A DNA stretch of 64,000 bases from Macrostomum lignano. Its lineage: Eukaryota. The first letter of the stretch is position 1; the number at the start of each line of letters is the position of its first letter. Under the pieces are notes generated by a model. It had not been told where the DNA came from. It was given only the letters and a program-made list of their open reading frames with translations, and made no database searches. Made by a program: the position numbers and the translations under genes. The DNA lies in assembly GCA_002269645.1 (NCBI GenBank), contig NIVC01003107.1:55045-119044 (forward strand), in the 5' to 3' direction. Positions 1 to 64,000 of the stretch are shown piece after piece.

Positions 1-340
1 CATTACTGCTCATTCCGCCCCGACTCCCCTAAGCAGGCACACAAGCGCGCGGATACGTATGCAGTCACACGCACAGGCACACGCTCACACAGGAGTGTAC
101 AGCGGCCCTAACTTTATCGTTAGACATGTACACTTCACTGTGTCTTGGGGGGTTGTCAATCAAGGGCGTTAATTGCACGAGCAGAGCCAAGCCGAGATTT
201 CAATTTAGTCCCAATTAATTTGGCTGCACTTGGAATCGAGCCTGGGCCGCTGGCACATCAAAGCGCCACGCCGGACCACTACGGCACCCTGTCCATTTCT
301 ACTATTTCCTCTCCTCCCTCCCTCCCGACGCCGCCCGCAG

Positions 341-1233
341 GCCACGTCGACCCGGCACTTTGCCAGCCATTCTTCGCCGCCTGCTGTCTGCACCGCGCCT
401 TCCTGACTCCGACTACTGCCGCATCGTCGTCCTCGAAGGACGTCGCCGCCGACATAGCTGATCAACCTCATGAACAGCACCTGGCGAATCTGCTGACTCC
501 ACAGCATCCGCTATTGCTAGCGGAATTAGCTTCATCAATAGATCAACGGCAGCAGAAAACCGACAGATTATCAGGAGAACAGAGCTCATTAGCTGGCCAA
601 TTGGCTCGGGGACTTCGCTGCTGCTCGGCCAGATCGGCCTATCTGTTGTCCACGAATTTGCCAGATTTCATTGGATTAGAAGCCACCTGTAGATTGATTG
701 GCCAACTAGCCGAATTAACTAATCGGCATCGAGCTTCGTCAGAGGTTGGCGATCTTCTAGCCGCTATTGCCAGTTTGACTGCCGCTTTGATCCGATTTGA
801 ATCGGCTCCGGTGGCGCTCTCTGAGCTTTCCGGTCCGGCGCTGCTTCGATTAGGCGCCTGCGCGCCCAATTGGCTCTGCGCCAATAGTAGCAACAATAGC
901 TGGTCAGAGTTGGCGCTCAATTTAGCCGCCGATCAGTTGCGTAGAAATTCTGGCCAGCTTAGCGATTTGGAATTAGCCGAGTTGCCAAGCTTAGTGACAG
1001 CTTGTCAGGCTTGTCTGGGTAATTCGGCCTGCTCTAGCCAAGCTGGCCTCGGACACCGACTGTTATTGCCTACTCTGCAAGTCTTGTCGCTTATCAAACG
1101 TCACGTCGGATTTGAGTCTTGGAATCGACTTGTAGGCGATAATCGCTTGCTGAATCAACTGCTGGTGGACTGCAGCGGCTTGGCCGCCTCGGCTGCTGAG
1201 CAGACCGCCTATCTCATTGGTGGCGGCGAGTGA
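341..1233 (+). CDS. Terminal coding exon of an unidentified gene (Leu/Ala-rich, probably helical protein)
   Basis: C-rich acceptor ccgcccgcAG at 339-340, open frame to TGA at 1233. Possible upstream phase-1 exon ending at 56 (donor GTATGC at 57). No family motif recognised. Confidence 0.55.
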
Positions 1234-1249
1234 TGCTTGGAATGGACCG

Positions 1250-1812
1250 CAGGGTGACGGGGGGAGCTGAATTGGATTGGGGGTGACGGGGGAGCTGAAG
1301 GAGTGGAGGGTGACGGGGGAGCTGAAGGAGTGGAGGGTGACGGGGGGAGGACCTGAAGGAGTGGAGGGTGACAGGGGAGCTGAAGGACTGGAGGGTGACG
1401 GGAGGACCTGAAGGAGTGGAGGTTGACGGGGGAGCTGAAGGAGTGGAGGTTGACGGGGGAGCTGAAGGAGTGGAGGTTGACGGGGGAGCTGAAGGAGTGG
1501 AGGTTGACGGGGGAGCTGAAGGAGTGGAGGTTGACGGGGGAGCTGAAGGAGTGGAGGTTGACGGGGGAGCTGAAGGAGTGGAGGGTGACGGGAGGAGCTG
1601 AAGGAGTGGAGGGTGACGGGGGAGCTGAAGGAGTGGAGGGTGACGGGGGAGCTGAAGGAGTGGAGGGTGACGGGAGGAGCTGAAGGAGTGGAGGGTGACG
1701 GGGGAGCTGAAGGAGTGGAGGGTGACGGGGGAGCTGAAGGAGTGGAGGGTGACGGGGGAGCTGAAGGAGTGGAGGGTGACGGGGGAGCTGAAGGAGTGGA
1801 GGGTGACGGGTG
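1250..1812. repeat. 27-bp G-rich minisatellite (GGGGGAGCTGAAGGAGTGGAGGGTGAC)n
   Basis: Tandem units visible directly, about 20 copies. Confidence 0.95.
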
Positions 1813-2356
1813 GGTGTGATAGCACATACTTATTGAAGAATAGCAATCATGTCAAGTACTTCGTATTTAGTGTGATCTGGTTAAAAGTCTATTAATAGAA
1901 TCGTGTTTATTTTCATAATGCTTTGCACTAGACTGACTAACCATACAGTATAACTGTTAGTTCTTTAGAGAAGCATTTCTATTATGATTTTGTATTTTCC
2001 CTGTGCCCTAGAAAGCATATTTTTTGATAATCTGTTTAGAGTTTCTCATTGCAGTGTCTTTCGGTAGTTCAACGCATTGTATCTGTGTAATTTCTCTTAA
2101 ATTAAAGCGAGGAAGCCTTGAAGATCTTTTTGTGCATTCGCAGTGAAATACATATTGGCGCAAAAAAACAAAAATCCTTTGTTTTTTGCCAATGGTGTTT
2201 TGGAATCTCTGCTGTGTTTTTTTATTTAGCGATTTTATGAAATTCACAAGGGCCGGTGCGCATTGTAAAAATTCTACAATGACTTTACTCTTACCTTGTT
2301 TAATCCCGCTGCGTCTTAGCGACTAAAACTTAACATATTACTAATAGCAATAAAGG

Positions 2357-3828
2357 ATGGGCGGCGGACACGAGCCTGAACCGACACGGGAGTCGCTCTA
2401 CACCCCAGTGACTAGCAAGGCATTCACTGACACTTGGCTATTCAAAGCATTTGACTTGCCAACTACCTGGTTCAAGGAGAATGTGATTGACAAGTACAGG
2501 AAGAAATATCCCTATTATCATCGCCGATATCCTAGGGTGCCTACTATCGACCAGTGCTTTGTTGATGACGAACTTTGCAATCTGGAGGCCGACGAGCAGT
2601 ACAAAAGGGATCGGTGAGTTTTTACTGTTAAATTAAAAAATAAGTTACATTTTCTTACTAACCTACTAACTAGTAAAATGTCAAATAATTATCACTATTT
2701 TTGTGATATCGATGTGAAAATCTATACAATAGAACCATTTTCCCGATATGTAGCGTTGATATTTTCGAGACTGAGAATAGCAACTTTTTAATTACAAGTA
2801 AATTTTTACCTGTCCCCAACTAACTTAGCCTGGTTGACCAGGAGATTGTCAACATACTTCGTCGTCGACGGGAACAGTGCTTCCAGTGGTACGGCAGGCA
2901 GCGCGACCTTATTGAGAAACACTGCGGCCAGATTCAAAAGGATTATGATGAAGGTAATATTTGCGATCGGAAGAAAATCTACGACGAGAGTGACCAGGTT
3001 AAAGGAACAGTGACAAGGGTTAGAATTAGACTAGCTAGGCTCAGCGATCGAAAGAGTGACAAGGATAACTATAGTGTGAATAGGAGAGTGTGACAAGTAG
3101 TCATCTAGGAGAGTGACAAGGATAGCTATAGTGTGAATAGGAGAGTGTGACAAGTAGCCATCTAGGAGAGTGACAAGTAGTCATCTAGGAGAGTGACAAG
3201 TAGTCATCTAGGAGAGTGACAAGTAGTCATCTAGGAGAGTGACAAGTAGTCATCTAGGAGAGTGACAAGTAGCCATCTAGGAGAGTGACAAGTAGTCAAC
3301 TAGGAGAGTGACAAGTAGCCATCTAGGAGAGTGACAAGTAGTCATCTAGGAGAGTGACAAGTGGCCATCTAGGAGAGTGACAAGTAGCCATCTAGGAGAG
3401 GGACAAGTGGCCATCTAGGAGAGTGACAAGTAGCCATCTAGGAGAGGGACAACTGGCCATCTAGGAGAGTGACAAGTAGCCATCTAGGAGAGGGACAACT
3501 GGCCATCTAGGAGAGTGAAAAGTGGCAATCTATGGGAGTGACAAGTAGTTGAAACTCCCCTCCCACCCACGCAGCCTCCACCAACTACTTCATCAAGCAC
3601 GGCGACATGGGCTACGCGCACAACGTTAAGAACGCCCTGATGAAGCAGAAGCACCGGATGCTGTGGGAAAGAAAATACGGCGAAGTTGGCAGCCGAGGCG
3701 ATCCACACAAATATCCGAATGTGATTGATATGGAGCCTGGCACTCTAGAGCACGAGGACACTTTGATTGGCAACATGCGCAAATTCGGCAACAATCACGA
3801 TCGAAATCCGAAAGAGATGGCGCCCTAA
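2357..3828 (+). CDS. NDUFB10: NADH:ubiquinone oxidoreductase subunit B10 (PDSW); exons 2357-2613, 2829-2953, 3575-3828
   Basis: Spliced protein has YYHRRYPRVPTIDQC..DELCNLEADEQYKRDRLVDQEIVNILRRR..C..C..YFIKHGDMG....VKNALMKQKHRM, matching NDUFB10. GT-AG junctions keep the frame. Confidence 0.93.
3050..3545. repeat. 23-bp minisatellite (AGAGTGACAAGTAGTCATCTAGG)n in NDUFB10 intron 2
   Basis: Tandem units visible directly. Confidence 0.95.
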
Positions 3829-4229
3829 GTTTGCCCCCCGGTTCTGGGCGGCCTGTAAAACTATAACTATTTGGGAAACTGATACTACTACTCGACTAAG
3901 ACTGCAAGTAGTGTGTTCGTTTAGCTTTATATACAGCATCTAGAACTGTAGTTTATGAAATAGCCAATTTTAATAATAGAGGTTCAATGGCTCTGTTATA
4001 CTGATACAAAAATGTCGACCCAGCTAAATATTCACTCACTTTCAGTCCTAGCTTATATCTTCACTAAATAGGCCCCGTATAGAAAATTTAGAATTTCAAC
4101 CATTAATAAATCAATTATTACATACAATCCAATTTATGCAGTAAATTAACATTACTGCATTGTCTTAGTAGACACTTGCTACTTTATTTGTGATTTCTTT
4201 GTTAAATTTGTAGCTTGTTTCATAGCAGT

Positions 4230-4660
4230 AGGACTGGGACTGGGACTTGGAGTGGGACTGGGGTTGGGACTAGGACTGGGACTTACGAGTATACTGAAAC
4301 TGGGACCGGAATAGGACTGGGACTTGGACTGGAAGTGGGACTGGGAGTCGGATTGGGACTTGGAGTGGGGCTGGGACTTGGACTGGGACCTGAAGTGGGA
4401 CTCGGTTAGGACCTGGAGTGGGACTCGGTTGGGACCTGGAGTGGGACTCGGTTGGGACCTGGAGTGGGACTCGGTTGGGACCTGAAGTGGGACTCGGTTG
4501 GGACCTGGAGTGGGACTCGGTTGGGACCTGGAGTGGGACTCGGTTGGGACCTGAAGTGGGACTCGGTTGGGACCTGGAGTGGGACTCGGTTGGGACCTGG
4601 AGTGGGACTCGGTTGGGACCTGGAGTGGGACTCGGTTGGGACCTGGAGTGGGACTCGGTG
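4230..4660. repeat. GGGACT-rich / 23-bp minisatellite (GGGACTCGGTTGGGACCTGGAGT)n, intergenic
   Basis: Tandem units visible directly. Confidence 0.93.
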
Positions 4661-4830
4661 TGGGACTTTAAGTATGGCAGTGACTATACTTAATTATAAC
4701 TTTCGTGTTGAATTTTTTATTATTAACAACGAACAATTGCTTGATTCTATTTATTATTTTCTATCTAATACATATTTGTACATTATAAAGCATACCTCCG
4801 CATTGTTACTACTTTCAGTAAATTTTCCCG

Positions 4831-5053
4831 ATGGAGCAACTAATGAAAATATTAGTAATTGGCGATCCAACAGTTGGTAAAACTTCGTTCGTTCATCGAT
4901 ATGTGAATAACATGTTTCAGACTGACTATAAGCAGACCATCGGGGTGGACTTTGCGCTTAAAGTTATTCGCTGGTCTGACACTCAAACTATTAAACTGCA
5001 GATGTGGGACATTGCCGGGCAGGAGAGGTGAGCACTGGCTGACTGACTGACTG

Positions 5054-5085
<32 letters not shown>

Positions 5086-6435
5086 ACTGACTGACTGACT
5101 GACTGACTGACTGACTGACTGACTGACTGACTGACTGACTGACTGACTGACTGACTGACTGACTGACTGACTGACCCACTGACTGACTGACTGACTGACT
5201 GACTGACTGACTGACTGACTGACTGACTGACTGACTGACTGACTGAACCACTGACTGACTGACCCACTGACTGACTGAACCACTGACTGACTGACTGACT
5301 GACTGACTGACTGACTGACCCACTGACTGACCCACTGACTGACCCACTGACTGACTGAACCACTGACTGACTGACTGACTGACTGACCCGCTGACTGACT
5401 GAACCACTGACTGACTGACTGACTGACTGACCCACTGACTGACTGACTGACTGACTGAACCACTGACTGACTGACTGACCCACTGACTGACTGACTGACT
5501 GACTGACTGACTGACTGACCCACTGACTGACTGAACCACTGACTGACTGACTGACTGACTGACTGACTGACTGACTGACCCACTGACTGACTGACTGACT
5601 GACTGACTGACTGACTGACTGACTGACTGACTGACTGACTGACTGACTGACTGACTGACTGACTGACTGACTGACTGACTGACTGACTGACTGACTGACC
5701 CACTGACTGACTGAACCACTGACTGACTGACTGACTGACTGACCCACTGACTGACTGAACCACTGACTGACTGACTGACTGGCCCACTTACCCACTGACT
5801 GACTGACCCACTGACTGACTGACTTGAGTGAGTGGGTGACTGACTGACTGACTGACTGACTGACTGACTGACTGACCCACTGACTGACCCACTGACTGAC
5901 TGACTGAGACACAGAGAAAGACACAGGCAGTCAGCCAACCCCCCACCCCTGCAGGTTCACCTCCATGACGCGAGTGTACTACAGAGACGCCCACGCAGCC
6001 GTAATCGTATTTGACTTAACCAAACGCTCAACATTTGACGGTGCGCTGAAATGGAAACGCGATTTGGACAGCAAATGCGCCCTGCCCGATGGCAGCCCGC
6101 TGCCGGCCATCCTGCTGGCTAATAAATGCGACTTGTTGAGCGGCGAGCGGCAGCTGCAACTGTCCGAGATTGAGACATTCTGCAGAGAGAACGGCTTCAT
6201 TGGTTGGACAGAGGTCAGCGCCAAGGAGGGCGTCATGATTGAGGAGGCGATGCGATTTCTAATTGAATCGGTGCTAGCCAAGACTGCCAACTCTGAGTCG
6301 GCGGCTCAGACAGTCTCACTGACCGACGATCCGGCCATTGTCCGGCTGGGGGCGGTTAGCGGCGCGAAGAACAAGCCGCGGCGTGGTAACGCAGATGAGG
6401 ACGATGAAATCGGCGGCGGCAGATGTGCGTGCTAG
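4831..6435 (+). CDS. RAB29: Rab GTPase of the Rab29/32/38 subfamily, closest to Rab29 (Rab7L1); exons 4831-5027, 5955-6435
   Basis: GDPTVGKTS P-loop; WDIAGQER (the Ile is typical of Rab32/38/29); FTSMTRVYYRDA (Rab29-like rather than FGNMTR); NKCD; C-terminal CAC prenylation motif; phase-2 GT-AG intron. Confidence 0.88.
5037..5908. repeat. (GACT)n microsatellite, about 870 bp, filling the Rab intron
   Basis: Direct observation. Confidence 0.98.
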
Positions 6436-6639
6436 GTTTGATTCTTAGAATTATTTTTTAAGGATTTGACCATTCTTTTTTCCTAGACAGGAAAACTGTT
6501 AATTGTTTAAAAAAAACTGACCCCCAAAATCTTTAAAATTGGTTTAGAATGTCTTGGAAAACTATCACTCAGACTCTTTGAAATCGCCCTGGAATTTCTT
6601 GGAAAACTGTCCCTTAGATTCTTTGAAATCGGTTTTTAT

Positions 6640-8335
6640 TCTTAAAAAAACTATCCCTCAGATTCTTTGAAATCGGTTTCAAACTCCTTAGAAAACTGTC
6701 CCTCAGATCCTTTGAAATCGATTTCAAACTCCTTAGAAAACTGTCCCTCAGATCCTTTGAAATCGATTTCAAACTCCTTAGAAAACTGTCCCTCAGATTC
6801 TTTGAAATCGATTTCAAACTCCTTAGAAAACTGTCCCTCAGATTCTTTGAAATCGATTTCAAACTCCTTAGAAAACTGTCCCTTAGATTCTTTGAAATCG
6901 GTTTCAAACTCCTTAGAAAACTGTCCCTCAGATTCTTTGAAATCGATTTCAAACTCCTTAGAAAACTGTCCCTCAGATCCTTTGAAATCGATTTCAAACT
7001 CCTTAGAAAACTGTCCCTCAGATCCTTTGAAATCGATTTCAAACTCCTTAGAAAACTGTCCCTTAGATTCTTTGAAATCGGTTTCAAACTCCTTAGAAAA
7101 CTGTCCCTCAGATTCTTTGAAATCGATTTCAAACTCCTTAGAAAACTGTCCCTTAGATTCTTTGAAATCGGTTTCAAACTCCTTAGAAAACTGTCCCTCA
7201 GATCCTTTGAAATCGGTTTCAAACTCCTTAGAAAACTGTCCCTCAGATTCTTTGAAATCGATTTCAAACTCCTTAGAAAACTGTCCCTCAGATTCTTTGA
7301 AATCGATTTCAAACTCCTTAGAAAACTGTCCCTCAGATCCTTTGAAATCGATTTCAAACTCCTTAGAAAACTGTCCCTCAGATCCTTTGAAATCGATTTC
7401 AAACTCCTTAGAAAACTGTCCCTCAGATTCTTTGAAATCGATTTCAAACTCCTTAGAAAACTGTCCCTCAGATTCTTTGAAATCGATTTCAAACTCCTTA
7501 GAAAACTGTCCCTCAGATCCTTTGAAATCGATTTCAAACTCCTTAGAAAACTGTCCCTCAGATCCTTTGAAATCGATTTCAAACTCCTTAGAAAACTGTC
7601 CCTCAGATTCTTTGAAATCGATTTCAAACTCCTTAGAAAACTGTCCCTCAGATTCTTTGTAATCGATTTCAAACTCCTTAGAAAACTGTCCCTTAGATTC
7701 TTTGAAATCGGTTTCAAACTCCTTAGAAAACTGTCCCTCAGATCCTTTGAAATCGGTTTCAAACTCCTTAGAAAACTGTCCCTCAGATCCTTTGAAATCG
7801 GTTTCAAACTCCTTAGAAAACTGTCCCTCAGATTCTTTGAAATCGGTTTTTAATTTCTTAGAAAACTGAATCTCCGAATATTTGAAATCGGCTTTTTAAT
7901 TTCTTAGAAAACTGAATCTCCGAATATTTGAAATCGGTTTTTAATTTCTTAGAAAACTGAATCTCCGAATATTTGAAATCGGTTTTTAATTTCTTAGAAA
8001 ACTGACTCTCCGAATATTTGAAATCGGTTTTTAATTTCTTAGAAAACTGACTCTCCGAATATTTGAAATCGGTTTTTAATTTATTAAAAAACTGACTCCG
8101 AATATTTGAAATCGGTTTTTAATTTCTTAGAAAACTGAATCTCCGAATATTTGAAATCGGTTTTTAATTTCTTAGAAAAATGACTCTCCGAATATTTGAA
8201 ATCGTTTTTTTTTGTTCTTAGAAAACTGACTCCGAATATTTGAAATCGATTTTTTTATTTTCTTAGAAAACTGACTCCGAATATTTGAAATCGGTTTTTA
8301 ATTACTTCGAAAACTGTCTCTCAAACTCTTTGAAA
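6640..8335. repeat. 45-bp minisatellite (TTTGAAATCGATTTCAAACTCCTTAGAAAACTGTCCCTCAGATTC)n with a diverged variant block after ~7850
   Basis: 45-bp period measured (6721 to 6766). Confidence 0.96.
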
Positions 8336-9420
8336 TCGCTTGTTATTTAAATTTGTTCAGTTTTTTTATCTTTTAAAGCTTAAGAGATCACAGAACAACA
8401 CAAAATTATCAGATAAGGTCACAGAACCCCACCAGATGTAATGCGATGTTTAAAACATTCTTGTGTGTAATATTAAATTCCTTATTTTCAATAGATCCCA
8501 TGCAGTTATATTCAAGATATTACTAAAACCTGCTATCTATTGTGTTAACTGTAAAACAGCTTGTAATTATCAATCATATATCAGCTGTTATTTGTCGTAC
8601 GCGTGCAATATGTTAAAATAAAACCAGATTTTCTTGTTATTCAGCTTGGCCAATTATGAATATTTGTCTTACTCTTAAGAATAATATCTTATTTTGGCGG
8701 CTACTGGTGCTGTGAATCTCTTCCAAAATTTAATGGTGAATGTTTCTTATTCCATCATTAATTATTTGATATCACATTTAATTGGTGCTCTAAGACTGTC
8801 TTCCATAGTTTTAGTAAATATTCAATTTTTTAGATTGCACTGCTGCCATCTTTTTGGCAGGTTTTTGACTGAATTTTTTATTATTATACTGTCTCGATTT
8901 AGAGGTCTTTTGGACACCTAATTTTTTATATTGTAATTTTCCACTCCTGGATCATCATTATTGCAGTACGTACACAATCAGGTTTTTCGTGTAGAACACT
9001 GTACACAACGAATTTTTATTAATTTTTGTTTAAATGTTTTCAATAAAACCTCGATAATATATATTTTATTTAATTCGCTTTTTAAGCTGTTTTAAACGTG
9101 TTTCAGTTATTTTTAGAAAGGTCTTTGGGGGAATCCGTTAGATAGGGAATTCCCGATATTAGAGAATGTCGCTTGATGAACTATAAATAGAACACACCCG
9201 CCCCACTCCCCCTGTACATTCATGTTGTAAGGCGAGTAAGTCACGTGGTGTGCTAAAATAGAACACTCGCCTATGCACATTCATAGACGAGGTCACGCGA
9301 TGGGCTATAAATTGAACAGACACTCCCTGGTATTAGACAAATGAACACGCAAGGAAAAGTCACGTGATGAGCTGAGTGTATTGAACTCTGACTATTCGCG
9401 CCCGCAGAGCAAATTTAGGC

Positions 9421-10996
9421 ATGTCTGCACTGGAACAACAGGCCGCTTTGGTCAACGCTCTTCCTTACGTTGACCGAGGCTTCGACGAGGCCGGCGTCAG
9501 AGAGGCCGCCCTCGGCATGGTTGAAGAGGAGATGCGACGCTACCGGCCAACTAAAAACTATTTGGAACACCTGCCGCCATTGAATCTTCATCAGTTTGAG
9601 ACCGATATATTGCGGGCCGAATTTGAACGTTTAAGCAGTCGACAGCCGCCTGAGCACATGAGCATGAAGCGATACGAACTGCCAGCCCCGCCAACTGGCC
9701 GCCTGACCGATGTGCAGAGCTGGCGAGACTCAGTTGACAACAGTCGAGCCCAGCTGGAGCACCAGAGTGTCCGCATTGAGAATCTGCAACTGCTGCTGGC
9801 TCACGGATCCGATGCTTGGCGCTGTCACAACGACACTCTGGTGCGCATGGTCGCTGAGACTGAACGGCGTCTGCAGGCGACTCGGAAAGCGGTGAAGGAG
9901 GTTAATTTGCAGCGGAAGACTGAACAGGTGCGTGCCGCATGCGTAGCATCCAGGACGACTTAAGTAGGAGGACGGGAAACCTCGTTTCTTGGAAAAAAAA
10001 TTGAGGCAGGTATTTCCGAAAAAATACACAACGGAGATAGGAAGTGTTCATTTTTTCAGCACAAAAACTGTTATTGCTTTTGATTCGAGGCAGATCCAAT
10101 GTTCATCTTTTGATATGTTGTGCTTTTCTTGCTGCTCTATCGATATTCATAAAGACTCATAATAGACTCATAAAACCAAAGAGCCGAGCTGTGCCATTTT
10201 AATGGTTTTTAGGCACAAGACATGGGCAAATGTACGTAGAATAAAAAATTAACATAAAATCCTAATTTTCTGAACGAAAAGCTTTATGAATATCGATAGA
10301 GCAATAAGAAAGGCACAACATATCAAGAGATGAACACTGGATCTGCCTCCTATCAAAAGCAATAGCAATTTTTGTGCTGAAAGAATGAACACTCCCTTTC
10401 TCCGTAGTGTATTTTTTCGGGAAAGCCGGCCTTCAAAAATTTTCTAAGAAATGAGGTTTCCCGTCCGTCCTCCTACTTAAGTCGTCCTTGGTAGCATCTT
10501 GTGTAATTGAATGTAATATCTAGTGTAATTGAATGTACTATCTAGTGTAATTGAATGTAATATCTAGTGTAATTGAGTGTAATATCTAGTGTAATTGAGT
10601 GTAGCATCTGGTGTGATTAAGTGTAGCACAACAATCCATCTATTTATTGCACCCTAGCTTTCCTTTAATTATCTAATTAATTAATTCAAGGTGCAAGCTG
10701 GCGAGCGGTTGCACACCCTCGAAGACACCTGGGTGCACCTGGTGATGAAGAACTACGAATTAGAGCGGGAAATCGCCGATTTAGAGACGGCCGTATCGAA
10801 AGCCGAGGCTGAGCGGCCTTTGCCGCAGACTGAGAAGTCAACCGAACCGGAAGCTGCACGGGTGGAAACTGCGGAAGCTACGGAAGCTGCGGAAGCTTCC
10901 GACGACAACGACGAACTGCCGCCGACGCCGCCAGCGCGTCAGTCGCCCGTGCCGACACCGCCGCCGCCGGCGTCAGAGGAGCCTGCCGACGACTGA
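9421..10996 (+). CDS. BCAS2: Pre-mRNA splicing factor SPF27/BCAS2; exons 9421-9927, 10691-10996
   Basis: ALPYVDRGFDEAGVREAALGMVEEEMRRYRPTKNYLEHLP, MSMKRYELPAPP, AQLEHQSVRIENLQLL, phase-0 GT-AG intron. Confidence 0.95.
9951..10490. mobile_element. 540-bp non-autonomous foldback/MITE DNA transposon with ~205-bp inverted arms and 8-bp TSD (GTAGCATC)
   Basis: 9951-10156 is an imperfect reverse complement of ~10282-10490. GTAGCATC flanks both ends (9943-9950, 10491-10498). No ORF. Confidence 0.88.
10500..10625. repeat. 22-bp minisatellite (TGTAATTGAATGTAATATCTAG)n in the BCAS2 intron
   Basis: About 5-6 tandem units. Confidence 0.85.
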
Positions 10997-11299
10997 CAGT
11001 TTTTTTACTTGACACGACTTGACTTCGTCAATTGTACATGCAATTCTGTACTATGTTATGCTGTATTAATGCTTATAAAACCTTACTCTAATAGTAATAA
11101 ACACAAATTAATTGCGTCGTCAAAAGCAAACAAAATTCTGTTTTTTTCTGGCTGCTGCATTTAATAATTAATTGGTTTAATTGTCTCATTTTTGTCGATA
11201 ATTTTTCAACCGCTTATTAGCTGGCGAGGCTTAAATTTCTCCGGCCGTTTACCCGAAAAAATCTAATTTCAGAAAAGTCTACTATTATTGAATTTGATA

Positions 11300-12972
11300 A
11301 TGGCATCGAATGAGGCAGACGGTTCTGTTCGCTGCTTCTACGATATTCTTCAGGTGGATCGTCAGGCCAGTCAAGCTGAGATTCGTACAGCTTATCACCG
11401 TCAGGCCCTGCGATGGCATCCGGATAAGCAACAGAATCGAGCCGATGCCGACAGTACTACTGCTGAGGATACTACTGATCAGTTTCGACAGATTCAACGA
11501 GCTTATGAAATACTGGGCGATCCTCGTACCAGAGCTCTGTATGATCAGCATAGAGAGGCCATACTGCGTCAGCGCGACACCCAGTGGGAGCCTGAGACCG
11601 ATTCTACTAACCCGTTCAACTACTTCCCACCTGGTTGCTATAGCAACTATGGCGACGGCCCGGGCGGCTTCTTTGACGTCTATGGCCGACTGTTTGACAA
11701 GTTGGCCGGCGAATTGAATTTGACTTTGCCTGGTGAGTCTTTTATTTGTCCGGGATTTTATAAGTTCCCAGGTCCCGATTTCTGCGGATTTCCTAATCCC
11801 GGTTCTAAAAGAGTTCCTGGTCCCGATTCTATAACAGGTCCTAGTCCCGATTCTATAAGAGTTCCTAGTCCCAATTCTATGATAGTTCCTAGTCCCGATT
11901 CTATAAGAGTTCCTGGTCCCGATTCTATGATGGTTCCTAGTCCCGATTCTATGATGGTTCCTAGTCCCGATTCTATAAGAGTTCCTGGTCCCGATTCTAA
12001 AAGAGTTCCTGGTCCCGATTCTATAACAGGTCCTAGTCCCGATTCTATAACAGGTCCTAGTCCCGATTCTATAACAGGTCCTAGTCCCGATTCTATAAGA
12101 GTTCCTGGTCCCGATTCTATGATAGTTCCTAGTCCCGATTCTATAACAGGTCCTAGTCCCGATTCTATAAGAGTTCCTGGTCCCGATTCTATGATAGTTC
12201 CTAGTCCCGATTCTATAATAGTTCCTAGTCCCGCTTCTTTAAGAGTTCCTAGTCCCGATACCATTAGTTCCCAAAATCCTTTTAACAAATCTCTAAAGTT
12301 TTATCCCAAAACATTTGCGATATCCCTGGCCCTAATCCCACAGAATTCGGCAAATCCAACTCCGACTACAAGTCGGTAGTGGCCGAGTTCTACTCCGCCT
12401 GGGAGGCCAGCCTGACTCAGCTGAGCAGTCAGCAGCAGCAGCAGCATCGCCGCTGTGAAGAGCTTCGCGTATTGCTCGCCTTTGTCAAAGCCTGGGATCC
12501 CCGAGTGTTCAACTGGCGAGTGCAGGCGGCCTCCCAACTAATTACCGGCTTAGCGGAGGAGGTTTTACAAGCGTCAGTTAGCCGGTCGGTTTTGGCCGGT
12601 TTGGCCGTCGGAGGCGGCGCTCTGCTAGGCGGCGCGTTGCTGCCTCGCGTCGGCAATTTCGGCCTGGCGTTTGGCGCTGCGTGCGCCGCCGTAGCCTACG
12701 CTGTTGCTAACCGAGGCGGCTTCGTGTCGCTGGCTGACGCCATTCGCTCGATGCCGCCCGAGAAGCGCACTCGTCTAGCCGAGCTCACCGCAGACGCTAT
12801 GCGCGATATGAACGCTATGGATTCGGCCACGTGGGCTTCTCTGATAGCAACAGATGCTCAGTTTAGAGCCAGGCTGCTACAGTTGGCTAGGAGATTTGCT
12901 TACGGACAGCAAACGGCTGATGAGGAAGCTGATGAGGCTAGGGAGGCTGAGCTACCCATTGGGACTCGTTGA
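11300..12972 (+). CDS. Chimeric J-domain protein: DNAJC21-like N-terminus fused to a C19orf12/Nazo-like C-terminal domain; exons 11300-11732, 12344-12972 (353 aa)
   Basis: J-domain with RWHPDK. Exon 2 starts EFGKSNSDYKSVVAEFYSAWE and contains ELRVLLAFVKAWDPRV (DNAJC21-like), then a Gly/Ala hydrophobic stretch and GGFVSLADAIRSMPPEKRTRL, which aligns by eye to C19orf12. Confidence 0.8.
11770..12270. repeat. 24-bp minisatellite (AGAGTTCCTAGTCCCGATTCTATA)n in the intron of the chimeric DnaJ gene
   Basis: Tandem units visible directly. Confidence 0.95.
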
Positions 12973-13349
12973 TTTGAGATACAACTATTGTGCATTTTTA
13001 ATTCTGGTATATATTCCGAACTACATATAGTTCAATGATTTAGTGCTGATTAAGAATGTTTTATGCCATGGATTTCTCTTACAGACCCGTTGAATTTTAA
13101 ATATATTTTCCTGAAAAATATGATTAAAATTTGTGTACTTATATTTTGGCGCTTGTTTTTTTGCCTGTGATTTGTCTGGTTTAACCTGATGAAGGAAGCT
13201 GAAGGTTAGAGTCGGTAGCCTGATGAAGGAAGCTGAAGGTTAGATTCGGAAGTCTTAGGAAGGTTTGAGTTGGTAGCTTGATGAAGGAAGCTGAACTATG
13301 GATTATCTTCATATCTCAACGCACTGTACTGCATGCGGCAGCGGCCTCG

Positions 13350-16046
13350 ATGACCTCAGTCGAACAGCAGCACCAGAGAGCCGGCGGAGTCCGCTGCTAC
13401 TACGAACTGCTGGAGGTGGAGCGCCAGGCCACCGACGATGAGCTGAAGAAGGCCTACAGGCGGCTGGCGCTTCGCTGGCATCCGGACAAGAACCCGGACA
13501 GGGTGGAGGAGGCCACCGCCCACTTCCGACTGGTGCAGAAGGCCTACGAGACTCTGTCCGATCCGCAGGAGCGGGCCTGGTACGACAAGCACCGCGAGCG
13601 GATCTTGAAAGGCGGCCTCGGCCGCGGCGACGCCTATCAGGAGGAGCGTCTGGACGTCTTTCAATTCTTCACCTCCGCCTGCTACGACGACTACGATGAC
13701 GGCGAGGAAGGATACTTCACTGTGTACGCCCGGGTGTTCAGCGATCTGGCCGAGGAGGAGCGGCGGGCCTGCGACGGAGACGACGAACCGCCGCCTGACT
13801 TTCCAGGTTGGAGGCTGTTGATGGCTAACCAGGTGTCACCGTTGACCTTCCAGATCCTCAGCTGCTGGGCCAGCCTCCCAGATCCTCAGTTGCTGGACCA
13901 GCCTCCCAGATCCTCAGTTGCTGGGCCAGCCTCCCAGATCCTCAGCTGCTGGGCCAGCCTCCCAGATCCTCAGCTGCTGGGCCAGCCTCCCAGATCTTCA
14001 GTTGCTGGGCCAGCCTCCCAGATCCACAGTTGCTGGGTCACCAGCCTCCCAGATCCTCAGTTGCTGGACCAGCCTCCCAGATCCTCAGTTGCTGTACCAG
14101 TCTCCCAGATCCTCAGCTGCTGGGCCAGCCTCCCAGATCCTCAGCTGCTGGGCCAGCCTCCCAGATCCTCAGTTGCTGGGCCAGCCTCCCAGATCCACAG
14201 TTGCTGGGTCACCAGCCTCCCAGATCCTCAGTTGCTGGGCCAGCCTCTCAGATCCTCAGTTGCTGGGCCAGCCTCCCAGATCCTCAGCTGCTGGGCCAGC
14301 CTCCCAGATCCTCAGCTGCTGGGCCAGCCTCCCAGATCCTCAGCTGCTGGGCCAGCCTCCCAGATCCTCAGCTGCTGGGCCAGCCTCCCAGATCCTCAGC
14401 TGCTGGGCCAGCCTCCCAGATCCTCAGTTGCTTGGCCAGCCTCCCAGATCCCCAGTTGCCGCACCCCCAAGTCCATGCAGCATGGGATTAGCTAGGATCC
14501 ATAAGCACTATTATCGCATTCAACTTCCCTGCCATTCCGCACAGAGTTTGGCCGCTCCGACTCCCCATACGACACGGTGGTCAGGCCGTTCTACGCGCAC
14601 TGGGAGACCTTCTTCACGCGCAAGTCCTACGTGTGGGTGGAGAAATACGACACCAGGGAGGCGCCAAACAAGTACGCCAGGAAGGCCATGGAGAAGGAGA
14701 ATCGCGCAGCCAGAGACGCCGCCCGTCGAGAGCGCAACGAAGAGATTCGAACTCTGGTTGCTTTCGTTAAAAAGCGCGATCCTCGGTGCGCGCCGAACGG
14801 CGCCGATTAGAGGCGCGCGCGCGCGAAGTCGAAGCCAAAGCGAAAGCGATGGCCTCGGCGGCTAGGAAGGCCCACCTGGAGACCGCCAGCCGGTACAGGG
14901 CGCCCGACTGGGCCAGGACTGACGACCTCGAGGCCGAGCTGGCCAAGATCGAAGCCGAGCACGGGGCCGGCGCCTCCGATCTAGACGATGACGGAGACTG
15001 GGAGGATCAGGAAGATGGCGGCGAAGAAGGCGCTGGGGTGATCAATGGAGCTGTAGGTGCTGCCGAGTGTGATGAAGCTGAGGAAGCGGATGAGGATGAT
15101 GCTGAGGATGCGCTGGTGTGCGTTGTTTGCGAGAAGGTGAGCTCAAAGTCTGAAGTTTTCCTTATGGCTAATGACTTTCTCAATCAGCTCTGACTCTTTC
15201 TCGATCAGCTCTGACTCTTTCTCGATCAGCTCTGACTCTTTCTTGATCAGCTCTGACTCTTTCTCAATCAGCTCTGACTCTTTCTTGATCAGCTCTGACT
15301 CTTCCTCGATTGTTTCTGACTCTATCAATCGACTCTGTCTGACCCTGACAGTCCCACTTTCTCTGACTCTCTGATGACGCAACGCTGCCCTCTGCATCGC
15401 TGCATCCAGCCACCCCTCCTCACCATCGCAGGCATTCCGCACCCCAGGCGCCAAGCAGAGCCACGATCGATCCAAGCGGCACAGAGAGCGACTCGAGCTG
15501 CTCAAACTTGAGTTAGCAAAGCACGATGCCCAGCCAGTAGAAAAAGATCCAGCAGCAGCAGACAATGACTCTTTAGACAATGATGAAGACGTACAGCTGG
15601 AAGCGGAAGTCCAGCAGGTCTCTGGCGGCAAGAAAAAGAAGAGCAAAAGAAAGCAACAGCAGCGCCAGCAGCTACAGGCTCAGCTAGGAGAAAATGAGGA
15701 ACCATCAGATAATCCAAATGCAAATTCTGCGGCAGCAAAACCAGCGGAAGATGCTGCGGAAGCTTCCGATGATGAAGCGGCGGCAGCAGTAACGCCGGAA
15801 ACTTCAAAGAAGCCGCGCCGACGGAAGGATCGCCAACGGCAGAAGCAGCAGGAGCTGCTTGAACAGAAACGTCAGGAACAGTTGGAAGAGGAGGCTGACG
15901 GGACCACCCAAGTGTGCAAAACCTACAGGCAGTGGTTCGATTCTAAGAATCAGCTGTTCAAGCATTTGAAGGAGAGCGGCCACGCCGCTATCAAGCCTGG
16001 GGCGGCGGCCGGACGGACTGACGGCAAGAAATCGAAGCGAAAGTAG
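13350..16046 (+). CDS. DNAJC21: DnaJ homolog subfamily C member 21 (Jjj1 orthologue); exons 13350-13806, 14545-15136, 15432-16046, with a frameshift (one base missing) at ~14785
   Basis: J-domain (RWHPDKNP), [33 protein letters not shown]...RKAMEKEN, C2H2 finger CVVCEK|[18 protein letters not shown]-terminal [17 protein letters not shown]. Confidence 0.93.
13850..14460 (+). repeat. 28-bp minisatellite (GCTGGGCCAGCCTCCCAGATCCTCAGTT)n in DNAJC21 intron 1
   Basis: Tandem units; the same family occurs inverted at 46285-46810 and 48980-49105. Confidence 0.95.
15180..15315. repeat. 21-bp minisatellite (TCAGCTCTGACTCTTTCTCGA)n in DNAJC21 intron 2
   Basis: About 6 tandem units. Confidence 0.9.
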
Positions 16047-16204
16047 CGGTTTAAAATTTTGGTCAGCGCAGAGAGTTAATTAAATATAAATATGAGTATA
16101 TCTCTTTCAAAACTATTGTCGCTATATTTTATTGCGTCTGATTTTAATCAGGAAATTGATTGCTTTTTCACCAGTTTCGTTTTTTATTACTAGTCTTGTG
16201 GCCC

Positions 16205-18345
16205 TAGACCTTAGTGACCATAGACAAAACTGTCACACAGCACGGTCACCTTGGTGACCATAGACAAGACTGTCACACAGCACGGTCACCTTGGTGATCA
16301 GAGACAAAACTGTCACACAGCACGGTCACCTTGGTGACCCTAGACAAGACTGTCACACAGCACGGTCACTTTGGTGACCCTAGACAAGACTATCACACAG
16401 CACGGTCACCTTGGTAACCATAGACAAGACTGTCACACAGCACGGTCACCTTGGTGACCATAGACAAGACTGTCACACAGCACGTTCACCTTGGTGACCC
16501 TAGACAAGACTGTCACACAGCACGTTCACCTTGGGGACCATAGACAAGACTGTCACACAGCACGGTCACCTTGGTGACCATAGACAAGACTGTCACACAG
16601 CACGGTCACCTTGGTGACCATAGACAAGACTGTCACACAGCACGGTCACCTTGGTAACCATAGACAAGACTGTCACACAGCACGGTCACCTTGGTAACCA
16701 TAGACAAGACTGTCACACAGCACGGTCACCTTGGTAACCATAGACAAGACTGTCACACAGCACGGTCACCTTGGTGACCATAGACAAGACTGTCACACAG
16801 CACGTTCACCTTGGTAACCATAGACAAGACTGTCACACAGCACGGTCACCTTGGTGACCATAGACAAAACTGTCACACAGCACGGTCACCTTGGTGACCA
16901 TAGACAAGACTGTCACACAGCACGGTCACCTTGGTAACCATAGACAAGACTGTCACACAGCACGGTCACCTTGGTGACCATAGACAAAACTGTCACACAG
17001 CACGGTCACTTTGGTAACCATAGACAAGACTGTCACACAGCACGGTCACCTTGGTGACCATAGACAAAACTGTCACACAGCACGGTCACCTTGGTGACCA
17101 TAGACAAAACTGTCACACAGCACGGTCACCTTGGTGACCATAGACAAAACTGTCACACAGCACGGTCACCTTGGTGACCATAGACAAAACTGTCACACAG
17201 CACGGTCACCTTGGTGACCATAGACAAAACTGTCACACAGCACGGTCACCTTGGTGACCATAGACAAGACTGTCACACAGCACGGTCACCTTGGTGACCA
17301 GAGACAAAACTGTCACACAGCACGGTCACCTTGGTGACCCTAGACAAGACTGTCACACAGCACGGTCACTTTAGTGACCCTAGACAAGACTGTCACACAG
17401 CACGTTCACCTTGGTGACCCTAGACAAGACTATCACACAGCACGGTCACCTTGGTAACCATAGACAAGACTGTCACACAGCACGGTCATCTTGGTGACCA
17501 TAGACAAAACTGTCACATAGCACGGTCACCTTGGTGACCATAGACAAGACTGTCACACAGCACGTTCACCTTGGTGACCCTAGACAAGACTGTCACACAG
17601 CACGTTCACCTTGGTGACCCTAGACAAGACTGTCACACAGCACGTTCACCTTGGTGACCATAGACAAGACTGTCACACAGCACGGTCACCTTGGTGACCA
17701 TAGACAAGACTGTCACACAGCACGGTCACCTTGGTAACCATAGACAAGACTTTCACACAGCACGGTCACCTTGGTAACCATAGACAAGACTGTCACACAG
17801 CACGGTCACCTTGGTGACCATAGACAAGACTGTCACACAGCACGGTCACCTTGGTAACCAAAGACAAGACTGTCACACAGCACGTTCACCTTGGTGACCA
17901 TAGACAAAACTGTCACACAGCACGTTCACCTTGGTGACCATAGACAAGACTGTCACACAGCACGGTCACCTTGGTGACCATAGACAAGACTGTCACACAG
18001 CACGGTCACCTTGGTGACCATAGACAAGACTATCACACAGCACGGTCACCTTGGTGACCATAGACAAGACTGTCACACAGCACGGTCACCTTGGTGACTT
18101 TAGACAAAACTGTCACACAGCACGGTCACTTTGGTGACCCTAGACAAGACTGTCACACAGCACGGTCACCTTGGTGACTTTAGACAAAACTGTCACACAG
18201 CACGGTCACCTTGGTGACCATAGACAAAACTGTCACACAGCACGGTCACCTTGGTGACCATAGACAAAACTGTCACACAGCACGGTCACCTTGGTGACCA
18301 TAGACAAAACTGTCACAGCACGGTCATCTTGGTGGCCCTAGACAA
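16205..18345. repeat. 40-bp minisatellite (CACGGTCACCTTGGTGACCATAGACAAGACTGTCACACAG)n, about 53 copies, each with an internal palindrome
   Basis: Exact 40-bp register; GGTCACC-TT-GGTGACC inverted repeat in each unit; no spacers. Confidence 0.97.
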
Positions 18346-19104
18346 GTCTGTTACGCAATATTATCACCTGCACTGGTCACAGTGACAATACCACGATCAC
18401 AACTTTTTTTGGAAGGCTACCGAATATTGCTACTTGCAGTAGAGTAGTTTGGATTTAAAGATCAAAGTGATTAGCTTCACACTGCCGGTCTGGACGTACG
18501 TAGTTTTGCGTTGTTGGCATTCAAGGCCGGATGCTCTAAACGGGCAGCAGTTTTTAAGCCTCACGGGGTCACGCCAACACGCCTGACTCTGCTGAATATG
18601 CTGCTTTGATTTCTCTGCGAGCGAGCCAAACATTTTTTTAGATCGTTCGATCAGCCGTTCGTCGAAAATTGGCCAATTATACTGGCGCTATAAAATATAG
18701 ATTTTTATAATAAAAATAACGGCCGGCATTAGCGGCTCACGAAACAGCTCTAGTCTTTTGCGTGCGAAAATATCATTTTTGTTGGATGATTTACTCTAGG
18801 CTAAGTGCAGTTGCACAAACAGAAGGTTGAGGATTTGGCCCCGTTGGCTGGTGGGTATCTGCAGCTGCCAGATTAACTGTAGCTGCTTTTAGACCAGAAT
18901 TCCAAGCTTTTGAATTGCTTGTGTAGTTTTTTAGTTGTACATAATAAATGTTCTGGATGGGCATAATTAATTAATTAATTAAGGCAAAATGATTGGTTAT
19001 ATTTCAGAAATTTTTCTTGGCCTTAGCTTGCCCATTAAGAATCCCTTTTAGCGTAATTCATCAAATCCATCCAATCACGTTGCAGAGACCCCGGTCTCTA
19101 ACTT

Positions 19105-20305
19105 TAGCGCCAAACGGATCTCTAAGCATGGCGCTAAACAGATCTCTAAGCATGGCGCTAAACAGATCTCTAAGCATGGCGCTAAACAGATCTCTAAGCA
19201 TGGCGCTAAACAGATCTCTAAGCATGGCGCTAAACAGATCTCTAAGCATGGCGCTAAACAGATCTCTAAGCATGGCGCTAAACAGATCTCTAAGCATGGC
19301 GCCAAACATATCTCTAAGCATGGCGCCAACCAGATCTCTAAGCATCGCGCCAAACAGAACTCTAAGCATGACGCCAAACAGATTTCTAATTGCAGCACCA
19401 AACAGATCTCTAAGCATGACGCCAAACAGATTTCTAATTGCAGCACCAAACAGATTTCTAAGCCTGGCGCTAACCAGATCTCTAAGCATGGCGCCAAACA
19501 GATCTCTACTCTTAGTGTGGCACCAAACAGATCTCTAAGTGGGGCCAACCAGATCTCTAAGCATGGCGCCAAACATATCTCTAAGCATGGCGCCAAACAG
19601 ATCTCTAAGCATGGCGCCAAACAGATCTCTAAGCATGGCGCCAACTAGATCTCTAAGCATCGCGCCAAACAGATCTCTAAGCATGGCGCCAAACAGATCT
19701 CTAAGCATGGCGCCAACTAGATCTCTAAGCATCGCGCCAAACAGATCTCTAAGCATGGCGCCAAACAGATCTCTAAGCATGGCGCCAACTAGATCTCTAA
19801 GCATCGCGCCAAACAGATCTCTAAGCATGACGCCAAACAGATTCTAATTGCAGCACCAAACAGATCTCTAAGCATAACGCCAAACAGATTATAATTGCAG
19901 CACCAAACAGATCTCTAAGTGGTGCCAACCAGCTCTAAGCATAGTGTCAAACAGATCTTGAGGCATGGCGCCAAACAGATCTCTAAGCCTGGCGCCAACC
20001 AGATCTCTAAGCATAGCGCCAAACAGATCTCTAAGCATGGCGCCAACCAGATCTCTAAGCATCGCGCCAAACAGATCTCTAAGCATGACGCCAAACAGAT
20101 TCTAATTGCAGCACCAAACAGATCTCTAAGCATGACGCCAAACCGATTATAATTGCAGCACCAAACAGATCTCTAAGCATGGGGCCAAACAGATTATAAT
20201 TGCAGCACCAAACAGATCTCTAAGCATGGGGCCAAACAGATTATAATTGCAGCACCAAACAGATCTCTAAGCATGGGGCCAAGCAGATCTCTAAACATGG
20301 GGCCA
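19105..20305. repeat. 24-bp minisatellite (GGCGCCAAACAGATCTCTAAGCAT)n
   Basis: Tandem units visible directly. Confidence 0.95.
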
Positions 20306-21149
20306 AGCAGATCAAGTAACGAATGCAAAGCACGAAATAATGCAGTAAACGTCTTATACTGCTATAATAATTCCTTATTGTTCAGCACTAACTGCCACTT
20401 CCAAAGTCGGGAAGAAATAATAATCAAATCGCTTCTCTACCAAACAACAAACTGAAAGTCCCGCAATCCCAGTTTCATTAGGTAGAATCTCTACTGATAA
20501 CGAGCAGTTTCACTTGATTGTCTCCGCTTCCTGCACGTGACGACGACAAAAGAATTTCTACAGATATTTAGTAGGGCTCTTGCGAACAAAGCTGACAGAT
20601 TAAAAAGGAGATCCCATGGTTCTAAAACAGAAAGCTGGAAGAAATGTGCCTGCATGTCTGCACCTGGGCTTGCTGTAAAATAAGATTGTGGCTATAGCGA
20701 TATAATAATGGCAGGGGGTGAGCATATTAGACATTATTGAGCTGTGTAGAGCTCAGCTTCATCTAGCTATCTTCTCCTGGCTTCCGTGCGCACCACATCT
20801 ATCCCTTGTCCTCCCTGTGCCTGCAGCCAACCAGCATTGAGGCGGCTCTCTACATCGCTGGGCACCAATGAAGATCAGAGAGAAGTGTTATTGAATCCTA
20901 TATCCCTCCCCTGCCTCTCATTCATGAACTTGATAGAAGCAGCCTTTGCTTTTGCGATTTCTGTTCGCAACTGCACCAAGAATAGCCAGAGTTGTTAAAG
21001 ACTGCCAACAATGAGATTACAGAACAGAAACTTGTACTTCAGCTGAGCATACATGTAAAGAAGGTAAGATTCTCCCACGCGTTCTCTGGGTTTAACAAGC
21101 TCAGAGTGACTGTCAGGGCAGACAATTTACTAAGAGGTGCAAGGAGAGT

Positions 21150-21490
21150 AATTCTCATGGGGTAGAAGGGCGACTCTCATGGGGTAAGAGGGCGATTCTC
21201 ATGGGATATGAGAGCGATTCTCATGGAATAGGAGGGCGATTCTCATGGGATAGGAGGGAGATCCTCGTGGGATAGGAGAGCGATTCTCATGGAATAGGAA
21301 GGCGATTCTCATAGAGTAGGAGGGCGATTCTCATGGAGTAGGAGGGCGATTCTCATGGGTAGGAGGGCGATTCTCACGGGGTAGGAGGGCGATTCTCATG
21401 GGGTAGGAGGGCGATTCTCACGGGTAAGGAGGGCGATTCTCATGGGGTAGGGCGATTCTCATAGACTAGGAGGGCGATTCTCATGGGGAC
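21150..21490. repeat. ~22-bp minisatellite (GGGCGATTCTCATGGGGTAGGA)n
   Basis: Tandem units visible directly. Confidence 0.9.
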
Positions 21491-21762
21491 ATGGTCCCAC
21501 AACCAGCGCCAGTTCTTGAAATACGATAAAATGAATCGAACTTGTGGCGCAAGAGACAGAAGCCTGACCGCTGAGCTCTCTGTACAGGGCGGTTCTTATA
21601 GACGAGGCATTTCTAGGAAAGCATCAATTCTTACTCGGGGGATCCGGCTGAACCTAAGAGCACTCTCCAAGCTACACGCACTGTGTTGATCGGGCCTGAG
21701 CAAGTGATCGAATCCGCCCCTCTGGCCCATCGCAGGCTCTCCCGGTGCTCATCTCCGAAGCC

Positions 21763-22823
21763 ATGCGAGCTCAGCTGGCGAGTTGCCTCATAATCCCCCT
21801 GCTGCCTCTGCTGCTCTTGCTCACCGTGGCGACATCCAACATCGATCCCGACGACTGCGGCTCCTGCGAAGCGGTGCCATCCTCCGCGTCGTCATCAGCC
21901 GCCTGCAGATGCGACGCGGACTGTCAGCAGCTCGGCGACTGCTGCTCGGACGCGGCGGCCCCATCGGAGTTCGTTGATCAGCAACAACTGTCGGTCTCCT
22001 GCCAGCCGCTGTCGCTCTGGTTCAACGCCTCTTCCGGAGAAGGCCTTGACAATGTCGGCTTGGCTGCTGTAGACTCCTGCCCGCCTGGCAGTCAGCATCC
22101 AGTCGATGACCTGTGCCGCCACGGCCCCGCTCTGCCCGTGCTGTCTGTCGGCGATGCCGGCAGACCCTTCCGCAACCCCGCCTGCGCTGTCTGTCACAGG
22201 CGCCGATTCGAGCTGCCAACCTCCGATGCGTCACCTCTGCAGCTGCGGCCCTGCTGGCGGAAGGTGACCGCCGACTGCCCCAACCAGTGGTGGAATTCCA
22301 CCGCAATGTCCTCAGCGGCTTCGTCGAATGTTGATCCTCGACTCTGGCGAGCTCGCCGACTGGTGAGAGACGCCTGCATCGGCGGGCCGTTCAGCGCACA
22401 CCGCGGCGGCCTGGACCTTCTGGGCGGGCCGGTGTACCGGAACAAGCACTGCGCCCTCTGCCACCAGGTGCTCCTGCCGGTCTGCCAGCCCGGCCTCTCC
22501 GCTGTCAAATTTGCCGCCAGATTTCTGCGGGCCAAACCGCTGGGACCAGTTTCTAAGACACTAGACGAAGCTCGACTGGCGCTGACCAGGCGCCTGTGCG
22601 CTCCCGACGGCGCCTACCCGGACAATTTCGGCCCATTGGCCGCTCTGGTGTTCGACTTTGACAGCCTGGAATGCCGGCCCGGACTCCAGTGGGCCGCCAG
22701 CGGCGGGAACTGCAGCCGGCTGGTGCTGACAGACTGGACTGCCGATCCGGCGCCTGATGGCAGCGGCAACGACAGCGCAGCTCTGGCTGATGACAGCGCC
22801 GTCCTGGTCATTGATGGGAGGCG
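21763..22823 (+). CDS. Signal peptide plus somatomedin-B-like and Cys-rich ectodomain exon; probably exon 1 of the 7TM receptor at 37913-40085
   Basis: Hydrophobic leader; CRCDADCQQLGDCCSD (SMB-like); two [FY]RNxxCAxCH repeats; phase-2 donor CG|GTGAGT at 22824. Confidence 0.85.
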
Positions 22824-22854
22824 GTGAGTGTCGGTGACGAGTCACATCAAATCA

Positions 22855-23085
22855 GTGTGGTGGGCCCCCTGGTGCCGGTGCCCCTGGTGCTGGCGCCCCT
22901 GGTGCTGGTGCCCCTGGTGCTGGCGCCCCTGGTGCTGGTGCCCCTGGTGCTGGCGCCCCTGGTGCTGGTGCCCCTGGTGCTGGCGCCCCTGGTGCTGGTG
23001 CCCCTGGTGCTGGCGCCCCTGGTGCTGGCGCTCCTGGTGCTGGCACCCCTGGTGCTGGCACCCCTGGTGCTAAAGCGCCTGGTGC
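22855..23085. repeat. 15-bp minisatellite (CCCTGGTGCTGG[C/T]GC)n
   Basis: Tandem units visible directly. Confidence 0.93.
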
Positions 23086-23089
23086 TAAA

Positions 23090-24765
23090 GATCATTACAA
23101 GTGAAATGGCACCCATTACAAATGAAATGACACCCATTACAAGTGAAATGGCACCCATTACAAATGAAATGACACCCATTACAAGTGAAATGGCACCCAT
23201 TACAAATCAAATGGCACCCATTACAAGTGAAATGACACCCATTACAAATCAAATGGCACCCATTACAAGTGAAATGGCACCCATTACAAATGAAATGACA
23301 CCCATTACAAATCAAATGGCACCCATTACAAGTGAAATGGCACCCATTACAAGTGAAATGGCACCCATTACAAGTGAAATGACACCCATTACAAATCAAA
23401 TGGCACCCATTACAAGTGAAATGGCACCCATTACAAGTGAAATGGCACCCATTGCAAATCAAATGACACCCATTACAAGTGAAATGGCACCCATTGCAAA
23501 TCAAATGACACCCATTGCAAATAAAATGGCACCCATTGCAAATCAAATGACACCCATTGCAAATAAAATGGCACCCATTGCAAATAAAATGGCACCCATT
23601 GCAAATAAAATGGCACCCATTGCAAATCAAATGACACCCATTGCAAATGAAATGGCACCCATTGCAAATAAAATGGCACCCATTGCAAATAAAATGGCAC
23701 CCATTGCAAATAAAATGGCACCCATTGCAAATCAAATGACACCCATTGCAAATCAAATGACACCCATTGCAAATAAAATGGCACCCATTGCAAATCAAAT
23801 AACACCCATTGCAAATCAAATGACACCCATTGCAAATCAAATGACACCCATTGCAAATAAAATGGCACCCATTGCAAATAAAATGGCACCCATTGCAAAT
23901 AAAATGGCACCCATTGCAAATAAAATGGCACCCATTGCAAATAAAATGGCACCCATTGCAAATAAAATGGCACCCATTGCAAATAAAATGGCACCCATTG
24001 CAAATAAAATGACACCCATTGCAAATAAAATGACACCCATTGCAAATCAAATGACACCCATTGCAAATCAAATGACACCCATTGCAAATAAAATGGCACC
24101 CATTGCAAATCAAATGACACCCATTGCAAATGAAATGGCACCCATTGCAAATAAAATGGCACCCATTGCAAATAAAATGGCACCCATTGCAAATAAAATG
24201 ACACCCATTGCAAATAAAATGACACCCATTGCAAATCAAATGACACCCATTGCAAATCAAATGACACCCATTGCAAATAAAATGGCACCCATTGCAAATC
24301 AAATGACACCCATTGCAAATAAAATGGCACCCATTGCAAATCAAATGACACCCATTGCAAATCAAATGACACCCATTGCAAGTGAAATGGCACCCATTGC
24401 AAATAAAATGACACCCATTACAAGTGAAATGGCACCCATTGCAAATAAAATGGCACCCATTGCAAATCAAATGACACCCATTGCAAATAAAATGGCACCC
24501 ATTACAAATGAAATGGCACCCATTGCAAATCAAATGGCACCCATTGCAAATGAAATGGCACCCATTGCAAATAAAATGGCACCCATTGCAAATAAAATGA
24601 CACCCATTGCAAGTGAAATGGCACCCATTGCAAATAAAATGACACCCATTACAAGTGAAATGGCACCCATTGCAAATAAAATGGCACCCATTGCAAATCA
24701 AATGACACCCATTGCAAATAAAATGGCACCCATTGCAAATAAAATGGCACCCATTACAAGTGAAA
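23090..24765. repeat. 21-bp minisatellite (CCCATTGCAAATAAAATGGCA)n, about 80 copies
   Basis: Tandem units visible directly. Confidence 0.97.
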
Positions 24766-26484
24766 CGACCCCCTGTTTGTGCACTTTTCAATCGTATTTC
24801 TTAAGCAAGCACCTTTTTTCGAATAGATTATTGGATGGACAGGACTAGCACAGCTCTATAAATCCATCAGCATGGTTCAGCCGATATCTCTCTGCAGCAC
24901 AGCAACTGGACTCTTCCCCACTACTGTCCTGTCCCATCATCCCCATCGCGTTTCCTATTCCGGCAATTTCTATGAGTTAACTGTGATCTAGACCGGGGGT
25001 AAGGGGGGGGAGAGGAGGCGGCATGGGATCTGGAAAGCGGCTGTCCAGGCAGGCAAAAAAGCCGGCCGCTCGTGGCCATGCAGCCAAATCCCCCCGCTGA
25101 CTGACTGAAAGAATAAATCAAGCAGATAATTTTCAATGGGTGAGGGAGGAGGAGGGAGGCCCGCAGAGCTGGGGGAGGGGGGGGGGGTTGCCGGTCGCCC
25201 TCGCGGTTTTGGCTACAGTAAGCGATGGTTATATAGTCGTACTCATAGTATTAGTAGTTTTAGTAGCAGCAGCAGTAGTATATAAAAACCTCAATAAGCA
25301 ATCGATTAATTGCTTTACAAAGTTGGTCGGTCCTGCGCTTCGCTTCCTACTCTTTGTGGGCAAATGCGGTGGCTTGGGATTTGAATTCAGAATGGGATCT
25401 GCTCCCAGATTATTATTTGTCTATCGATGACGGCGCGCGCAGAAAAAGCTGGATAATTGCTGCAGAGAAGCAAACAATTAGACTCTGATTGTGTTGCTAA
25501 TGTTACTTACATAGTACTATACATAAAGTAGCATAATATTATATAATTTCGCTATGAACGATTCGGGCCCACTGAAGCAAACTGACGGCTAGAGTAGTCT
25601 CAGCTGGATCTGCCCTAGCAACTAAAAATTGAGATTTTATTATAGAGAGTAATGAGTTATGGTAGAGTCGTGAGATATGAATATATATATGAATGAAGCT
25701 GTGAATGCGTCAATTTGATTTCATAGGCAATAAAAGAAAAGCAAAAGCTATTGACCGATATGTATCGAAAATGAATCTAACGATTTAATTTATTGTCACG
25801 AGAATATGAGCGTACGAAATCAAAATATTTTAAAATTATTTTGGGTGGCAAAAAGGTCTCCCTATTCCCGGAAATAGAAGATCTACTTTGTAATTTTCCC
25901 TCCAAGGCGATATGCCGATATGCATCGAAAGTAACTTAACGGAGCAGCAGTTTTCATTACAATCTTTATTACTACATACATATATGCCGACATGTATCGA
26001 AAATAGCTTTACTGCATTATTTTTTTAATATTATATATTTCCAACTCCGCGGGCTTCCGCGATAGAGAGAGGAGAGAAGATATAATGAGGAGAGACGGGC
26101 AGAGCAGCAATTAGTTGAGTACAGCAGAGTTCCGTGTCCGTGATGCAGCATTTGATGCGGCTGGCCAGCATCTCATAAAATATTCGCACGCAACGCTGAC
26201 AGGTCTGAGGGGTTGCAGAACAGCTCAACTTGACATGCTTCATATCTCGGGACCAGACGACTCAAACTTCAATGCAGACTGGCTGGCATAATCTCTTCTA
26301 CTGCTGTTTCTGAGCGCTCTTTGCGCATTTATTCAAATCATAAAACTGTCCATCAGTTTCGGGACCTGGCAGAATCCAGACCTGTCACCCTATTTTTATT
26401 AATTTTTCTGCACTTGATTGGCGATAACTATTAATAGCCACTAAAACAATGTACTTTAGCGGGCATAAAATAGTCTATAGTCTA

Positions 26485-26555
26485 TTCTCGGCTTATAGTC
26501 GGCTATAGCGTCTGCCTCGTGTGCGGCAGGACGCGGGTTCGAATCCCGGTAGGTA
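26485..26555 (+). other. Degenerate tRNA-like sequence (tRNA pseudogene or SINE head)
   Basis: B-box GGTTCGAATCCC at ~26536-26547; CTGCC/GGCAG stem with an 8-nt loop; poor acceptor stem. Confidence 0.35.
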
Positions 26556-26760
26556 AAAAATCATTTAAACTAAGCTTCAATATACTACTTCATTTCGAAT
26601 TAAAAAGCGAACTTGGTGAGTTGGGAAGGTTCAGATTTAATTTAATGAAACTGGAAGAAATCATCATCATAATTATAAGGTTTCAAACACACGGACAAAA
26701 AACAGTCAATGGCTTGAGCTCCATGAGCTCTTGAGCTCCATGGAAAAGTTCCCAAGATTT

Positions 26761-29700
26761 TCAAGCATCGAATTTGGCCAAAAAGTTCTCAAGGTTGCGA
26801 CCCTCGCGAGCCAGCACCCTGGCGTTGAGACGGGCGTTCTCCAGGGCCTGCTTGATGTTCCGTTCCGCCGAGGGCAGCGGGTTGGCCTGGAAGAACGTCT
26901 CGATGTCCTCTGCGTCCTCCGAGCTGCAGAAATTTTTGCACACCTGCTGCACCAGGCGACTCAGCAGGATCTGGCCGCGGAGCTTCTCCTGAAACCAGGC
27001 CCAGTTGCACTTGATGAAGCGCCAAGTGGCCCGGCGGGACTCAAGGCTGGCGCTGCTGACGCTGCCAAGAACGTAGATCGAATCCTGCAGGCGGACTTTG
27101 TCGCCGCTGACAACCAGCTGAAAGACCCGCTGGCGCAGCTGCGGATCCCGGCTGCTGCCCAGGCTGCGTTGGATTCGATCCTGGGGTTTCGTTTCCAAGG
27201 CGAAGATAGTTTTCAGACTGTTGGAGTTGACATGCTCATAAGCGCTAATCCACTCACGATCCCTAATGAGATTCCCGATCCCTGATCACTTAATCTCCCC
27301 AGATCCCTACTGCCCTCCAGATCCCTAATCCCCTCGAGATCCCTAATCCCCTCCAGATCCTTAATCCTCTCCAGATCCCTGATCCCCTCCAGATCCCTAA
27401 TCCCCTCAAGATCCCTAATTCTCTTCAGATCCATAATCCCCTCCAGATCCCCAATACCTCCAGATCCCTAATCCCCTCCAGATCCTTAATCCTCTCCAGA
27501 TCCCTGATCCCCTCCAGATCCACAATCCTCCACCTTGCTTCACCTTCTCCTCCTGCAAGTCGGTCTTGTCCATCAGATCAAGCGCAGCCTCGAACTCCGG
27601 ACCTCCACCGTTGGACAGCATAGTGCGGTAGATGCTGTCCCGCAGGTCGGCAGGTATGGCGCACTCCCCAGAGCAGTGCCGGGCAAACCTGGCCCGGGCC
27701 TCGGCCACCACTGACGGGTGTCCGGCCAGGCCAAGCGCGCGAATCAGCGCCGCCCTCAGCAGGGCGACGTCGTGCCCGTCGCCCGGTTGGGCGTCCCAGC
27801 CGCCGCAGCGCTGGAAGGCCGGCTCGCACAGCTGGCAGACGAAGCTGCGCCACTGCTGACTGAGGCCCAGCTGGTCCACAAGCACCTGGATAGTGGCGGC
27901 CAGGTTGTCAAGCAGGTCGGCCCAGACGGTGTAGAACTGCTCCACTTTGTAGGCGTCGACCACCTGCAGCAGCTGAACGATCGACAGTCGACCGGCCGAA
28001 AACAGCGCGAACAGATCGCTCTCCAGATTGAACCGGTCGCGTTGGCTGAGCTGGAAAAAATATCCAGATATATAGGTACAACAATAACCCGGGGAGTGAC
28101 TCTGGATGTGTCAGGAGAGTGACTCTGGATGTGTCAGGAGAGTGACTCTGAATGTGTCAAAAGAGTGACTCTGAATGTGTCAGGAGAGAGTGTGACTATC
28201 AACGTGTCAGAAGAGAGTGACTATCAATGTGCCAGGAGAGTGACTATCAATGTGCCAGGAGAGTGACTATCAATGTGTCAGAAGACTGACTATCAATGTG
28301 CCAGGAAAGTGACTATCAATGTGCCAGGAGAGTGACTATCAATGTGCCAGGAGAGTGACTATCAATGTGTCAGAAGAGTGACTATCAATGTGCCAGGAGA
28401 GTGACTATCAATGTGCCAGGAGAGTGACTATCAATGTGTCAGAAGAGTGACTCTGAATGTGTCAGAAGAGTGACTCTGAATGTGTCAGGAAAGTGACTAT
28501 CAATGTGCCAGGGGAGTGACTATCAATGTGTCAGAAGAGTGACTATCAATGTGCCAGGAGAGTGACTCTGAATGTGTCAGAAGAGTGACTCTGAATGTGT
28601 CAGGAGAGTGACTATCAATGTGTCAGGAGAGAGTGACTATCAATGTGCCAGGAGAGAGTGACTATCAATGTGTCAGAAGAGTGACTATCAATGTGTCAGA
28701 AGAGTGACTATCAATGTGTCAGAGGAGTGACTCTGAATGTGTCAGAAGAGTGACTCTGAATGTGTCAGGAGAGTGACTATCAATGTGTCAGGAGAGAGTG
28801 ACTATCAATGTGCCAGAAGAGTGACTATCAATGTGTCAGAGGAGTGACTCTGAATGTGTCAGAAGAGTGACTCTGAATGTGTCAGGAGAGTGACTATCAA
28901 TGTGTCAGGAGAGAGTGACTATCAATGTGTCAGAAGAGTGACTATCAATGTGTCAGAGGAGTGACTCTGAATGTGTCAGAAGAGTGACTCTGAATGTGTC
29001 AGGAGAGTGACTATCAATGTGTCAGGAGAGAGTGACTATCAATGTGCCAGAAGAGTGACTATCAATGTGTCAGAAGAGTGACTATCAATGTGCCAGGAAA
29101 GTGATTATCAATGTGCCAGGGGAGTGACTATCAATGTGTCAGAAGAGTGACTCCAACCTTCTGACAGTCACTCTCCTAAGTTTCCACCATGTGCTAACTG
29201 CAACAAATTCTACTTAATTTGCAGACACTGACGGAAAATGCCGATTGCCGATATGTAGTGATAAAAACTATTTCAAGGAAATAATAAAACATTTTTATAC
29301 TTATCGTACATATCGGGAATCGAGTGTATGAAATAATCAAAATATAAGTCATTAAAATGAATTCAACACCAACCTCTCCTACACGTATACTCGTGCCTCT
29401 CCCTTCCTTTTAAAGTTTAAATAAAAAAATTCAAAGCGTTGGGGAATCGAACCCGGGACCTGCCAGTAATGCTCTCTCTGTCACTCACCTGTCCCCGCTG
29501 CAGCGCAGCAATGAGATCCGTCAGCATCTCCTCGCTGTACAAAGTCCTGTAGACTCCAACAAAGCCAGGGTTCAGCTTCACCCAGGCCGCCTTTGGCACG
29601 CGAACTGCGGCCGACTTCTCCGTTAGCAACAGGTTTATCTTAACACCCTCGGCTGTCAGAACCTGGATTGGAACTCGCCAAGCTGCGAGGCTTGAGTTCG

Positions 29701-32700
29701 AGCCAAACTGGAATCGCTCCTGCGAGATGCTGAGCTCCAACTGCTGTCCATCATCATTGTCAGCGGGTTTGGCCGAGACGCTGATTAACGGATAGCCCAT
29801 CTGCTTCGTCCAGGTGCCCATCACGAAATCCACAGGCTGGCCAGAGGCCTCCTCGAGCGCTTTCCAAAGCTGCTCCGTCTGGGCATTTGAGTACTTGTGC
29901 CGGTCCAGGTAGCGGCTGAGGCCGTCGCGAAATGCCTCCTGGCCCAGCCATTCGTGCAGCATGCGGATCACCGAGGCGCCCTAAAATTATTTAAGAGCTT
30001 ATTAGTTTAACAGATAGGTAGTGGCAGATTTGCGAAAACGGCCCACTCAGGGACAGATGTGATAAAGCAGGCCATTTAGAAACAGATTTGATAAACCGGC
30101 CCATTTAGGTACGGAATTGCTAAACCGGCCCATTTAGGTACTGACAGATTTGATACGCTCGTAAAACAGGCCCTGAAAGATTTGATAAGACGGCCCGGCC
30201 CATTTAGGGACAGATTTGCTAAAACGGCCCATTTAGGTACGGATTTGCTAAAACGGCCCATTTAGGTACTGACAGATCTGACAAGCTTGTAAAACAGGCC
30301 ATTTAGGGAAAGATTGATAAAACAGGCCATTTAGAAACAGATTTGTTAAAACGGCCCATTTATGTACGGATTTGCAAAAACGGCCCATTTTGGGACAGCA
30401 TTTTTCAAACGGCCCATTTAAGCAACAGATTTGCTAAAAGGCCGTTGAAGTGTCGCTGACATTTCAAGCACAAAAACAGAAGCGTTTTTTAAAACAAACC
30501 TTGCAGTAGCTGATTGCGTCAAAAATCTCGTCAATCTCGCAGGGACTTCCAATTGGAACCTCGATCGGGTGGCTGCTGTCCAAAGCGTCAAGCACCAACG
30601 CTCTTGACAGGTCGCTCTTGACAAACCGAGTCCAAATGTCAAATTCTGGGTAGCATTGATCAACGCACAGGTATTGGATCCAGGAGGCGAAGCCTTCGTT
30701 TAGCCAGAGATGGGTCCACCATTGCATGGTAACCAGGTTGCCGAACCACTGGTGAGCCAGCTCGTGACCAACGATTAGGGCCACCTTACAGGTTAGAGAT
30801 GTGATTATTGGGGTAACACTATTGATAGTAAAAAAGTATGCGGTTACAGAGAATATAATTTATTGAATAACTGAGTTACTTAAGGGCGATTTCGAGGTAC
30901 TTCGGGAAATTCTGAGCTACTTGAGACGATTCTGAGGTACTTGGGGCGATTCTGAGGTACTTGGGGCGATTCTGAGGTACTTGGGGCGATTCTGAGGTAC
31001 TTGGGGCGGCGATTCTGAGGTACTTGGGGCGATTCTGAGGTACTTGGGGCGATTCTGAGGTACTTGGGGCGATTCTGAGGTACTTGGGGCGATTCTGAGG
31101 TACTTGGGGCGATTCTGAGGTACTTGAGGCGATTCTGAGGTACTTGAGGCGATTCTGAGGTACTTGAGGCGATTCTGAGGTACTTGGGGCGATTCTGAGG
31201 TACTTGGGGCGATTCTGAGGTACTTGAGGCGATTCTGAGGTACTTGAGGCGATTCTGAGGTACTTGGGGCGATTCTGAGGTACTTGGGGCGATTCTGAGG
31301 TACTTGGGGCGATTCTGAGGTACTTGGGGCGATTCTGAGGTACTTGGGGCGATTCTGAGGTACTTGGGGCGATTCTGAGGTACTTGAGGCGATTCTGAGG
31401 TACTTGAGGCGATTCTGAGGTACTTGGGGCGATTCTGAGGTACTTGGGGCGATTCTGAGGTACTTGAGGCGATTCTGAGGTACTTGAGGCGATTCTGAGG
31501 TACTTGGGGCGATTCTGAGGTACTTGGGGCGATTCTGAGGTACTTGGGGCGATTCTGAGGTACTTGGGGCGATTCTGAGGTACTTGAGGCGATTCTGAGG
31601 TACTTGGGGCGATTCTGAGGTACTTGGGGCGATTCTGAGGTACTTGGGGCGATTCTGAGGTACTTGGGGCGATTCTGAGGTACTTGGGGCGATTCTGAGG
31701 TACTTGGGACGATTCTGAGGTACTTGGGGCGATTCTGAGGTACTTGGGGCGATTCTGAGGTACTTGGGGCGATTCTGAGGTACTTGGGGCGATTCTGAGG
31801 TACTTGGGGCGATTCTGAGGTACTTGGGGCGATTCTGAGGTACTTGGGGCGATTCTGAGGTACTTGGGGCGATTCTGAGGTACTTGAGGCGATTCTGAGG
31901 TACTTGAGGCGATTCTGAGGTACTTGAGGCGATTCTGAGGTACTTGAGGCGATTCTGAGGTACTTGAAGCGATTCTGAGGTATTTGGGGCGATTCGAGAC
32001 ACTGGGGCGATTTTGAGGTACCTGAGGCGATTCTGAGACACTGGGGCGATTTTGAGGTACTTAAGGCGATTCTGAGATACTTAAGGCGATTCTGAGATAC
32101 TTAAAACGATTCTGAGATACTTAAGGCGATTCTGAGGTACTTAAGGCGATTTTGAGATACTTAAGGCGATTCTGAGGTACTACTTCAAATAGAAGCCATA
32201 TCAGAGATAGTTGATAATAAAGCTGACTGAATGTAACCATAAATTTCATTAAAATTAAAAATGAACTTGATTACGTCAACAACGGAAGCTCCGCCTTGGC
32301 TCGGTGTGCTCACCCGTTCTTTAGTAGCCGCACTGGAGTTGTCGGTGTCCACCAGCAGCGCAGTCTCGCGGTAGGTGACCAGACCCCAGTTCTCCATGGC
32401 CCCGAACGCCAGGTCCGGCACAGCGACAAGATCCAGCTTAGGCAGGGGATAGGCGACGCTGAAAAAGTCCTTATAAAATGGCAGAGTCTTCCTAGCAACG
32501 TCCAGCGCGAATCGGCCCTGCTCCCGCCGGCCAGCCGGGGTGTAAACTCGCAGTAGAACATTGTCGGAGTCGAAATCTTCGACGTAGTCGAATCTGCCTA
32601 CGGCGAACGCCAGCAGATAGGTGGACATGATCGGTGACTGCTGGAACTTCACCGAGACAAGACCGCTGGAGATGTCCGATCGGCTTTGCTCCGGCATGTT

Positions 32701-33347
32701 GGAAAGCGCTATGAGGTCTTTGTCCACTAGCATAGTGACATCGAAGGTTGCCTTCAGCTCCGGCTCGTCCCAGCAGGGCAGGCAGCGGCGGGCGTCGGTT
32801 GGCGCGAACTGGGTGACGGCGCAGCGAACCTCGGCGCCAGTGCTGGAGTCGGTGTACACCGTCCGGTAGAAACCCTTCATACGATTGTTCAGAGCGCCGC
32901 TGAATGACAGGCTGAGCTGGCCCCGACCGACTGGCAGGGCCGAGTTGAATGACAGCTTGACGGTCTCCTCGGGTTCGTTGAAGCTGATTTCAGCCTCGGC
33001 TGCAAGGGGGATATGCGATGGGATCTTTGAAAACCTCTCGGCATGTCAATACAATCAAATATAGCATTTGAATAGGTGCAATTAACTTTACCATACTAAA
33101 AATTGGCAATGAAATATTTAACTTTCTACTTAGGCACTTTTTCAGGAGTAGCTAGTTACGAAAATGAATCCATTTATTTAAAATACAGGAACTCACCATC
33201 GTTGAATTTTGCTGTTTCAATTTCGAGTTCGGCTGAATTCAACACCAAACTGTTGGTTGGTTCAATGATCTGGATGAGAAGAATCGGTTTACACTTTAAA
33301 TTACTAGAAAACAGATAAGTCGTGCGCACACAGACAACCTGACAAAC

Positions 33348-33379
<32 letters not shown>

Positions 33380-33408
33380 CACAGACAGACAGACAGACAG
33401 ACAGACAC

Positions 33409-33483
<75 letters not shown>

Positions 33484-36400
33484 TGTAATATTTTATTCCT
33501 TGCCTTAGAGGCAGTCTGAACTGTTAGCAATCGTGACAAATAATTAGCTGAATCATCGTATTGATTTAATGTACGTTCGCTCTCTATGTACATCGCAGGC
33601 TTAACTTCAACTTGCATAAATAAAGCGATCACTGCCTCACGGGGCCTTCGTGTTTTTGGTGCTGCCAAATACCGCGTGTTACAAGTGGTAGCAGAGCGTA
33701 CTATGGCAGAGGGCGGCAGTCACCGTGCGATTCCTAGGGCGTTCAGCTCAGGCAACTTTAAGGAGTGGCTCCAGCGGTTTGAGCTGTGCGCGGCAGCCAA
33801 CAAGTGGGTAAATGACAAGCATTTGCACCTGCCAACGTTTTTGGATGGTGAGGCTCTGGCTGTTTTTCTTGAGCTCGACGAGAATAGCAAGAGCGACTAC
33901 AGCAAAGTGACCAAAGCTCTGAGCCAGGCATTTCACCCGGACAGCCAGAAATTCTCAGCGCTGGATGCATTTGAGAACCGGAAGCTGCTGCCGGGCGAAT
34001 CTCCTCGACTCTTTCTCTATCACCTGAAGCAGCTGCTAAAGGACGCGGGCATCAGCGAGGCAGGCGCAACGGCCACCATGCTGACTCACCAGTTCATCCG
34101 CGGACTGCCGGAGGACATCAGCAAGCAGATCAGAGCGGACGCGTCAGCCAAGACCGTGAGTGACGCTCTCGCACGGGCACAACTGCTACTGGAGCTGCCT
34201 TCTGCCACCACGGACGGATTCAAGCAGCCTCTTGCAGCGGCAGCCGGAGCTGCAGGCAGCGCGGAGACTGCATAACTGCGGGCTGCGGTCAGCTCGCTGC
34301 AGGCGACCGTCCAAGACCTGGCGGCGAAGCTGGGCTCAGAGGTTTCGGACTCCTGCGCGATTCGCAGTGCGAGGAGACAGCGCGAGGTGACCTGCTGGAA
34401 CTGCCACCGCCGCGGTCACATCGCCAGGAACTGCAATCAGCCGTCGGGAAACGGCAAAGGCCGGGGCAGAGCCCGCACCCCTGGCCAGTTCTGAGCGCGG
34501 GCCCCAGCGTGAGTGGGTTGTTCCTGGGCGCAGAGGGGAGCGGTGCAGCCAGCAGCAGCGCAGCGGCAGTCGTCATCAGGCCGAACTCGGCGACATCCAA
34601 GCTGCAGTGCAGGATCGGAGGCGCGGACGTCACGGCGCTTATCGACTCAGGCAGCCAGGTGTCAATCGTGGACAAGCGGGTCCTGCAGAGCATGCGGCCA
34701 GCTCAGCTGGAGAGCGTGCACCTGGAGCTGCGGGCAGTCAACCAGCAAGCGGTGCCGGTGCGGCAGGTGGCCAGCCTGGCGGTGTCGCTCGGTGGCATCG
34801 AGCGGCGGCACCCGTTTTACGTGTCTGAAGGTCTGGTTGCTGCCGTCATCATCGGGCTGGACTTCATCAAGGCCTGCAACATGTGCCTGGACTTCAGCGA
34901 CAGTGCAGCAGAGACCCCATCAAAGGACTCTTGTGTGATCAACGGCGTGAGTCACCTCGATGCTGACAGTCAGCTCGAGGACATTGAAGAGAAGCTGGTG
35001 CCGGATTTCACCAAGGAGGAGATCGACCTGCCAGTCGCGGAGGACCCGGACATCCGAGCTTTGGTGCGCGAGTTCAGTGACATTTTCACCAGGCGGCCAG
35101 GGCTGACGGATCGACACGAGCACAGCATCCCGCTGACTGACGATGTCCCGGTGCGGATTCCGCCGAGGAAGCTGCCGGTGCACTGGGAGCCCGAGGTGAG
35201 GAAGTTGATTCAGGAGCTGCTGGACAATGACGTCATCGAGGAGTCGGACAGCCCGTACGTGGCGACCCCAGTGTACGTGCGGAAGAAGAACGGTGACCTG
35301 CGGTTGACGATCGATTACCGCGAGCTGAACAAGAAGACGGTGCGGTCAGCGCAGGGCATTCCGCAGATGGACTTCGTCAAGGACAAGTTGGCTGGCAACG
35401 AGATTTTCTCGGTGATCGACCTGAACGGCGGCTACTTCCAAATTCCGATGAAGCCGGAAGACAAGCAGAAGACGGCCTTCAGCCCAGGGCCCGGAATGCC
35501 GCTGTACCAGTTCAAGCGGATGCCGCAGGGCGTCTGCGGCGGCCCGAGCTCGTTCACCATCCTAATGAACCGCGTGTTCAAAGGCGCCGCGCAGACCTTC
35601 ACCTACATGGACGACACGCTGTGCTTCTACAGATCGAAGGCTGAGCATCTCCGGCACCTGCGAGAAGTCTTCGAGAAGATCAGAGGCGCTGGGCTCACCG
35701 TCCGAGGCAGCAAGTGCCAGCTAGGCCTGCCGGAGGTCACTTTTCTCGGCACCGTGTTCTCGGCTAAGGGTGCCACCGTGAGCCCTGAGAAGGTGCGCGC
35801 TATCCAGGAGTGGCCGATACCGCATTCGCCAACGCAGGTGCGGCAGTTCCTGGGCCTCTGCAACCAGTACAGGAAGTACGTGCCGAGCTTCTCCGACATC
35901 GCCGGGCCGCTGCACAGACTGACGAGCAAAACAGAGAAGTTCGAGTGGACCAGCGAGTGCGGCACGGCATTCCGACGTCTCAAGGAGGCCCTGCAGCAGC
36001 CGCCGATCATCGGCCACCCGGATTTCTCCAAGGAGTTCCAGCTCTACACGGATGCCAGCAACACCGGAGTCGGCATCGTGCTCAAGCAAGGAGACCAGGT
36101 GATTGAGTACTGCAGCAGAGCGCTTACGGCACCGGAGAAGGGCTACTCAACTGTCGAGAAGGAGTGCCTGGCTATCCTGCACGCCCTGAAGACCTACAGG
36201 CACTACCTGCTTGGCCGGCACTTCACGGTCTTCACCGACCACTGCCCGCTCACGTTTTTGAATTCTCAGCGGGTCGACAGCCATGGCCGGCTTGGGCGCT
36301 GGCGGTTGCTGCTGCAGGAGTTCGCCTTCACCATCAAGTATACCAAGGGCGTCGACAACGTGGAGGCGGACGGCCTGTCCAGGATGCACGAAAGCCACGG

Positions 36401-36723
36401 CGAGGTGATCGGAGCGTCGGCAACGGAGCTACAGCCGAAGGTGTCCAATCAGGAGATGCGGCAGGCGCAACTTGCCGATCCGAAGCTCAAGCTGGTCCTC
36501 GCGGCGCTGGAGAAGGACAGCACGACGCCACCAAGATGGTCGGACACCAGCCTGAGACACCTCAGCCGCATCTGGCGGAAGCTGAGGATCCAAGATGGCT
36601 TTCTCTGCCGGGCATTCAACGACGCCGCAGGACCGAGAGACGTTCCTGTGATTCCGGAGTCGCTGCGGCGCCAGTTCCTGACCGACTTCCACGAAGGCAT
36701 CGGCGGCCACTTCGGGCCAGAGA

Positions 36724-36800
<77 letters not shown>

Positions 36801-36909
36801 CAGACAGACAGACAGGCAGACAGACAGACAGACAGACACACAGACAGACAGACAGACAGACAGACACAGACAGACAGACAGGCAGACAGACAGACAGACA
36901 GACAGACAT

Positions 36910-36951
<42 letters not shown>

Positions 36952-37095
36952 CTGTTAATTAGCAGACCTTACCTCAACAGTAACAACCTGCTGCCCCTTA
37001 AACGTGAAGTCCAGCAAGTTTGGCGTCAATGTCAAATTGTAATTAATCGGCCTCGAATGAGTTGGCAATTTTTTGAATTCAGTTTTGCCGGACAT
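26761..37095 (-). CDS. NPEPPS: Puromycin-sensitive aminopeptidase (M1 family); exons 37095-36973, 33269-33197, 32999-32314, 30784-30500, 29980-29489, 28050-27544, 27180-26761
   Basis: KLP...[19 protein letters not shown] start; MKGFYR; DARR..PCWDEP; [13 protein letters not shown]; [27 protein letters not shown]; [20 protein letters not shown]; TWTKQMGYP. All six junctions are GT-AG and in phase. Confidence 0.95.
27290..27520. repeat. 18-bp minisatellite (ATCCCCTCCAGATCCCTA)n in NPEPPS intron 6
   Basis: Tandem units visible directly. Confidence 0.9.
28090..29155. repeat. ~23-bp minisatellite (GAGTGACTATCAATGTGTCAGAA)n in NPEPPS intron 5
   Basis: Tandem units visible directly. Confidence 0.95.
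30040..30440. repeat. Degenerate ~28-bp tandem repeat (AAACGGCCCATTTAGGTACGGATTTGCT) in NPEPPS intron 4
   Basis: Recurring GGCCCATTTA / GATTTG cores. Confidence 0.8.
30880..32185. repeat. 20-bp minisatellite (GATTCTGAGGTACTTGGGGC)n in NPEPPS intron 3
   Basis: Exact 20-bp register. Confidence 0.97.
33331..33483. repeat. (GACA)n microsatellite, left flank of the retrotransposon
   Basis: Direct observation. Confidence 0.97.
33703..34494 (+). CDS. gag: Retrotransposon gag with CCHC zinc knuckle, interrupted by an in-frame TAA at 34273-34275
   Basis: [25 protein letters not shown] (gag-like); [14 protein letters not shown] at ~34393-34434 lies in the same frame after the stop. Confidence 0.85.
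34446..36726 (+). CDS. pol: Retrotransposon pol (aspartic protease, reverse transcriptase, RNase H, integrase N-terminal His-His), in the -1 frame relative to gag
   Basis: ALIDSGS; [10 protein letters not shown]; [10 protein letters not shown]; YQFKRMPQG; YMDD; LYTDAS; EKECLA; FTDH; ADGLSR; [14 protein letters not shown], then it runs into GACA repeats. Confidence 0.93.
36725..36951. repeat. (GACA)n microsatellite, right flank of the retrotransposon
   Basis: Direct observation. Confidence 0.97.
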
Positions 37096-37544
37096 TTTCA
37101 ACTTTCAGTAACAATGGCGTCTGTTTTGATTTGAAGTGCGGGTTTAGGCGGTGCAGTGGCATGCATAAGTTTGAGCAGAACCATTGGCTGTTTTATGTAG
37201 GCTTTTCATAGCAGCACATGCTGTCAGCTGTCACACTGATAACAGGTGCAACAGCAATGCTACACTTTTGATAATTACGATTACTAAGTTTGCTATAGAA
37301 GTTGCAAGCCTATTACGAGCGTTATATTAACTACCTGAAGCTAGCAAAATAGGACACTTAATTAGTGGCATGCACGGGAGTTGAAAAGAAATAATATTAA
37401 AGGTTCTCTATTAACTACATAACGAATTTACACTCCACTAGTGCATAGTACATGTTTAGTTTCGTGACTGATTTCAAAGTATAACTTATCGCTTCATTTA
37501 ATAATGCAGATCTCGTTTGCAAAATTGCTAGGCTATGATTCTTA

Positions 37545-37890
37545 AGGTTTTCGAGAGTGATTCTTAGAAAATCAAGAAAGTGACTCCACCTGTCAGAAAT
37601 TTTTACTTTTGGTGTCTTTTAGTGACACTATAAATTTTGAGTGTCAGAGAGCTACTTTTTAATCGCCGGAGAGGACTCTTAAAGTGTCAGAAGAGTGACT
37701 GATAATGAGCCAGGAGAGTAATTCTTAAAGTGTCGAAGAGTAACTGTCAAAATCCCGGGGTGACTCTCAATGTATCAGGAGAGTGACTCTCACAGTGCTG
37801 GAGAGTGATTTTCAAAGTGCCGGAGAGTGACTTAAAGTGCTGAAGAGTGACTCTTAAAGTGCCGGAGAGTGACTCAAATTGCCGAAGAGT
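37545..37890. repeat. Degenerate GAGAGTGACT-core tandem repeat
   Basis: Recurring (G)AGAGTGACT cores at ~21-24 bp spacing. Confidence 0.75.
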
Positions 37891-37912
37891 GTCCGTTTCC
37901 ACCATCCCGCAG

Positions 37913-40085
37913 CATCCCCACCAAGCGGCTTCAGCCGGGCAGCTTCCTTCTGCCGCTAAGCCGCCATCAATCTGCAGGTCCGCTCCGTCGGCTGCTTCTG
38001 TGCATTGAAGAGGCCGACAGGCTGTCTCAGCTGGCCGAAGACCAGGCTGGAGCAGCAGCCGCCGCCGCCTTCCCAACCTCTACCTGGACCCGACTCGAGC
38101 TGGGACTTCGCGTGGGCGGCTGCCTTCTCTCGCTGACCGCCCTGGCGGCGGCTGCCGTCGCCGCGTTCGCCAAAACCGACGGTCGCCGTCGAAGATGGCG
38201 CCGACTGACCGCGGCCGAGTTGAACGCCTGCGTGGCATTCGGCCTCGAGGAGGCCTGCGCCGCGGTTGCCAGCAGCATGACAGCCGGCCTGACTGCCTGT
38301 CGAGTGGTTGCCGCGCTCCGGCACTGGCTGGGACTGGCGCGGGCCTGCGCCCTGCTGCTGCTGACGCTGGATCAGTGGCGCCGGCTTCGGCGTCGTCTGT
38401 CAGCACCGCAGCGTCGGGACGTTCAACAGCAGCAACAACAGCTGCAGCAGCAGCAGGAGCATCAACGGCATCGCCAGTTTCAACGACGCCGGCGGGATCG
38501 GAGACTGCAGCGGACTCGGACAGCCGCCAGGCTGGGGCTGGCCTGGCTGGCGCCGCTGCTGCCCGCCGCCACCGTCTGGCTGATCGAGGCCGCCTCCGCT
38601 GCCGCGGTGCTGGGACCGGTGCGCACCGCCTGCTTCTTTTTGGTCCCAGTTGTGCCTTGTACCTCATATATTCCTGCTAGATCGCATTTATCCCCTTTAG
38701 ATCCCATTTATCCCGTCTAGATCCCATTTATCCTCTTTAGATTCCATGCATCCCCTCTAGATCCTGTTTATTCCCTCTAGATCCCATTTATCCCGTCTAG
38801 ATCCCATTCATCCCCTCTAGAACTCATATATTCCATTTAGATCTCATTTATTCCCTCTAAATCCAATTTATCCCCTTTAGATCCCATTTATGCCCTCCAA
38901 ATCCCATTTATGCCCTCCAGATCCCATTTATTCCCTCCAGATCCCATTTATCCCATTTATCCTCTTTAGATTCCATGCATCCCCTCTAGATCCTGTTTAT
39001 TCCCTCTAGATCCCATTTATCCCGTCTAGATCTCATTCATCCCCCTAGAACTCATTTATTCTCTCTGGATCCCATTTATCCCGTCTAGATCCCATTTATC
39101 CTCTTTAGATTCCATTCATCCCCTCTAGATCCCATTTATCCTCTTTAAATTACATGCATTCCCTCTAGATCTCATTTATTCCCTCTAGATCCCATTTATC
39201 CTCTTTAGATTCCATTCATTCCCTCTGGATCCCATTTATCCATTATATTCAACCCTTCTAAATTCTATTTATCGCCTCTATATTGTATTGATCCCATTTT
39301 ACAAGATCCTAGATGCCCAATCTCACTCTACATGCATGATATCCTCCCGGTATTTCTATCGACCTAAATTTATTCGACAAGCTTTTATTTTAGCTATTAC
39401 CAATAGACTATAAATGTAGAATTTAGTGTACAAAGATTAGAAATTTTGGCCCTCCATACACGGCGGCACCAGTCAGCTCTTCAAAACCCAACGCCCCTAT
39501 CCATATCCCGCACTCCAGCCGCCGGAGCGGCCGTTCTACTGCGCGCCAGTTCATCAGCAGCAGCCGCAGCCGTCGCTATCCAACCCGGCCGCTTTCGCAG
39601 CCGCCTCTCTGGCGCCGCACTGCGCCCTGCTAGGCGCCGCCGCCGTCCTACTAGCCGCCGCCTGGCGACGTCTCCGACGCGCCGACTCCGACTCGGTGTC
39701 GTTCGAACTCAGGCCGGAGCGACATCGGGCCAGACTGCACGCCTGTCTGGTGGCGGCCTCGGCCGCGGCCTGGTCGGCCAGCCTGGCCGGTCGGTTCGTC
39801 GTCGAACGGCCGGCGACGCTGTCAAGAAATCTGGCGGCCGGCGCAGATTTCGCAGCCTGCGGCGCCCTGTTCGGCTTAGCCTGCCTGCTGCCGATGAGGT
39901 GGCGGCTGGCCGCGGCTACACCCGACACCAACTGCAACGACGACCACGCATTGGGCGAAGCCTCGGTCAACGCCTCGGATGCGGACATTGTTGACGCAGC
40001 GTCGACCATCGTCGTGATTGGCGGTGGATCGACTGGCGCGACAGGTGCCGACGCGGCCGTCGGGAAACTGCTGACTGATGAATAA
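37913..40085 (+). CDS. Divergent class-B/adhesion/Methuselah-like 7TM receptor domain; exons 37913-38618, 39519-40085
   Basis: TM1 GGCLLSLTAL; TM2 ELNACVAFGL; TM3 ACRVVAALRHWLGLARACALLLLTLDQWRRL (compare the class-B consensus ACRVVAVLLHYFFLASFFWM); TM4 GLAWLAP; further hydrophobic TM5-7 in the last exon; phase-0 GT-AG intron 38619-39518. Confidence 0.75.
38680..39245. repeat. 20-bp minisatellite (AGATCCCATTTATCCCCTCT)n in the receptor intron
   Basis: Tandem units visible directly. Confidence 0.9.
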
Positions 40086-40189
40086 TAAATCAATCGAGAG
40101 TGCGACATTTTCCCAACGAGCTTTACCGACAAGGCTATTGCATTCTGCCATTTTACCGCCAAGGACTTCTAGCAGGAGGTTCACCTAAA

Positions 40190-40760
40190 GATTTCTAACT
40201 GGGGACTTTCGTAATGATTCTAGCTGGGGATTTTGATAAGGATTTCTAGCTGGGGATTCCCCTAAGGATTCTAGCAGGGGATTCCCCGGAGGATTTCTAG
40301 CTGGGAATTCCCCTAAGGATTTCTAGCTGGGGAATCCCCTAAACATTCTAGCAGGGGATTCTGATAAGGATTTCTAGCTGAGGATTCCTCTAATGATTGT
40401 AGCAGGGGATTCCCATAAGGATTTCTAGCAGGGGATCCCCCTAAGGATTTCTAGCAGGAGATCCGATAAGGATTTCTAATATCTGGGGATTCCCCTGAGG
40501 ATTTCTAGCTGGGAATTCCCCTAAGGATTTCCAGCTGGGAATTCTCCTAAGGATTTCTAGCTGGGGAATCCCTAAACATTCTAGCAGGGGATTCCCCTAA
40601 GGATTTCTAGCAGGGGAATCCCCTAAGGATTTCTAGCTGGGGATTCTCTAAGGATTTCTAGCCAAGGATTTCTAGCTATGGATCTCGCCTAGGGATTTCT
40701 AGCTAAGGATTTCCCTATAAGGATTTCTATCTAAGGATTTCCCTAAGGATTTCTAGCTGG
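40190..40760. repeat. ~26-bp degenerate minisatellite (GGATTTCTAGCTGGGGATTCCCCTAA)n
   Basis: Tandem units visible directly. Confidence 0.88.
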
Positions 40761-41384
40761 GAAAGATTAAATGTCGCTTCTTTTCAGAATCGGCGCTTTG
40801 GATAATATCAGCGGAGTTAAAAAGTTTTTGGCGTTGCCATGCTACGAATGTACAGTGTACGGCAGATAAAGTGAACTCCAAACCAAATATCCTGAATGAG
40901 CCAGCTCCATGAACCATTTAAAGTTTCGCATGTAAAGCTGGAAAACCTTGACAGTAAAAATGAAACTGGAAAAGTCGTCTAGGTGGGAAAATCTAATTAG
41001 ACCTGTAAATCATAATTAGCTAATTAACATAACATTATTGTCCGAAACAGACATTGTCAACAATAATTAATGAATAATTAATGAGCTTGCTTTTCGCCTA
41101 ACACTACACTCCATGTCCAGTTAATTATATACACGTATAAGCGTTATATTGTTTAAACAGTAAAACTGCATTCGTAGATTAATTAAAAAACAATAGCCGA
41201 AAATTCAAGTGCAAACACCACACGGGTAATGAGGAATGAGGCCTGATGGTCTCAAATTGGCATATTAGTCTATGGCCCAGACTGTCTTTATGAGAATTTT
41301 GTAGGCTCTCAACTTTGGATGTCCGTTTTCCAACACACAAAAGCAATAGTATTGTCAATTTGATCAGGTTGAGAATACAAAAGG

Positions 41385-41940
41385 GGATAGAGATAAGGGA
41401 GAAGGGGGTACCATGAAGGGTGAAGGGGGTACCGTGAAGGGAGAAGGGGGTAGAGTGAAGGGAGGGGGTAGAGTGAAAGGAAGGGTACAGTGAAGGGAGA
41501 AGGGGGTAGAGTGAAGGGAGGGGGTAGAGTGAAGGGAGGGGGTAGAGTGAAAGGAAGGGTACCGTGAAGGGAGAAGGGGGTAGAGTGAAGGGAGGGGGTA
41601 GAGTGAAGGGAGAAGGGGTAGAGTGAAGGGAGGGGTAGAATGAAAGGAAGGGTACAGTGAAGGGAGAAGGGGGTAGAGTGAAGGGAGGGGGTAGAATGAA
41701 AGGAAGGGTACAGTGAAGGGAGAAGGGGGTAGAGTGAAGGGAGGGGGTAGAATGAAAGGAAGGGTACAGTGAAGGGAGAAGGGGGTAGAGTGAAGGGAGG
41801 GGGTAGAGTGAAAGGAAGGGTACAGTGAAGGGAGAAGGGGGTAGAGTGAAGGGAGGGGGTAGAGTGAAAGGAAGGGTACAGTGAAGGGAGAAGGAGGTAG
41901 AGTGAAGGGACAATGGGATAAAGTGGAGGGGGTAGAATGA
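41385..41940. repeat. Purine/G-rich ~20-bp minisatellite (GGGTAGAGTGAAGGGAG..)n
   Basis: Tandem units with strong strand asymmetry. Confidence 0.92.
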
Positions 41941-42564
41941 TGAAGGGGCTGCTGCACATTCTCAACCTGGTCGGTTCAGTTATCAGCTTGACTGACAAAA
42001 ATTACGAAATGGTCTGTGCATAAGTGCTTGAATTTGCCTACTACTTTAAATATTATACTCATGCGCTAGCTGTTGCTGTCAATATAGTATACCTACTGCT
42101 AATTAGCGAATATTCCTATCGCAAGCGAATTAAAAAATCTCTCCCTGTACGTATAAAACCTGTCGCGTGTCACAAAAAAACGTTGTTACGTAACTTCTGC
42201 TGTCAGCGATGCTTCTCTAAAAATTCAAGCGCTAATTCCGCGACCTAAAGGATTAAGATAAATCTTCTAACTCACTATAGTTTAGAAGAGCTGGACCACA
42301 TCAATGTCAGAGCTACAAGTTTTAATTGACTGACTAACTAATTGTACGTTGATGCTGCTGCAGCAATATTACTAAAACCAGTTCTGTGTAAAAATTCTCA
42401 AATTTCTAATAAAAATTGTGAAATTCATTGACAGGCTTATGAGCAATTCATATTTCTTTATTGAAGTTTAAATTTCAATTTGTGAATTTATTTAAATCCG
42501 AAGATTTTTGCTCTAATTTATACGCTGTTTATACTTATACTTATACTTAAATACTTAATTTATA

Positions 42565-43960
42565 CGGATTGTTGAGATTCCAAGGCTCATCAGGAATTGT
42601 TGAGATGTCAAGGCTCATCAGGAGTTGTTGAGATGCCAAGGCTCATGGGGAATTGTTGAGATTCCAAGGCTCATCAGGAATTGTTGAGATGCCAAGGCTC
42701 ATGGGGAATTGTTGAGATTCCAAGGCTCATCAGGAATTGTTGAGATGCCAAGGCTCATCAGGAGTTGTTGAGATGCCAAGGCTCATCAGGAATTGTTGAG
42801 ATGCCAAGGCTCATCAGGAATTGTTGAGATGCCAAGGCTCATCAGGAATTGTTGAGATTCCAAGGCTCATCAGGAATTGTTGAGATGCCAAGGCTCATCA
42901 GGAGTTGTTGAGATGCCAAGGCTCATCAGGAATTGTTGAGATGTCAAGGCTCATCAGGAATTGTTGAGATGCCAAGGCTCATGGGGAATTGTTGAGATTC
43001 CAAGGCTCATCAGGAATTGTTGAGATGCCAAGGCTCATGGGGAATTGTTGAGATGCCAAGGCTCATCAGGAATTGTTGAGATGTCAAGGCTCATCAGGAA
43101 TTGTTGAGATTCCAAGGCTCATCAGGAATTGTTGAGATGTCAAGGCTCATCAGGAATTGTTGAGATGCCAAGGCTCATGGGGAATTGTTGAGATGCCAAG
43201 GCTCATGGGGAATTGTTGAGATGTCAAGGCTCATCAGGAATTGTTGAGATGCCAAGGCTCATGGGGAATTGTTGAGATTCCAAGGCTCATCAGGAATTGT
43301 TGAGATGCCAAGGCTCATGGGGAATTGTTGAGATGCCAAGGCTCATCAGGAATTGTTGAGATGTCAAGGCTCATCAGGAATTGTTGAGATGTCAAGGCTC
43401 ATCAGGAATTGTTGAGATGCCAAGGCTCATGGGGAATTGTTGAGATTCCAAGGCTCATCAGGAATTGTTGAGATGCTAAGGCTCATGGGGAATTGTTGAG
43501 ATTCCAAGGCTCATCAGGAATTGTTGAGATGCTAAGGCTCATGGGGAATTTGTTGAGATTCCAAGGCTCATGGGGAATCTGTTGAGATGCCAAAGCTCAT
43601 GGGGAATTTGTTGAGATTCCAAGGCTCATGGGGAATTTGTTGAGATGCCAAGGCTCATCAGGAATTGTTGAGATGCCAAGGCTCATCAGGAATTGTTGAG
43701 ATGCCAAGGCTTATCAGGAATTGTTGAGATGCTAAGGCTCATCAGGAATTGTTGAGATGCCAAGGTTCATCAGGAATTGTTGAGATGCTAAGGCTCATCA
43801 GGAATTGTTGAGATGCCAAGGCTTATCAGGAATTGTTGAGATGCTAAGGCTCATCAGGAATTGTTGAGATGCTAAGGCTCATGGGGGATTGCTGAGATGC
43901 CAAGGTTCATCAGGAATTGTTGAGATGCTAAGGCTCATGGGGGATTGCTGAGATGTGAAG
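42565..43960. repeat. 28-bp minisatellite (GAATTGTTGAGATGCCAAGGCTCATCAG)n
   Basis: 28-bp period measured (42781 to 42809). Confidence 0.96.
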
Positions 43961-44309
43961 CCTTATCCAGAATTTTTAGAAGCTAAGGGTTATTTTAAAC
44001 TAAATAAACGTTGATTGAGCATTCGCTGTAAGTTCTGAATTAATCCAGATTTCAAATCTCCAAGATACTATTTAGCGCGCGCAAACGTTCTAAATACGAG
44101 TAAATTCCTGCAGTTGTACAAAATGCGTAAACTCAAATGGAATCTTAGCTTATTAGTGTAAAAAATAAGAGAATAGCAAATAAAACAAACGCAATTATTG
44201 TCTTAAAAATGCTAGGCAACAAAAGCTGTTGCAGGCTAACAAGAGAGTTGAAATTGAAATTTATTTCGATACAAATAAGCAACGTTCAGTCAAGGGGACC
44301 GGTCGGTCA

Positions 44310-45256
44310 TCACGGCTTCCTAATACGAGTTCTGTTCGAGCCGAGTAGCCGTTCGAAATTCGGCGGCCCCTGCTGCAGCATGTACTTGTCGAATACTCGA
44401 ACACCCTCCGGCAGAGTTGGTTGAGGATACATCTCAGTTAGCCAATTGTCTACATCAATTTTAGGCAGCTGGGCTGGCGGCAAACCGCCACCAGCCTCGC
44501 CAAGGGCAATGGGATACAGGGAAGCCTTCACCTGTACAGTGACCCGGTTGTTCAGCTGGACGCCAATACGAAATGTACTGCCAGCTCCGCCGCTGCCAGG
44601 CTTTGGCAATTTAGGCAGCTTGTCAGGCAATTTAATAGACTGCCTATTTAACTCCACACCGTAGCGTCTGAATGCTACGCATATGTGACGCTCGTTAAGA
44701 GGTAATCGGTCGCTTTTACTACTACTACTACCACTAGTAGTATTAACAGCAGACAGATTTACTGGCACTAGCAGGTGCAAAGCTTCCAAGGTGCGCTGTA
44801 GTTGATAAAGTGGACCAGTGAATACGCGAGCATCGCGCCAGGAAGACTCAGAACGATTGGACTGTTTCTGCTCCTGCTGCTGCTGGTGTTCAATCTTGGC
44901 CCAGCCTAGCGGATTCAAATAGTGCCAGAATCGCGACCGATGAACAAAGACTAATTGACCGGATTCACCTAGGCCGGGCACATCGCGATTGAGACGAACT
45001 GACAATAGCTGTTCGGATTCCGGTCGCAATGATAGCAGTTCAGCAGTCTCGTACAGCTTATTGTAGATCGGCACCCTGTCCGGGTAGTCGTCAATCTCGT
45101 GCAGAAGCGGCCTACCGTCCAGTTCAGGATAGGGCCGGTCCAGCTCGTGCTTGCGGGCCACGATCACTGTAGTACGAATGGGTTGTTGCGGGCGATGCAG
45201 CAGGGAGGCTGCGGCTGCGGACCTCAGCGAGGCCGAGCGACAGATTGAAGCCACCA
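44310..45256 (-). CDS. MRPL9: Mitochondrial ribosomal protein L9 (bL9m); start codon probably supplied in part by an upstream exon
   Basis: Arg/Ser/Ala presequence, then RTTVIV; VRLNRDVPGLGESGQLVFVHRSRFWHYLNPLGWA fits the L9 N-terminal domain pattern; acceptor cccTAG at 45257-45258. Confidence 0.8.
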
Positions 45257-45284
45257 CTAGGGATTGCAGGAGTGGTTGCAGTTT

Positions 45285-45600
45285 GGGGTCATTGGACTAA
45301 TGAGTGGGTCATTGAAGTAATGATTGGGTCATTGAAGTAATGATTGGGTCATTGAACTAATGATTGGGGTCATTGGACTAATGATTTGGGTCATTGGACT
45401 AATGATTGGGGTCATTGAACTAATGATTGGGGTCATTGAACACTGATTGGGGTCACTGAATACCGATTGGGTCACTGAATACTGATTGGGGTCATTGAAT
45501 ACTGATTGGGGTCACTGAATACTGATTGGGGTCACTGAATACCGATTGGGTCACTGAATACTGATTGGGGTCACTGAATACCGATTGAAGTCACTGAATG
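45285..45600. repeat. ~21-22-bp minisatellite (GGGTCATTGAACTAATGATTG)n upstream of the MRPL9 exon
   Basis: Tandem units visible directly. Confidence 0.9.
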
Positions 45601-46284
45601 GGACTGTTAAACTGCTAATCACTTCCGCAGGGATCCAAGTTAGCAAACAATGCTGTTTTTCAAGGCAACCTCAACACAAAGTAACAAAAATGAGTTGATA
45701 TCAAGGATGCGACTTTATAGATTTGTTATAATAGTAACACTTGTGTTGTACTTTTGCGGCAGAACGAAATACGTAGATTTCGACAGAACGTAAACACGGG
45801 GAGAGTGATAAGGACGATACACATTGTGTATACCGTAATGCACTGGGCTGTTTTAAATTTTATGCTGAATATTACAGTTCCATATGCTAGCTTCTAAACT
45901 GTTTCCATACGTCAATACAAACTTGCTGTTGATAATAAAGAAAGGAATTGTAGAAAAAACACAGAGGCCAAACAGAAAATCATGGGAGGCAAAAACAGAC
46001 AGTTTATTACTTATGGCTGCTTGCAGAGTTAAATCCAGTCACTTGAATTATGTTACCAAATTGAATCATTTCACTAGTAACTTTTAGATGCACAAAACTG
46101 CTAAGGGTACAGAGAAGAGTAGAAGGGTTTCAATACAAGCTTAAATAGGATTTTTCATACAGATAATTAGGCTGCAGTTGTTGTTACTTTTTTATTCCAC
46201 ATACTTTGCCGCCTAAAAATTATTAACAAACTTTTTTGCTGCTACAGATTCTTTACTTAGAGATTGATTTGATTAGACATTGAG

Positions 46285-46810
46285 AGAGTGGCCCAGCAAC
46301 TGAGGATCTGGGAGGCTGGCCCAGCAACTGAGGATCTGGGAGGCTGGCCCAGCAACTGAGGATCTGGGAGGCTGGCCCAGCAACTGAGGATCTGGGAGGC
46401 TGGCCCAGCAACTGACACTCTGGGAGGCTGGCCCAGCAACTGGGGATCTGGAGGCTGACCCAGCAACTGAGGATCTGGGAGGCTGGCCCAGCAACTGAGG
46501 ATCTGGGAGGCTGGCCCAGCAACTGAGGATCTGGGAGGCTGGCCCAGCAACTGAGGATCTGGGAGGCTGGCCCAGCAACTGAGGATCTGGGAGGCTGGCC
46601 CAGCAACTGAGGATCTGGGAGGCTGGCCCAGCAACTGAGGATCTGGGAGGCTGGCCCAGCAACTGAGGATCTGGGAGGCTGGCCCAGCAACTGACACTCT
46701 GGGAGGCTGGCCCAGCAACTGGGGATCTGGAGGCTGACCCAGCAACTGACACTTTGGGAGGCTGACCCAGCAACTGACACTCTGGGAGGCTGGATCAGCA
46801 ACTGAGGATC
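46285..46810 (-). repeat. 28-bp minisatellite of the same family as the DNAJC21 intron 1 array, inverted
   Basis: Unit CAACTGAGGATCTGGGAGGCTGGCCCAG is the reverse complement of the 13850-14460 unit. Confidence 0.95.
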
Positions 46811-46990
46811 TATAGGCCCTGTTCGTATCTCACTTTAAATACCAGCCGGGAATTTGAAAACCGAATATTGTCACTAAAACTTATGCGAAGCTAATTATCT
46901 AAATATTTTGTCCTAGCAAAACCAGCAAAAATTAACTACACTATGCTTCACACCCAAGCGGTATTATCAGTCAAAATATAAAACAAAATA

Positions 46991-49900
46991 TTAGGCTTGG
47001 TAATTAGGATTCTTCCTTAGAATGACGAATCCCTCCAACGGCAGGCTGCTGACGGGCTCGTACTCCTCGGTGGCCAGTTCGGCACGCTCTCCGTAGGCCA
47101 GCAGCACTGGAGTGGTGTGCGTCTGGAATCCCGTGATGGTTTTGGGCCGGCCGGCCTGGCCAACTGTGTCTACAGCTTGGCCAACTCGGACAGGCACCTG
47201 GAATTGTTGTTTAAGTGTGTGTGTGTGTGTATGCGCGCGATAACCATCCGAGTATGCTCTAGATAGAAAACACATAGCGCTGGATGGGGTTTTGCCATAG
47301 ACAAATTCGGTCGAGAAAAATCCACGCTAGCGATATACTAACGTACTAGCACTCAGCCTAGGAGACAGGCCCAATCTAGCTCAGCCAATGAGAGAGCAGT
47401 AAGGAGAGAAGTCAAAGTCAGACGAAACTCAGCCTAGGAGACAGGCCCAATCTAGCTCAGCCAATGAGAGAGCAGTAAGGAGAGAAGTCAAAGTCAGACG
47501 AAACTCAGCCTAGGAGACAGGCCCAATCTAGCTCAGCCAATGAGAGAGCAGTAAGGAGAGAAGTCAAAGTCAGACGAAACTCAGCCTAGGAGACAGGCCC
47601 AATCTAGCTCAGCCAATGAGAGAGCAGTAAGGAGAGAAGTCAAAGTCAGACGAAACTCAGCCTAGGAGACAGGCCCAATCTAGCTCAGCCAATGAGAGAG
47701 CAGTAAGGGGAGAAGTCAAAGTCAGACGGACGATACTCAGCCTAGGACACAGGCCCAATCTAGCTCAGCCAATGAGAGAGCAGTAAGGGGAGAAGTCAAA
47801 GTCAGACGAAACTCAGCCTAGGAGACAGGCCCAATCTAGCTCAGCCAATGAGAGAGCAGTAAGGAGAGAAGTCAAAGTCAGACGAAACTCAGCCTAGGAG
47901 ACAGGCCCAATCTAGCTCAGCCAATGAGAGAGCAGTAAGGAGAGAAGTCAAAGTCAGACGAAACTAAGCCTAGGAGACAGGCCCAATTTAGCTCAGACAA
48001 TGAGAGAGCAGTAAGGAGAGAAGTCAAAGTCAGACGGACTATACTCAGCCTAGGGGACAGGCCCAGTCTAGCTCAGCCAATGAGAGAGCAGTAAGGAGAG
48101 AAGTCAAAGTCAGGCCCAAGCGGGCATGCAAGAGGAAAGCCAAAACTGTTTTTCGGCCTGGCTGGGGCTGTGGTGCCACCTCTTTTCGCTCTTGCTCGCT
48201 ATGCACGCGCACTGGATTTGGGTGCAGCTTCAAACAGGGTGAAGATGCTAATCTATATAATAGGACTGCTTGTAGAAAGCCAGAGGCGATTGTTGCAGGT
48301 TAAAAACTTTAAATAGCCAGCAAAAATTTAACAGATTTTTTTACTTTAACTATAATAAAGGAAAAACGCTAATTTCACTACTGAAAAAAGTAGATTGGCG
48401 CATTTTTTGAGAGACACCTAGTTATTTTAATATCTTTGTACATGCATTCAATAGCAAACTAAACAAGAAGTATTAAAATTACCTGCATAGGCTGCAACTC
48501 GGCATCAAAAGTCATCAGCAGGCGGGGCTGAATAGCCGGAGTCAGATAGAACAACAGGCAGTCCCAGCCGCTAGCCAGCAGAAGCCGGCGCATGTCCAGC
48601 CCGGCAACCAGCACGGCCAATAGGCCAGCCAGAGCGCCAGGATTATTGAGAAACTTGTCCGAATGGGAGGGCGTCAGCGTTAGCGTGCCCTTGCCCAGAT
48701 GGGTCAGGCCCTGGGCTAGGCGGACAGCAAACAGGGCTAGAGGATCTTTAGCGTGATAGCCGGCCAGCTGACGAAGCATAGCAGCCAGGCGGGCATTGTT
48801 AGTGCCGGCGCCGCACAGGCCCATGGCCAGGATGGAGGACAGGGCCACTTCCAGGTCGGAGTCGTGCGAGAACTTGCTGAGCAGGTCCAGCACCTGGCGG
48901 GTTTGGCAATGGGTTTCAGTTTAAATGGTTTCAGTTTAAAACTACTCAACTAGATTAAAATGTTAGTTGACTGGCACAGCAACTGAGGATGTGGGAGGCA
49001 GGCCTAGTAACTAACACTCTGCGAGGCTGGCCCACTAACTAAGGATCTGAGAAGCTGGCCCAGCAACTGAGGATCTGGGAGGCTGGCCCAGCAACTGAGG
49101 ATCTGGGACCAGAACCATGTTAGACCCAGCCGACAAGAGTCTCACCTTAAGCTCCGGATTAGAGGTATAAACCAGGCCAAGCGCAAGCGGCACAGCCCGT
49201 TTAATATTGGCCTCGCCGAATCGCAGCAGATTTCCAAAAATTCGGAAAGCCATATCTTTGCCAACATCTTCGCCCATAGCAACCAGGGCGACGCCCAGAA
49301 CGGCGGCGCCTTGAGCATAGGCTGTTGTGGCCTCTTCGGATGACTTTTTATCGGCAGCTGCGGCGGACGGAGAGCCGCTGTTGTTCTCCAGAGGCCTGCC
49401 GCTACTGGCTGTAGAAGTAGACCGACTGCCGCCGCCACCGCTGCTACTGCCGGCATCGCCAGCTCCAATTTCTTCTTGAGCCTTCTCGCTGAGCAGATGA
49501 AGCATGCTTTGCACTTTGAGCACATTGCCTGTACAGGCGTAGGCGCAGGCTTCGCACAGGACTCTAGCTAGGGAACGGACTGGCTCTTCTACGGCTGCCA
49601 GGCCGGCTAGAACCGGCTCGGCCGCTTCCTGCCTGCCTAAGCAGCACAGCGCCAAGCCGAGAGCGTGTAGCCTAGCCAGCGGCTTCACCCGGTCGCCAGG
49701 CGGAGCCTCCAACAGGCTCTGCAGAATGCTCGACGTCACATCCGAGTGCAGAGTGCCGGCAGCGATCACGCCGCAGGACAGGGCGGCCAGGGCGGCCTGC
49801 TCAGGCTTGCCCTGCTCAGTGATGAGCGGCTGCAGCTTAGCAATGGCCGATTCGCCGCCACTGCCTCGGCCAGCATAAGCCACTCCCAGGCCGATTAGCG

Positions 49901-52900
49901 CGGCTTTGTTCAGACAGGAGGTCTTATTCTCAACGTAGTCGGCTAGCAGGGCCAGAGCCGGCTCGCATTCGTTGCGCACGCCAGAGTTAACAACGCCACA
50001 GGCTAGCAGAGCGCCGGCTTTGATGTTGTCGTCCTGGCAGTAGGGTTTTAGGTTGCCATGGTTGAGAGTTGGGTGATAGCCTATTAAGGTGCTAAGTGAA
50101 TCAGGGACTCAATAACTAATGAAAATGCTTGCTAAGGTATAGATGGTTGCTATGGGATGGACGGTTGTTATATGGGATAGATGGTTGCTATGGGATAGAT
50201 GGTTGCTATGGGATAGATAGTTGCTATGACGTCGTTGTTATAGGATAAATGGTTTCTATGGCATAGTTGCTATAGGATTAAATGGTTGCTATGGGATAGT
50301 TGCTGAGATAGATGGTTGCTATGGGATAGATGGTTGCTATGGGATAGATAGTTGCTATGACGTCGTTGTTATAGGATAAATGGTTTCTATGGCATAGTTG
50401 CTATAGGATTAAATGGTTGCTATGGGATAGTTGCTGAGATAGATGGTTGCTATGGGATAGATTGTTGTTATGGCATACATGGTTGATATGGGATAGAGGG
50501 TTGCTATGGCATAGTTGCTATAGGATAAATGGTTGCTATGGGATAGTTGCTATGAGATAGATGGTTGCTATGGGATAAATAGATGCTATTGCATAGGAAA
50601 TGGTTGATATTGGATAGGAGTCACTCACCTGCAAATACAGGTACTTGTCAATCTGTACCAGACCGCCGTCCACATCCCACAGTAGCAGCCAGCCAAGAGT
50701 AGCCACGGATGACATCATGCCGGCATCCTTATTCCTATAGATCCACTTCATTTTGTTATCGTCTTCCATCAGCAGTTTGTCCCGGCCAAAGCCGCAGTTA
50801 ACTAGGCCATTAACGTAGGATGAGGCGAGATTCTGCCTAGCCGAATCCACCGTGCCAGTGCTCATGCGAGTGGGCTCCAGGTGCGACTTGTAGATATCCT
50901 CCGGCAGCTGGTTATCGAATTTTTTACGGCAGAATTAAATAATAGTGTTTGATGAATTCCATCAATTAAGTGGATCGATCAGTTACGCGATTCACACCCA
51001 AGTGTATGAATGTGCTCAGAACAGGAGTCAATGTCCCCGAAGACGTTGCGCGCCAGGGTGCCCACAATCCTACCAGTACTTGTGCGAGCATTTATTTTTA
51101 CGTAATTTTACCTAGCTATACATCTCTTTCTTCTCTTCTGCCCCTGTAGCCTAGTGGTCGGGGGTTCGATCCCCGATCCCACTGGAACAATTTGTGTCCT
51201 TGTGCAAGACACTTAACTCTGCATTGCTTCAGTTCACCCAGCTGTGAAATGGGTGCCAGCATTGGCTGGGGTAATTGAGGCTGTGTGTGGCGACCCCCCA
51301 GCCGTACGGCAGCCTTCAGATGCGCCGCGCAATAGCTGCGGCTGAGCTGTCGGTTGCACATCTGGCCCAATTGGGGCAGGTGTAATCAATTATTATTATG
51401 ATTCTGGAGTCAGAGGATTGGGCAGAATTGCCATGCACGCCATCCCCATACCTTAGGCTCCATAATATCGAGCTCCCGGCCCAATGCGTGGAAATGCTCA
51501 TTCAGCCTGGCATTGGCCATCAGCTCGCTGAGCAGTTCCGCATCATCGTAGGCGTCTTCGTCCCAGTCAACGGCGAACTGCTGCCTGCCCAGCAGACAGG
51601 CGAGCTGCTTGCGCACTGTAGGATCGGGCGTCTCAGCGAACTGTTTGGAAACCAGCTCGGGACTGTTCAACTTCAAAGCGCACCGCATTGCGTTGCCTTG
51701 GTCGCCGAATTTCAGGTAGATTCGCCTGGCCGTGTCGAGCACAGCTGTCCAGTCCTCGTCTGGCAGGTAGGGCACGCAGCTGGTCAGGTAGAGGCACACT
51801 CGCTGGTAATTGGCCTTTGGGAGGGAGAAGAGGGGGGTTATACGATCCTGATGAAGGCTAGGCTAAGAAGCGCCTCAGAGTCACTTCGTCTTTGCAGGTA
51901 ACACAGGTAAAATAGGCAAGGTCTCTACTAGACGACTCTAAAATGACGAGATGTCACGGTACAAGTCGTCAAATAGTCGCTGTGTCTGGGGCCATATTGA
52001 TTTTACTCTGCAGATTAATTAAAACCAGATTAATGCTACTATACTACACTAGACTGGTTGCTATTGGAAACCAGATTAATGCGTTGCTATACTACACTAG
52101 ACTGGTTGCTATTGGAAACCAGATTAATGCGTTAGCGTTACTATACTACACTAGACTGGTTGCTATTGGAAACCAGATTAATGCTACTATACTACACTAG
52201 ACTGGTTGCTATTGGAAACCAGATTAATGCGTTAGCGTTACTATACTACACTAAACTGGTTGCTATTGGAAACCAGATTAATGCGTTACTATACTACACT
52301 AGACTGGTTGCTATTGGAAACCAGATTAATGCTACTATACTACACTAGACTGGTTGCTATTGGAAACCAGATTAATGCGTTACTATACTACACTAGACTG
52401 GTTGTTATTTGAAACCAGATTAATGCGTTACTATACTACACTAGACTGGTTGCTATTGGAAACCAGATTAATGCGTTACTATACTACACTAGACTGGTTG
52501 CTATTGGAAACCAGATTAATGCGTTACTATACTACACTAGACTGGTTGCTATTGGAAACCAGATTAATGCGTTACTATACTACACTAGACTGGTTGCTAT
52601 TGGAAACCAGATTAATGCTACTATACTACACTAGACTGGTTGCTATTGGAAACCAGATTAATGCTACTATACTACACTAGACTGGTTGCTATTGGAAACC
52701 AGATTAATGCTACTATACTACACTAGACTGGTTGCTATTGGAAACCAGATTAATGCTACTATACTACACTAGACTGGTTGCTGTTGGAAACCAGATTAAT
52801 GCTACTATACTACACTAGACTGGTTGCTGTTGGAAACCAGATTAATGCTACTATACTACACTAGACTGGTTGCTATTGGAAACCAGATTAATGCGTTACT

Positions 52901-55900
52901 ATACTTACACTAGACTGGTTGCTATTTGAAACCAGATTAATGCGTTGCTATACTACACTAGACTGGTTGCTATTGGAAACCAGATTAATGCGTTACTATA
53001 CTACACTAGACTGGTTGCTATTGGAAACCAGATTAATGCGTTACTATACTTACACTAGACTGGTTGCTATTGGAAACCAGATTAATGCTACTATACTACA
53101 CTAGACTGGTTGCTATTGGAAACCAGATTAATGCTACTATACTACACTAGACTGGTTGCTATTTGAAACCAGATTAATGCTACTATACTTACACTAGACT
53201 GGTTGCTGTTGGAAACCAGATTAATGCGTTACTATACTTACACTAGACTGGTTGCTATTGGAAACCAGATTAATGCTACTATACTACACTAGACTGGTTG
53301 CTATTTGAAACCAGATTAATGCTACTATACTTACACTAGACTGGTTGCTGTTGGAAACCAGATTAATGCTACTATACTACACTAGACTGGTTGCTATTGG
53401 AAACCAGATTAATGCGTTACTATACTTACACTAGACTGGTTGCTATTTGAAACCAGATTAATGCGTTGCTATACTACACTAGACTGGTTGCTATTGGAAA
53501 CCAGATTAATGCGTTACTATACTACACTAGACTGGTTGCTATTGGAAACCAGATTAATGCGTTACTATACTTACACTAGACTGGTTGCTATTTGAAACCA
53601 GATTAATGCGTTGCTATACTACACTAGACTGGTTGCTATTGGAAACCAGATTAATGCGTTACTATACTTACACTAGACTGGTTGCTATTTGAAACCAGAT
53701 TAATGCGTTGCTATACTACACTAGACTGGTTGCTATTTGAAACCAGATTAATGCTACTATACTACACTAGACTGGTTGCTATTTGAAACCAGATTAATGC
53801 TACTATACTACACTAGACTGGTTGCTATTTGAAACCAGATTAATGCTACTATACTACACTAGACTGGTTGCTATTGGAAACCAGATTAATGCGTTACTAT
53901 ACTTACACTAAACTGGTTGCTATTTGAAACCAGATTAATGCGTTGCTATACTACACTAGACTGGTTGCTATTTGAAACCAGATTAATGCTACTATACTAC
54001 ACTAGACTGGTTGCTATTTGAAACCAGATTAATGCTACTATACTACACTAGACTGGTTGCTATTGGAAACCAGATTAATGCTACTATACTACACTAGACT
54101 GGTTGCTATTTGAAACCAGATTAATGCTACTATACTACACTAGACTGGTTGCAACTTGCTATTGGAAACCAAACTTAATCTGAGCAAACAATAAACTAAA
54201 GCAGCCCTACAAAAACACAGAGCACCGCAGTTTATCTCACCTGGCCAGTATGCTTCTCAAGCATAGCCAATTGGCCAGTTTCAACGCACAAATCGATGGC
54301 CTCAGACTCGGCATTGTGGCTCATATGATAAGGTATGATAAGCTCGCACAGTGACAACAGTTGGTCGCGAGTAATCCGAACTCCGCCGGCAGCTGGCCCG
54401 TCCTCCTCCATGGGTTCTTCGCCGTCCTCGTCGCCGCTTTCGTCATTGTCTTCGTCGTTGTCGTCCTTGTCTTTCTTGCTGTCAGCACCGGACTGTTGTC
54501 GCTGCTGGCGACGCTCCAGGCGACGCTGTCGAAGCATCTGCTGTTGTTCAGCCTCGGCCATGGCCTCCCATTCCAGCACGCACTGGCCAGTGAGATGCCG
54601 GACGTACTCGTGGCCCCAGGCGCCGATATCTTCGCCGCTGCCTAAGAATCGATAGCGCAGCGAATCGGTGCGGAACTCCGGCTTATCCACGGCGGTCATG
54701 GCCAGCACGGAGACAATGTCGGCGCACAGTCGCTTAGTAGGGCCGTCGGGAATTTTTACGTACACTTCGTTGCGCAACGATTCGTAATGCGGCCGAAGAA
54801 ATTTCAACGGTTTAGGAGCCGAAATCATTGAAGTTGTTGATGAGCGGATTAAATTCCGCAGACTCTCCAGAGCTGGCTTGTACAGGTTGGAGTCCGACTC
54901 CTGTTGGGCAATTGATTTTAATTGATTTATTGGGATTTCAAGTAAGGGGAACTTCCCACCTTCATAACGTCTGGTTCGAGTCTGTTCGCGGCGAAATTCA
55001 TTTAGCCGCGAGTTGTAGTGCGAATCACACACATGGTGGCCAACCCCCAAGGCACACAGAGTGTATATGACTGACGATTAGAAAGCCAGGGACACTAAAT
55101 GCACACCCTGTGTGAGCGTGTGTATGAGTGCTTAGAACTGCCTTACTGCTGCTTGAGAGACAAAAGTTAATTCAGCCATCTCACCTGAAGCCGCTCAACC
55201 AGCATGTTGAGCTCGTCTTTTAGCTGGGCATCTTCTTCGGACTAAAAGACAAAAGGAATTAATTTAATGTAGACTTTATGTATTAAATATAACAAAAAAG
55301 CAATTTGGTTAACTAATAAAAAGTCTCCCATAGCTTTGATTTACTATTTATTTAGATTAGAAGTACTGACCTAGAAAATTTATTTATTAAATAATGGGAA
55401 ACTATTAAGGAAACCAAATTTGTACAATTTGCTAATTTATACATTTAATTATCTGAACTAGAGTATGCTATTGCTATTGTAGAAGCTTTGATAAAAAGAA
55501 AATTTCAGGCCTTCTTTAAGTTATTTACTAGGAAAGGTTTTGAAAAAGATATAAACTTGTTCCTGCATATAATATAGCTTTCTAGATATGGCTTTCTAAA
55601 CAGTTAAAAAGTTAACATATATGACAGGTGTCCAGAAAATAGTGTTACTTTTATTTGTTGCAAACATTTGGTAAGTTGCATTAAAATAAATATTTAGTGT
55701 CATTCGAAAGTTTCAAGTCTTCTCTTTATTGCTAAATGACTTAAATTGCCATTGATTTGGATTTATATTTCAAGAGTTAAGTGCACTTATGTGCAACATC
55801 AAAATTATTTCAATGTAACTTACTAAACATTGCAACAGGTAAAAATAACACTACTTTCCAGACACTCCTTGTACATATAGCTTTATCTAATTTAAAAAAT

Positions 55901-58900
55901 GAATTGCTAATAATTTTTTGTATACTTTTTCGAAAAAAATTTAAAACATACTTTTTAAAACATGCATATTATATTAATGTGTGTTATATGTGTGTAAAAG
56001 CATTCAAAATAGCAAAATAAAAGCAAAGTAACAATACAAAATGCGTAGAAAGAAAACAAAAAGCAAGATTATGGCTAGACTACTACAAGGCCTTAGACTA
56101 AATCATATTTTTGTTAAAACTTAAGATTTATATACCTAGCATTTTTTTGTTCTATAATCTCAATTTTGTTTGTTTTGTCAATCTCCATTGAAAATAAATG
56201 ACATAGGTAATATAGTTCATCAAAAGATATCATAATTACATTTTTGATTATGTTTTCTTTCTGTGTTTCTACAAGGTAACAAGTTAAAATTTTAACAAAA
56301 AATTTACAAATTTTGTTTTTTGTATTTTATATATATAAAACATTATAAAATCTAATTGATTTTTTAGTTTTAAATTATATTTAATTGAAATTAAATTTCA
56401 AAATTGCTAGTCTAGTAATAACATTTCAAAATTGATGATTGGAAGCTTTGCATAAAGTAATGTATTTGGTGTTTAGGAGTTCGCTTACATGTACGAGTGT
56501 ACTTTTCATTCACCTACGCGTAACTTTCATAGCAGAGATTTTGATACGTACGTTTCAGCCCCAGCCCCCATTTATAATGTTCAGCAGCACCCACCCCATT
56601 TATTTAAAATTATTGCAATATATAGTTATCAGCCTCTCCAGAGAGAGTGCGCACGCTGGTTGTTTTGTTCGGTTGGCTAGTAGCCGAAAAATAGTCGCTT
56701 ACTGCGAAGACTCAATTTATTGAATGAACCATCAAAACATTTGGCATTTATTGGCATATACCAAAAAAATTGGTCATTTTTTCTGGAGTATATACAAAGT
56801 GTTTCAAACTATGATTTTTATATGAACATATGTATACTGTCTCAATTATGTCCTACGATTACCTATATATGATTTGGGTGCTAACCAATTTAGTAAAAAA
56901 ACAAATTCTATGACTGAGATTTACCATGGACAAATTTGGCAAAAGCAATTTTGGCAACAATATAGTCAAATTTGACAACAAAATATTTCTATATAATCTT
57001 ATTAATTTTGGTACAATTGTATATATATTACATATAAATTTTTCAATTGAGTTTGTTTCATCCATGATTTAGGCCTCCCTATCCTAAACTTTAATTTAAA
57101 TATGCTTTCTAAGAACTGTTTATTCATTCTCAAAGATATATGATACCTCTGATATAATTTTTTATTAAAAGTCATGTAAGAGTTAAATGGCTGGAGTCTT
57201 GAGGTACTTTTTTGTTATAGAAATCTAAATTTACATGTATAGCAATACTATCAATGATAGTACTTTTGTTCAAATGTACACTTTTATAGTATGGTTAGCT
57301 GATGATATACACCTTGTATTCAAGCTGAAGTTATATACTGTTACTATTAACAAAGGAGATATAGGCCACACTCAAGATCATGTCATGTACACTAGAAATT
57401 TCTGGCGCACATTTGGGATAGCTGGCGTACACTTGGCGCACAAAAGTTTTGAAACAGTCTTCTGGCATACACCTTGGCATATGTACAATTGGCACACCCT
57501 GCTTGGCGCACATGTATGGCATACACTGGAGGAGGCTGTGCCACAGCCACTGCGAAAGACAAAATCAAAGAATGTATGGTAAGCCAGTCTACCACTGGGG
57601 AAGATGACGGCAGATCTTTAGTGCAGACCAGGCAGACTATTGTTTTGCAAATGACTGGCGGTTGACATCATTTATTTCCAATATATATTCCCTTGTCTGT
57701 TTCCCCATTTATCCTATCCTTTGCTTCCCTGTTTGCTCTTTCTGCTGTTCCTTCTCTTGCTTTCAGTTGTTTTACTGCTTCCACTGGCCAGGTTCTCCCT
57801 TTTTTCTTTGGGTGCCCCCTCCCTTGTCCTATTCATTGTCCCACCCACTGGGTCTATTTGTGCCCACTACTATTTAAATGTTGCTTGAAATCAATTTTTG
57901 CTAACCCTGTTTGACTTGTTTTCATCTGTTTCTAACTCTGTTTCAACTTTATTTTGATCTAGCTCATTGCTCATTGCTCATTGCATTAGCCAAATAATAA
58001 TAATCATTTAGAATTGCATTGTAGTTAATATCTATCCAACTTGCTAGTAACCTAATAACCATGAAACTAATAATAATACATAACGACAATTAATTATTCA
58101 TTTGTTCCTAATCAAAGCTTTTAGTCTCTATTGAGTTATTTGCCCGCAGGCATAAAACAACTAATTAGTCTGAACTCAAAGAAAGCTCTGAGATCCTTAA
58201 CGTTCCGTAATACAAAATTACAGTGGTGGCAGCGCTACTTTACTACTGACAGTAACAAACCAAGCATACTGACAAACTATGAATTTTTCAGTGTCTAAGG
58301 AACCATTTGAATAACCATGCCACTGAAAGACTGCTCAACCCCAAATCACGACTACCCTCCCCCAGAATTAAGGACCCAGCAGACGGAGTATTAAGGAGAA
58401 GTTAAACATATCTATTTGTGAAATTTTTCTAGCTTTACAAATGCCAAGACAATGCAGGCGGCAACTCAAATGTGAAATCTACCCTACCTCTGTGGTGTCA
58501 GCAACTAATTTCAAACTACCAATTTCCAAGAAAACTTTCTCCACCACACCTCAAATGTAAAGTATGTGAAACGTGAAATTTTGCACAAAGTTTAACAATG
58601 ATTTTGCAAATATATTGTTATGACAATTGACAACTATTGCTTCATTTAAAATATTCTCTGAATCGTGTTTTATTTCTCCTTTTTATTCTTTATTTTTACA
58701 ATTAAAAACAAAAATCTTCAAATCTTCAATTTATAATCTTTAGGCTCATTCCAGATAAGATGGACATATTTGGAAAATAGAAAAAGTCAATATTTTTGCT
58801 GACCATTGCCTTATCAGCCAATTTTTTGCCAAATGTTGTAAGTGTGTAATATATACAATCTAAGAATATATTAATGGTAAAATGTTGGATTAGTATATTA

Positions 58901-61900
58901 TCAATTGGCAAAAACTCATTTTTGGAAAAATTTGGACATTTTTCTAAGCAAAAGACATCATTAACTTTGTGTACCTTTTAAAAACAAATAGAAAGCTTTG
59001 GGAGGTTGCAACAAACTATAGATAAAATTATAGTACTTGATGTAACCACGCTCTGGTCGCGGGATAGGGCATGGGAACTTTTTCGAAAGTGCCTCCTATC
59101 CCGTGCACCCTCTGCATAGAGCTGTCGAGACTCGGCCAGGTCTCCGCCCGGGCCTGGAGACTCCCGCTCTGCTGCACCCCTCCTGCTGCCTTGGTCCTGT
59201 CTCTCCTGCCGCCACACCTGCCTTTCCGGAGCCCCTACCCCTTTCTGTACCTCCCCCTCTACCCTATCTCTTCTGTTCCCGCCCTATTCTTCCTGTACTT
59301 TCTCTACCTCCTCCTTTTTTTGTCTCCCTCTGCACTCTTTTCCTGCGCTGTCCCCTCTTTCCCTGTGTCTACTTACAGTACTTTGTGTGCTCACCGTCTC
59401 CCCATCCCCTCTCAAACTCCCAAACGGTGACGCAAGTCGTGTGACCCCTTCTCCCCTCGGTGACTCATCGATGACTCATCCCCCTCTCTTGCGCAACCTT
59501 TTCTCACGCTATTGTTCTCCTTCCCAAATTTCTCATGTGACACCCACCCCCCTCCGCTTCTATTGTTCTCGTTTTTGCTTCTTTTGTTCTCTCGACCCCC
59601 ACCAATTATCACATTTTCTCCGGTTTTCTCTTTCTTTTGTTCTCGTTTTCGCACCTAATTATCACCTTTTCTCCAATGTTTACTTTTCCATTGTTCTCAG
59701 TTTTCCCCAATTATCCCCGATTTCCAATTCCTTTGTTCTCGACCCCAGCCCTATTGTTCTCAATGTTTGCTTGCGCAACACTTTTGCGACCACCCGCTGC
59801 GCCAATTATCCCCCCACCCCACCTCCGGATTGCGCAATTTCCCGATTTCTCATGTTGCTATGCCGGTCTCATGCTTCTCATCATGACTCATTCTGACGTC
59901 ATTCTGCCGGCAGCCAATCAGAGAGAGGGAGCCATGGTAACGACCTTGAGGAGGCGGCTGTGAGGTCTATAAAAGGAAGCGATTTCGGCATGAGAATACT
60001 CAACTGAGTTTATCTCTGTTCCTCTCCTCGTCCTTCTTTGGACTTGCTGTCAGATTGAGTTCTGACCCATTCGTCTATAAGACGAATCCCTGCCGGCCGC
60101 GCGTCTGTTACCGCCAAGTTATCCTTAGCTCCCCAAGTGAGCTCGCCTATCGGCCAGCGGTCTGATACCGCCCCGCATCATCAGCATCGCCTGATCTACA
60201 TCAGCGCCTCGTCGCTCCAGCGCATCGCCGCTTCACCGTCTGCCTGACTGCAGCCTACAGCCGCCCTCGGTCACTCCGCCTCTCTCTCTCTCTGTGCAGC
60301 TGCCGGTAAGTTCCTACTACTAATTTGTGCTCTAATTGCCTTTGCTTATCCGGGGTTTGCCTATTTCCCATTGTCTGATTAGAGAGCTGAGCCAATTGTG
60401 ATACCGTAACTTTTTGCTGTATTTTACTCAATAGTGAAGCCGCCTAATTGCCTAATTATTCGCCTAAAGGCCTAATTACTAACTACTAACTAACTTCATC
60501 ATTATTCAATCTTTCACTATCATTTAACTCATGGCTTGCTAAGCCTTTCTCCCGGGGTGGCAAAGCATAAGGAAGTTTGGGTAAGCTAATGGCCTCTCCC
60601 CGTGCAAAGCCCGCCTGTGAGTGCGTGCTGCGGGGCGCGTGTGCGTGCAGTGGAGGGTAATTAGCGAGTCTTGGCACAGAATGGCAGTAGGAAGGTTGCA
60701 ACCCCATGCTGACGCGTCCCTTCGCCCTGAGCAATCTAAACTGTAGACAGTACATGTTCGCCTCATACTACTCTTAGTAATCAAAGTCGCAAGTCAGCCT
60801 CGCTCACAGCCACAAAGGATCCCCTGCTGAGAAATCCTCCAGGATTGAGCCCAGAGTTCCCGATCATGCCCCAAGCAGAGTCCCTGTACTCGGCTGCATG
60901 CGTCTCCCCTGTTAGCCTAAATCCCCTGGTAACCAATCCAGGCGGGGCTCTAGCCTCGAGAGGTCTGGTAGAAAGATCCAGGTGCGCCAGGTCACATAGA
61001 GTGGTGGCAGCCACTCGGTCATACTATGACCGAGTGACCAACTATTGCACCTTGGCTACAGGTGGGGTCCATGTGGGTCCTTGGCCCTCTGGTCACGAAG
61101 CGCTACCAAAGCTACTAATCATGTGGGCGGGACAGTCTGGTGCTGGAGGTCCGTCAGGTCATTGCCCGGTCATAGGCAGCCTACGGTCATTGCCCCCTCT
61201 AGTCATGCGTTCGTCTCTCTACGGAGCGGACAGGCGACAAGGGCGGTTACATCATACTTTCATAATCAGATAAAAACATTAGCGACTATATAATCTATTA
61301 TATTTTTAATATATTGATACCTCAAAGTTACTGAATTGACAGAAAAAATGTTACGACCATAAGGCTGCCTTTTCTTTTGTATCTTTGTTGCCTTTGTGAG
61401 TTTATATATTCTAATAAAAGAATATGATTTCTAAAGTTGTTCTTAGTCAAATTTAAAAAATGTATTGCAAAATATCAAAAATGAAAAATGCTATAAGACT
61501 TTTATCTTTTAGTTTCTGTGTCAAAAATCTGTTGTTACAACCATAAGTGCCATTCAAGGTTTAATAGCATTTATACTAATGATGATATCTATATGAAACT
61601 ATATAAATATATTCTTAACAAAATAATCCTTTATTCAAAATATTGGTTTAGTATATTCTATTACTAGATTTCATTTTATTACAACTTACAATATATTGTG
61701 TTTTTTGTATATATCAAGCATTTTTTTAAATTAGGATTGGGATTTAGGACTGGCACAACCTAGTGCACTTGTGCATTTTGCCTGGCATACCTGGTGCACA
61801 CCTAAAAAAATTCAGGTGGTTTCCGGCTCACACATAGCATGATCCTGACTATGGGATATAGGTTTGTCTAATAGCAGATGGCTATATCTAAAGCCTTGGT

Positions 61901-63264
61901 TGTGACTAATAAATAGAGATTTAAAAAGACTTGTCACTGAATTTGCTTGAATTGTTGCCAAATTTCCATGCATCTTGACTGCAGGCTCATTCCATATAAG
62001 ATGGACATATTTGGAAAATAGAAAAAGTCAATATTTTTGCTTGCCATTGCCTAATTAGCCTATTTTTTTACCAAATGTTTATATTGTGCAATATATACAA
62101 TCTAAGAATAAAGGAATGGTAAAATGTTGGATTAGTATGTTATCAATTGGCAAAAAGTCATTTTTGTAAAAAATTGGACATTTTTCGAAGCAAAAGACAT
62201 CATTAAGATTTTGTACCTTTTAAAAACAAATAGAAAGCTTTTGAAGGTTGAAACAAACTATAGATAAAAGTATAGTACTTGCATCATCAGATAAAAGCAT
62301 TATTGACCAAATAATCTATTATATTTTTAATGTATTAGTACCTCAAAGTTACTGAATTGACAGAAAAAATATGTTACGACCATAATGTTACAACCATAAG
62401 GCTGCCTTTTCTTTTGTATCTTTGTTGCCTTTTGAGTTTATATATTCTAATAAAAGAGTATGATTTCTAAAGATGTTCTTAGTCAAATTTTAAAAATGTA
62501 TTGCAAAATATCAAAAATGAAAAATGTTATAAGACTTTTACCTTTTAGTTTCTATATGTCAAAAATCCTGTCGTTACGACCATAAGTGTCATTTAAGGTT
62601 TAATAGCATCTATACTAATGATGATATCTATATGAAACTCTATAAATATATTCTAGACAAAATAATCTTTCATTTAAAATATTGGTTTAGTATATTCTAT
62701 TATTAGATTTCATTTTATAAGTAAAAATAACCTGTCATGTTACGACCATGCTTATATGGAATGAGCCTGCAGCATTGAAATAATAATATTCAATTGAACA
62801 TATAGGCTACATTTGTAAAGATATTAGCCAAATCTAATGTACACTTTCTGTCATTCTATAAATGACTATAAAGATTGTCAGTCATTTTTATTAGGCCTCA
62901 TATAACAAAAGCCTCAAACCTTCATATGGACAATTGTAGGCAATCGCACAATGAAAGAATGCCATACAACCAAAGTAAATTTGATAGGTTGTATAGAGAT
63001 GATGGAGATAAAAGTAAAAATGACACACTGTAGATAAATGATAGACCTTATTTTATACTATCAATAGCATAGGCCATAAATAATAGAGGTAAATTCTGAA
63101 AAAGGAACCCCAACTCTGGGCCCTATGGAGTCCAGAAAATGAAATGGGGACACCTTAACTCCATATTAACTCACCAGCTCTGCTTCCTTTGCTTCTTTTT
63201 CATTAGCTTTTCCATTCGCTTTCGCATTCTCTTGCTTCTCCGTTTTTTCGACTTTTTCGGACAT
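46991..63264 (-). CDS. PSMD2: 26S proteasome regulatory subunit Rpn1/PSMD2; exons 63264-63175, 55241-55185, 54900-54241, 51814-51452, 50907-50629, 50033-49146, 48893-48483, 47197-46991 (984 aa)
   Basis: [21 protein letters not shown]; [11 protein letters not shown]; HEYVRHL; [10 protein letters not shown]; [20 protein letters not shown]; [14 protein letters not shown]; LWDVDGGL; GNVLKVQ; AGTNNARLA; [31 protein letters not shown]. All introns are phase 0 GT-AG. Confidence 0.96.
47352..48112. repeat. 76-bp minisatellite, about 10 copies, in PSMD2 intron 7
   Basis: 76-bp period measured (47352, 47428, 47504). Confidence 0.95.
50135..50615. repeat. Degenerate ~19-bp repeat (ATGGTTGCTATGGGATAG) in PSMD2 intron 5
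   Basis: Recurring unit with a higher-order duplication. Confidence 0.85.
51140..51399 (+). mobile_element. tRNA-derived SINE with a CORE (MIR-like) domain and (ATT)n tail, in PSMD2 intron 4
   Basis: A-box TAGCCTAGTGG; B-box GGTTCGATCCC; core GTGTCCTTGTGCAAGACACTTAACTCTG..TTCAGTTCACCCAGCTGTGAAATGGG; tail ATTATTATTAT. Confidence 0.75.
52020..54170. repeat. 46/48-bp minisatellite (GGAAACCAGATTAATGCTACTATACTACACTAGACTGGTTGCTATT)n in PSMD2 intron 3
   Basis: Tandem units visible directly. Confidence 0.96.
56683..56726 (+). ncRNA. Spliced-leader (SL) exon-like sequence (SL RNA pseudogene, variant, or retroposed SL)
   Basis: GTCGCTTACTGCGAAGACTCAATTTATTGAATG differs at 2 of 33 positions from the Macrostomum lignano SL as I recall it (..GTCTCTTACTGCGAAGACTCAATTTATTGCATG). 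It is not followed by a GT donor. Confidence 0.6.
58743..61680. mobile_element. MITE copy 1 (3'-truncated), split by a solo LTR: 58743-59037 plus 61259-~61680
   Basis: Collinear with copy 2 (61984-62767) on both sides of the insertion. Confidence 0.8.
59038..61254 (+). mobile_element. 2217-bp solo LTR (Gypsy-like) with a 4-bp TSD (TACT)
   Basis: Termini TGATGTAACC...GGTTACATCA form a 10-bp inverted repeat. TACT at 59034-59037 and 61255-61258. Internal CCAAT (~59915) and TATAAAA (~59968). The empty site can be reconstructed from MITE copy 2. Confidence 0.82.
61984..62767. mobile_element. MITE copy 2, 784 bp, AT-rich, with 17-bp perfect TIRs GGCTCATTCCATATAAG
   Basis: TIRs at 61984-62000 and 62751-62767; flanked by TGCA on both sides; repeated internal TGTTACGACCAT motifs. 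Confidence 0.85.
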
Positions 63265-64000
63265 TCTCTAAAATTTACTAAGAATTAGAGCGTGATATTT
63301 CAATTGCACTTATTATTTAATACTTAATGCTAATCAATTTCGAATTTTAATCTAAAAAACTGATGCAGATGATGACGTATACGAATTCAGTAAGAGGATC
63401 TGCCCGCCACATGTTGAACGATAGTTTCATAGAATCGAATAAAATCTCTCCTGTCATGTAACTTATAACAAATAGTAGTTCTAGTTATTCTATAAAAAAA
63501 TTAAAACACACTATTTTCACTTATCAGTTAAAATAGGCCGTCTGTTCAATATATGAATTAATTTTAAGAATTAATAATCTGAGGTTACGCCATTCCAGCG
63601 TTGCATATTGAAATTTTAATGCGGGTCTTCGATGGACTGTTCAGTTCAAGAAGCCTATCAAGTAACTTAAAATTAGAAAACTATCTTTCATACAGGAACG
63701 GAAAGCATAAAATTTTATATTTGTTGATTTGATATTTTTTTTTCTTCCACAAAGTGCTACTTCTACCGTAGTTGCTTGGATAAATGTGAATGCTCATGTG
63801 ATATTTGTTGATAATCTTTGCAATTGCATGTGTTTGCTGGGCCGAGATACATTCATGTCGAAGCAGAATTGTTCGCCATACAATCCGAAAATAAATAATT
63901 AAAGGCTTTTAGGAGTTAGGACTCCTAAACCTAAAAAAGTTTTAAGTTAAAAAAGTTGTTTAGTTAAAATGCAAACATGTACTGTAACTTTACATATATA

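What the first reader, a model, noticed from the sequence alone, without database searches (positions are those of the whole stretch)
11300..12972. Novel chimeric gene: Hsp40 J-domain (DNAJC21 duplicate) fused in frame to a C19orf12/Nazo-like membrane domain
Seen: an intact 353-aa two-exon ORF directly upstream of DNAJC21. It keeps the J-domain with HPD, the same intron position, EFG..SDY..VV..FY..WE and ELRVLLAFVKAWDPRV (DNAJC21 has [15 protein letters not shown]). It lacks the KSY..EKYD..MEKEN core and both zinc fingers. After DPRV (~12507) it switches to LITGLAEEVLQASVSRSVLAGLAVGGGALLGG...GGFVSLADAIRSMPPEKRTRLAELTADAMRDMNAMDSATWASLIATDAQFRARLLQLA. By eye this aligns end to end with human C19orf12 as I recall it ([33 protein letters not shown]...[58 protein letters not shown]). 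Established: DNAJC21/Jjj1 is a 60S-maturation co-chaperone. C19orf12 is a glycine-rich membrane/lipid-associated protein (MPAN disease gene), and its Drosophila homologue Nazo is STING-induced and antiviral. Inference: tandem duplication plus domain capture produced a membrane-tethered Hsp70 recruiter, possibly for lipid or organelle proteostasis or innate immunity. I know of no described J-domain/C19orf12 fusion.
Basis: partly seen in the sequence, partly recalled or inferred. Interest (0 to 1): 0.85.

Follow-up and report, generated by a model that had tools for sequence, protein, structure and literature searches.

The report
J-domain fused to C19orf12 membrane protein
A flatworm (Macrostomum lignano) gene really does join an Hsp70-recruiting J-domain, copied from the ribosome-biogenesis co-chaperone DNAJC21 next door, to a complete copy of the membrane protein C19orf12 (the human MPAN disease protein), an architecture seen nowhere else in the proteins I could survey, which hints at a chaperone link for a protein of unknown function.

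Summary
Exon 1 (11300-11732) and exon 2 (12344-12972) give a 353-aa protein. It has an intact J-domain with HPD (Pfam 72.6 bits) and a DNAJC21-derived linker that has lost the core of the zuotin-homology domain and both zinc fingers. After DPRV it carries a full-length C19orf12 module. Pfam scores that module below its cut-off (19.5 bits against 30). Two custom profiles of confirmed C19orf12 proteins score it at 88.7 and 46.5 bits, against at most 10 bits for 1000 shuffles.

The window is the last 64 kb of NIVC01003107.1 (M. lignano assembly Mlig_3_7). The gene is already deposited as 'hypothetical protein' PAA53278.1, a model built from transcripts, so the splice has indirect RNA support. A second copy elsewhere in the assembly is intact.

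Both parental genes persist nearby. DNAJC21 lies directly downstream. An intronless stand-alone C19orf12 lies about 13 kb upstream, just outside the window.

The duplication is old (synonymous sites saturated), so the open reading frame has most likely been kept by selection. About 65 C19orf12-family proteins surveyed carry no J-domain.

Best reading: a membrane-anchored, cytosol-facing Hsp70 recruiter. Localisation and activity are inferred, not shown. It is a new variant of a known kind and moderately interesting.

The parts
11266..11272 (+). TTTCAG acceptor-like site immediately before the first base of the annotated transcript-derived CDS (11273); probable spliced-leader trans-splice site
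   Evidence: The PAA53278.1 model starts at 11273 with KSLLLLNLI before the Met. The annotation pipeline cuts transcripts at trans-splice sites (PMC5730564). Trans-splicing at this particular site is inferred.
11300..11732 (+). Exon 1 of the fusion gene (residues 1-144 plus the first base of codon 145)
   Evidence: identical to P0084/PAA53278.1
11336..11545 (+). J-domain (residues 13-82), HPD at 11417-11425; 7-residue insertion after HPD relative to DNAJC21
   Evidence: Pfam PF00226 72.6 bits, E 2.8e-20, profile 2-63/63; PDB J-domains down to E 2e-12; alignment
11733..12343 (+). Only intron (GT..AG, phase 1), at the same position and phase as intron 1 of the neighbouring DNAJC21; mostly a 24-nt minisatellite (11790-12259, 19.6 copies)
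12344..12972 (+). Exon 2 (residues 145-353 plus stop): holds both the DNAJC21-derived remnant and the whole C19orf12 module in one open frame. The first in-frame ATG is at residue 281, so the module cannot be made on its own.
12344..12507 (+). Degenerate remnant of the zuotin-homology domain, ending in ELRVLLAFVKAWDPRV; the core is deleted. The remnant starts in exon 1 at about residue 125.
   Evidence: Alignments. PF21884 gives only 15.9 bits on profile positions 2-44/105, against 54.4 bits over the full profile in the neighbour.
12526..12903 (+). Complete C19orf12-like module (residues 206-331; envelope 201-339)
   Evidence: Pfam PF20721 E 5.7e-4 to 9e-4, below the gathering score; phmmer hits to C19orf12 proteins; custom HMMs 88.7 and 46.5 bits; alignments A1/A5
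12589..12711 (+). Glycine-rich hydrophobic hairpin (residues 227-267). G234, G240, G241, G248, G251 and G255 are kept. Three conserved Gly are Ala (A256, A259, A260). There is a 3-residue insertion at the turn.
   Evidence: Hydropathy; column mapping; AF2 helices 219-243 and 245-266 at pLDDT 75-80 and 25-44/49-67 of the C-terminal model
12904..12969 (+). Acidic C-terminal tail not found in other C19orf12 proteins; carries a 12-nt in-frame indel between the two genomic copies
13123..13128 (+). ATTAAA, candidate poly(A) signal of the fusion mRNA
   Evidence: function inferred
13350..16046 (+). Parental-type DNAJC21 gene (exons 13350-13806, 14545-15136, 15432-16046) with J-domain, full ZHD and two C2H2 fingers. 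This copy carries a 1-nt deletion at about 14786.

Best explanation
This is a real, transcribed, lineage-specific chimeric gene of Macrostomum lignano. An old duplicate of DNAJC21 kept its J-domain and part of the following helical region. It lost the ribosome-binding core of the zuotin-homology domain and the zinc fingers. At DPRV it is joined to an entire intronless C19orf12 coding sequence, starting within about 7 residues of that protein's first residue.

Inferred mechanism. The glycine-zipper hydrophobic hairpin of the C19orf12 module anchors the protein in the membranes where C19orf12 proteins reside (ER, mitochondrial outer membrane and contact sites, lipid droplets). Both termini face the cytosol. 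The N-terminal J-domain (HPD intact, no presequence) is therefore displayed on the cytosolic face. There it would stimulate ATP hydrolysis by cytosolic Hsp70 and load it onto clients at that surface. Through the glycine zipper it may also pair with the stand-alone C19orf12.

Shown: the domain composition, the open frame, the transcript-derived gene model, two conserved genomic copies, both parental-type genes in the neighbourhood, and the old age of the duplication.

Inferred: membrane location, topology, Hsp70 stimulation, clients and physiological role.
For: Anatomy.

C19orf12 identity of the C-terminus:
- phmmer against 1.84e9 proteins finds C19orf12 proteins, best non-self E 4e-11, aligned 11-125 against 12-123 of 139.
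- The profile search returns 43 proteins, all carrying PF20721 only; those that carry a descriptive source name are called 'protein C19orf12 homolog'.
- A family HMM without the query gives 88.7 bits. An HMM built from 18 members, 12 of which have no BLASTP-detectable similarity to the query (the other six align at 17-24% identity), gives 46.5 bits over model 7-131/142. Shuffles reach at most 10.1 bits.

Expression and splice: the window is identical to NIVC01003107.1, and the protein equals PAA53278.1. That annotation was made only from RNA-seq and transcript assemblies (PMC5730564).

Selection:
- Against the neighbouring DNAJC21, synonymous sites are saturated (pS 0.76) with dN 0.48, yet the 1059-nt frame is open and the J-domain still scores 72.6 bits.
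- The second copy on NIVC01002430.1 is intact. It differs by 5 synonymous and 5 non-synonymous changes and only in-frame indels. CDS divergence is 0.96% against 4% in the 5' intergenic region and 7.3% over all the flanks and intron ends compared.
- No in-frame ATG precedes residue 281 in exon 2, so the C19orf12 module can only be made as a fusion.

Topology: the C19orf12 hairpin is predicted to leave both termini in the cytosol (review PMC12384588). Two helices flanking a short turn are modelled here.

Both parents persist: DNAJC21 is adjacent, and a stand-alone C19orf12 (PAA53273.1) lies on the same strand about 13 kb upstream.
Against: - There is no direct protein, localisation or activity data.
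- Pfam's own C19orf12 model scores the domain below its gathering cut-off (19.5-20.2 bits against 30).
- Three strongly conserved glycines of the second hairpin helix are alanines, and the turn carries an inserted Pro-Arg-Val, so membrane behaviour may differ from canonical C19orf12.
- The topology of C19orf12 itself is disputed. A single-pass model would place the N-terminus, and so the J-domain, inside the organelle.
- dN/dS between the two copies (0.31) rests on 10 substitutions and is not significant on its own (binomial p = 0.07).
- The structure models have low to moderate confidence (pLDDT 56.9 and 68.7).
- Distribution outside M. lignano is unknown.
Confidence: 0.6

Rival explanations
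1. The gene is an evolutionary by-product. It is a chimeric duplicate that is transcribed, perhaps only because it sits in a co-transcribed, trans-spliced gene cluster, and it has no function of its own and is drifting.
For: Both halves are long branches. The N part is 48% identical to the neighbouring DNAJC21, which itself is 55% identical to amphioxus DNAJC21. The C19orf12 module averages 26% identity to family members, against 33% among them. The ZHD is half destroyed, three conserved glycines are lost, and dN/dS between copies is not significantly below 1. No orthologue outside M. lignano was found.
Against: Synonymous sites against the parent are saturated, yet a 353-codon frame, HPD, a 72.6-bit J-domain and an end-to-end C19orf12 profile match survive. 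Under neutrality, many stops and frameshifts would be expected over that time (my inference). The two copies differ only by in-frame indels, and the CDS is 4- to 7-fold less diverged than the flanks.
Confidence: 0.17
2. The protein acts mainly as a divergent C19orf12 paralogue or regulator, for example by hetero-oligomerising with the stand-alone C19orf12 through the glycine zipper. The J-domain would play no Hsp70-recruiting role, or would only affect the protein's own folding or turnover.
For: The whole C19orf12 module is retained. Glycine zippers are proposed to drive homo- or hetero-multimerisation (PMC12384588). A stand-alone C19orf12 is encoded nearby. The J-domain has a 7-residue insertion after HPD.
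Against: HPD and the helix II/III signature residues are conserved despite saturated divergence. That is hard to explain if Hsp70 contact were irrelevant.
Confidence: 0.18
3. The fusion is an assembly or annotation artefact, and the two parts belong to separate genes or separate mRNAs.
For: The Mlig_3_7 assembly is redundant and has indel errors or variants. The neighbouring DNAJC21 has a 1-nt frameshift in this contig. Older UniProt models of this locus are garbled run-through fusions. M. lignano resolves polycistronic precursors by trans-splicing.
Against: The junction lies in one continuous ORF within one exon. The same architecture is present on two independent contigs. There is no start codon for a separate C19orf12 product before residue 281. 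The transcript-derived model joins the exons as proposed.
Confidence: 0.03

Closest known systems
DNAJC21 / yeast Jjj1 (cytosolic 60S-maturation J-domain co-chaperone)
   Same: N-terminal J-domain with HPD. Similarity continues beyond the J-domain (GFFDVYGRLFDKLA, EFGxSxSxYxxVV, FYxxWE, LxAFVKxxDPRV). It has the same phase-1 intron position as the adjacent M. lignano DNAJC21, and its best non-self database hits are DNAJC21-like.
   Different: The core of the zuotin-homology domain is deleted (PF21884 15.9 bits partial, against 54.4 bits in the neighbour). The charged region and both C2H2 zinc fingers are absent. The ribosome-related function is therefore very probably lost (inference from what is established for Jjj1/Zuo1: the ZHD binds the ribosome and the zinc fingers bind partners).
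C19orf12 / Drosophila Nazo (PF20721; MPAN disease protein)
   Same: Full-length collinear match: N-terminal helix (LxxLAxEExL), Gly-zipper hydrophobic hairpin, GxF, MxPxxxxxL and D..D..L..L motifs. The size of the module (about 130 residues) equals a whole C19orf12 protein.
   Different: It is not a stand-alone protein of about 140 aa but the C-terminal half of a 353-aa protein. It falls below Pfam's gathering score. Three conserved Gly are Ala, the hairpin turn carries a 3-residue insertion that brings in an Arg, and there is an added acidic tail. It is more divergent than typical members (26% against 33% mean identity).
Membrane-anchored J-domain proteins with a cytosolic J-domain (yeast Hlj1, mammalian DNAJB12/DNAJB14, lipid-anchored DNAJC5/CSP-alpha); named from my own knowledge, not tested here
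   Same: The same logic: a J-domain held at a membrane surface by a hydrophobic or lipid anchor, so that cytosolic Hsp70 acts locally. Hlj1 likewise has an N-terminal J-domain and a C-terminal anchor.
   Different: The anchor here is a complete C19orf12 module, with a hairpin and its own soluble helical domain, rather than a simple transmembrane segment or a palmitoylated cysteine string. There is no sequence relationship outside the J-domain.

Membership tests
J-domain proteins (Hsp40, PF00226) | J-domain scoring above Pfam's gathering threshold over the full profile | tested here: met
   72.6 bits against a cut-off of 27.8, profile 2-63/63, residues 13-82; PDB J-domains at E 2e-12
J-domain proteins (Hsp40, PF00226) | His-Pro-Asp tripeptide between helices II and III | tested here: met
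   H40-P41-D42, nt 11417-11425
J-domain proteins (Hsp40, PF00226) | Stimulates Hsp70 ATPase | not testable with these tools
   Needs a biochemical assay
DNAJC21/Jjj1 orthologues | Complete zuotin-homology domain (PF21884) | tested here: not met
   Only 15.9 bits, profile positions 2-44 of 105, below the cut-off of 25.1. The neighbouring DNAJC21 gives 54.4 bits over 2-105. A 27-column deletion is visible in the alignment.
DNAJC21/Jjj1 orthologues | Two C2H2 zinc fingers in the C-terminal half | tested here: not met
   There are no zinc-finger hits in the fusion. They are present in the neighbour (CVVCEKAF..H..H and [10 protein letters not shown]).
DNAJC21/Jjj1 orthologues | Descent from DNAJC21 (paralogy): similarity beyond the J-domain and a shared intron | tested here: met
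   35% identity over 54% of the query to amphioxus DNAJC21, E 1e-25. 48% identity to the neighbour over 188 codons. Same phase-1 intron position.
C19orf12 family (PF20721) | Scores above Pfam's gathering threshold | tested here: not met
   19.5-20.2 bits (E 6e-4 to 9e-4) against a cut-off of 30; profile 32-133/163
C19orf12 family (PF20721) | Significant, collinear, near full-length similarity to confirmed members | tested here: met
   phmmer E 4e-11 to 1e-3 to about 25 members, with Pfam-confirmed examples. HMMs without the query give 88.7 bits (model 7-130/139) and 46.5 bits (7-131/142). 1000 shuffles reach at most 10.1 bits.
C19orf12 family (PF20721) | Glycine-zipper hydrophobic region of about 40 residues with a turn in the middle | tested here: met
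   Two hydrophobic segments, 227-252 and 256-267. G234, G240, G241, G248, G251 and G255 are conserved. Three further conserved Gly are Ala, and the usual Pro after G248 is Asn, with a Pro three residues earlier in an inserted PRV.
C19orf12 family (PF20721) | Membrane association at ER, mitochondria or lipid droplets | not testable with these tools
   Needs tagged localisation or fractionation

The most novel reading that the evidence does not exclude
'Rosetta-stone' reading. The fusion hard-wires an interaction that exists in trans elsewhere. On this view C19orf12 proteins in general (including human C19orf12 and Drosophila Nazo) work with the cytosolic Hsp70/J-protein system at ER, mitochondrial or lipid-droplet surfaces, for instance in stabilising or remodelling surface proteins. 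The orphan MPAN protein would then have a chaperone-linked molecular function.

Nothing here tests this. I found no paper linking C19orf12 to Hsp70 or to a J-protein. One paper does note that an Hspa8 mutation in rats and C19ORF12 mutations both cause neuroaxonal dystrophy (PMC10880117).
Probability: 0.12. Interest if true: 0.8.

Novelty: new variant of a known kind. Interest (0 to 1): 0.55.

Why it matters
J-domain proteins gain their specificity from whatever is attached to the J-domain. This one carries an attachment not described before, a whole C19orf12 protein.

C19orf12 is conserved across animals and mutated in a human neurodegeneration (MPAN). It has been linked to lipid droplets, tubular ER and antiviral signalling, yet its molecular activity is unknown (PMC10883546, PMC12384588, PMC12619510).

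A natural fusion kept over a long time suggests a concrete and cheap hypothesis to test: C19orf12-bearing membranes are sites of Hsp70 action.

It is also a clean case of new-gene origin. Both parental-type genes still sit within about 15 kb of the fusion, in a genome that co-transcribes and trans-splices neighbouring genes.

The value is limited because the gene is so far known from one species, and because new class-C J-proteins are not surprising in themselves.

Tried and rejected
- Word-indexed homology search with the C-terminal 154 aa alone returned nothing, not even the self-hit. This is a prefilter limitation. The exhaustive phmmer run superseded it.
- P0005 (3256 aa) and P0021 (a plectin) looked like multi-repeat C19orf12 relatives. 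They do not match the family HMM and are Ala/Ser/Gly-rich false positives.
- P0004 and P0027 looked like larger fusions. They are garbled run-through models of this same locus in UniProt (A0A1I8FLB6, A0A1I8F438), from a different M. lignano gene set.
- I tested whether the C19orf12 module derives specifically from the neighbouring stand-alone gene. It shows no special affinity (28.8% identity; nearest neighbour in only 56 of 500 bootstrap resamples). A proper NJ bootstrap timed out.
- The full-length AlphaFold model is too poor to use (pLDDT 56.9). The C-terminal model is moderate (68.7), and a Foldseek search of the PDB gave nothing at E < 1. A sequence search of the PDB with the full-length protein matched only J-domains, so no solved relative of the module turned up.
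- MAFFT alignments mixing DNAJC21 fragments and C19orf12 proteins misaligned the fragments.
- A scan of JGI metagenome contigs for close relatives of exon 2 found none.
- Searches for the gene identifiers Mlig015190, Mlig022290 and Mlig020292 in papers and supplements found nothing on the fusion or on the C19orf12 gene itself. They showed only that the RRM gene next to the stand-alone C19orf12 is neoblast-enriched.
- tblastn and blastn found no further copy of either parent or of the fusion elsewhere in the window.
Full report
**What is in the sequence**

- The ATG is at 11300.
- Exon 1 runs to 11732, with donor G|GTGAGT.
- The intron spans 11733-12343.
- The acceptor is CACAG|AA, and exon 2 runs 12344-12972, ending in TGA.
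- The spliced CDS is 1062 nt and encodes 353 aa.

**Source of the window**

The window is not anonymous. It is 100% identical to the last 64 kb (55045-119044) of contig NIVC01003107.1 in the Macrostomum lignano assembly GCA_002269645.1 (Mlig_3_7).

The 353-aa protein is identical to residues 10-362 of GenBank PAA53278.1, 'hypothetical protein BOX15_Mlig015190g7, partial'.

According to the genome paper, that annotation was built solely from RNA-seq and transcript assemblies. Transcripts were cut at experimentally mapped trans-splice and poly(A) sites, and ORFs were called by TransDecoder (PMC5730564). The deposited model is therefore indirect RNA evidence for the 11732/12344 splice.

Its CDS begins at 11273, directly after a TTTCAG. 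This looks like a spliced-leader acceptor (inference).

**N-terminal half**

Pfam finds a complete J-domain at residues 13-82 (72.6 bits, E 2.8e-20), and HPD is at residues 40-42. PDB J-domains match down to E 2e-12.

Similarity to DNAJC21 continues past the J-domain.
- The best non-self database hits are DNAJC21-like (35% identity over 54% of the query, E 1e-25).
- tblastn with amphioxus DNAJC21 finds both the fusion and the gene directly downstream.

I rebuilt the downstream DNAJC21 as exons 13350-13806, 14545-15136 and 15432-16046. It has a J-domain (89.8 bits), a full zuotin-homology domain (54.4 bits over 2-105/105) and C2H2 fingers.

In the four-way alignment, the fusion follows DNAJC21 up to and including DPRV at residue 199. 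It lacks the [26 protein letters not shown] core. Its middle part matches only profile positions 2-44 of the ZHD, at 15.9 bits.

Both genes have a phase-1 intron at the identical aligned position, P|EFG.

The two genes share 48% amino-acid identity over 188 codons. Synonymous sites are saturated (pS 0.76) and dN is 0.48. No nucleotide similarity is detectable between them. The duplication is therefore old.

**C-terminal half**

Pfam's C19orf12 model (PF20721) matches residues 216-321 at E 9e-4. The score of 19.5 bits is below the gathering score of 30.

An exhaustive phmmer search of the last 154 residues against 1.84 billion representative proteins gave 29 hits.
- Three are the gene itself or garbled models of the same locus: P0001, P0004 and P0027.
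- Two are compositional false positives.
- About two dozen are proteins of 137-160 aa, plus one tandem 285-aa protein. The best is E 4e-11, aligned 11-125 against 12-123 of 139.
- The six of these scanned against Pfam are C19orf12 at E 6e-13 to 6e-33. Sources name them C19orf12 homologues of spiders, a copepod and other animals.

The alignment is collinear from the first residues of those proteins to their end. Four glycines are invariant.

Two family profiles were tested against the fusion.
- An HMM of the 23 hits, built without the query, scores the fusion at 88.7 bits (residues 206-331, model 7-130/139). The best of 1000 composition-preserving shuffles scores 7.9 bits.
- Those 23 were selected by similarity to the query. 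I therefore built a second HMM from 18 vertebrate, insect and other members, 12 of which have no BLASTP-detectable similarity to the query (the other six align at 17-24% identity). It still gives 46.5 bits (E 2e-16, model 7-131/142), against 10.1 bits for shuffles.

The C-terminus is therefore a complete but divergent C19orf12 module.

Its differences from the family are these.
- Three conserved glycines of the second hydrophobic helix are alanines (A256, A259, A260).
- The hairpin turn has an inserted Pro-Arg-Val, and the usual Pro after G248 is Asn.
- It carries an extra acidic tail.
- Mean identity to family members is 26%, against 33% among them.

Hydropathy shows the two hydrophobic segments.

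AlphaFold models are weak: pLDDT 56.9 for the full length and 68.7 for the module. Both place two long helices around a short turn there. The PDB holds no structural match.

**The junction**

The switch from DNAJC21-like to C19orf12-like sequence happens within about 7 residues after V199, inside one continuous ORF in exon 2.

Exon 2 has no in-frame ATG before residue 281, which lies beyond the hairpin. The C19orf12 module can therefore only be translated as part of the fusion.

**Neighbourhood and origin**

Gene order on the contig, all on one strand, is:

RRM protein, stand-alone C19orf12 (PAA53273.1, 142 aa, a single 429-nt exon), a 516-aa unknown protein, NDUFB10, an Arf-like GTPase, BCAS2, the fusion, DNAJC21.

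The stand-alone C19orf12 ends 1.7 kb before the window starts, about 13 kb upstream of the fusion's ATG. The fusion thus sits between intact representatives of both parental families. Both the stand-alone gene and the captured module are intronless.

This fits an origin by local duplication followed by a deletion or read-through that joined two adjacent genes. That is plausible in a genome which co-transcribes neighbours, but it remains an inference. The module is no closer to the neighbouring C19orf12 (28.8% identity) than to arthropod ones.

**Second copy and constraint**

Contig NIVC01002430.1 carries a syntenic copy (BCAS2, fusion, intact 557-aa DNAJC21). Nucleotide identity is about 95-96%, and the protein is PAA57946.1.

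The two fusion CDSs differ by 5 synonymous and 5 non-synonymous substitutions and by two in-frame indels of 3 and 12 nt. dN/dS is 0.31. That is not significant alone (p = 0.07).

The CDS is 0.96% diverged, against 4% in the 5' intergenic region and 7.3% over all the flanks and intron ends compared (Fisher p = 2e-13). Part of the 3' flank may be misaligned.

Together with the saturated divergence from the parent and the preserved domain signatures, this argues for purifying selection. Proof needs orthologues.

**Is the architecture known elsewhere?**

- The profile search of 5.8 billion proteins returned 43 hits, all with PF20721 alone and 75-186 aa long.
- The phmmer hits were likewise stand-alone.
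- The full-length query found no other protein covering both halves.
- JGI metagenome contigs held no close relative.
- A full-text search for C19orf12 together with J-domain gave two unrelated papers.

This survey is limited to roughly 65 family members and does not replace a query of InterPro architectures.

**How it probably works**

What is established for the parts:
- J-domains with HPD stimulate Hsp70 ATPase (established knowledge).
- C19orf12 proteins associate with ER, mitochondria, contact sites and lipid droplets through a glycine-zipper hydrophobic region. One model predicts a hairpin with both ends cytosolic (PMC12384588).
- Fly Nazo maintains Perilipin-2 and triglyceride stores (PMC10883546) and is a STING-pathway antiviral effector.
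- Loss of mouse C19orf12 disturbs tubular ER (PMC12619510).

For the fusion, I infer a membrane-anchored, cytosol-facing J-protein that concentrates Hsp70 activity on C19orf12-type membranes. It has lost DNAJC21's ribosome-directed parts. I put about 0.6 on this mechanism and above 0.9 on the anatomy.

Rivals:
- a drifting by-product (0.17);
- a C19orf12 paralogue or regulator whose J-domain is irrelevant to Hsp70 recruitment (0.18);
- an artefact (0.03).

**Verdict**

The sequence itself is already public as an unnamed hypothetical protein, with only the DnaJ domain recognised.

It is a new variant of a known kind: a class-C, membrane-anchored J-protein and a gene-fusion neogene.

Interest is moderate (0.55). 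J-domain shuffling is common and the gene is known from one species. Against that, it offers a cheap, testable hint about the unknown function of a human disease protein.

Noticed in passing
window 14778-14790: The DNAJC21 copy in this contig has a 1-nt deletion in a G run (CCTCGG-TGCGC here, CCTCGGGTGCGC in the syntenic contig NIVC01002430.1). It shifts the frame right after KKRDPR. GenBank accordingly annotates only a 300-aa C-terminal piece here (14849-16046). This is either a real inactivating mutation of this copy or a long-read homopolymer error.
   Followed up: partly
L002 10001-10429 (NIVC01003107.1; 1.7-2.1 kb upstream of window position 1): A stand-alone, intronless C19orf12 gene (PAA53273.1, 142 aa, Pfam E 5.8e-33) lies on the same strand about 13 kb upstream of the fusion. 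It shares the transcriptional-unit prefix Mlig022290 (g4) with a neoblast-enriched RRM gene (Mlig022290.g3).
   Followed up: yes
window 11790-12259, 13846-14459, 15175-15310: All three introns of the two paralogues are largely filled with unrelated minisatellites: 24 nt x 19.6 copies, 28 nt x 21.7 copies and 21 nt x 6.5 copies. The 28-nt array recurs in inverted orientation at about 46-49 kb of the window.
   Followed up: partly
window 11288-12379: Because the intronic repeat unit is 24 nt and stop-free, the unspliced reading frame stays open through the whole intron (a 363-aa ORF). An intron-retaining transcript would encode the J-domain followed by a (V/G)PSPDSI-type repeat. This is probably a coincidence of repeat length.
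   Followed up: no
window 16208-18351 and 19107-20313: Large tandem arrays lie just downstream of DNAJC21: a 40-nt unit x 53.7 copies at 95% match, and a 24-nt unit x 50.6 copies.
   Followed up: no
UniProt A0A1I8FLB6 (P0004) and A0A1I8F438 (P0027): UniProt gene models of this locus from a different M. lignano gene set are frameshifted run-through chimeras of BCAS2, the fusion and DNAJC21. They are named 'J domain-containing protein' and 'Pre-mRNA-splicing factor SPF27', and could mislead domain-architecture searches.
   Followed up: partly
window 12934-12948 vs L001: The acidic tail (ADEEADEAREAE) differs between the two genomic copies by a 12-nt in-frame indel. A second 3-nt in-frame indel adds a Glu in LAEE(E)VLQ.
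   Followed up: yes

Follow-up and report, generated by a model that had tools for sequence, protein, structure and literature searches.

Nested genes are ordinary in animal genomes, and nested opposite-strand intronic genes include EVI2A/EVI2B/OMG in human NF1, F8A in intron 22 of F8 and many Drosophila cases. A further described system relevant here is formed by receptors that combine an ectodomain of Pfam family DUF8401 (PF28443) with a 7tm_2 membrane domain, such as Strongylocentrotus purpuratus XP_011676777.2 (LOC105444343), Halichondria panicea LOC135345926 and many sponge proteins; 45 of the 53 family members found also carry a 7TM domain downstream of the DUF8401 domain. In Macrostomum lignano the spliced-leader (SL) sequence has a terminal ATG, trans-splicing affects about 30% of genes and its acceptors follow the motif YTNCAG.(PMC8629364) A second source, citing Cheng et al. 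2006, indicates that the SL AUG serves as an initiator in flatworms.(PMC9851317) Flatworms also possess lineage-specific orphan rhodopsin-like GPCRs (PROF1 and fwRhods) that keep at least two ubiquitous rhodopsin motifs, none of them having been reported from Macrostomum.(PMC6114109)

The window analysed here, 64,000 nucleotides of M. lignano contig NIVC01003107.1, contains a receptor-like ectodomain exon and two membrane exons that flank a complete antisense aminopeptidase gene (Table 1). This layout is real, and splicing that unites the ectodomain and membrane exons into one gene is plausible but unproven. The best reading, to which we assign a probability of roughly 0.5, is that of one unannotated, lineage-derived receptor-like gene with a 15.1-kb intron.

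Organization of the locus

The anatomy proposed in a previous, sequence-only reading was recovered with the exon coordinates and phases that it had given, and every sequence feature it described is present; a lophotrochozoan source is borne out as well. The ectodomain exon (1061 nt) ends in phase 2 at CG/GTGAGT (22823/22824; the slash marks the splice junction), position 37913 opens in the phase that accepts this donor, and the joined ORF comprises, as claimed, 777 codons and a stop. Phase agreement by itself is a one-in-three event by chance. The non-trivial part is that a receptor ectodomain devoid of a 7TM domain has, as its neighbour on this strand, a seven-helix ORF without a start.

Table 1. 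Positions of the features of the locus within the window
Feature	Position	Strand	Basis and remarks
Receptor-like gene, exon 1	21763..22823	+	ATG at 21763, 353 codons + 2 nt; translation
Putative receptor-gene intron, 15,089 nt	22824..37912	+	Donor GTGAGT, acceptor ccaccatcccgcAG; splice motifs
Two minisatellites adjoining exon 1 downstream	22866..24759		15-mer x14.7 (22866-23086), 21-mer x79 (23093-24759)
NPEPPS-like M1 aminopeptidase, complete, BOX15_Mlig017832g2, 861 aa	26761..37095	-	Pfam, spliced model
Aminopeptidase exons	37095-36973, 33269-33197, 32999-32314, 30784-30500, 29980-29489, 28050-27544, 27180-26761	-	All GT-AG
(ACAG)n microsatellite, low-coordinate flank of retroelement	33330..33483		Sequence repeats
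Ty3/gypsy-like LTR retroelement, 3'-truncated	33484..36723	+	ORFs; Pfam RVT_1, RT_RNaseH, aspartyl protease
(AGAC)n microsatellite, other flank of retroelement	36724..36951		pol ORF runs into microsatellite
22-nt minisatellite, GAGTGACT-type	37665..37891		Just upstream of the 37913 acceptor
Membrane exon A	37913..38618	+	60-aa extracellular stretch, hydrophobic helices 1-4 (hydropathy)
CTTCAG, matching the SL acceptor motif YTNCAG of the species	37929..37934	+	Motif; site of the trans-splicing alternative
Intron between membrane exons	38619..39518	+	Weak donor CCG/GTGCGC, acceptor cactccAG
Membrane exon B	39519..40085	+	Extracellular loop with Cys, helices 5-7, 60-aa tail
Predicted joined ORF, 2334 nt	21763-22823 + 37913-38618 + 39519-40085	+	Three exons in one frame

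The ectodomain exon and the putative intron

The product of exon 1 carries a signal peptide, an SMB-like CxCDxxCxxxGDCC module and two [FY]RNxxCAxC motifs, and codon usage is best in the proposed frame. It matches the DUF8401 family HMM with an E value of 8.5e-26, a phmmer search returned six matches to DUF8401 proteins, and Pfam Somatomedin_B gives a sub-threshold match; the exon thus encodes a genuine DUF8401 domain. The combination of SMB-like module, repeated [FY]RNxxCAxC motif and 7TM domain had been described as recurring among lophotrochozoan receptors; the architecture does exist, as DUF8401 plus 7tm_2, but it is found mainly in sponges and a sea urchin. The number of cysteines in the mature ectodomain is odd (21), and exon A encodes the next one on the extracellular side, which weakly favours a single gene.

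The exon 1 donor fits the cis-donor motif GT[G/A]AG of the species.(PMC8629364) An ORF that ends exactly on a consensus donor, G/GTGAGT, favours the one-gene model, there being no reason for such a signal in a terminal coding exon. On the other hand, the unspliced frame stops at once because TGA (22825-22827) lies within the donor, and spiders and a mussel have DUF8401 proteins that consist of the ectodomain alone, spider P0198 also being 354 aa long; both points weaken the model. The same holds for the 39 sense AATAAA hexamers in the putative intron, 33 of which fall in minisatellite sequence 0.3-1.9 kb past the donor (many units of the 21-mer array contain one), compared with 0-1 in each aminopeptidase intron. 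The principal alternative, two separate transcription units, draws on these observations: its first unit would be a secreted, DUF8401-only protein of 354 aa that ends at TGA 22825 or after a short terminal exon, for example at 24827, with its poly(A) site within or beyond the AATAAA-rich minisatellite.

Within 22824-37912, scans found no other DUF8401 or 7tm_2-like coding piece, as had been noted for a 7TM exon ahead of NPEPPS, and no GC-rich plus-strand ORF besides the retroelement. The one-gene model is favoured because, the retroelement aside, the sole coding-like plus-strand sequence downstream is the start-less seven-helix ORF, in matching phase.

The membrane exons

Exon A follows the strongest polypyrimidine acceptor of the region (15 of 20 upstream positions are pyrimidines; ccaccatcccgcAG/C), and its frame is backed by codon usage and a GC3 of 0.74. 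It has no signal peptide and no in-frame ATG in its first 113 codons, that is, before the second hydrophobic segment, and a search of 37096-37912 found no convincing ATG-bearing 5' exon. The intron that separates it from exon B is filled by a 20-nt minisatellite (38677-39241), and its weak donor counts against the one-gene model. Exon B closes with TAA at 40083-40085, where an AATAAA also begins.

In the two-unit alternative, the membrane exons would belong to an orphan gene, possibly rhodopsin-like, that shares the 818-nt interval with the aminopeptidase, is transcribed from it in the opposite direction and is SL-trans-spliced at CTTCAG/CCG (37935), the terminal AUG of the SL acting as start codon; transcripts would then begin ...TTATTGCATG/CCGGGCAGC or /CATCCCCACC. 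The ATG-terminated SL of the species and the use of SL AUGs as initiators in flatworms(PMC9851317) agree with this proposal, as does the fact that the only in-frame YTNCAG ahead of helix 1 is the one at 37935, where a joined AUG opens a 262-codon ORF to the end of exon A. However, only a minority of genes depend on an AUG donated by the SL, and the stronger acceptor at 37913 puts the SL AUG out of frame, in an ORF of 32 codons. Moreover, a gene sharing the promoter region of the aminopeptidase would be expected to be expressed enough for annotation, and it is not annotated.

The membrane domain had been called class-B-like, a label that is unsupported because there is no similarity to Pfam 7tm_2 or to a family-specific 7TM profile above segment-shuffled controls, and the weak, sub-threshold matches are rhodopsin-type only. 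Once a CAG-rich, Q/R-rich insert of about 33 aa in the second cytoplasmic loop is trimmed, Pfam 7tm_1 is matched with E about 1e-4 (0.15-0.32 untrimmed), and helices 3-4 match muscarinic M1 with E 0.013; the Pfam score is 22 bits, against a gathering score of 30.5. These best matches would suit an independent orphan gene, but the 7tm_1 evidence is weak: among 15 segment shuffles, one matched an unrelated family with E 7e-4. The lack of significant 7tm_2 similarity itself weakens the one-gene model, since the other family members retain this domain in well-conserved form. Canonical GPCR motifs occur only in degenerate form (DQW in place of DRY, LPMRW in place of NPxxY) and CWxP and GWGxP are absent; with its Ala/Arg/Leu-rich, partly low-complexity Ala/Arg composition and poly-Q/R loop insert, the domain has diverged so far that its GPCR class is not assignable. 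Nevertheless, its loop charges follow the positive-inside rule for an N-out GPCR, and an MSA-guided AlphaFold model, a result biased by the MSA, yields helices packed into a bundle that matches those of adhesion and class A GPCRs; both fit the one-gene model. The ectodomain/membrane junction lies in a low-confidence region of that model, so the structure does not support continuity.

Overall, the existence of two transcription units is possible but rather unlikely; it requires that a 7TM-less ectodomain should lie by coincidence next to a seven-helix ORF of equal orientation that lacks both a start and a signal peptide.

The aminopeptidase gene and its retroelement

The claimed seven-exon antisense NPEPPS-like gene was confirmed on the minus strand between the ectodomain exon and the membrane exons. 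Its product is identical to annotated P0143 (PAA53280.1) and comprises Peptidase_M1_N, Peptidase_M1 and ERAP1_C, with GAMEN at aa 265 and HELAH at aa 301. The distance of about 800 nt from its ATG to the receptor acceptor proved to be 818 nt, an interval that also holds the 22-nt minisatellite. A suggested co-regulation of peptide receptor and peptidase is without support, as no ligand is assigned and NPEPPS is a cytosolic housekeeping enzyme.

A truncated gypsy-like element does sit in intron 1 of this gene, as had been noted. It shows a 5' LTR-like leader of about 200 nt, and a primer-binding-site-like TGGTAGCAGAGC; its coding part consists of a gag-like ORF (33586-34275) and an ORF for PR-RT-RNase H (34509 to about 36720). 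Neither an integrase domain nor a 3' LTR was found, and the only flanking direct repeats are microsatellite. In two further genomic copies of the locus, L002 and L004, the element is absent and the entire intron is (ACAG)n microsatellite, which suggests that the aminopeptidase of the present copy took up the element in a (CTGT)n microsatellite.

Conservation among genomic copies

Comparison of L002, L003 (the window) and L004 revealed the same nested order in all three. Exon 1 is 98% identical to L002 and L004 with in-frame indels only, and exon A has 100% nucleotide identity to L004, while in L002 a 4.7-kb LINE interrupts exon A, which weakens the one-gene model. Apart from this LINE, the 2.3-kb receptor ORF holds no frameshift or stop in the three copies and only two indels, both of 9 nt, whereas the non-coding flanks contain many (2-4 gap openings per 600 nt). 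Pooled changes in the ORF amount to about 13.5 synonymous versus 12 nonsynonymous (binomial P 0.008), and its omega of 0.25-0.5 is no higher than that of the aminopeptidase control (0.35-0.69). In addition, the three receptor exons and the aminopeptidase have a common coding signature, with a GC3 of 0.74-0.76 and the best codon usage in the proposed frame. Both this signature and the layout and frame kept in three copies favour the one-gene model.

These data also bear on a decaying relic, in which an ancestral single-exon DUF8401-7TM gene would have been split when a rearrangement or insertion brought the aminopeptidase segment into it, the ORFs surviving only through a recent event or polyploid duplication and stop-poor GC-rich DNA, with nothing functional made, spliced or not. 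Phase agreement would be automatic if an insertion had split one exon. The LINE in L002, the degenerate motifs, the low-complexity composition with its CAG-repeat insert, an exon substitution rate about equal to that of the flanks and long ORFs in alternative frames and on the reverse strand of the GC-rich exons point the same way. Neither of the two M. lignano annotations contains the receptor, no transcript covers it, and 1.8 billion cluster representatives include neither the receptor nor any homologue of the membrane part; these absences suit a relic and weaken the one-gene model. Even so, a relic is quite improbable given the intact frame, the synonymous excess, an omega no worse than that of the functional aminopeptidase, codon usage that picks out the proposed frame in each of the three exons, boundaries that are good splice signals rather than arbitrary breakpoints, and an older aminopeptidase paralogue locus (L001) with no receptor nearby and no remnant, hence no sign of a pre-insertion state.

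A proposed single receptor gene

In the preferred one-gene model, a receptor pre-mRNA would begin upstream of 21763 and run antisense through the aminopeptidase gene, with exon 1 encoding a secreted-pathway DUF8401 ectodomain. The 22823 donor would be joined to the 37913 acceptor across the 15.1-kb intron, the mRNA junction reading CTGGTCATTGATGGGAGGCG/CATCCCCACCAAGCGGCTTC, thereby linking the ectodomain to two exons for a GPCR-like seven-helix bundle. The predicted product has an extracellular N-terminus and an intracellular C-terminus, and the host intron would hold a whole, independently transcribed opposite-strand gene, Mlig017832. The sequence establishes the parts with their frames and coding character, the membership of the ectodomain in DUF8401 and the layout kept in three copies; we infer this splice, together with any expression and any signalling function of the receptor. 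No transcript, protein model or orthologue joining both parts was found, which weakens the model. The usual order of DUF8401 ectodomain and 7TM domain in one protein favours it, although the intron position is without precedent because sponge and urchin genes hold both in a single exon, a family history that suits two units.

Comparison with known systems

The locus shares with DUF8401 plus 7tm_2 receptors the signal peptide, the SMB-like module, the two [FY]RNxxCAxC modules, a stalk and seven helices. Theirs, however, are clear Pfam 7tm_2 domains (E 1e-22 to 1e-27) encoded in one exon, whereas in M. lignano no 7tm_2 is detectable in the membrane part and 15 kb with another gene separates the parts. 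Seven helices, marginal 7tm_1 similarity and the lack of a non-flatworm homologue recall PROF1 and fwRhods,(PMC6114109) but here DRY, CWxP and NPxxY have all degenerated, and the score lies below gathering. A membrane ORF without its own ATG and with an in-frame YTNCAG resembles flatworm SL-AUG genes (Cheng et al. 2006, cited in PMC9851317), the differences being the stronger, out-of-frame acceptor and the putative nature of SL use.

The guest gene shares with NPEPPS three domains, GAMEN, HExxH(18)E and a length of 861 aa, and shows about 50% full-length identity to the NPEPPS of animals from mollusc to vertebrate; it differs in belonging to a set of at least two diverged paralogues in M. lignano, of which Mlig013866, with 70% identity, lies between SRP54 and leucyl-tRNA synthetase. 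Finally, as in other nested animal genes, a complete opposite-strand gene lies between two host exons and a transposable element occupies a guest intron. What sets this locus apart is that the host splice is putative, that the guest is a large seven-exon housekeeping gene, and that the putative host lags far behind this guest in conservation and annotation.

A putative receptor gene enclosing an aminopeptidase

The free-living flatworm Macrostomum lignano has a hidden polyploid genome. The window agrees at 100% over 22 kb with locus L003 (contig NIVC01003107.1, assembly GCA_002269645.1), and the region occurs, besides the window, in two further genomic copies, L002 (NIVC01002430.1) and L004 (NIVC01000043.1), with the nested order of ectodomain exon, aminopeptidase and membrane exons identical in all three. 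The sequence-only reading had proposed that the outer exons form one receptor gene with an antisense NPEPPS gene in a 15-kb intron, and a sequence check of the window found every claimed feature at its assigned position. The aminopeptidase coding region lies wholly inside the putative receptor intron (Table). The ectodomain exon starts with an ATG, encodes a signal peptide and a Cys-rich ectodomain, and ends in phase 2 at CG/GTGAGT, a donor that agrees with the M. lignano donor motif GT[G/A]AG (PMC8629364). Without splicing, the message would stop after 354 codons at an in-frame TGA that lies within this donor. The acceptor at 37913, with pyrimidines at 15 of 20 positions, precedes an ORF in the complementary phase, and exon A has neither a signal peptide nor an ATG upstream of the second hydrophobic segment. 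Joined, the three pieces give an ORF of 777 codons with a TAA ending at 40085 and an AATAAA at the stop; the second intron has a weak donor (GTGCGC), and the predicted junction of exons A and B is CTGCCGCGGTGCTGGGACCG/CCGCCGGAGCGGCCGTTCTA.

Coordinates of the features in the window and, where stated, in the other copies
Feature	Position	Strand	Remark
BCAS2 and two DnaJ-domain genes (one with a proline-rich, cornifin-like repeat)	9421-9963, 11288-14495	+	flanking
Ectodomain exon	21763-22823	+	ATG at 21763
Putative receptor intron	22824-37912	+
21-nt minisatellite	23093-24759		79 copies
tRNA-like stretch, aminopeptidase 3' flank	~26515-26590	-
Aminopeptidase coding region	37095-26761	-	seven exons
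Minisatellite in aminopeptidase intron 5	28094-29152		45 copies
tRNA-like stretch, aminopeptidase intron 5	~29440-29475	-
Aminopeptidase intron 1, window	33270-36972	-	gypsy-like fragment
Aminopeptidase intron 1, L004	10124-10687		~0.56 kb
Aminopeptidase intron 1, L002	10124-14155		~4 kb
Minisatellite upstream of the 37913 acceptor	37665-37891
Membrane exon A	37913-38618	+
LINE in exon A, L002	L002:3700-8700 (~window 38425-38455)	sense
Second receptor intron	38619-39518	+
Membrane exon B	39519-40085	+
MRPL9-like gene, PSMD2/RPN1	44310-45257, 49035-55050	-	flanking

The guest gene and its retroelement

The guest gene has the proposed seven GT-AG exons and encodes an 861-aa M1 aminopeptidase identical to PAA53280.1 (BOX15_Mlig017832g2), with approximately 50% identity to NPEPPS across animals. 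Its assignment to the M1/NPEPPS enzymes, made from the sequence, rests on GAMEN (aa 265), an HExxH-18-E zinc site (HELAH at aa 301, WLNEG at aa 321) and three Pfam domains in the expected order (E 6e-30 to 3e-38). A paralogue with 70% identity sits between SRP54 and leucyl-tRNA synthetase at the older locus L001; a receptor remnant was looked for there and not found, and the nesting is thus specific to the Mlig017832 locus. The suggestion that a peptide receptor and a peptidase are coupled here found no support, and no functional link between the genes is indicated.

Two observations concern aminopeptidase gene models and transcripts. In UniProt entry A0A1I8IUL0, a 1665-aa model from the older ML2 annotation, the aminopeptidase exons are followed by ORFs antisense to the ectodomain exon (21810-22815, minus strand) and then by further minus-strand pieces at 12343-18642; such a fusion seems to be an artefact of ab initio prediction in DNA that is GC-rich and poor in stops, and the locus shows how such models can fail. 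Logan transcripts from a distant Macrostomum species (L008 and L009; SRR30276812 and SRR30276804) share 79% identity with the Mlig013866 paralogue and start with ...TGCGAAGACTCAATTTATTGCATG, the same spliced leader (SL) 3' end as in M. lignano. Region-related Logan transcripts cover the aminopeptidase paralogue and are uninformative on the receptor.

Minisatellites with units of 15-23 nt occupy nearly all introns and spacers of the region, and units of 22-23 nt containing GAGTGACT are found both in aminopeptidase intron 5 and just upstream of the 37913 acceptor. Intron 1 of the aminopeptidase is pure (CTGT)n in L004 and L002. In the window, and uniquely among the three copies, the (CTGT)n array contains the retrotransposon that had been noticed from the sequence, a plus-strand gypsy-like fragment with a gag-like ORF and PR-RT-RNase H, in which neither an integrase domain nor a 3' (second) LTR was found. 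From its domain content it is classified as a truncated Ty3/gypsy-type fragment and not as a full LTR element, which would comprise two LTRs, gag and PR-RT-RNase H-IN. The pol ORF runs directly into a repeat, (AGAC)n, pointing to a truncated insertion or to an assembly mis-join at a microsatellite. The tRNA-like stretches (GGTTCGAATCC/GGTTCGATTCC, T-arm-like) were not called as tRNAs by ARAGORN and may be SINE or tRNA-derived fragments.

The ectodomain

With the ectodomain as query, phmmer was run exhaustively against 1.84 billion cluster representatives and returned six matches, all of them DUF8401 proteins aligned to aa 10-158 (E 3e-6 to 8e-4), half of which (3/6) are full receptors in which the SMB-like module and two [FY]RNxxCAxC modules are followed by Pfam 7tm_2. 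A profile search extended the set to 53 PF28443 (DUF8401) relatives, mostly from sponges and including the sea urchin protein XP_011676777, and ectodomain-only DUF8401 proteins are found in spiders and one mussel. The combination of SMB-like module, YRNxxCAxC repeats and 7TM therefore exists, 45 of the 53 relatives also carrying 7tm_2, but it is not peculiar to lophotrochozoans. An HMM of 49 family members matches the ectodomain with E 8.5e-26 over aa 14-148, with a second module at aa 197-236, and the window protein has every invariant column of alignments A1 and A3, with the Cys framework CxCDxxCxxxxDCC, CP, G..[FY]RNxxCAxC twice and RxC. By this HMM, the ectodomain is assigned to the DUF8401/SMB-like family (PF28443), on which a literature search found no paper.

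The membrane part

The description of the 7TM as class-B-like could not be upheld. Pfam gave no 7tm_2 match to the membrane exons at E<=10, the whole-family HMM gave no signal on them, an HMM of the family 7TM alone scored -1 to -3.5 bits, values reached by helix- and loop-wise shuffles at p 0.05-0.09, and hhalign of the membrane part against the family returned P 0.26. No hidden 7tm_2 exon was found elsewhere within the 64-kb window. Collinear matches to conserved 7tm_2 columns (23/84, alignment A3) were discarded, as they did not rise above segment-shuffled controls.

The top Pfam match was 7tm_1 in four of five real variants, with 11-12 bits (E 0.15-0.32) untrimmed and 22 bits (E ~1e-4) after removal of a Q/R-rich insert of ~33 aa in the second cytoplasmic loop, where the gathering score is 30.5. 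Of 15 segment shuffles, none matched 7tm_1 and one matched an unrelated family at E 7e-4, and because of this last value the 7tm_1 evidence is to be regarded as weak. The best PDB match was to helices 3-4 of muscarinic M1 (E 0.013). On reading, the rhodopsin motifs are degenerate (DQW for D/ERY at the end of helix 3, AWSA for CWxP in helix 6, LPMRW for NPxxY in helix 7), and the helix-3 Cys, loop-2 Cys and helix-4 Trp are kept. Kyte-Doolittle profiles and predicted helices give seven hydrophobic segments, with loop charges that obey the positive-inside rule for an N-out orientation. Single-sequence AlphaFold modelled the membrane part with low confidence (pLDDT 50, pTM 0.29). When the family alignment was supplied as a guide, the DUF8401 core was modelled with confidence, aa 260-408 with the junction had low confidence, and the helices formed a bundle (pLDDT 65-92) for which Foldseek gave matches among class A and adhesion GPCRs, the best at E 2.6e-5; this bundle is biased because a 7tm_2 family alignment guided it. 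As judged from the sequence, the membrane part appears GPCR-like in topology, with no class assignable.

One gene or two

We place the probability at roughly 0.5 that the receptor is a single nested gene, in which 22823 would be joined to 37913 with the predicted junction CTGGTCATTGATGGGAGGCG/CATCCCCACCAAGCGGCTTC. In favour of one gene: i) the family architecture couples the DUF8401 ectodomain to a 7TM; ii) a consensus donor lies exactly where the ectodomain ORF ends; iii) the downstream seven-helix ORF has no start codon or signal peptide and begins at a strong, phase-matched acceptor; iv) there is no credible 5' exon ahead of exon A, the search of 37096-37912 (818-nt interval) for an ATG-bearing alternative yielding just micro-exons with poor donors; and v) the order is kept in three copies.

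The arrangement that competes best with this, itself doubtful, consists of two separate transcription units, an ectodomain-only mRNA and a separate, trans-spliced 7TM gene. It draws on the relatives with an ectodomain alone and on the density of possible polyadenylation hexamers: the putative intron holds 39 sense AATAAA, compared with 0-1 in each aminopeptidase intron, and 33 of them fall within 2 kb past the ectodomain exon, in the 21-nt minisatellite, many units of which carry AATAAA. It also draws on trans-splicing: the M. lignano SL ends in ATG and the acceptor motif is YTNCAG (PMC8629364), and an SL-donated AUG is documented as a start codon in flatworms (PMC9851317, citing Cheng et al. 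2006). At 37935, CTTCAG/CCG is in frame, and SL joining there would create a start codon. Two further points count against one gene: both M. lignano annotations and all protein collections searched lack an entry that covers or spans the receptor, and the sponge and urchin relatives are intronless at this point. A separate trans-spliced 7TM gene would yield the junctions AAGACTCAATTTATTGCATG/CCGGGCAGCTTCCTTCTGCC or /CATCCCCACCAAGCGGCTTC, and an ectodomain with a short terminal exon would yield CTGGTCATTGATGGGAGGCG/ATTATTGGATGGACAGGACT.

The idea that relatives share the intron position was rejected, the sponge gene being intronless and a single exon of the urchin gene reaching from DUF8401 to helix 6. 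A junction-spanning stalk motif (NCS...GRPLxC), suggestive by eye and in hhalign, was likewise set aside, its dedicated HMM scoring negative. A word-indexed search with the joined protein gave no match, probably swamped by low-complexity words.

The exons of the one-gene model have a coding character. Codon usage and GC3 (0.74-0.76) favour the proposed frame in all three, as they do in the aminopeptidase. Comparison of the three copies reveals neither frameshifts nor stops in the 2.3-kb ORF, the sole indels being two shared 9-nt ones; in the non-coding flanks, with substitution levels similar to the ORF, 2-4 gaps open per 600 nt. Changes in the ORF among copies (~13.5 synonymous, 12 nonsynonymous) correspond to an omega of 0.25-0.5, with a binomial P for the synonymous excess of 0.008 (whole ORF), 0.02 (ectodomain) and 0.13 (membrane part). 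For the aminopeptidase, the control among the same copies, omega is 0.35-0.69, a high value that would fit a relaxation of selection on duplicated genes in a polyploid. In L002, a CAG run of exon A carries a 4.7-kb non-LTR element (LINE) that ends in a (CAA)n tail, is flanked by a target duplication of ~11 nt and has kept its 1647-aa endonuclease/RT/RNase H ORF intact. That the receptor is a decaying relic, to be weighed with this interrupted exon on one side and the frame kept among copies on the other, is the less likely still of the two alternatives.

Implications and comparison with known systems

What is new here would be an unannotated, DUF8401-type receptor-like flatworm gene with an unusually diverged membrane domain. 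If the splice is real, a gene absent from the M. lignano annotation would be added, together with the first flatworm DUF8401-type receptor among the searches made here and a polyploid's example of nesting at three levels, a transposon in a guest in a host, the copies being in different states: without a retroelement, with a retroelement in the guest, and with a LINE in a host exon. The biological weight of such a finding is modest, because opposite-strand nesting is common in animals and a receptor-peptidase link is not indicated. It is improbable that a real splice joins, in Macrostomum, the DUF8401 ectodomain, elsewhere tied to secretin/adhesion-type 7TM domains, to a rhodopsin-like or unclassifiable, non-7tm_2 seven-helix module; the join via a newly formed 15-kb intron engulfing a housekeeping gene would then represent recent GPCR domain shuffling by gene nesting.

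Genes nested in introns on the opposite strand, and guest introns that harbour a transposon, are familiar in animal genomes. In Pfam scans neither the ectodomain nor exon A matched a GAIN/GPS domain, which DUF8401 relatives likewise do not carry, unlike adhesion GPCRs, where it directly precedes helix 1. The Macrostomum membrane part shows no significant similarity to the 7tm_2 domain with which the DUF8401 ectodomain is combined in most relatives.
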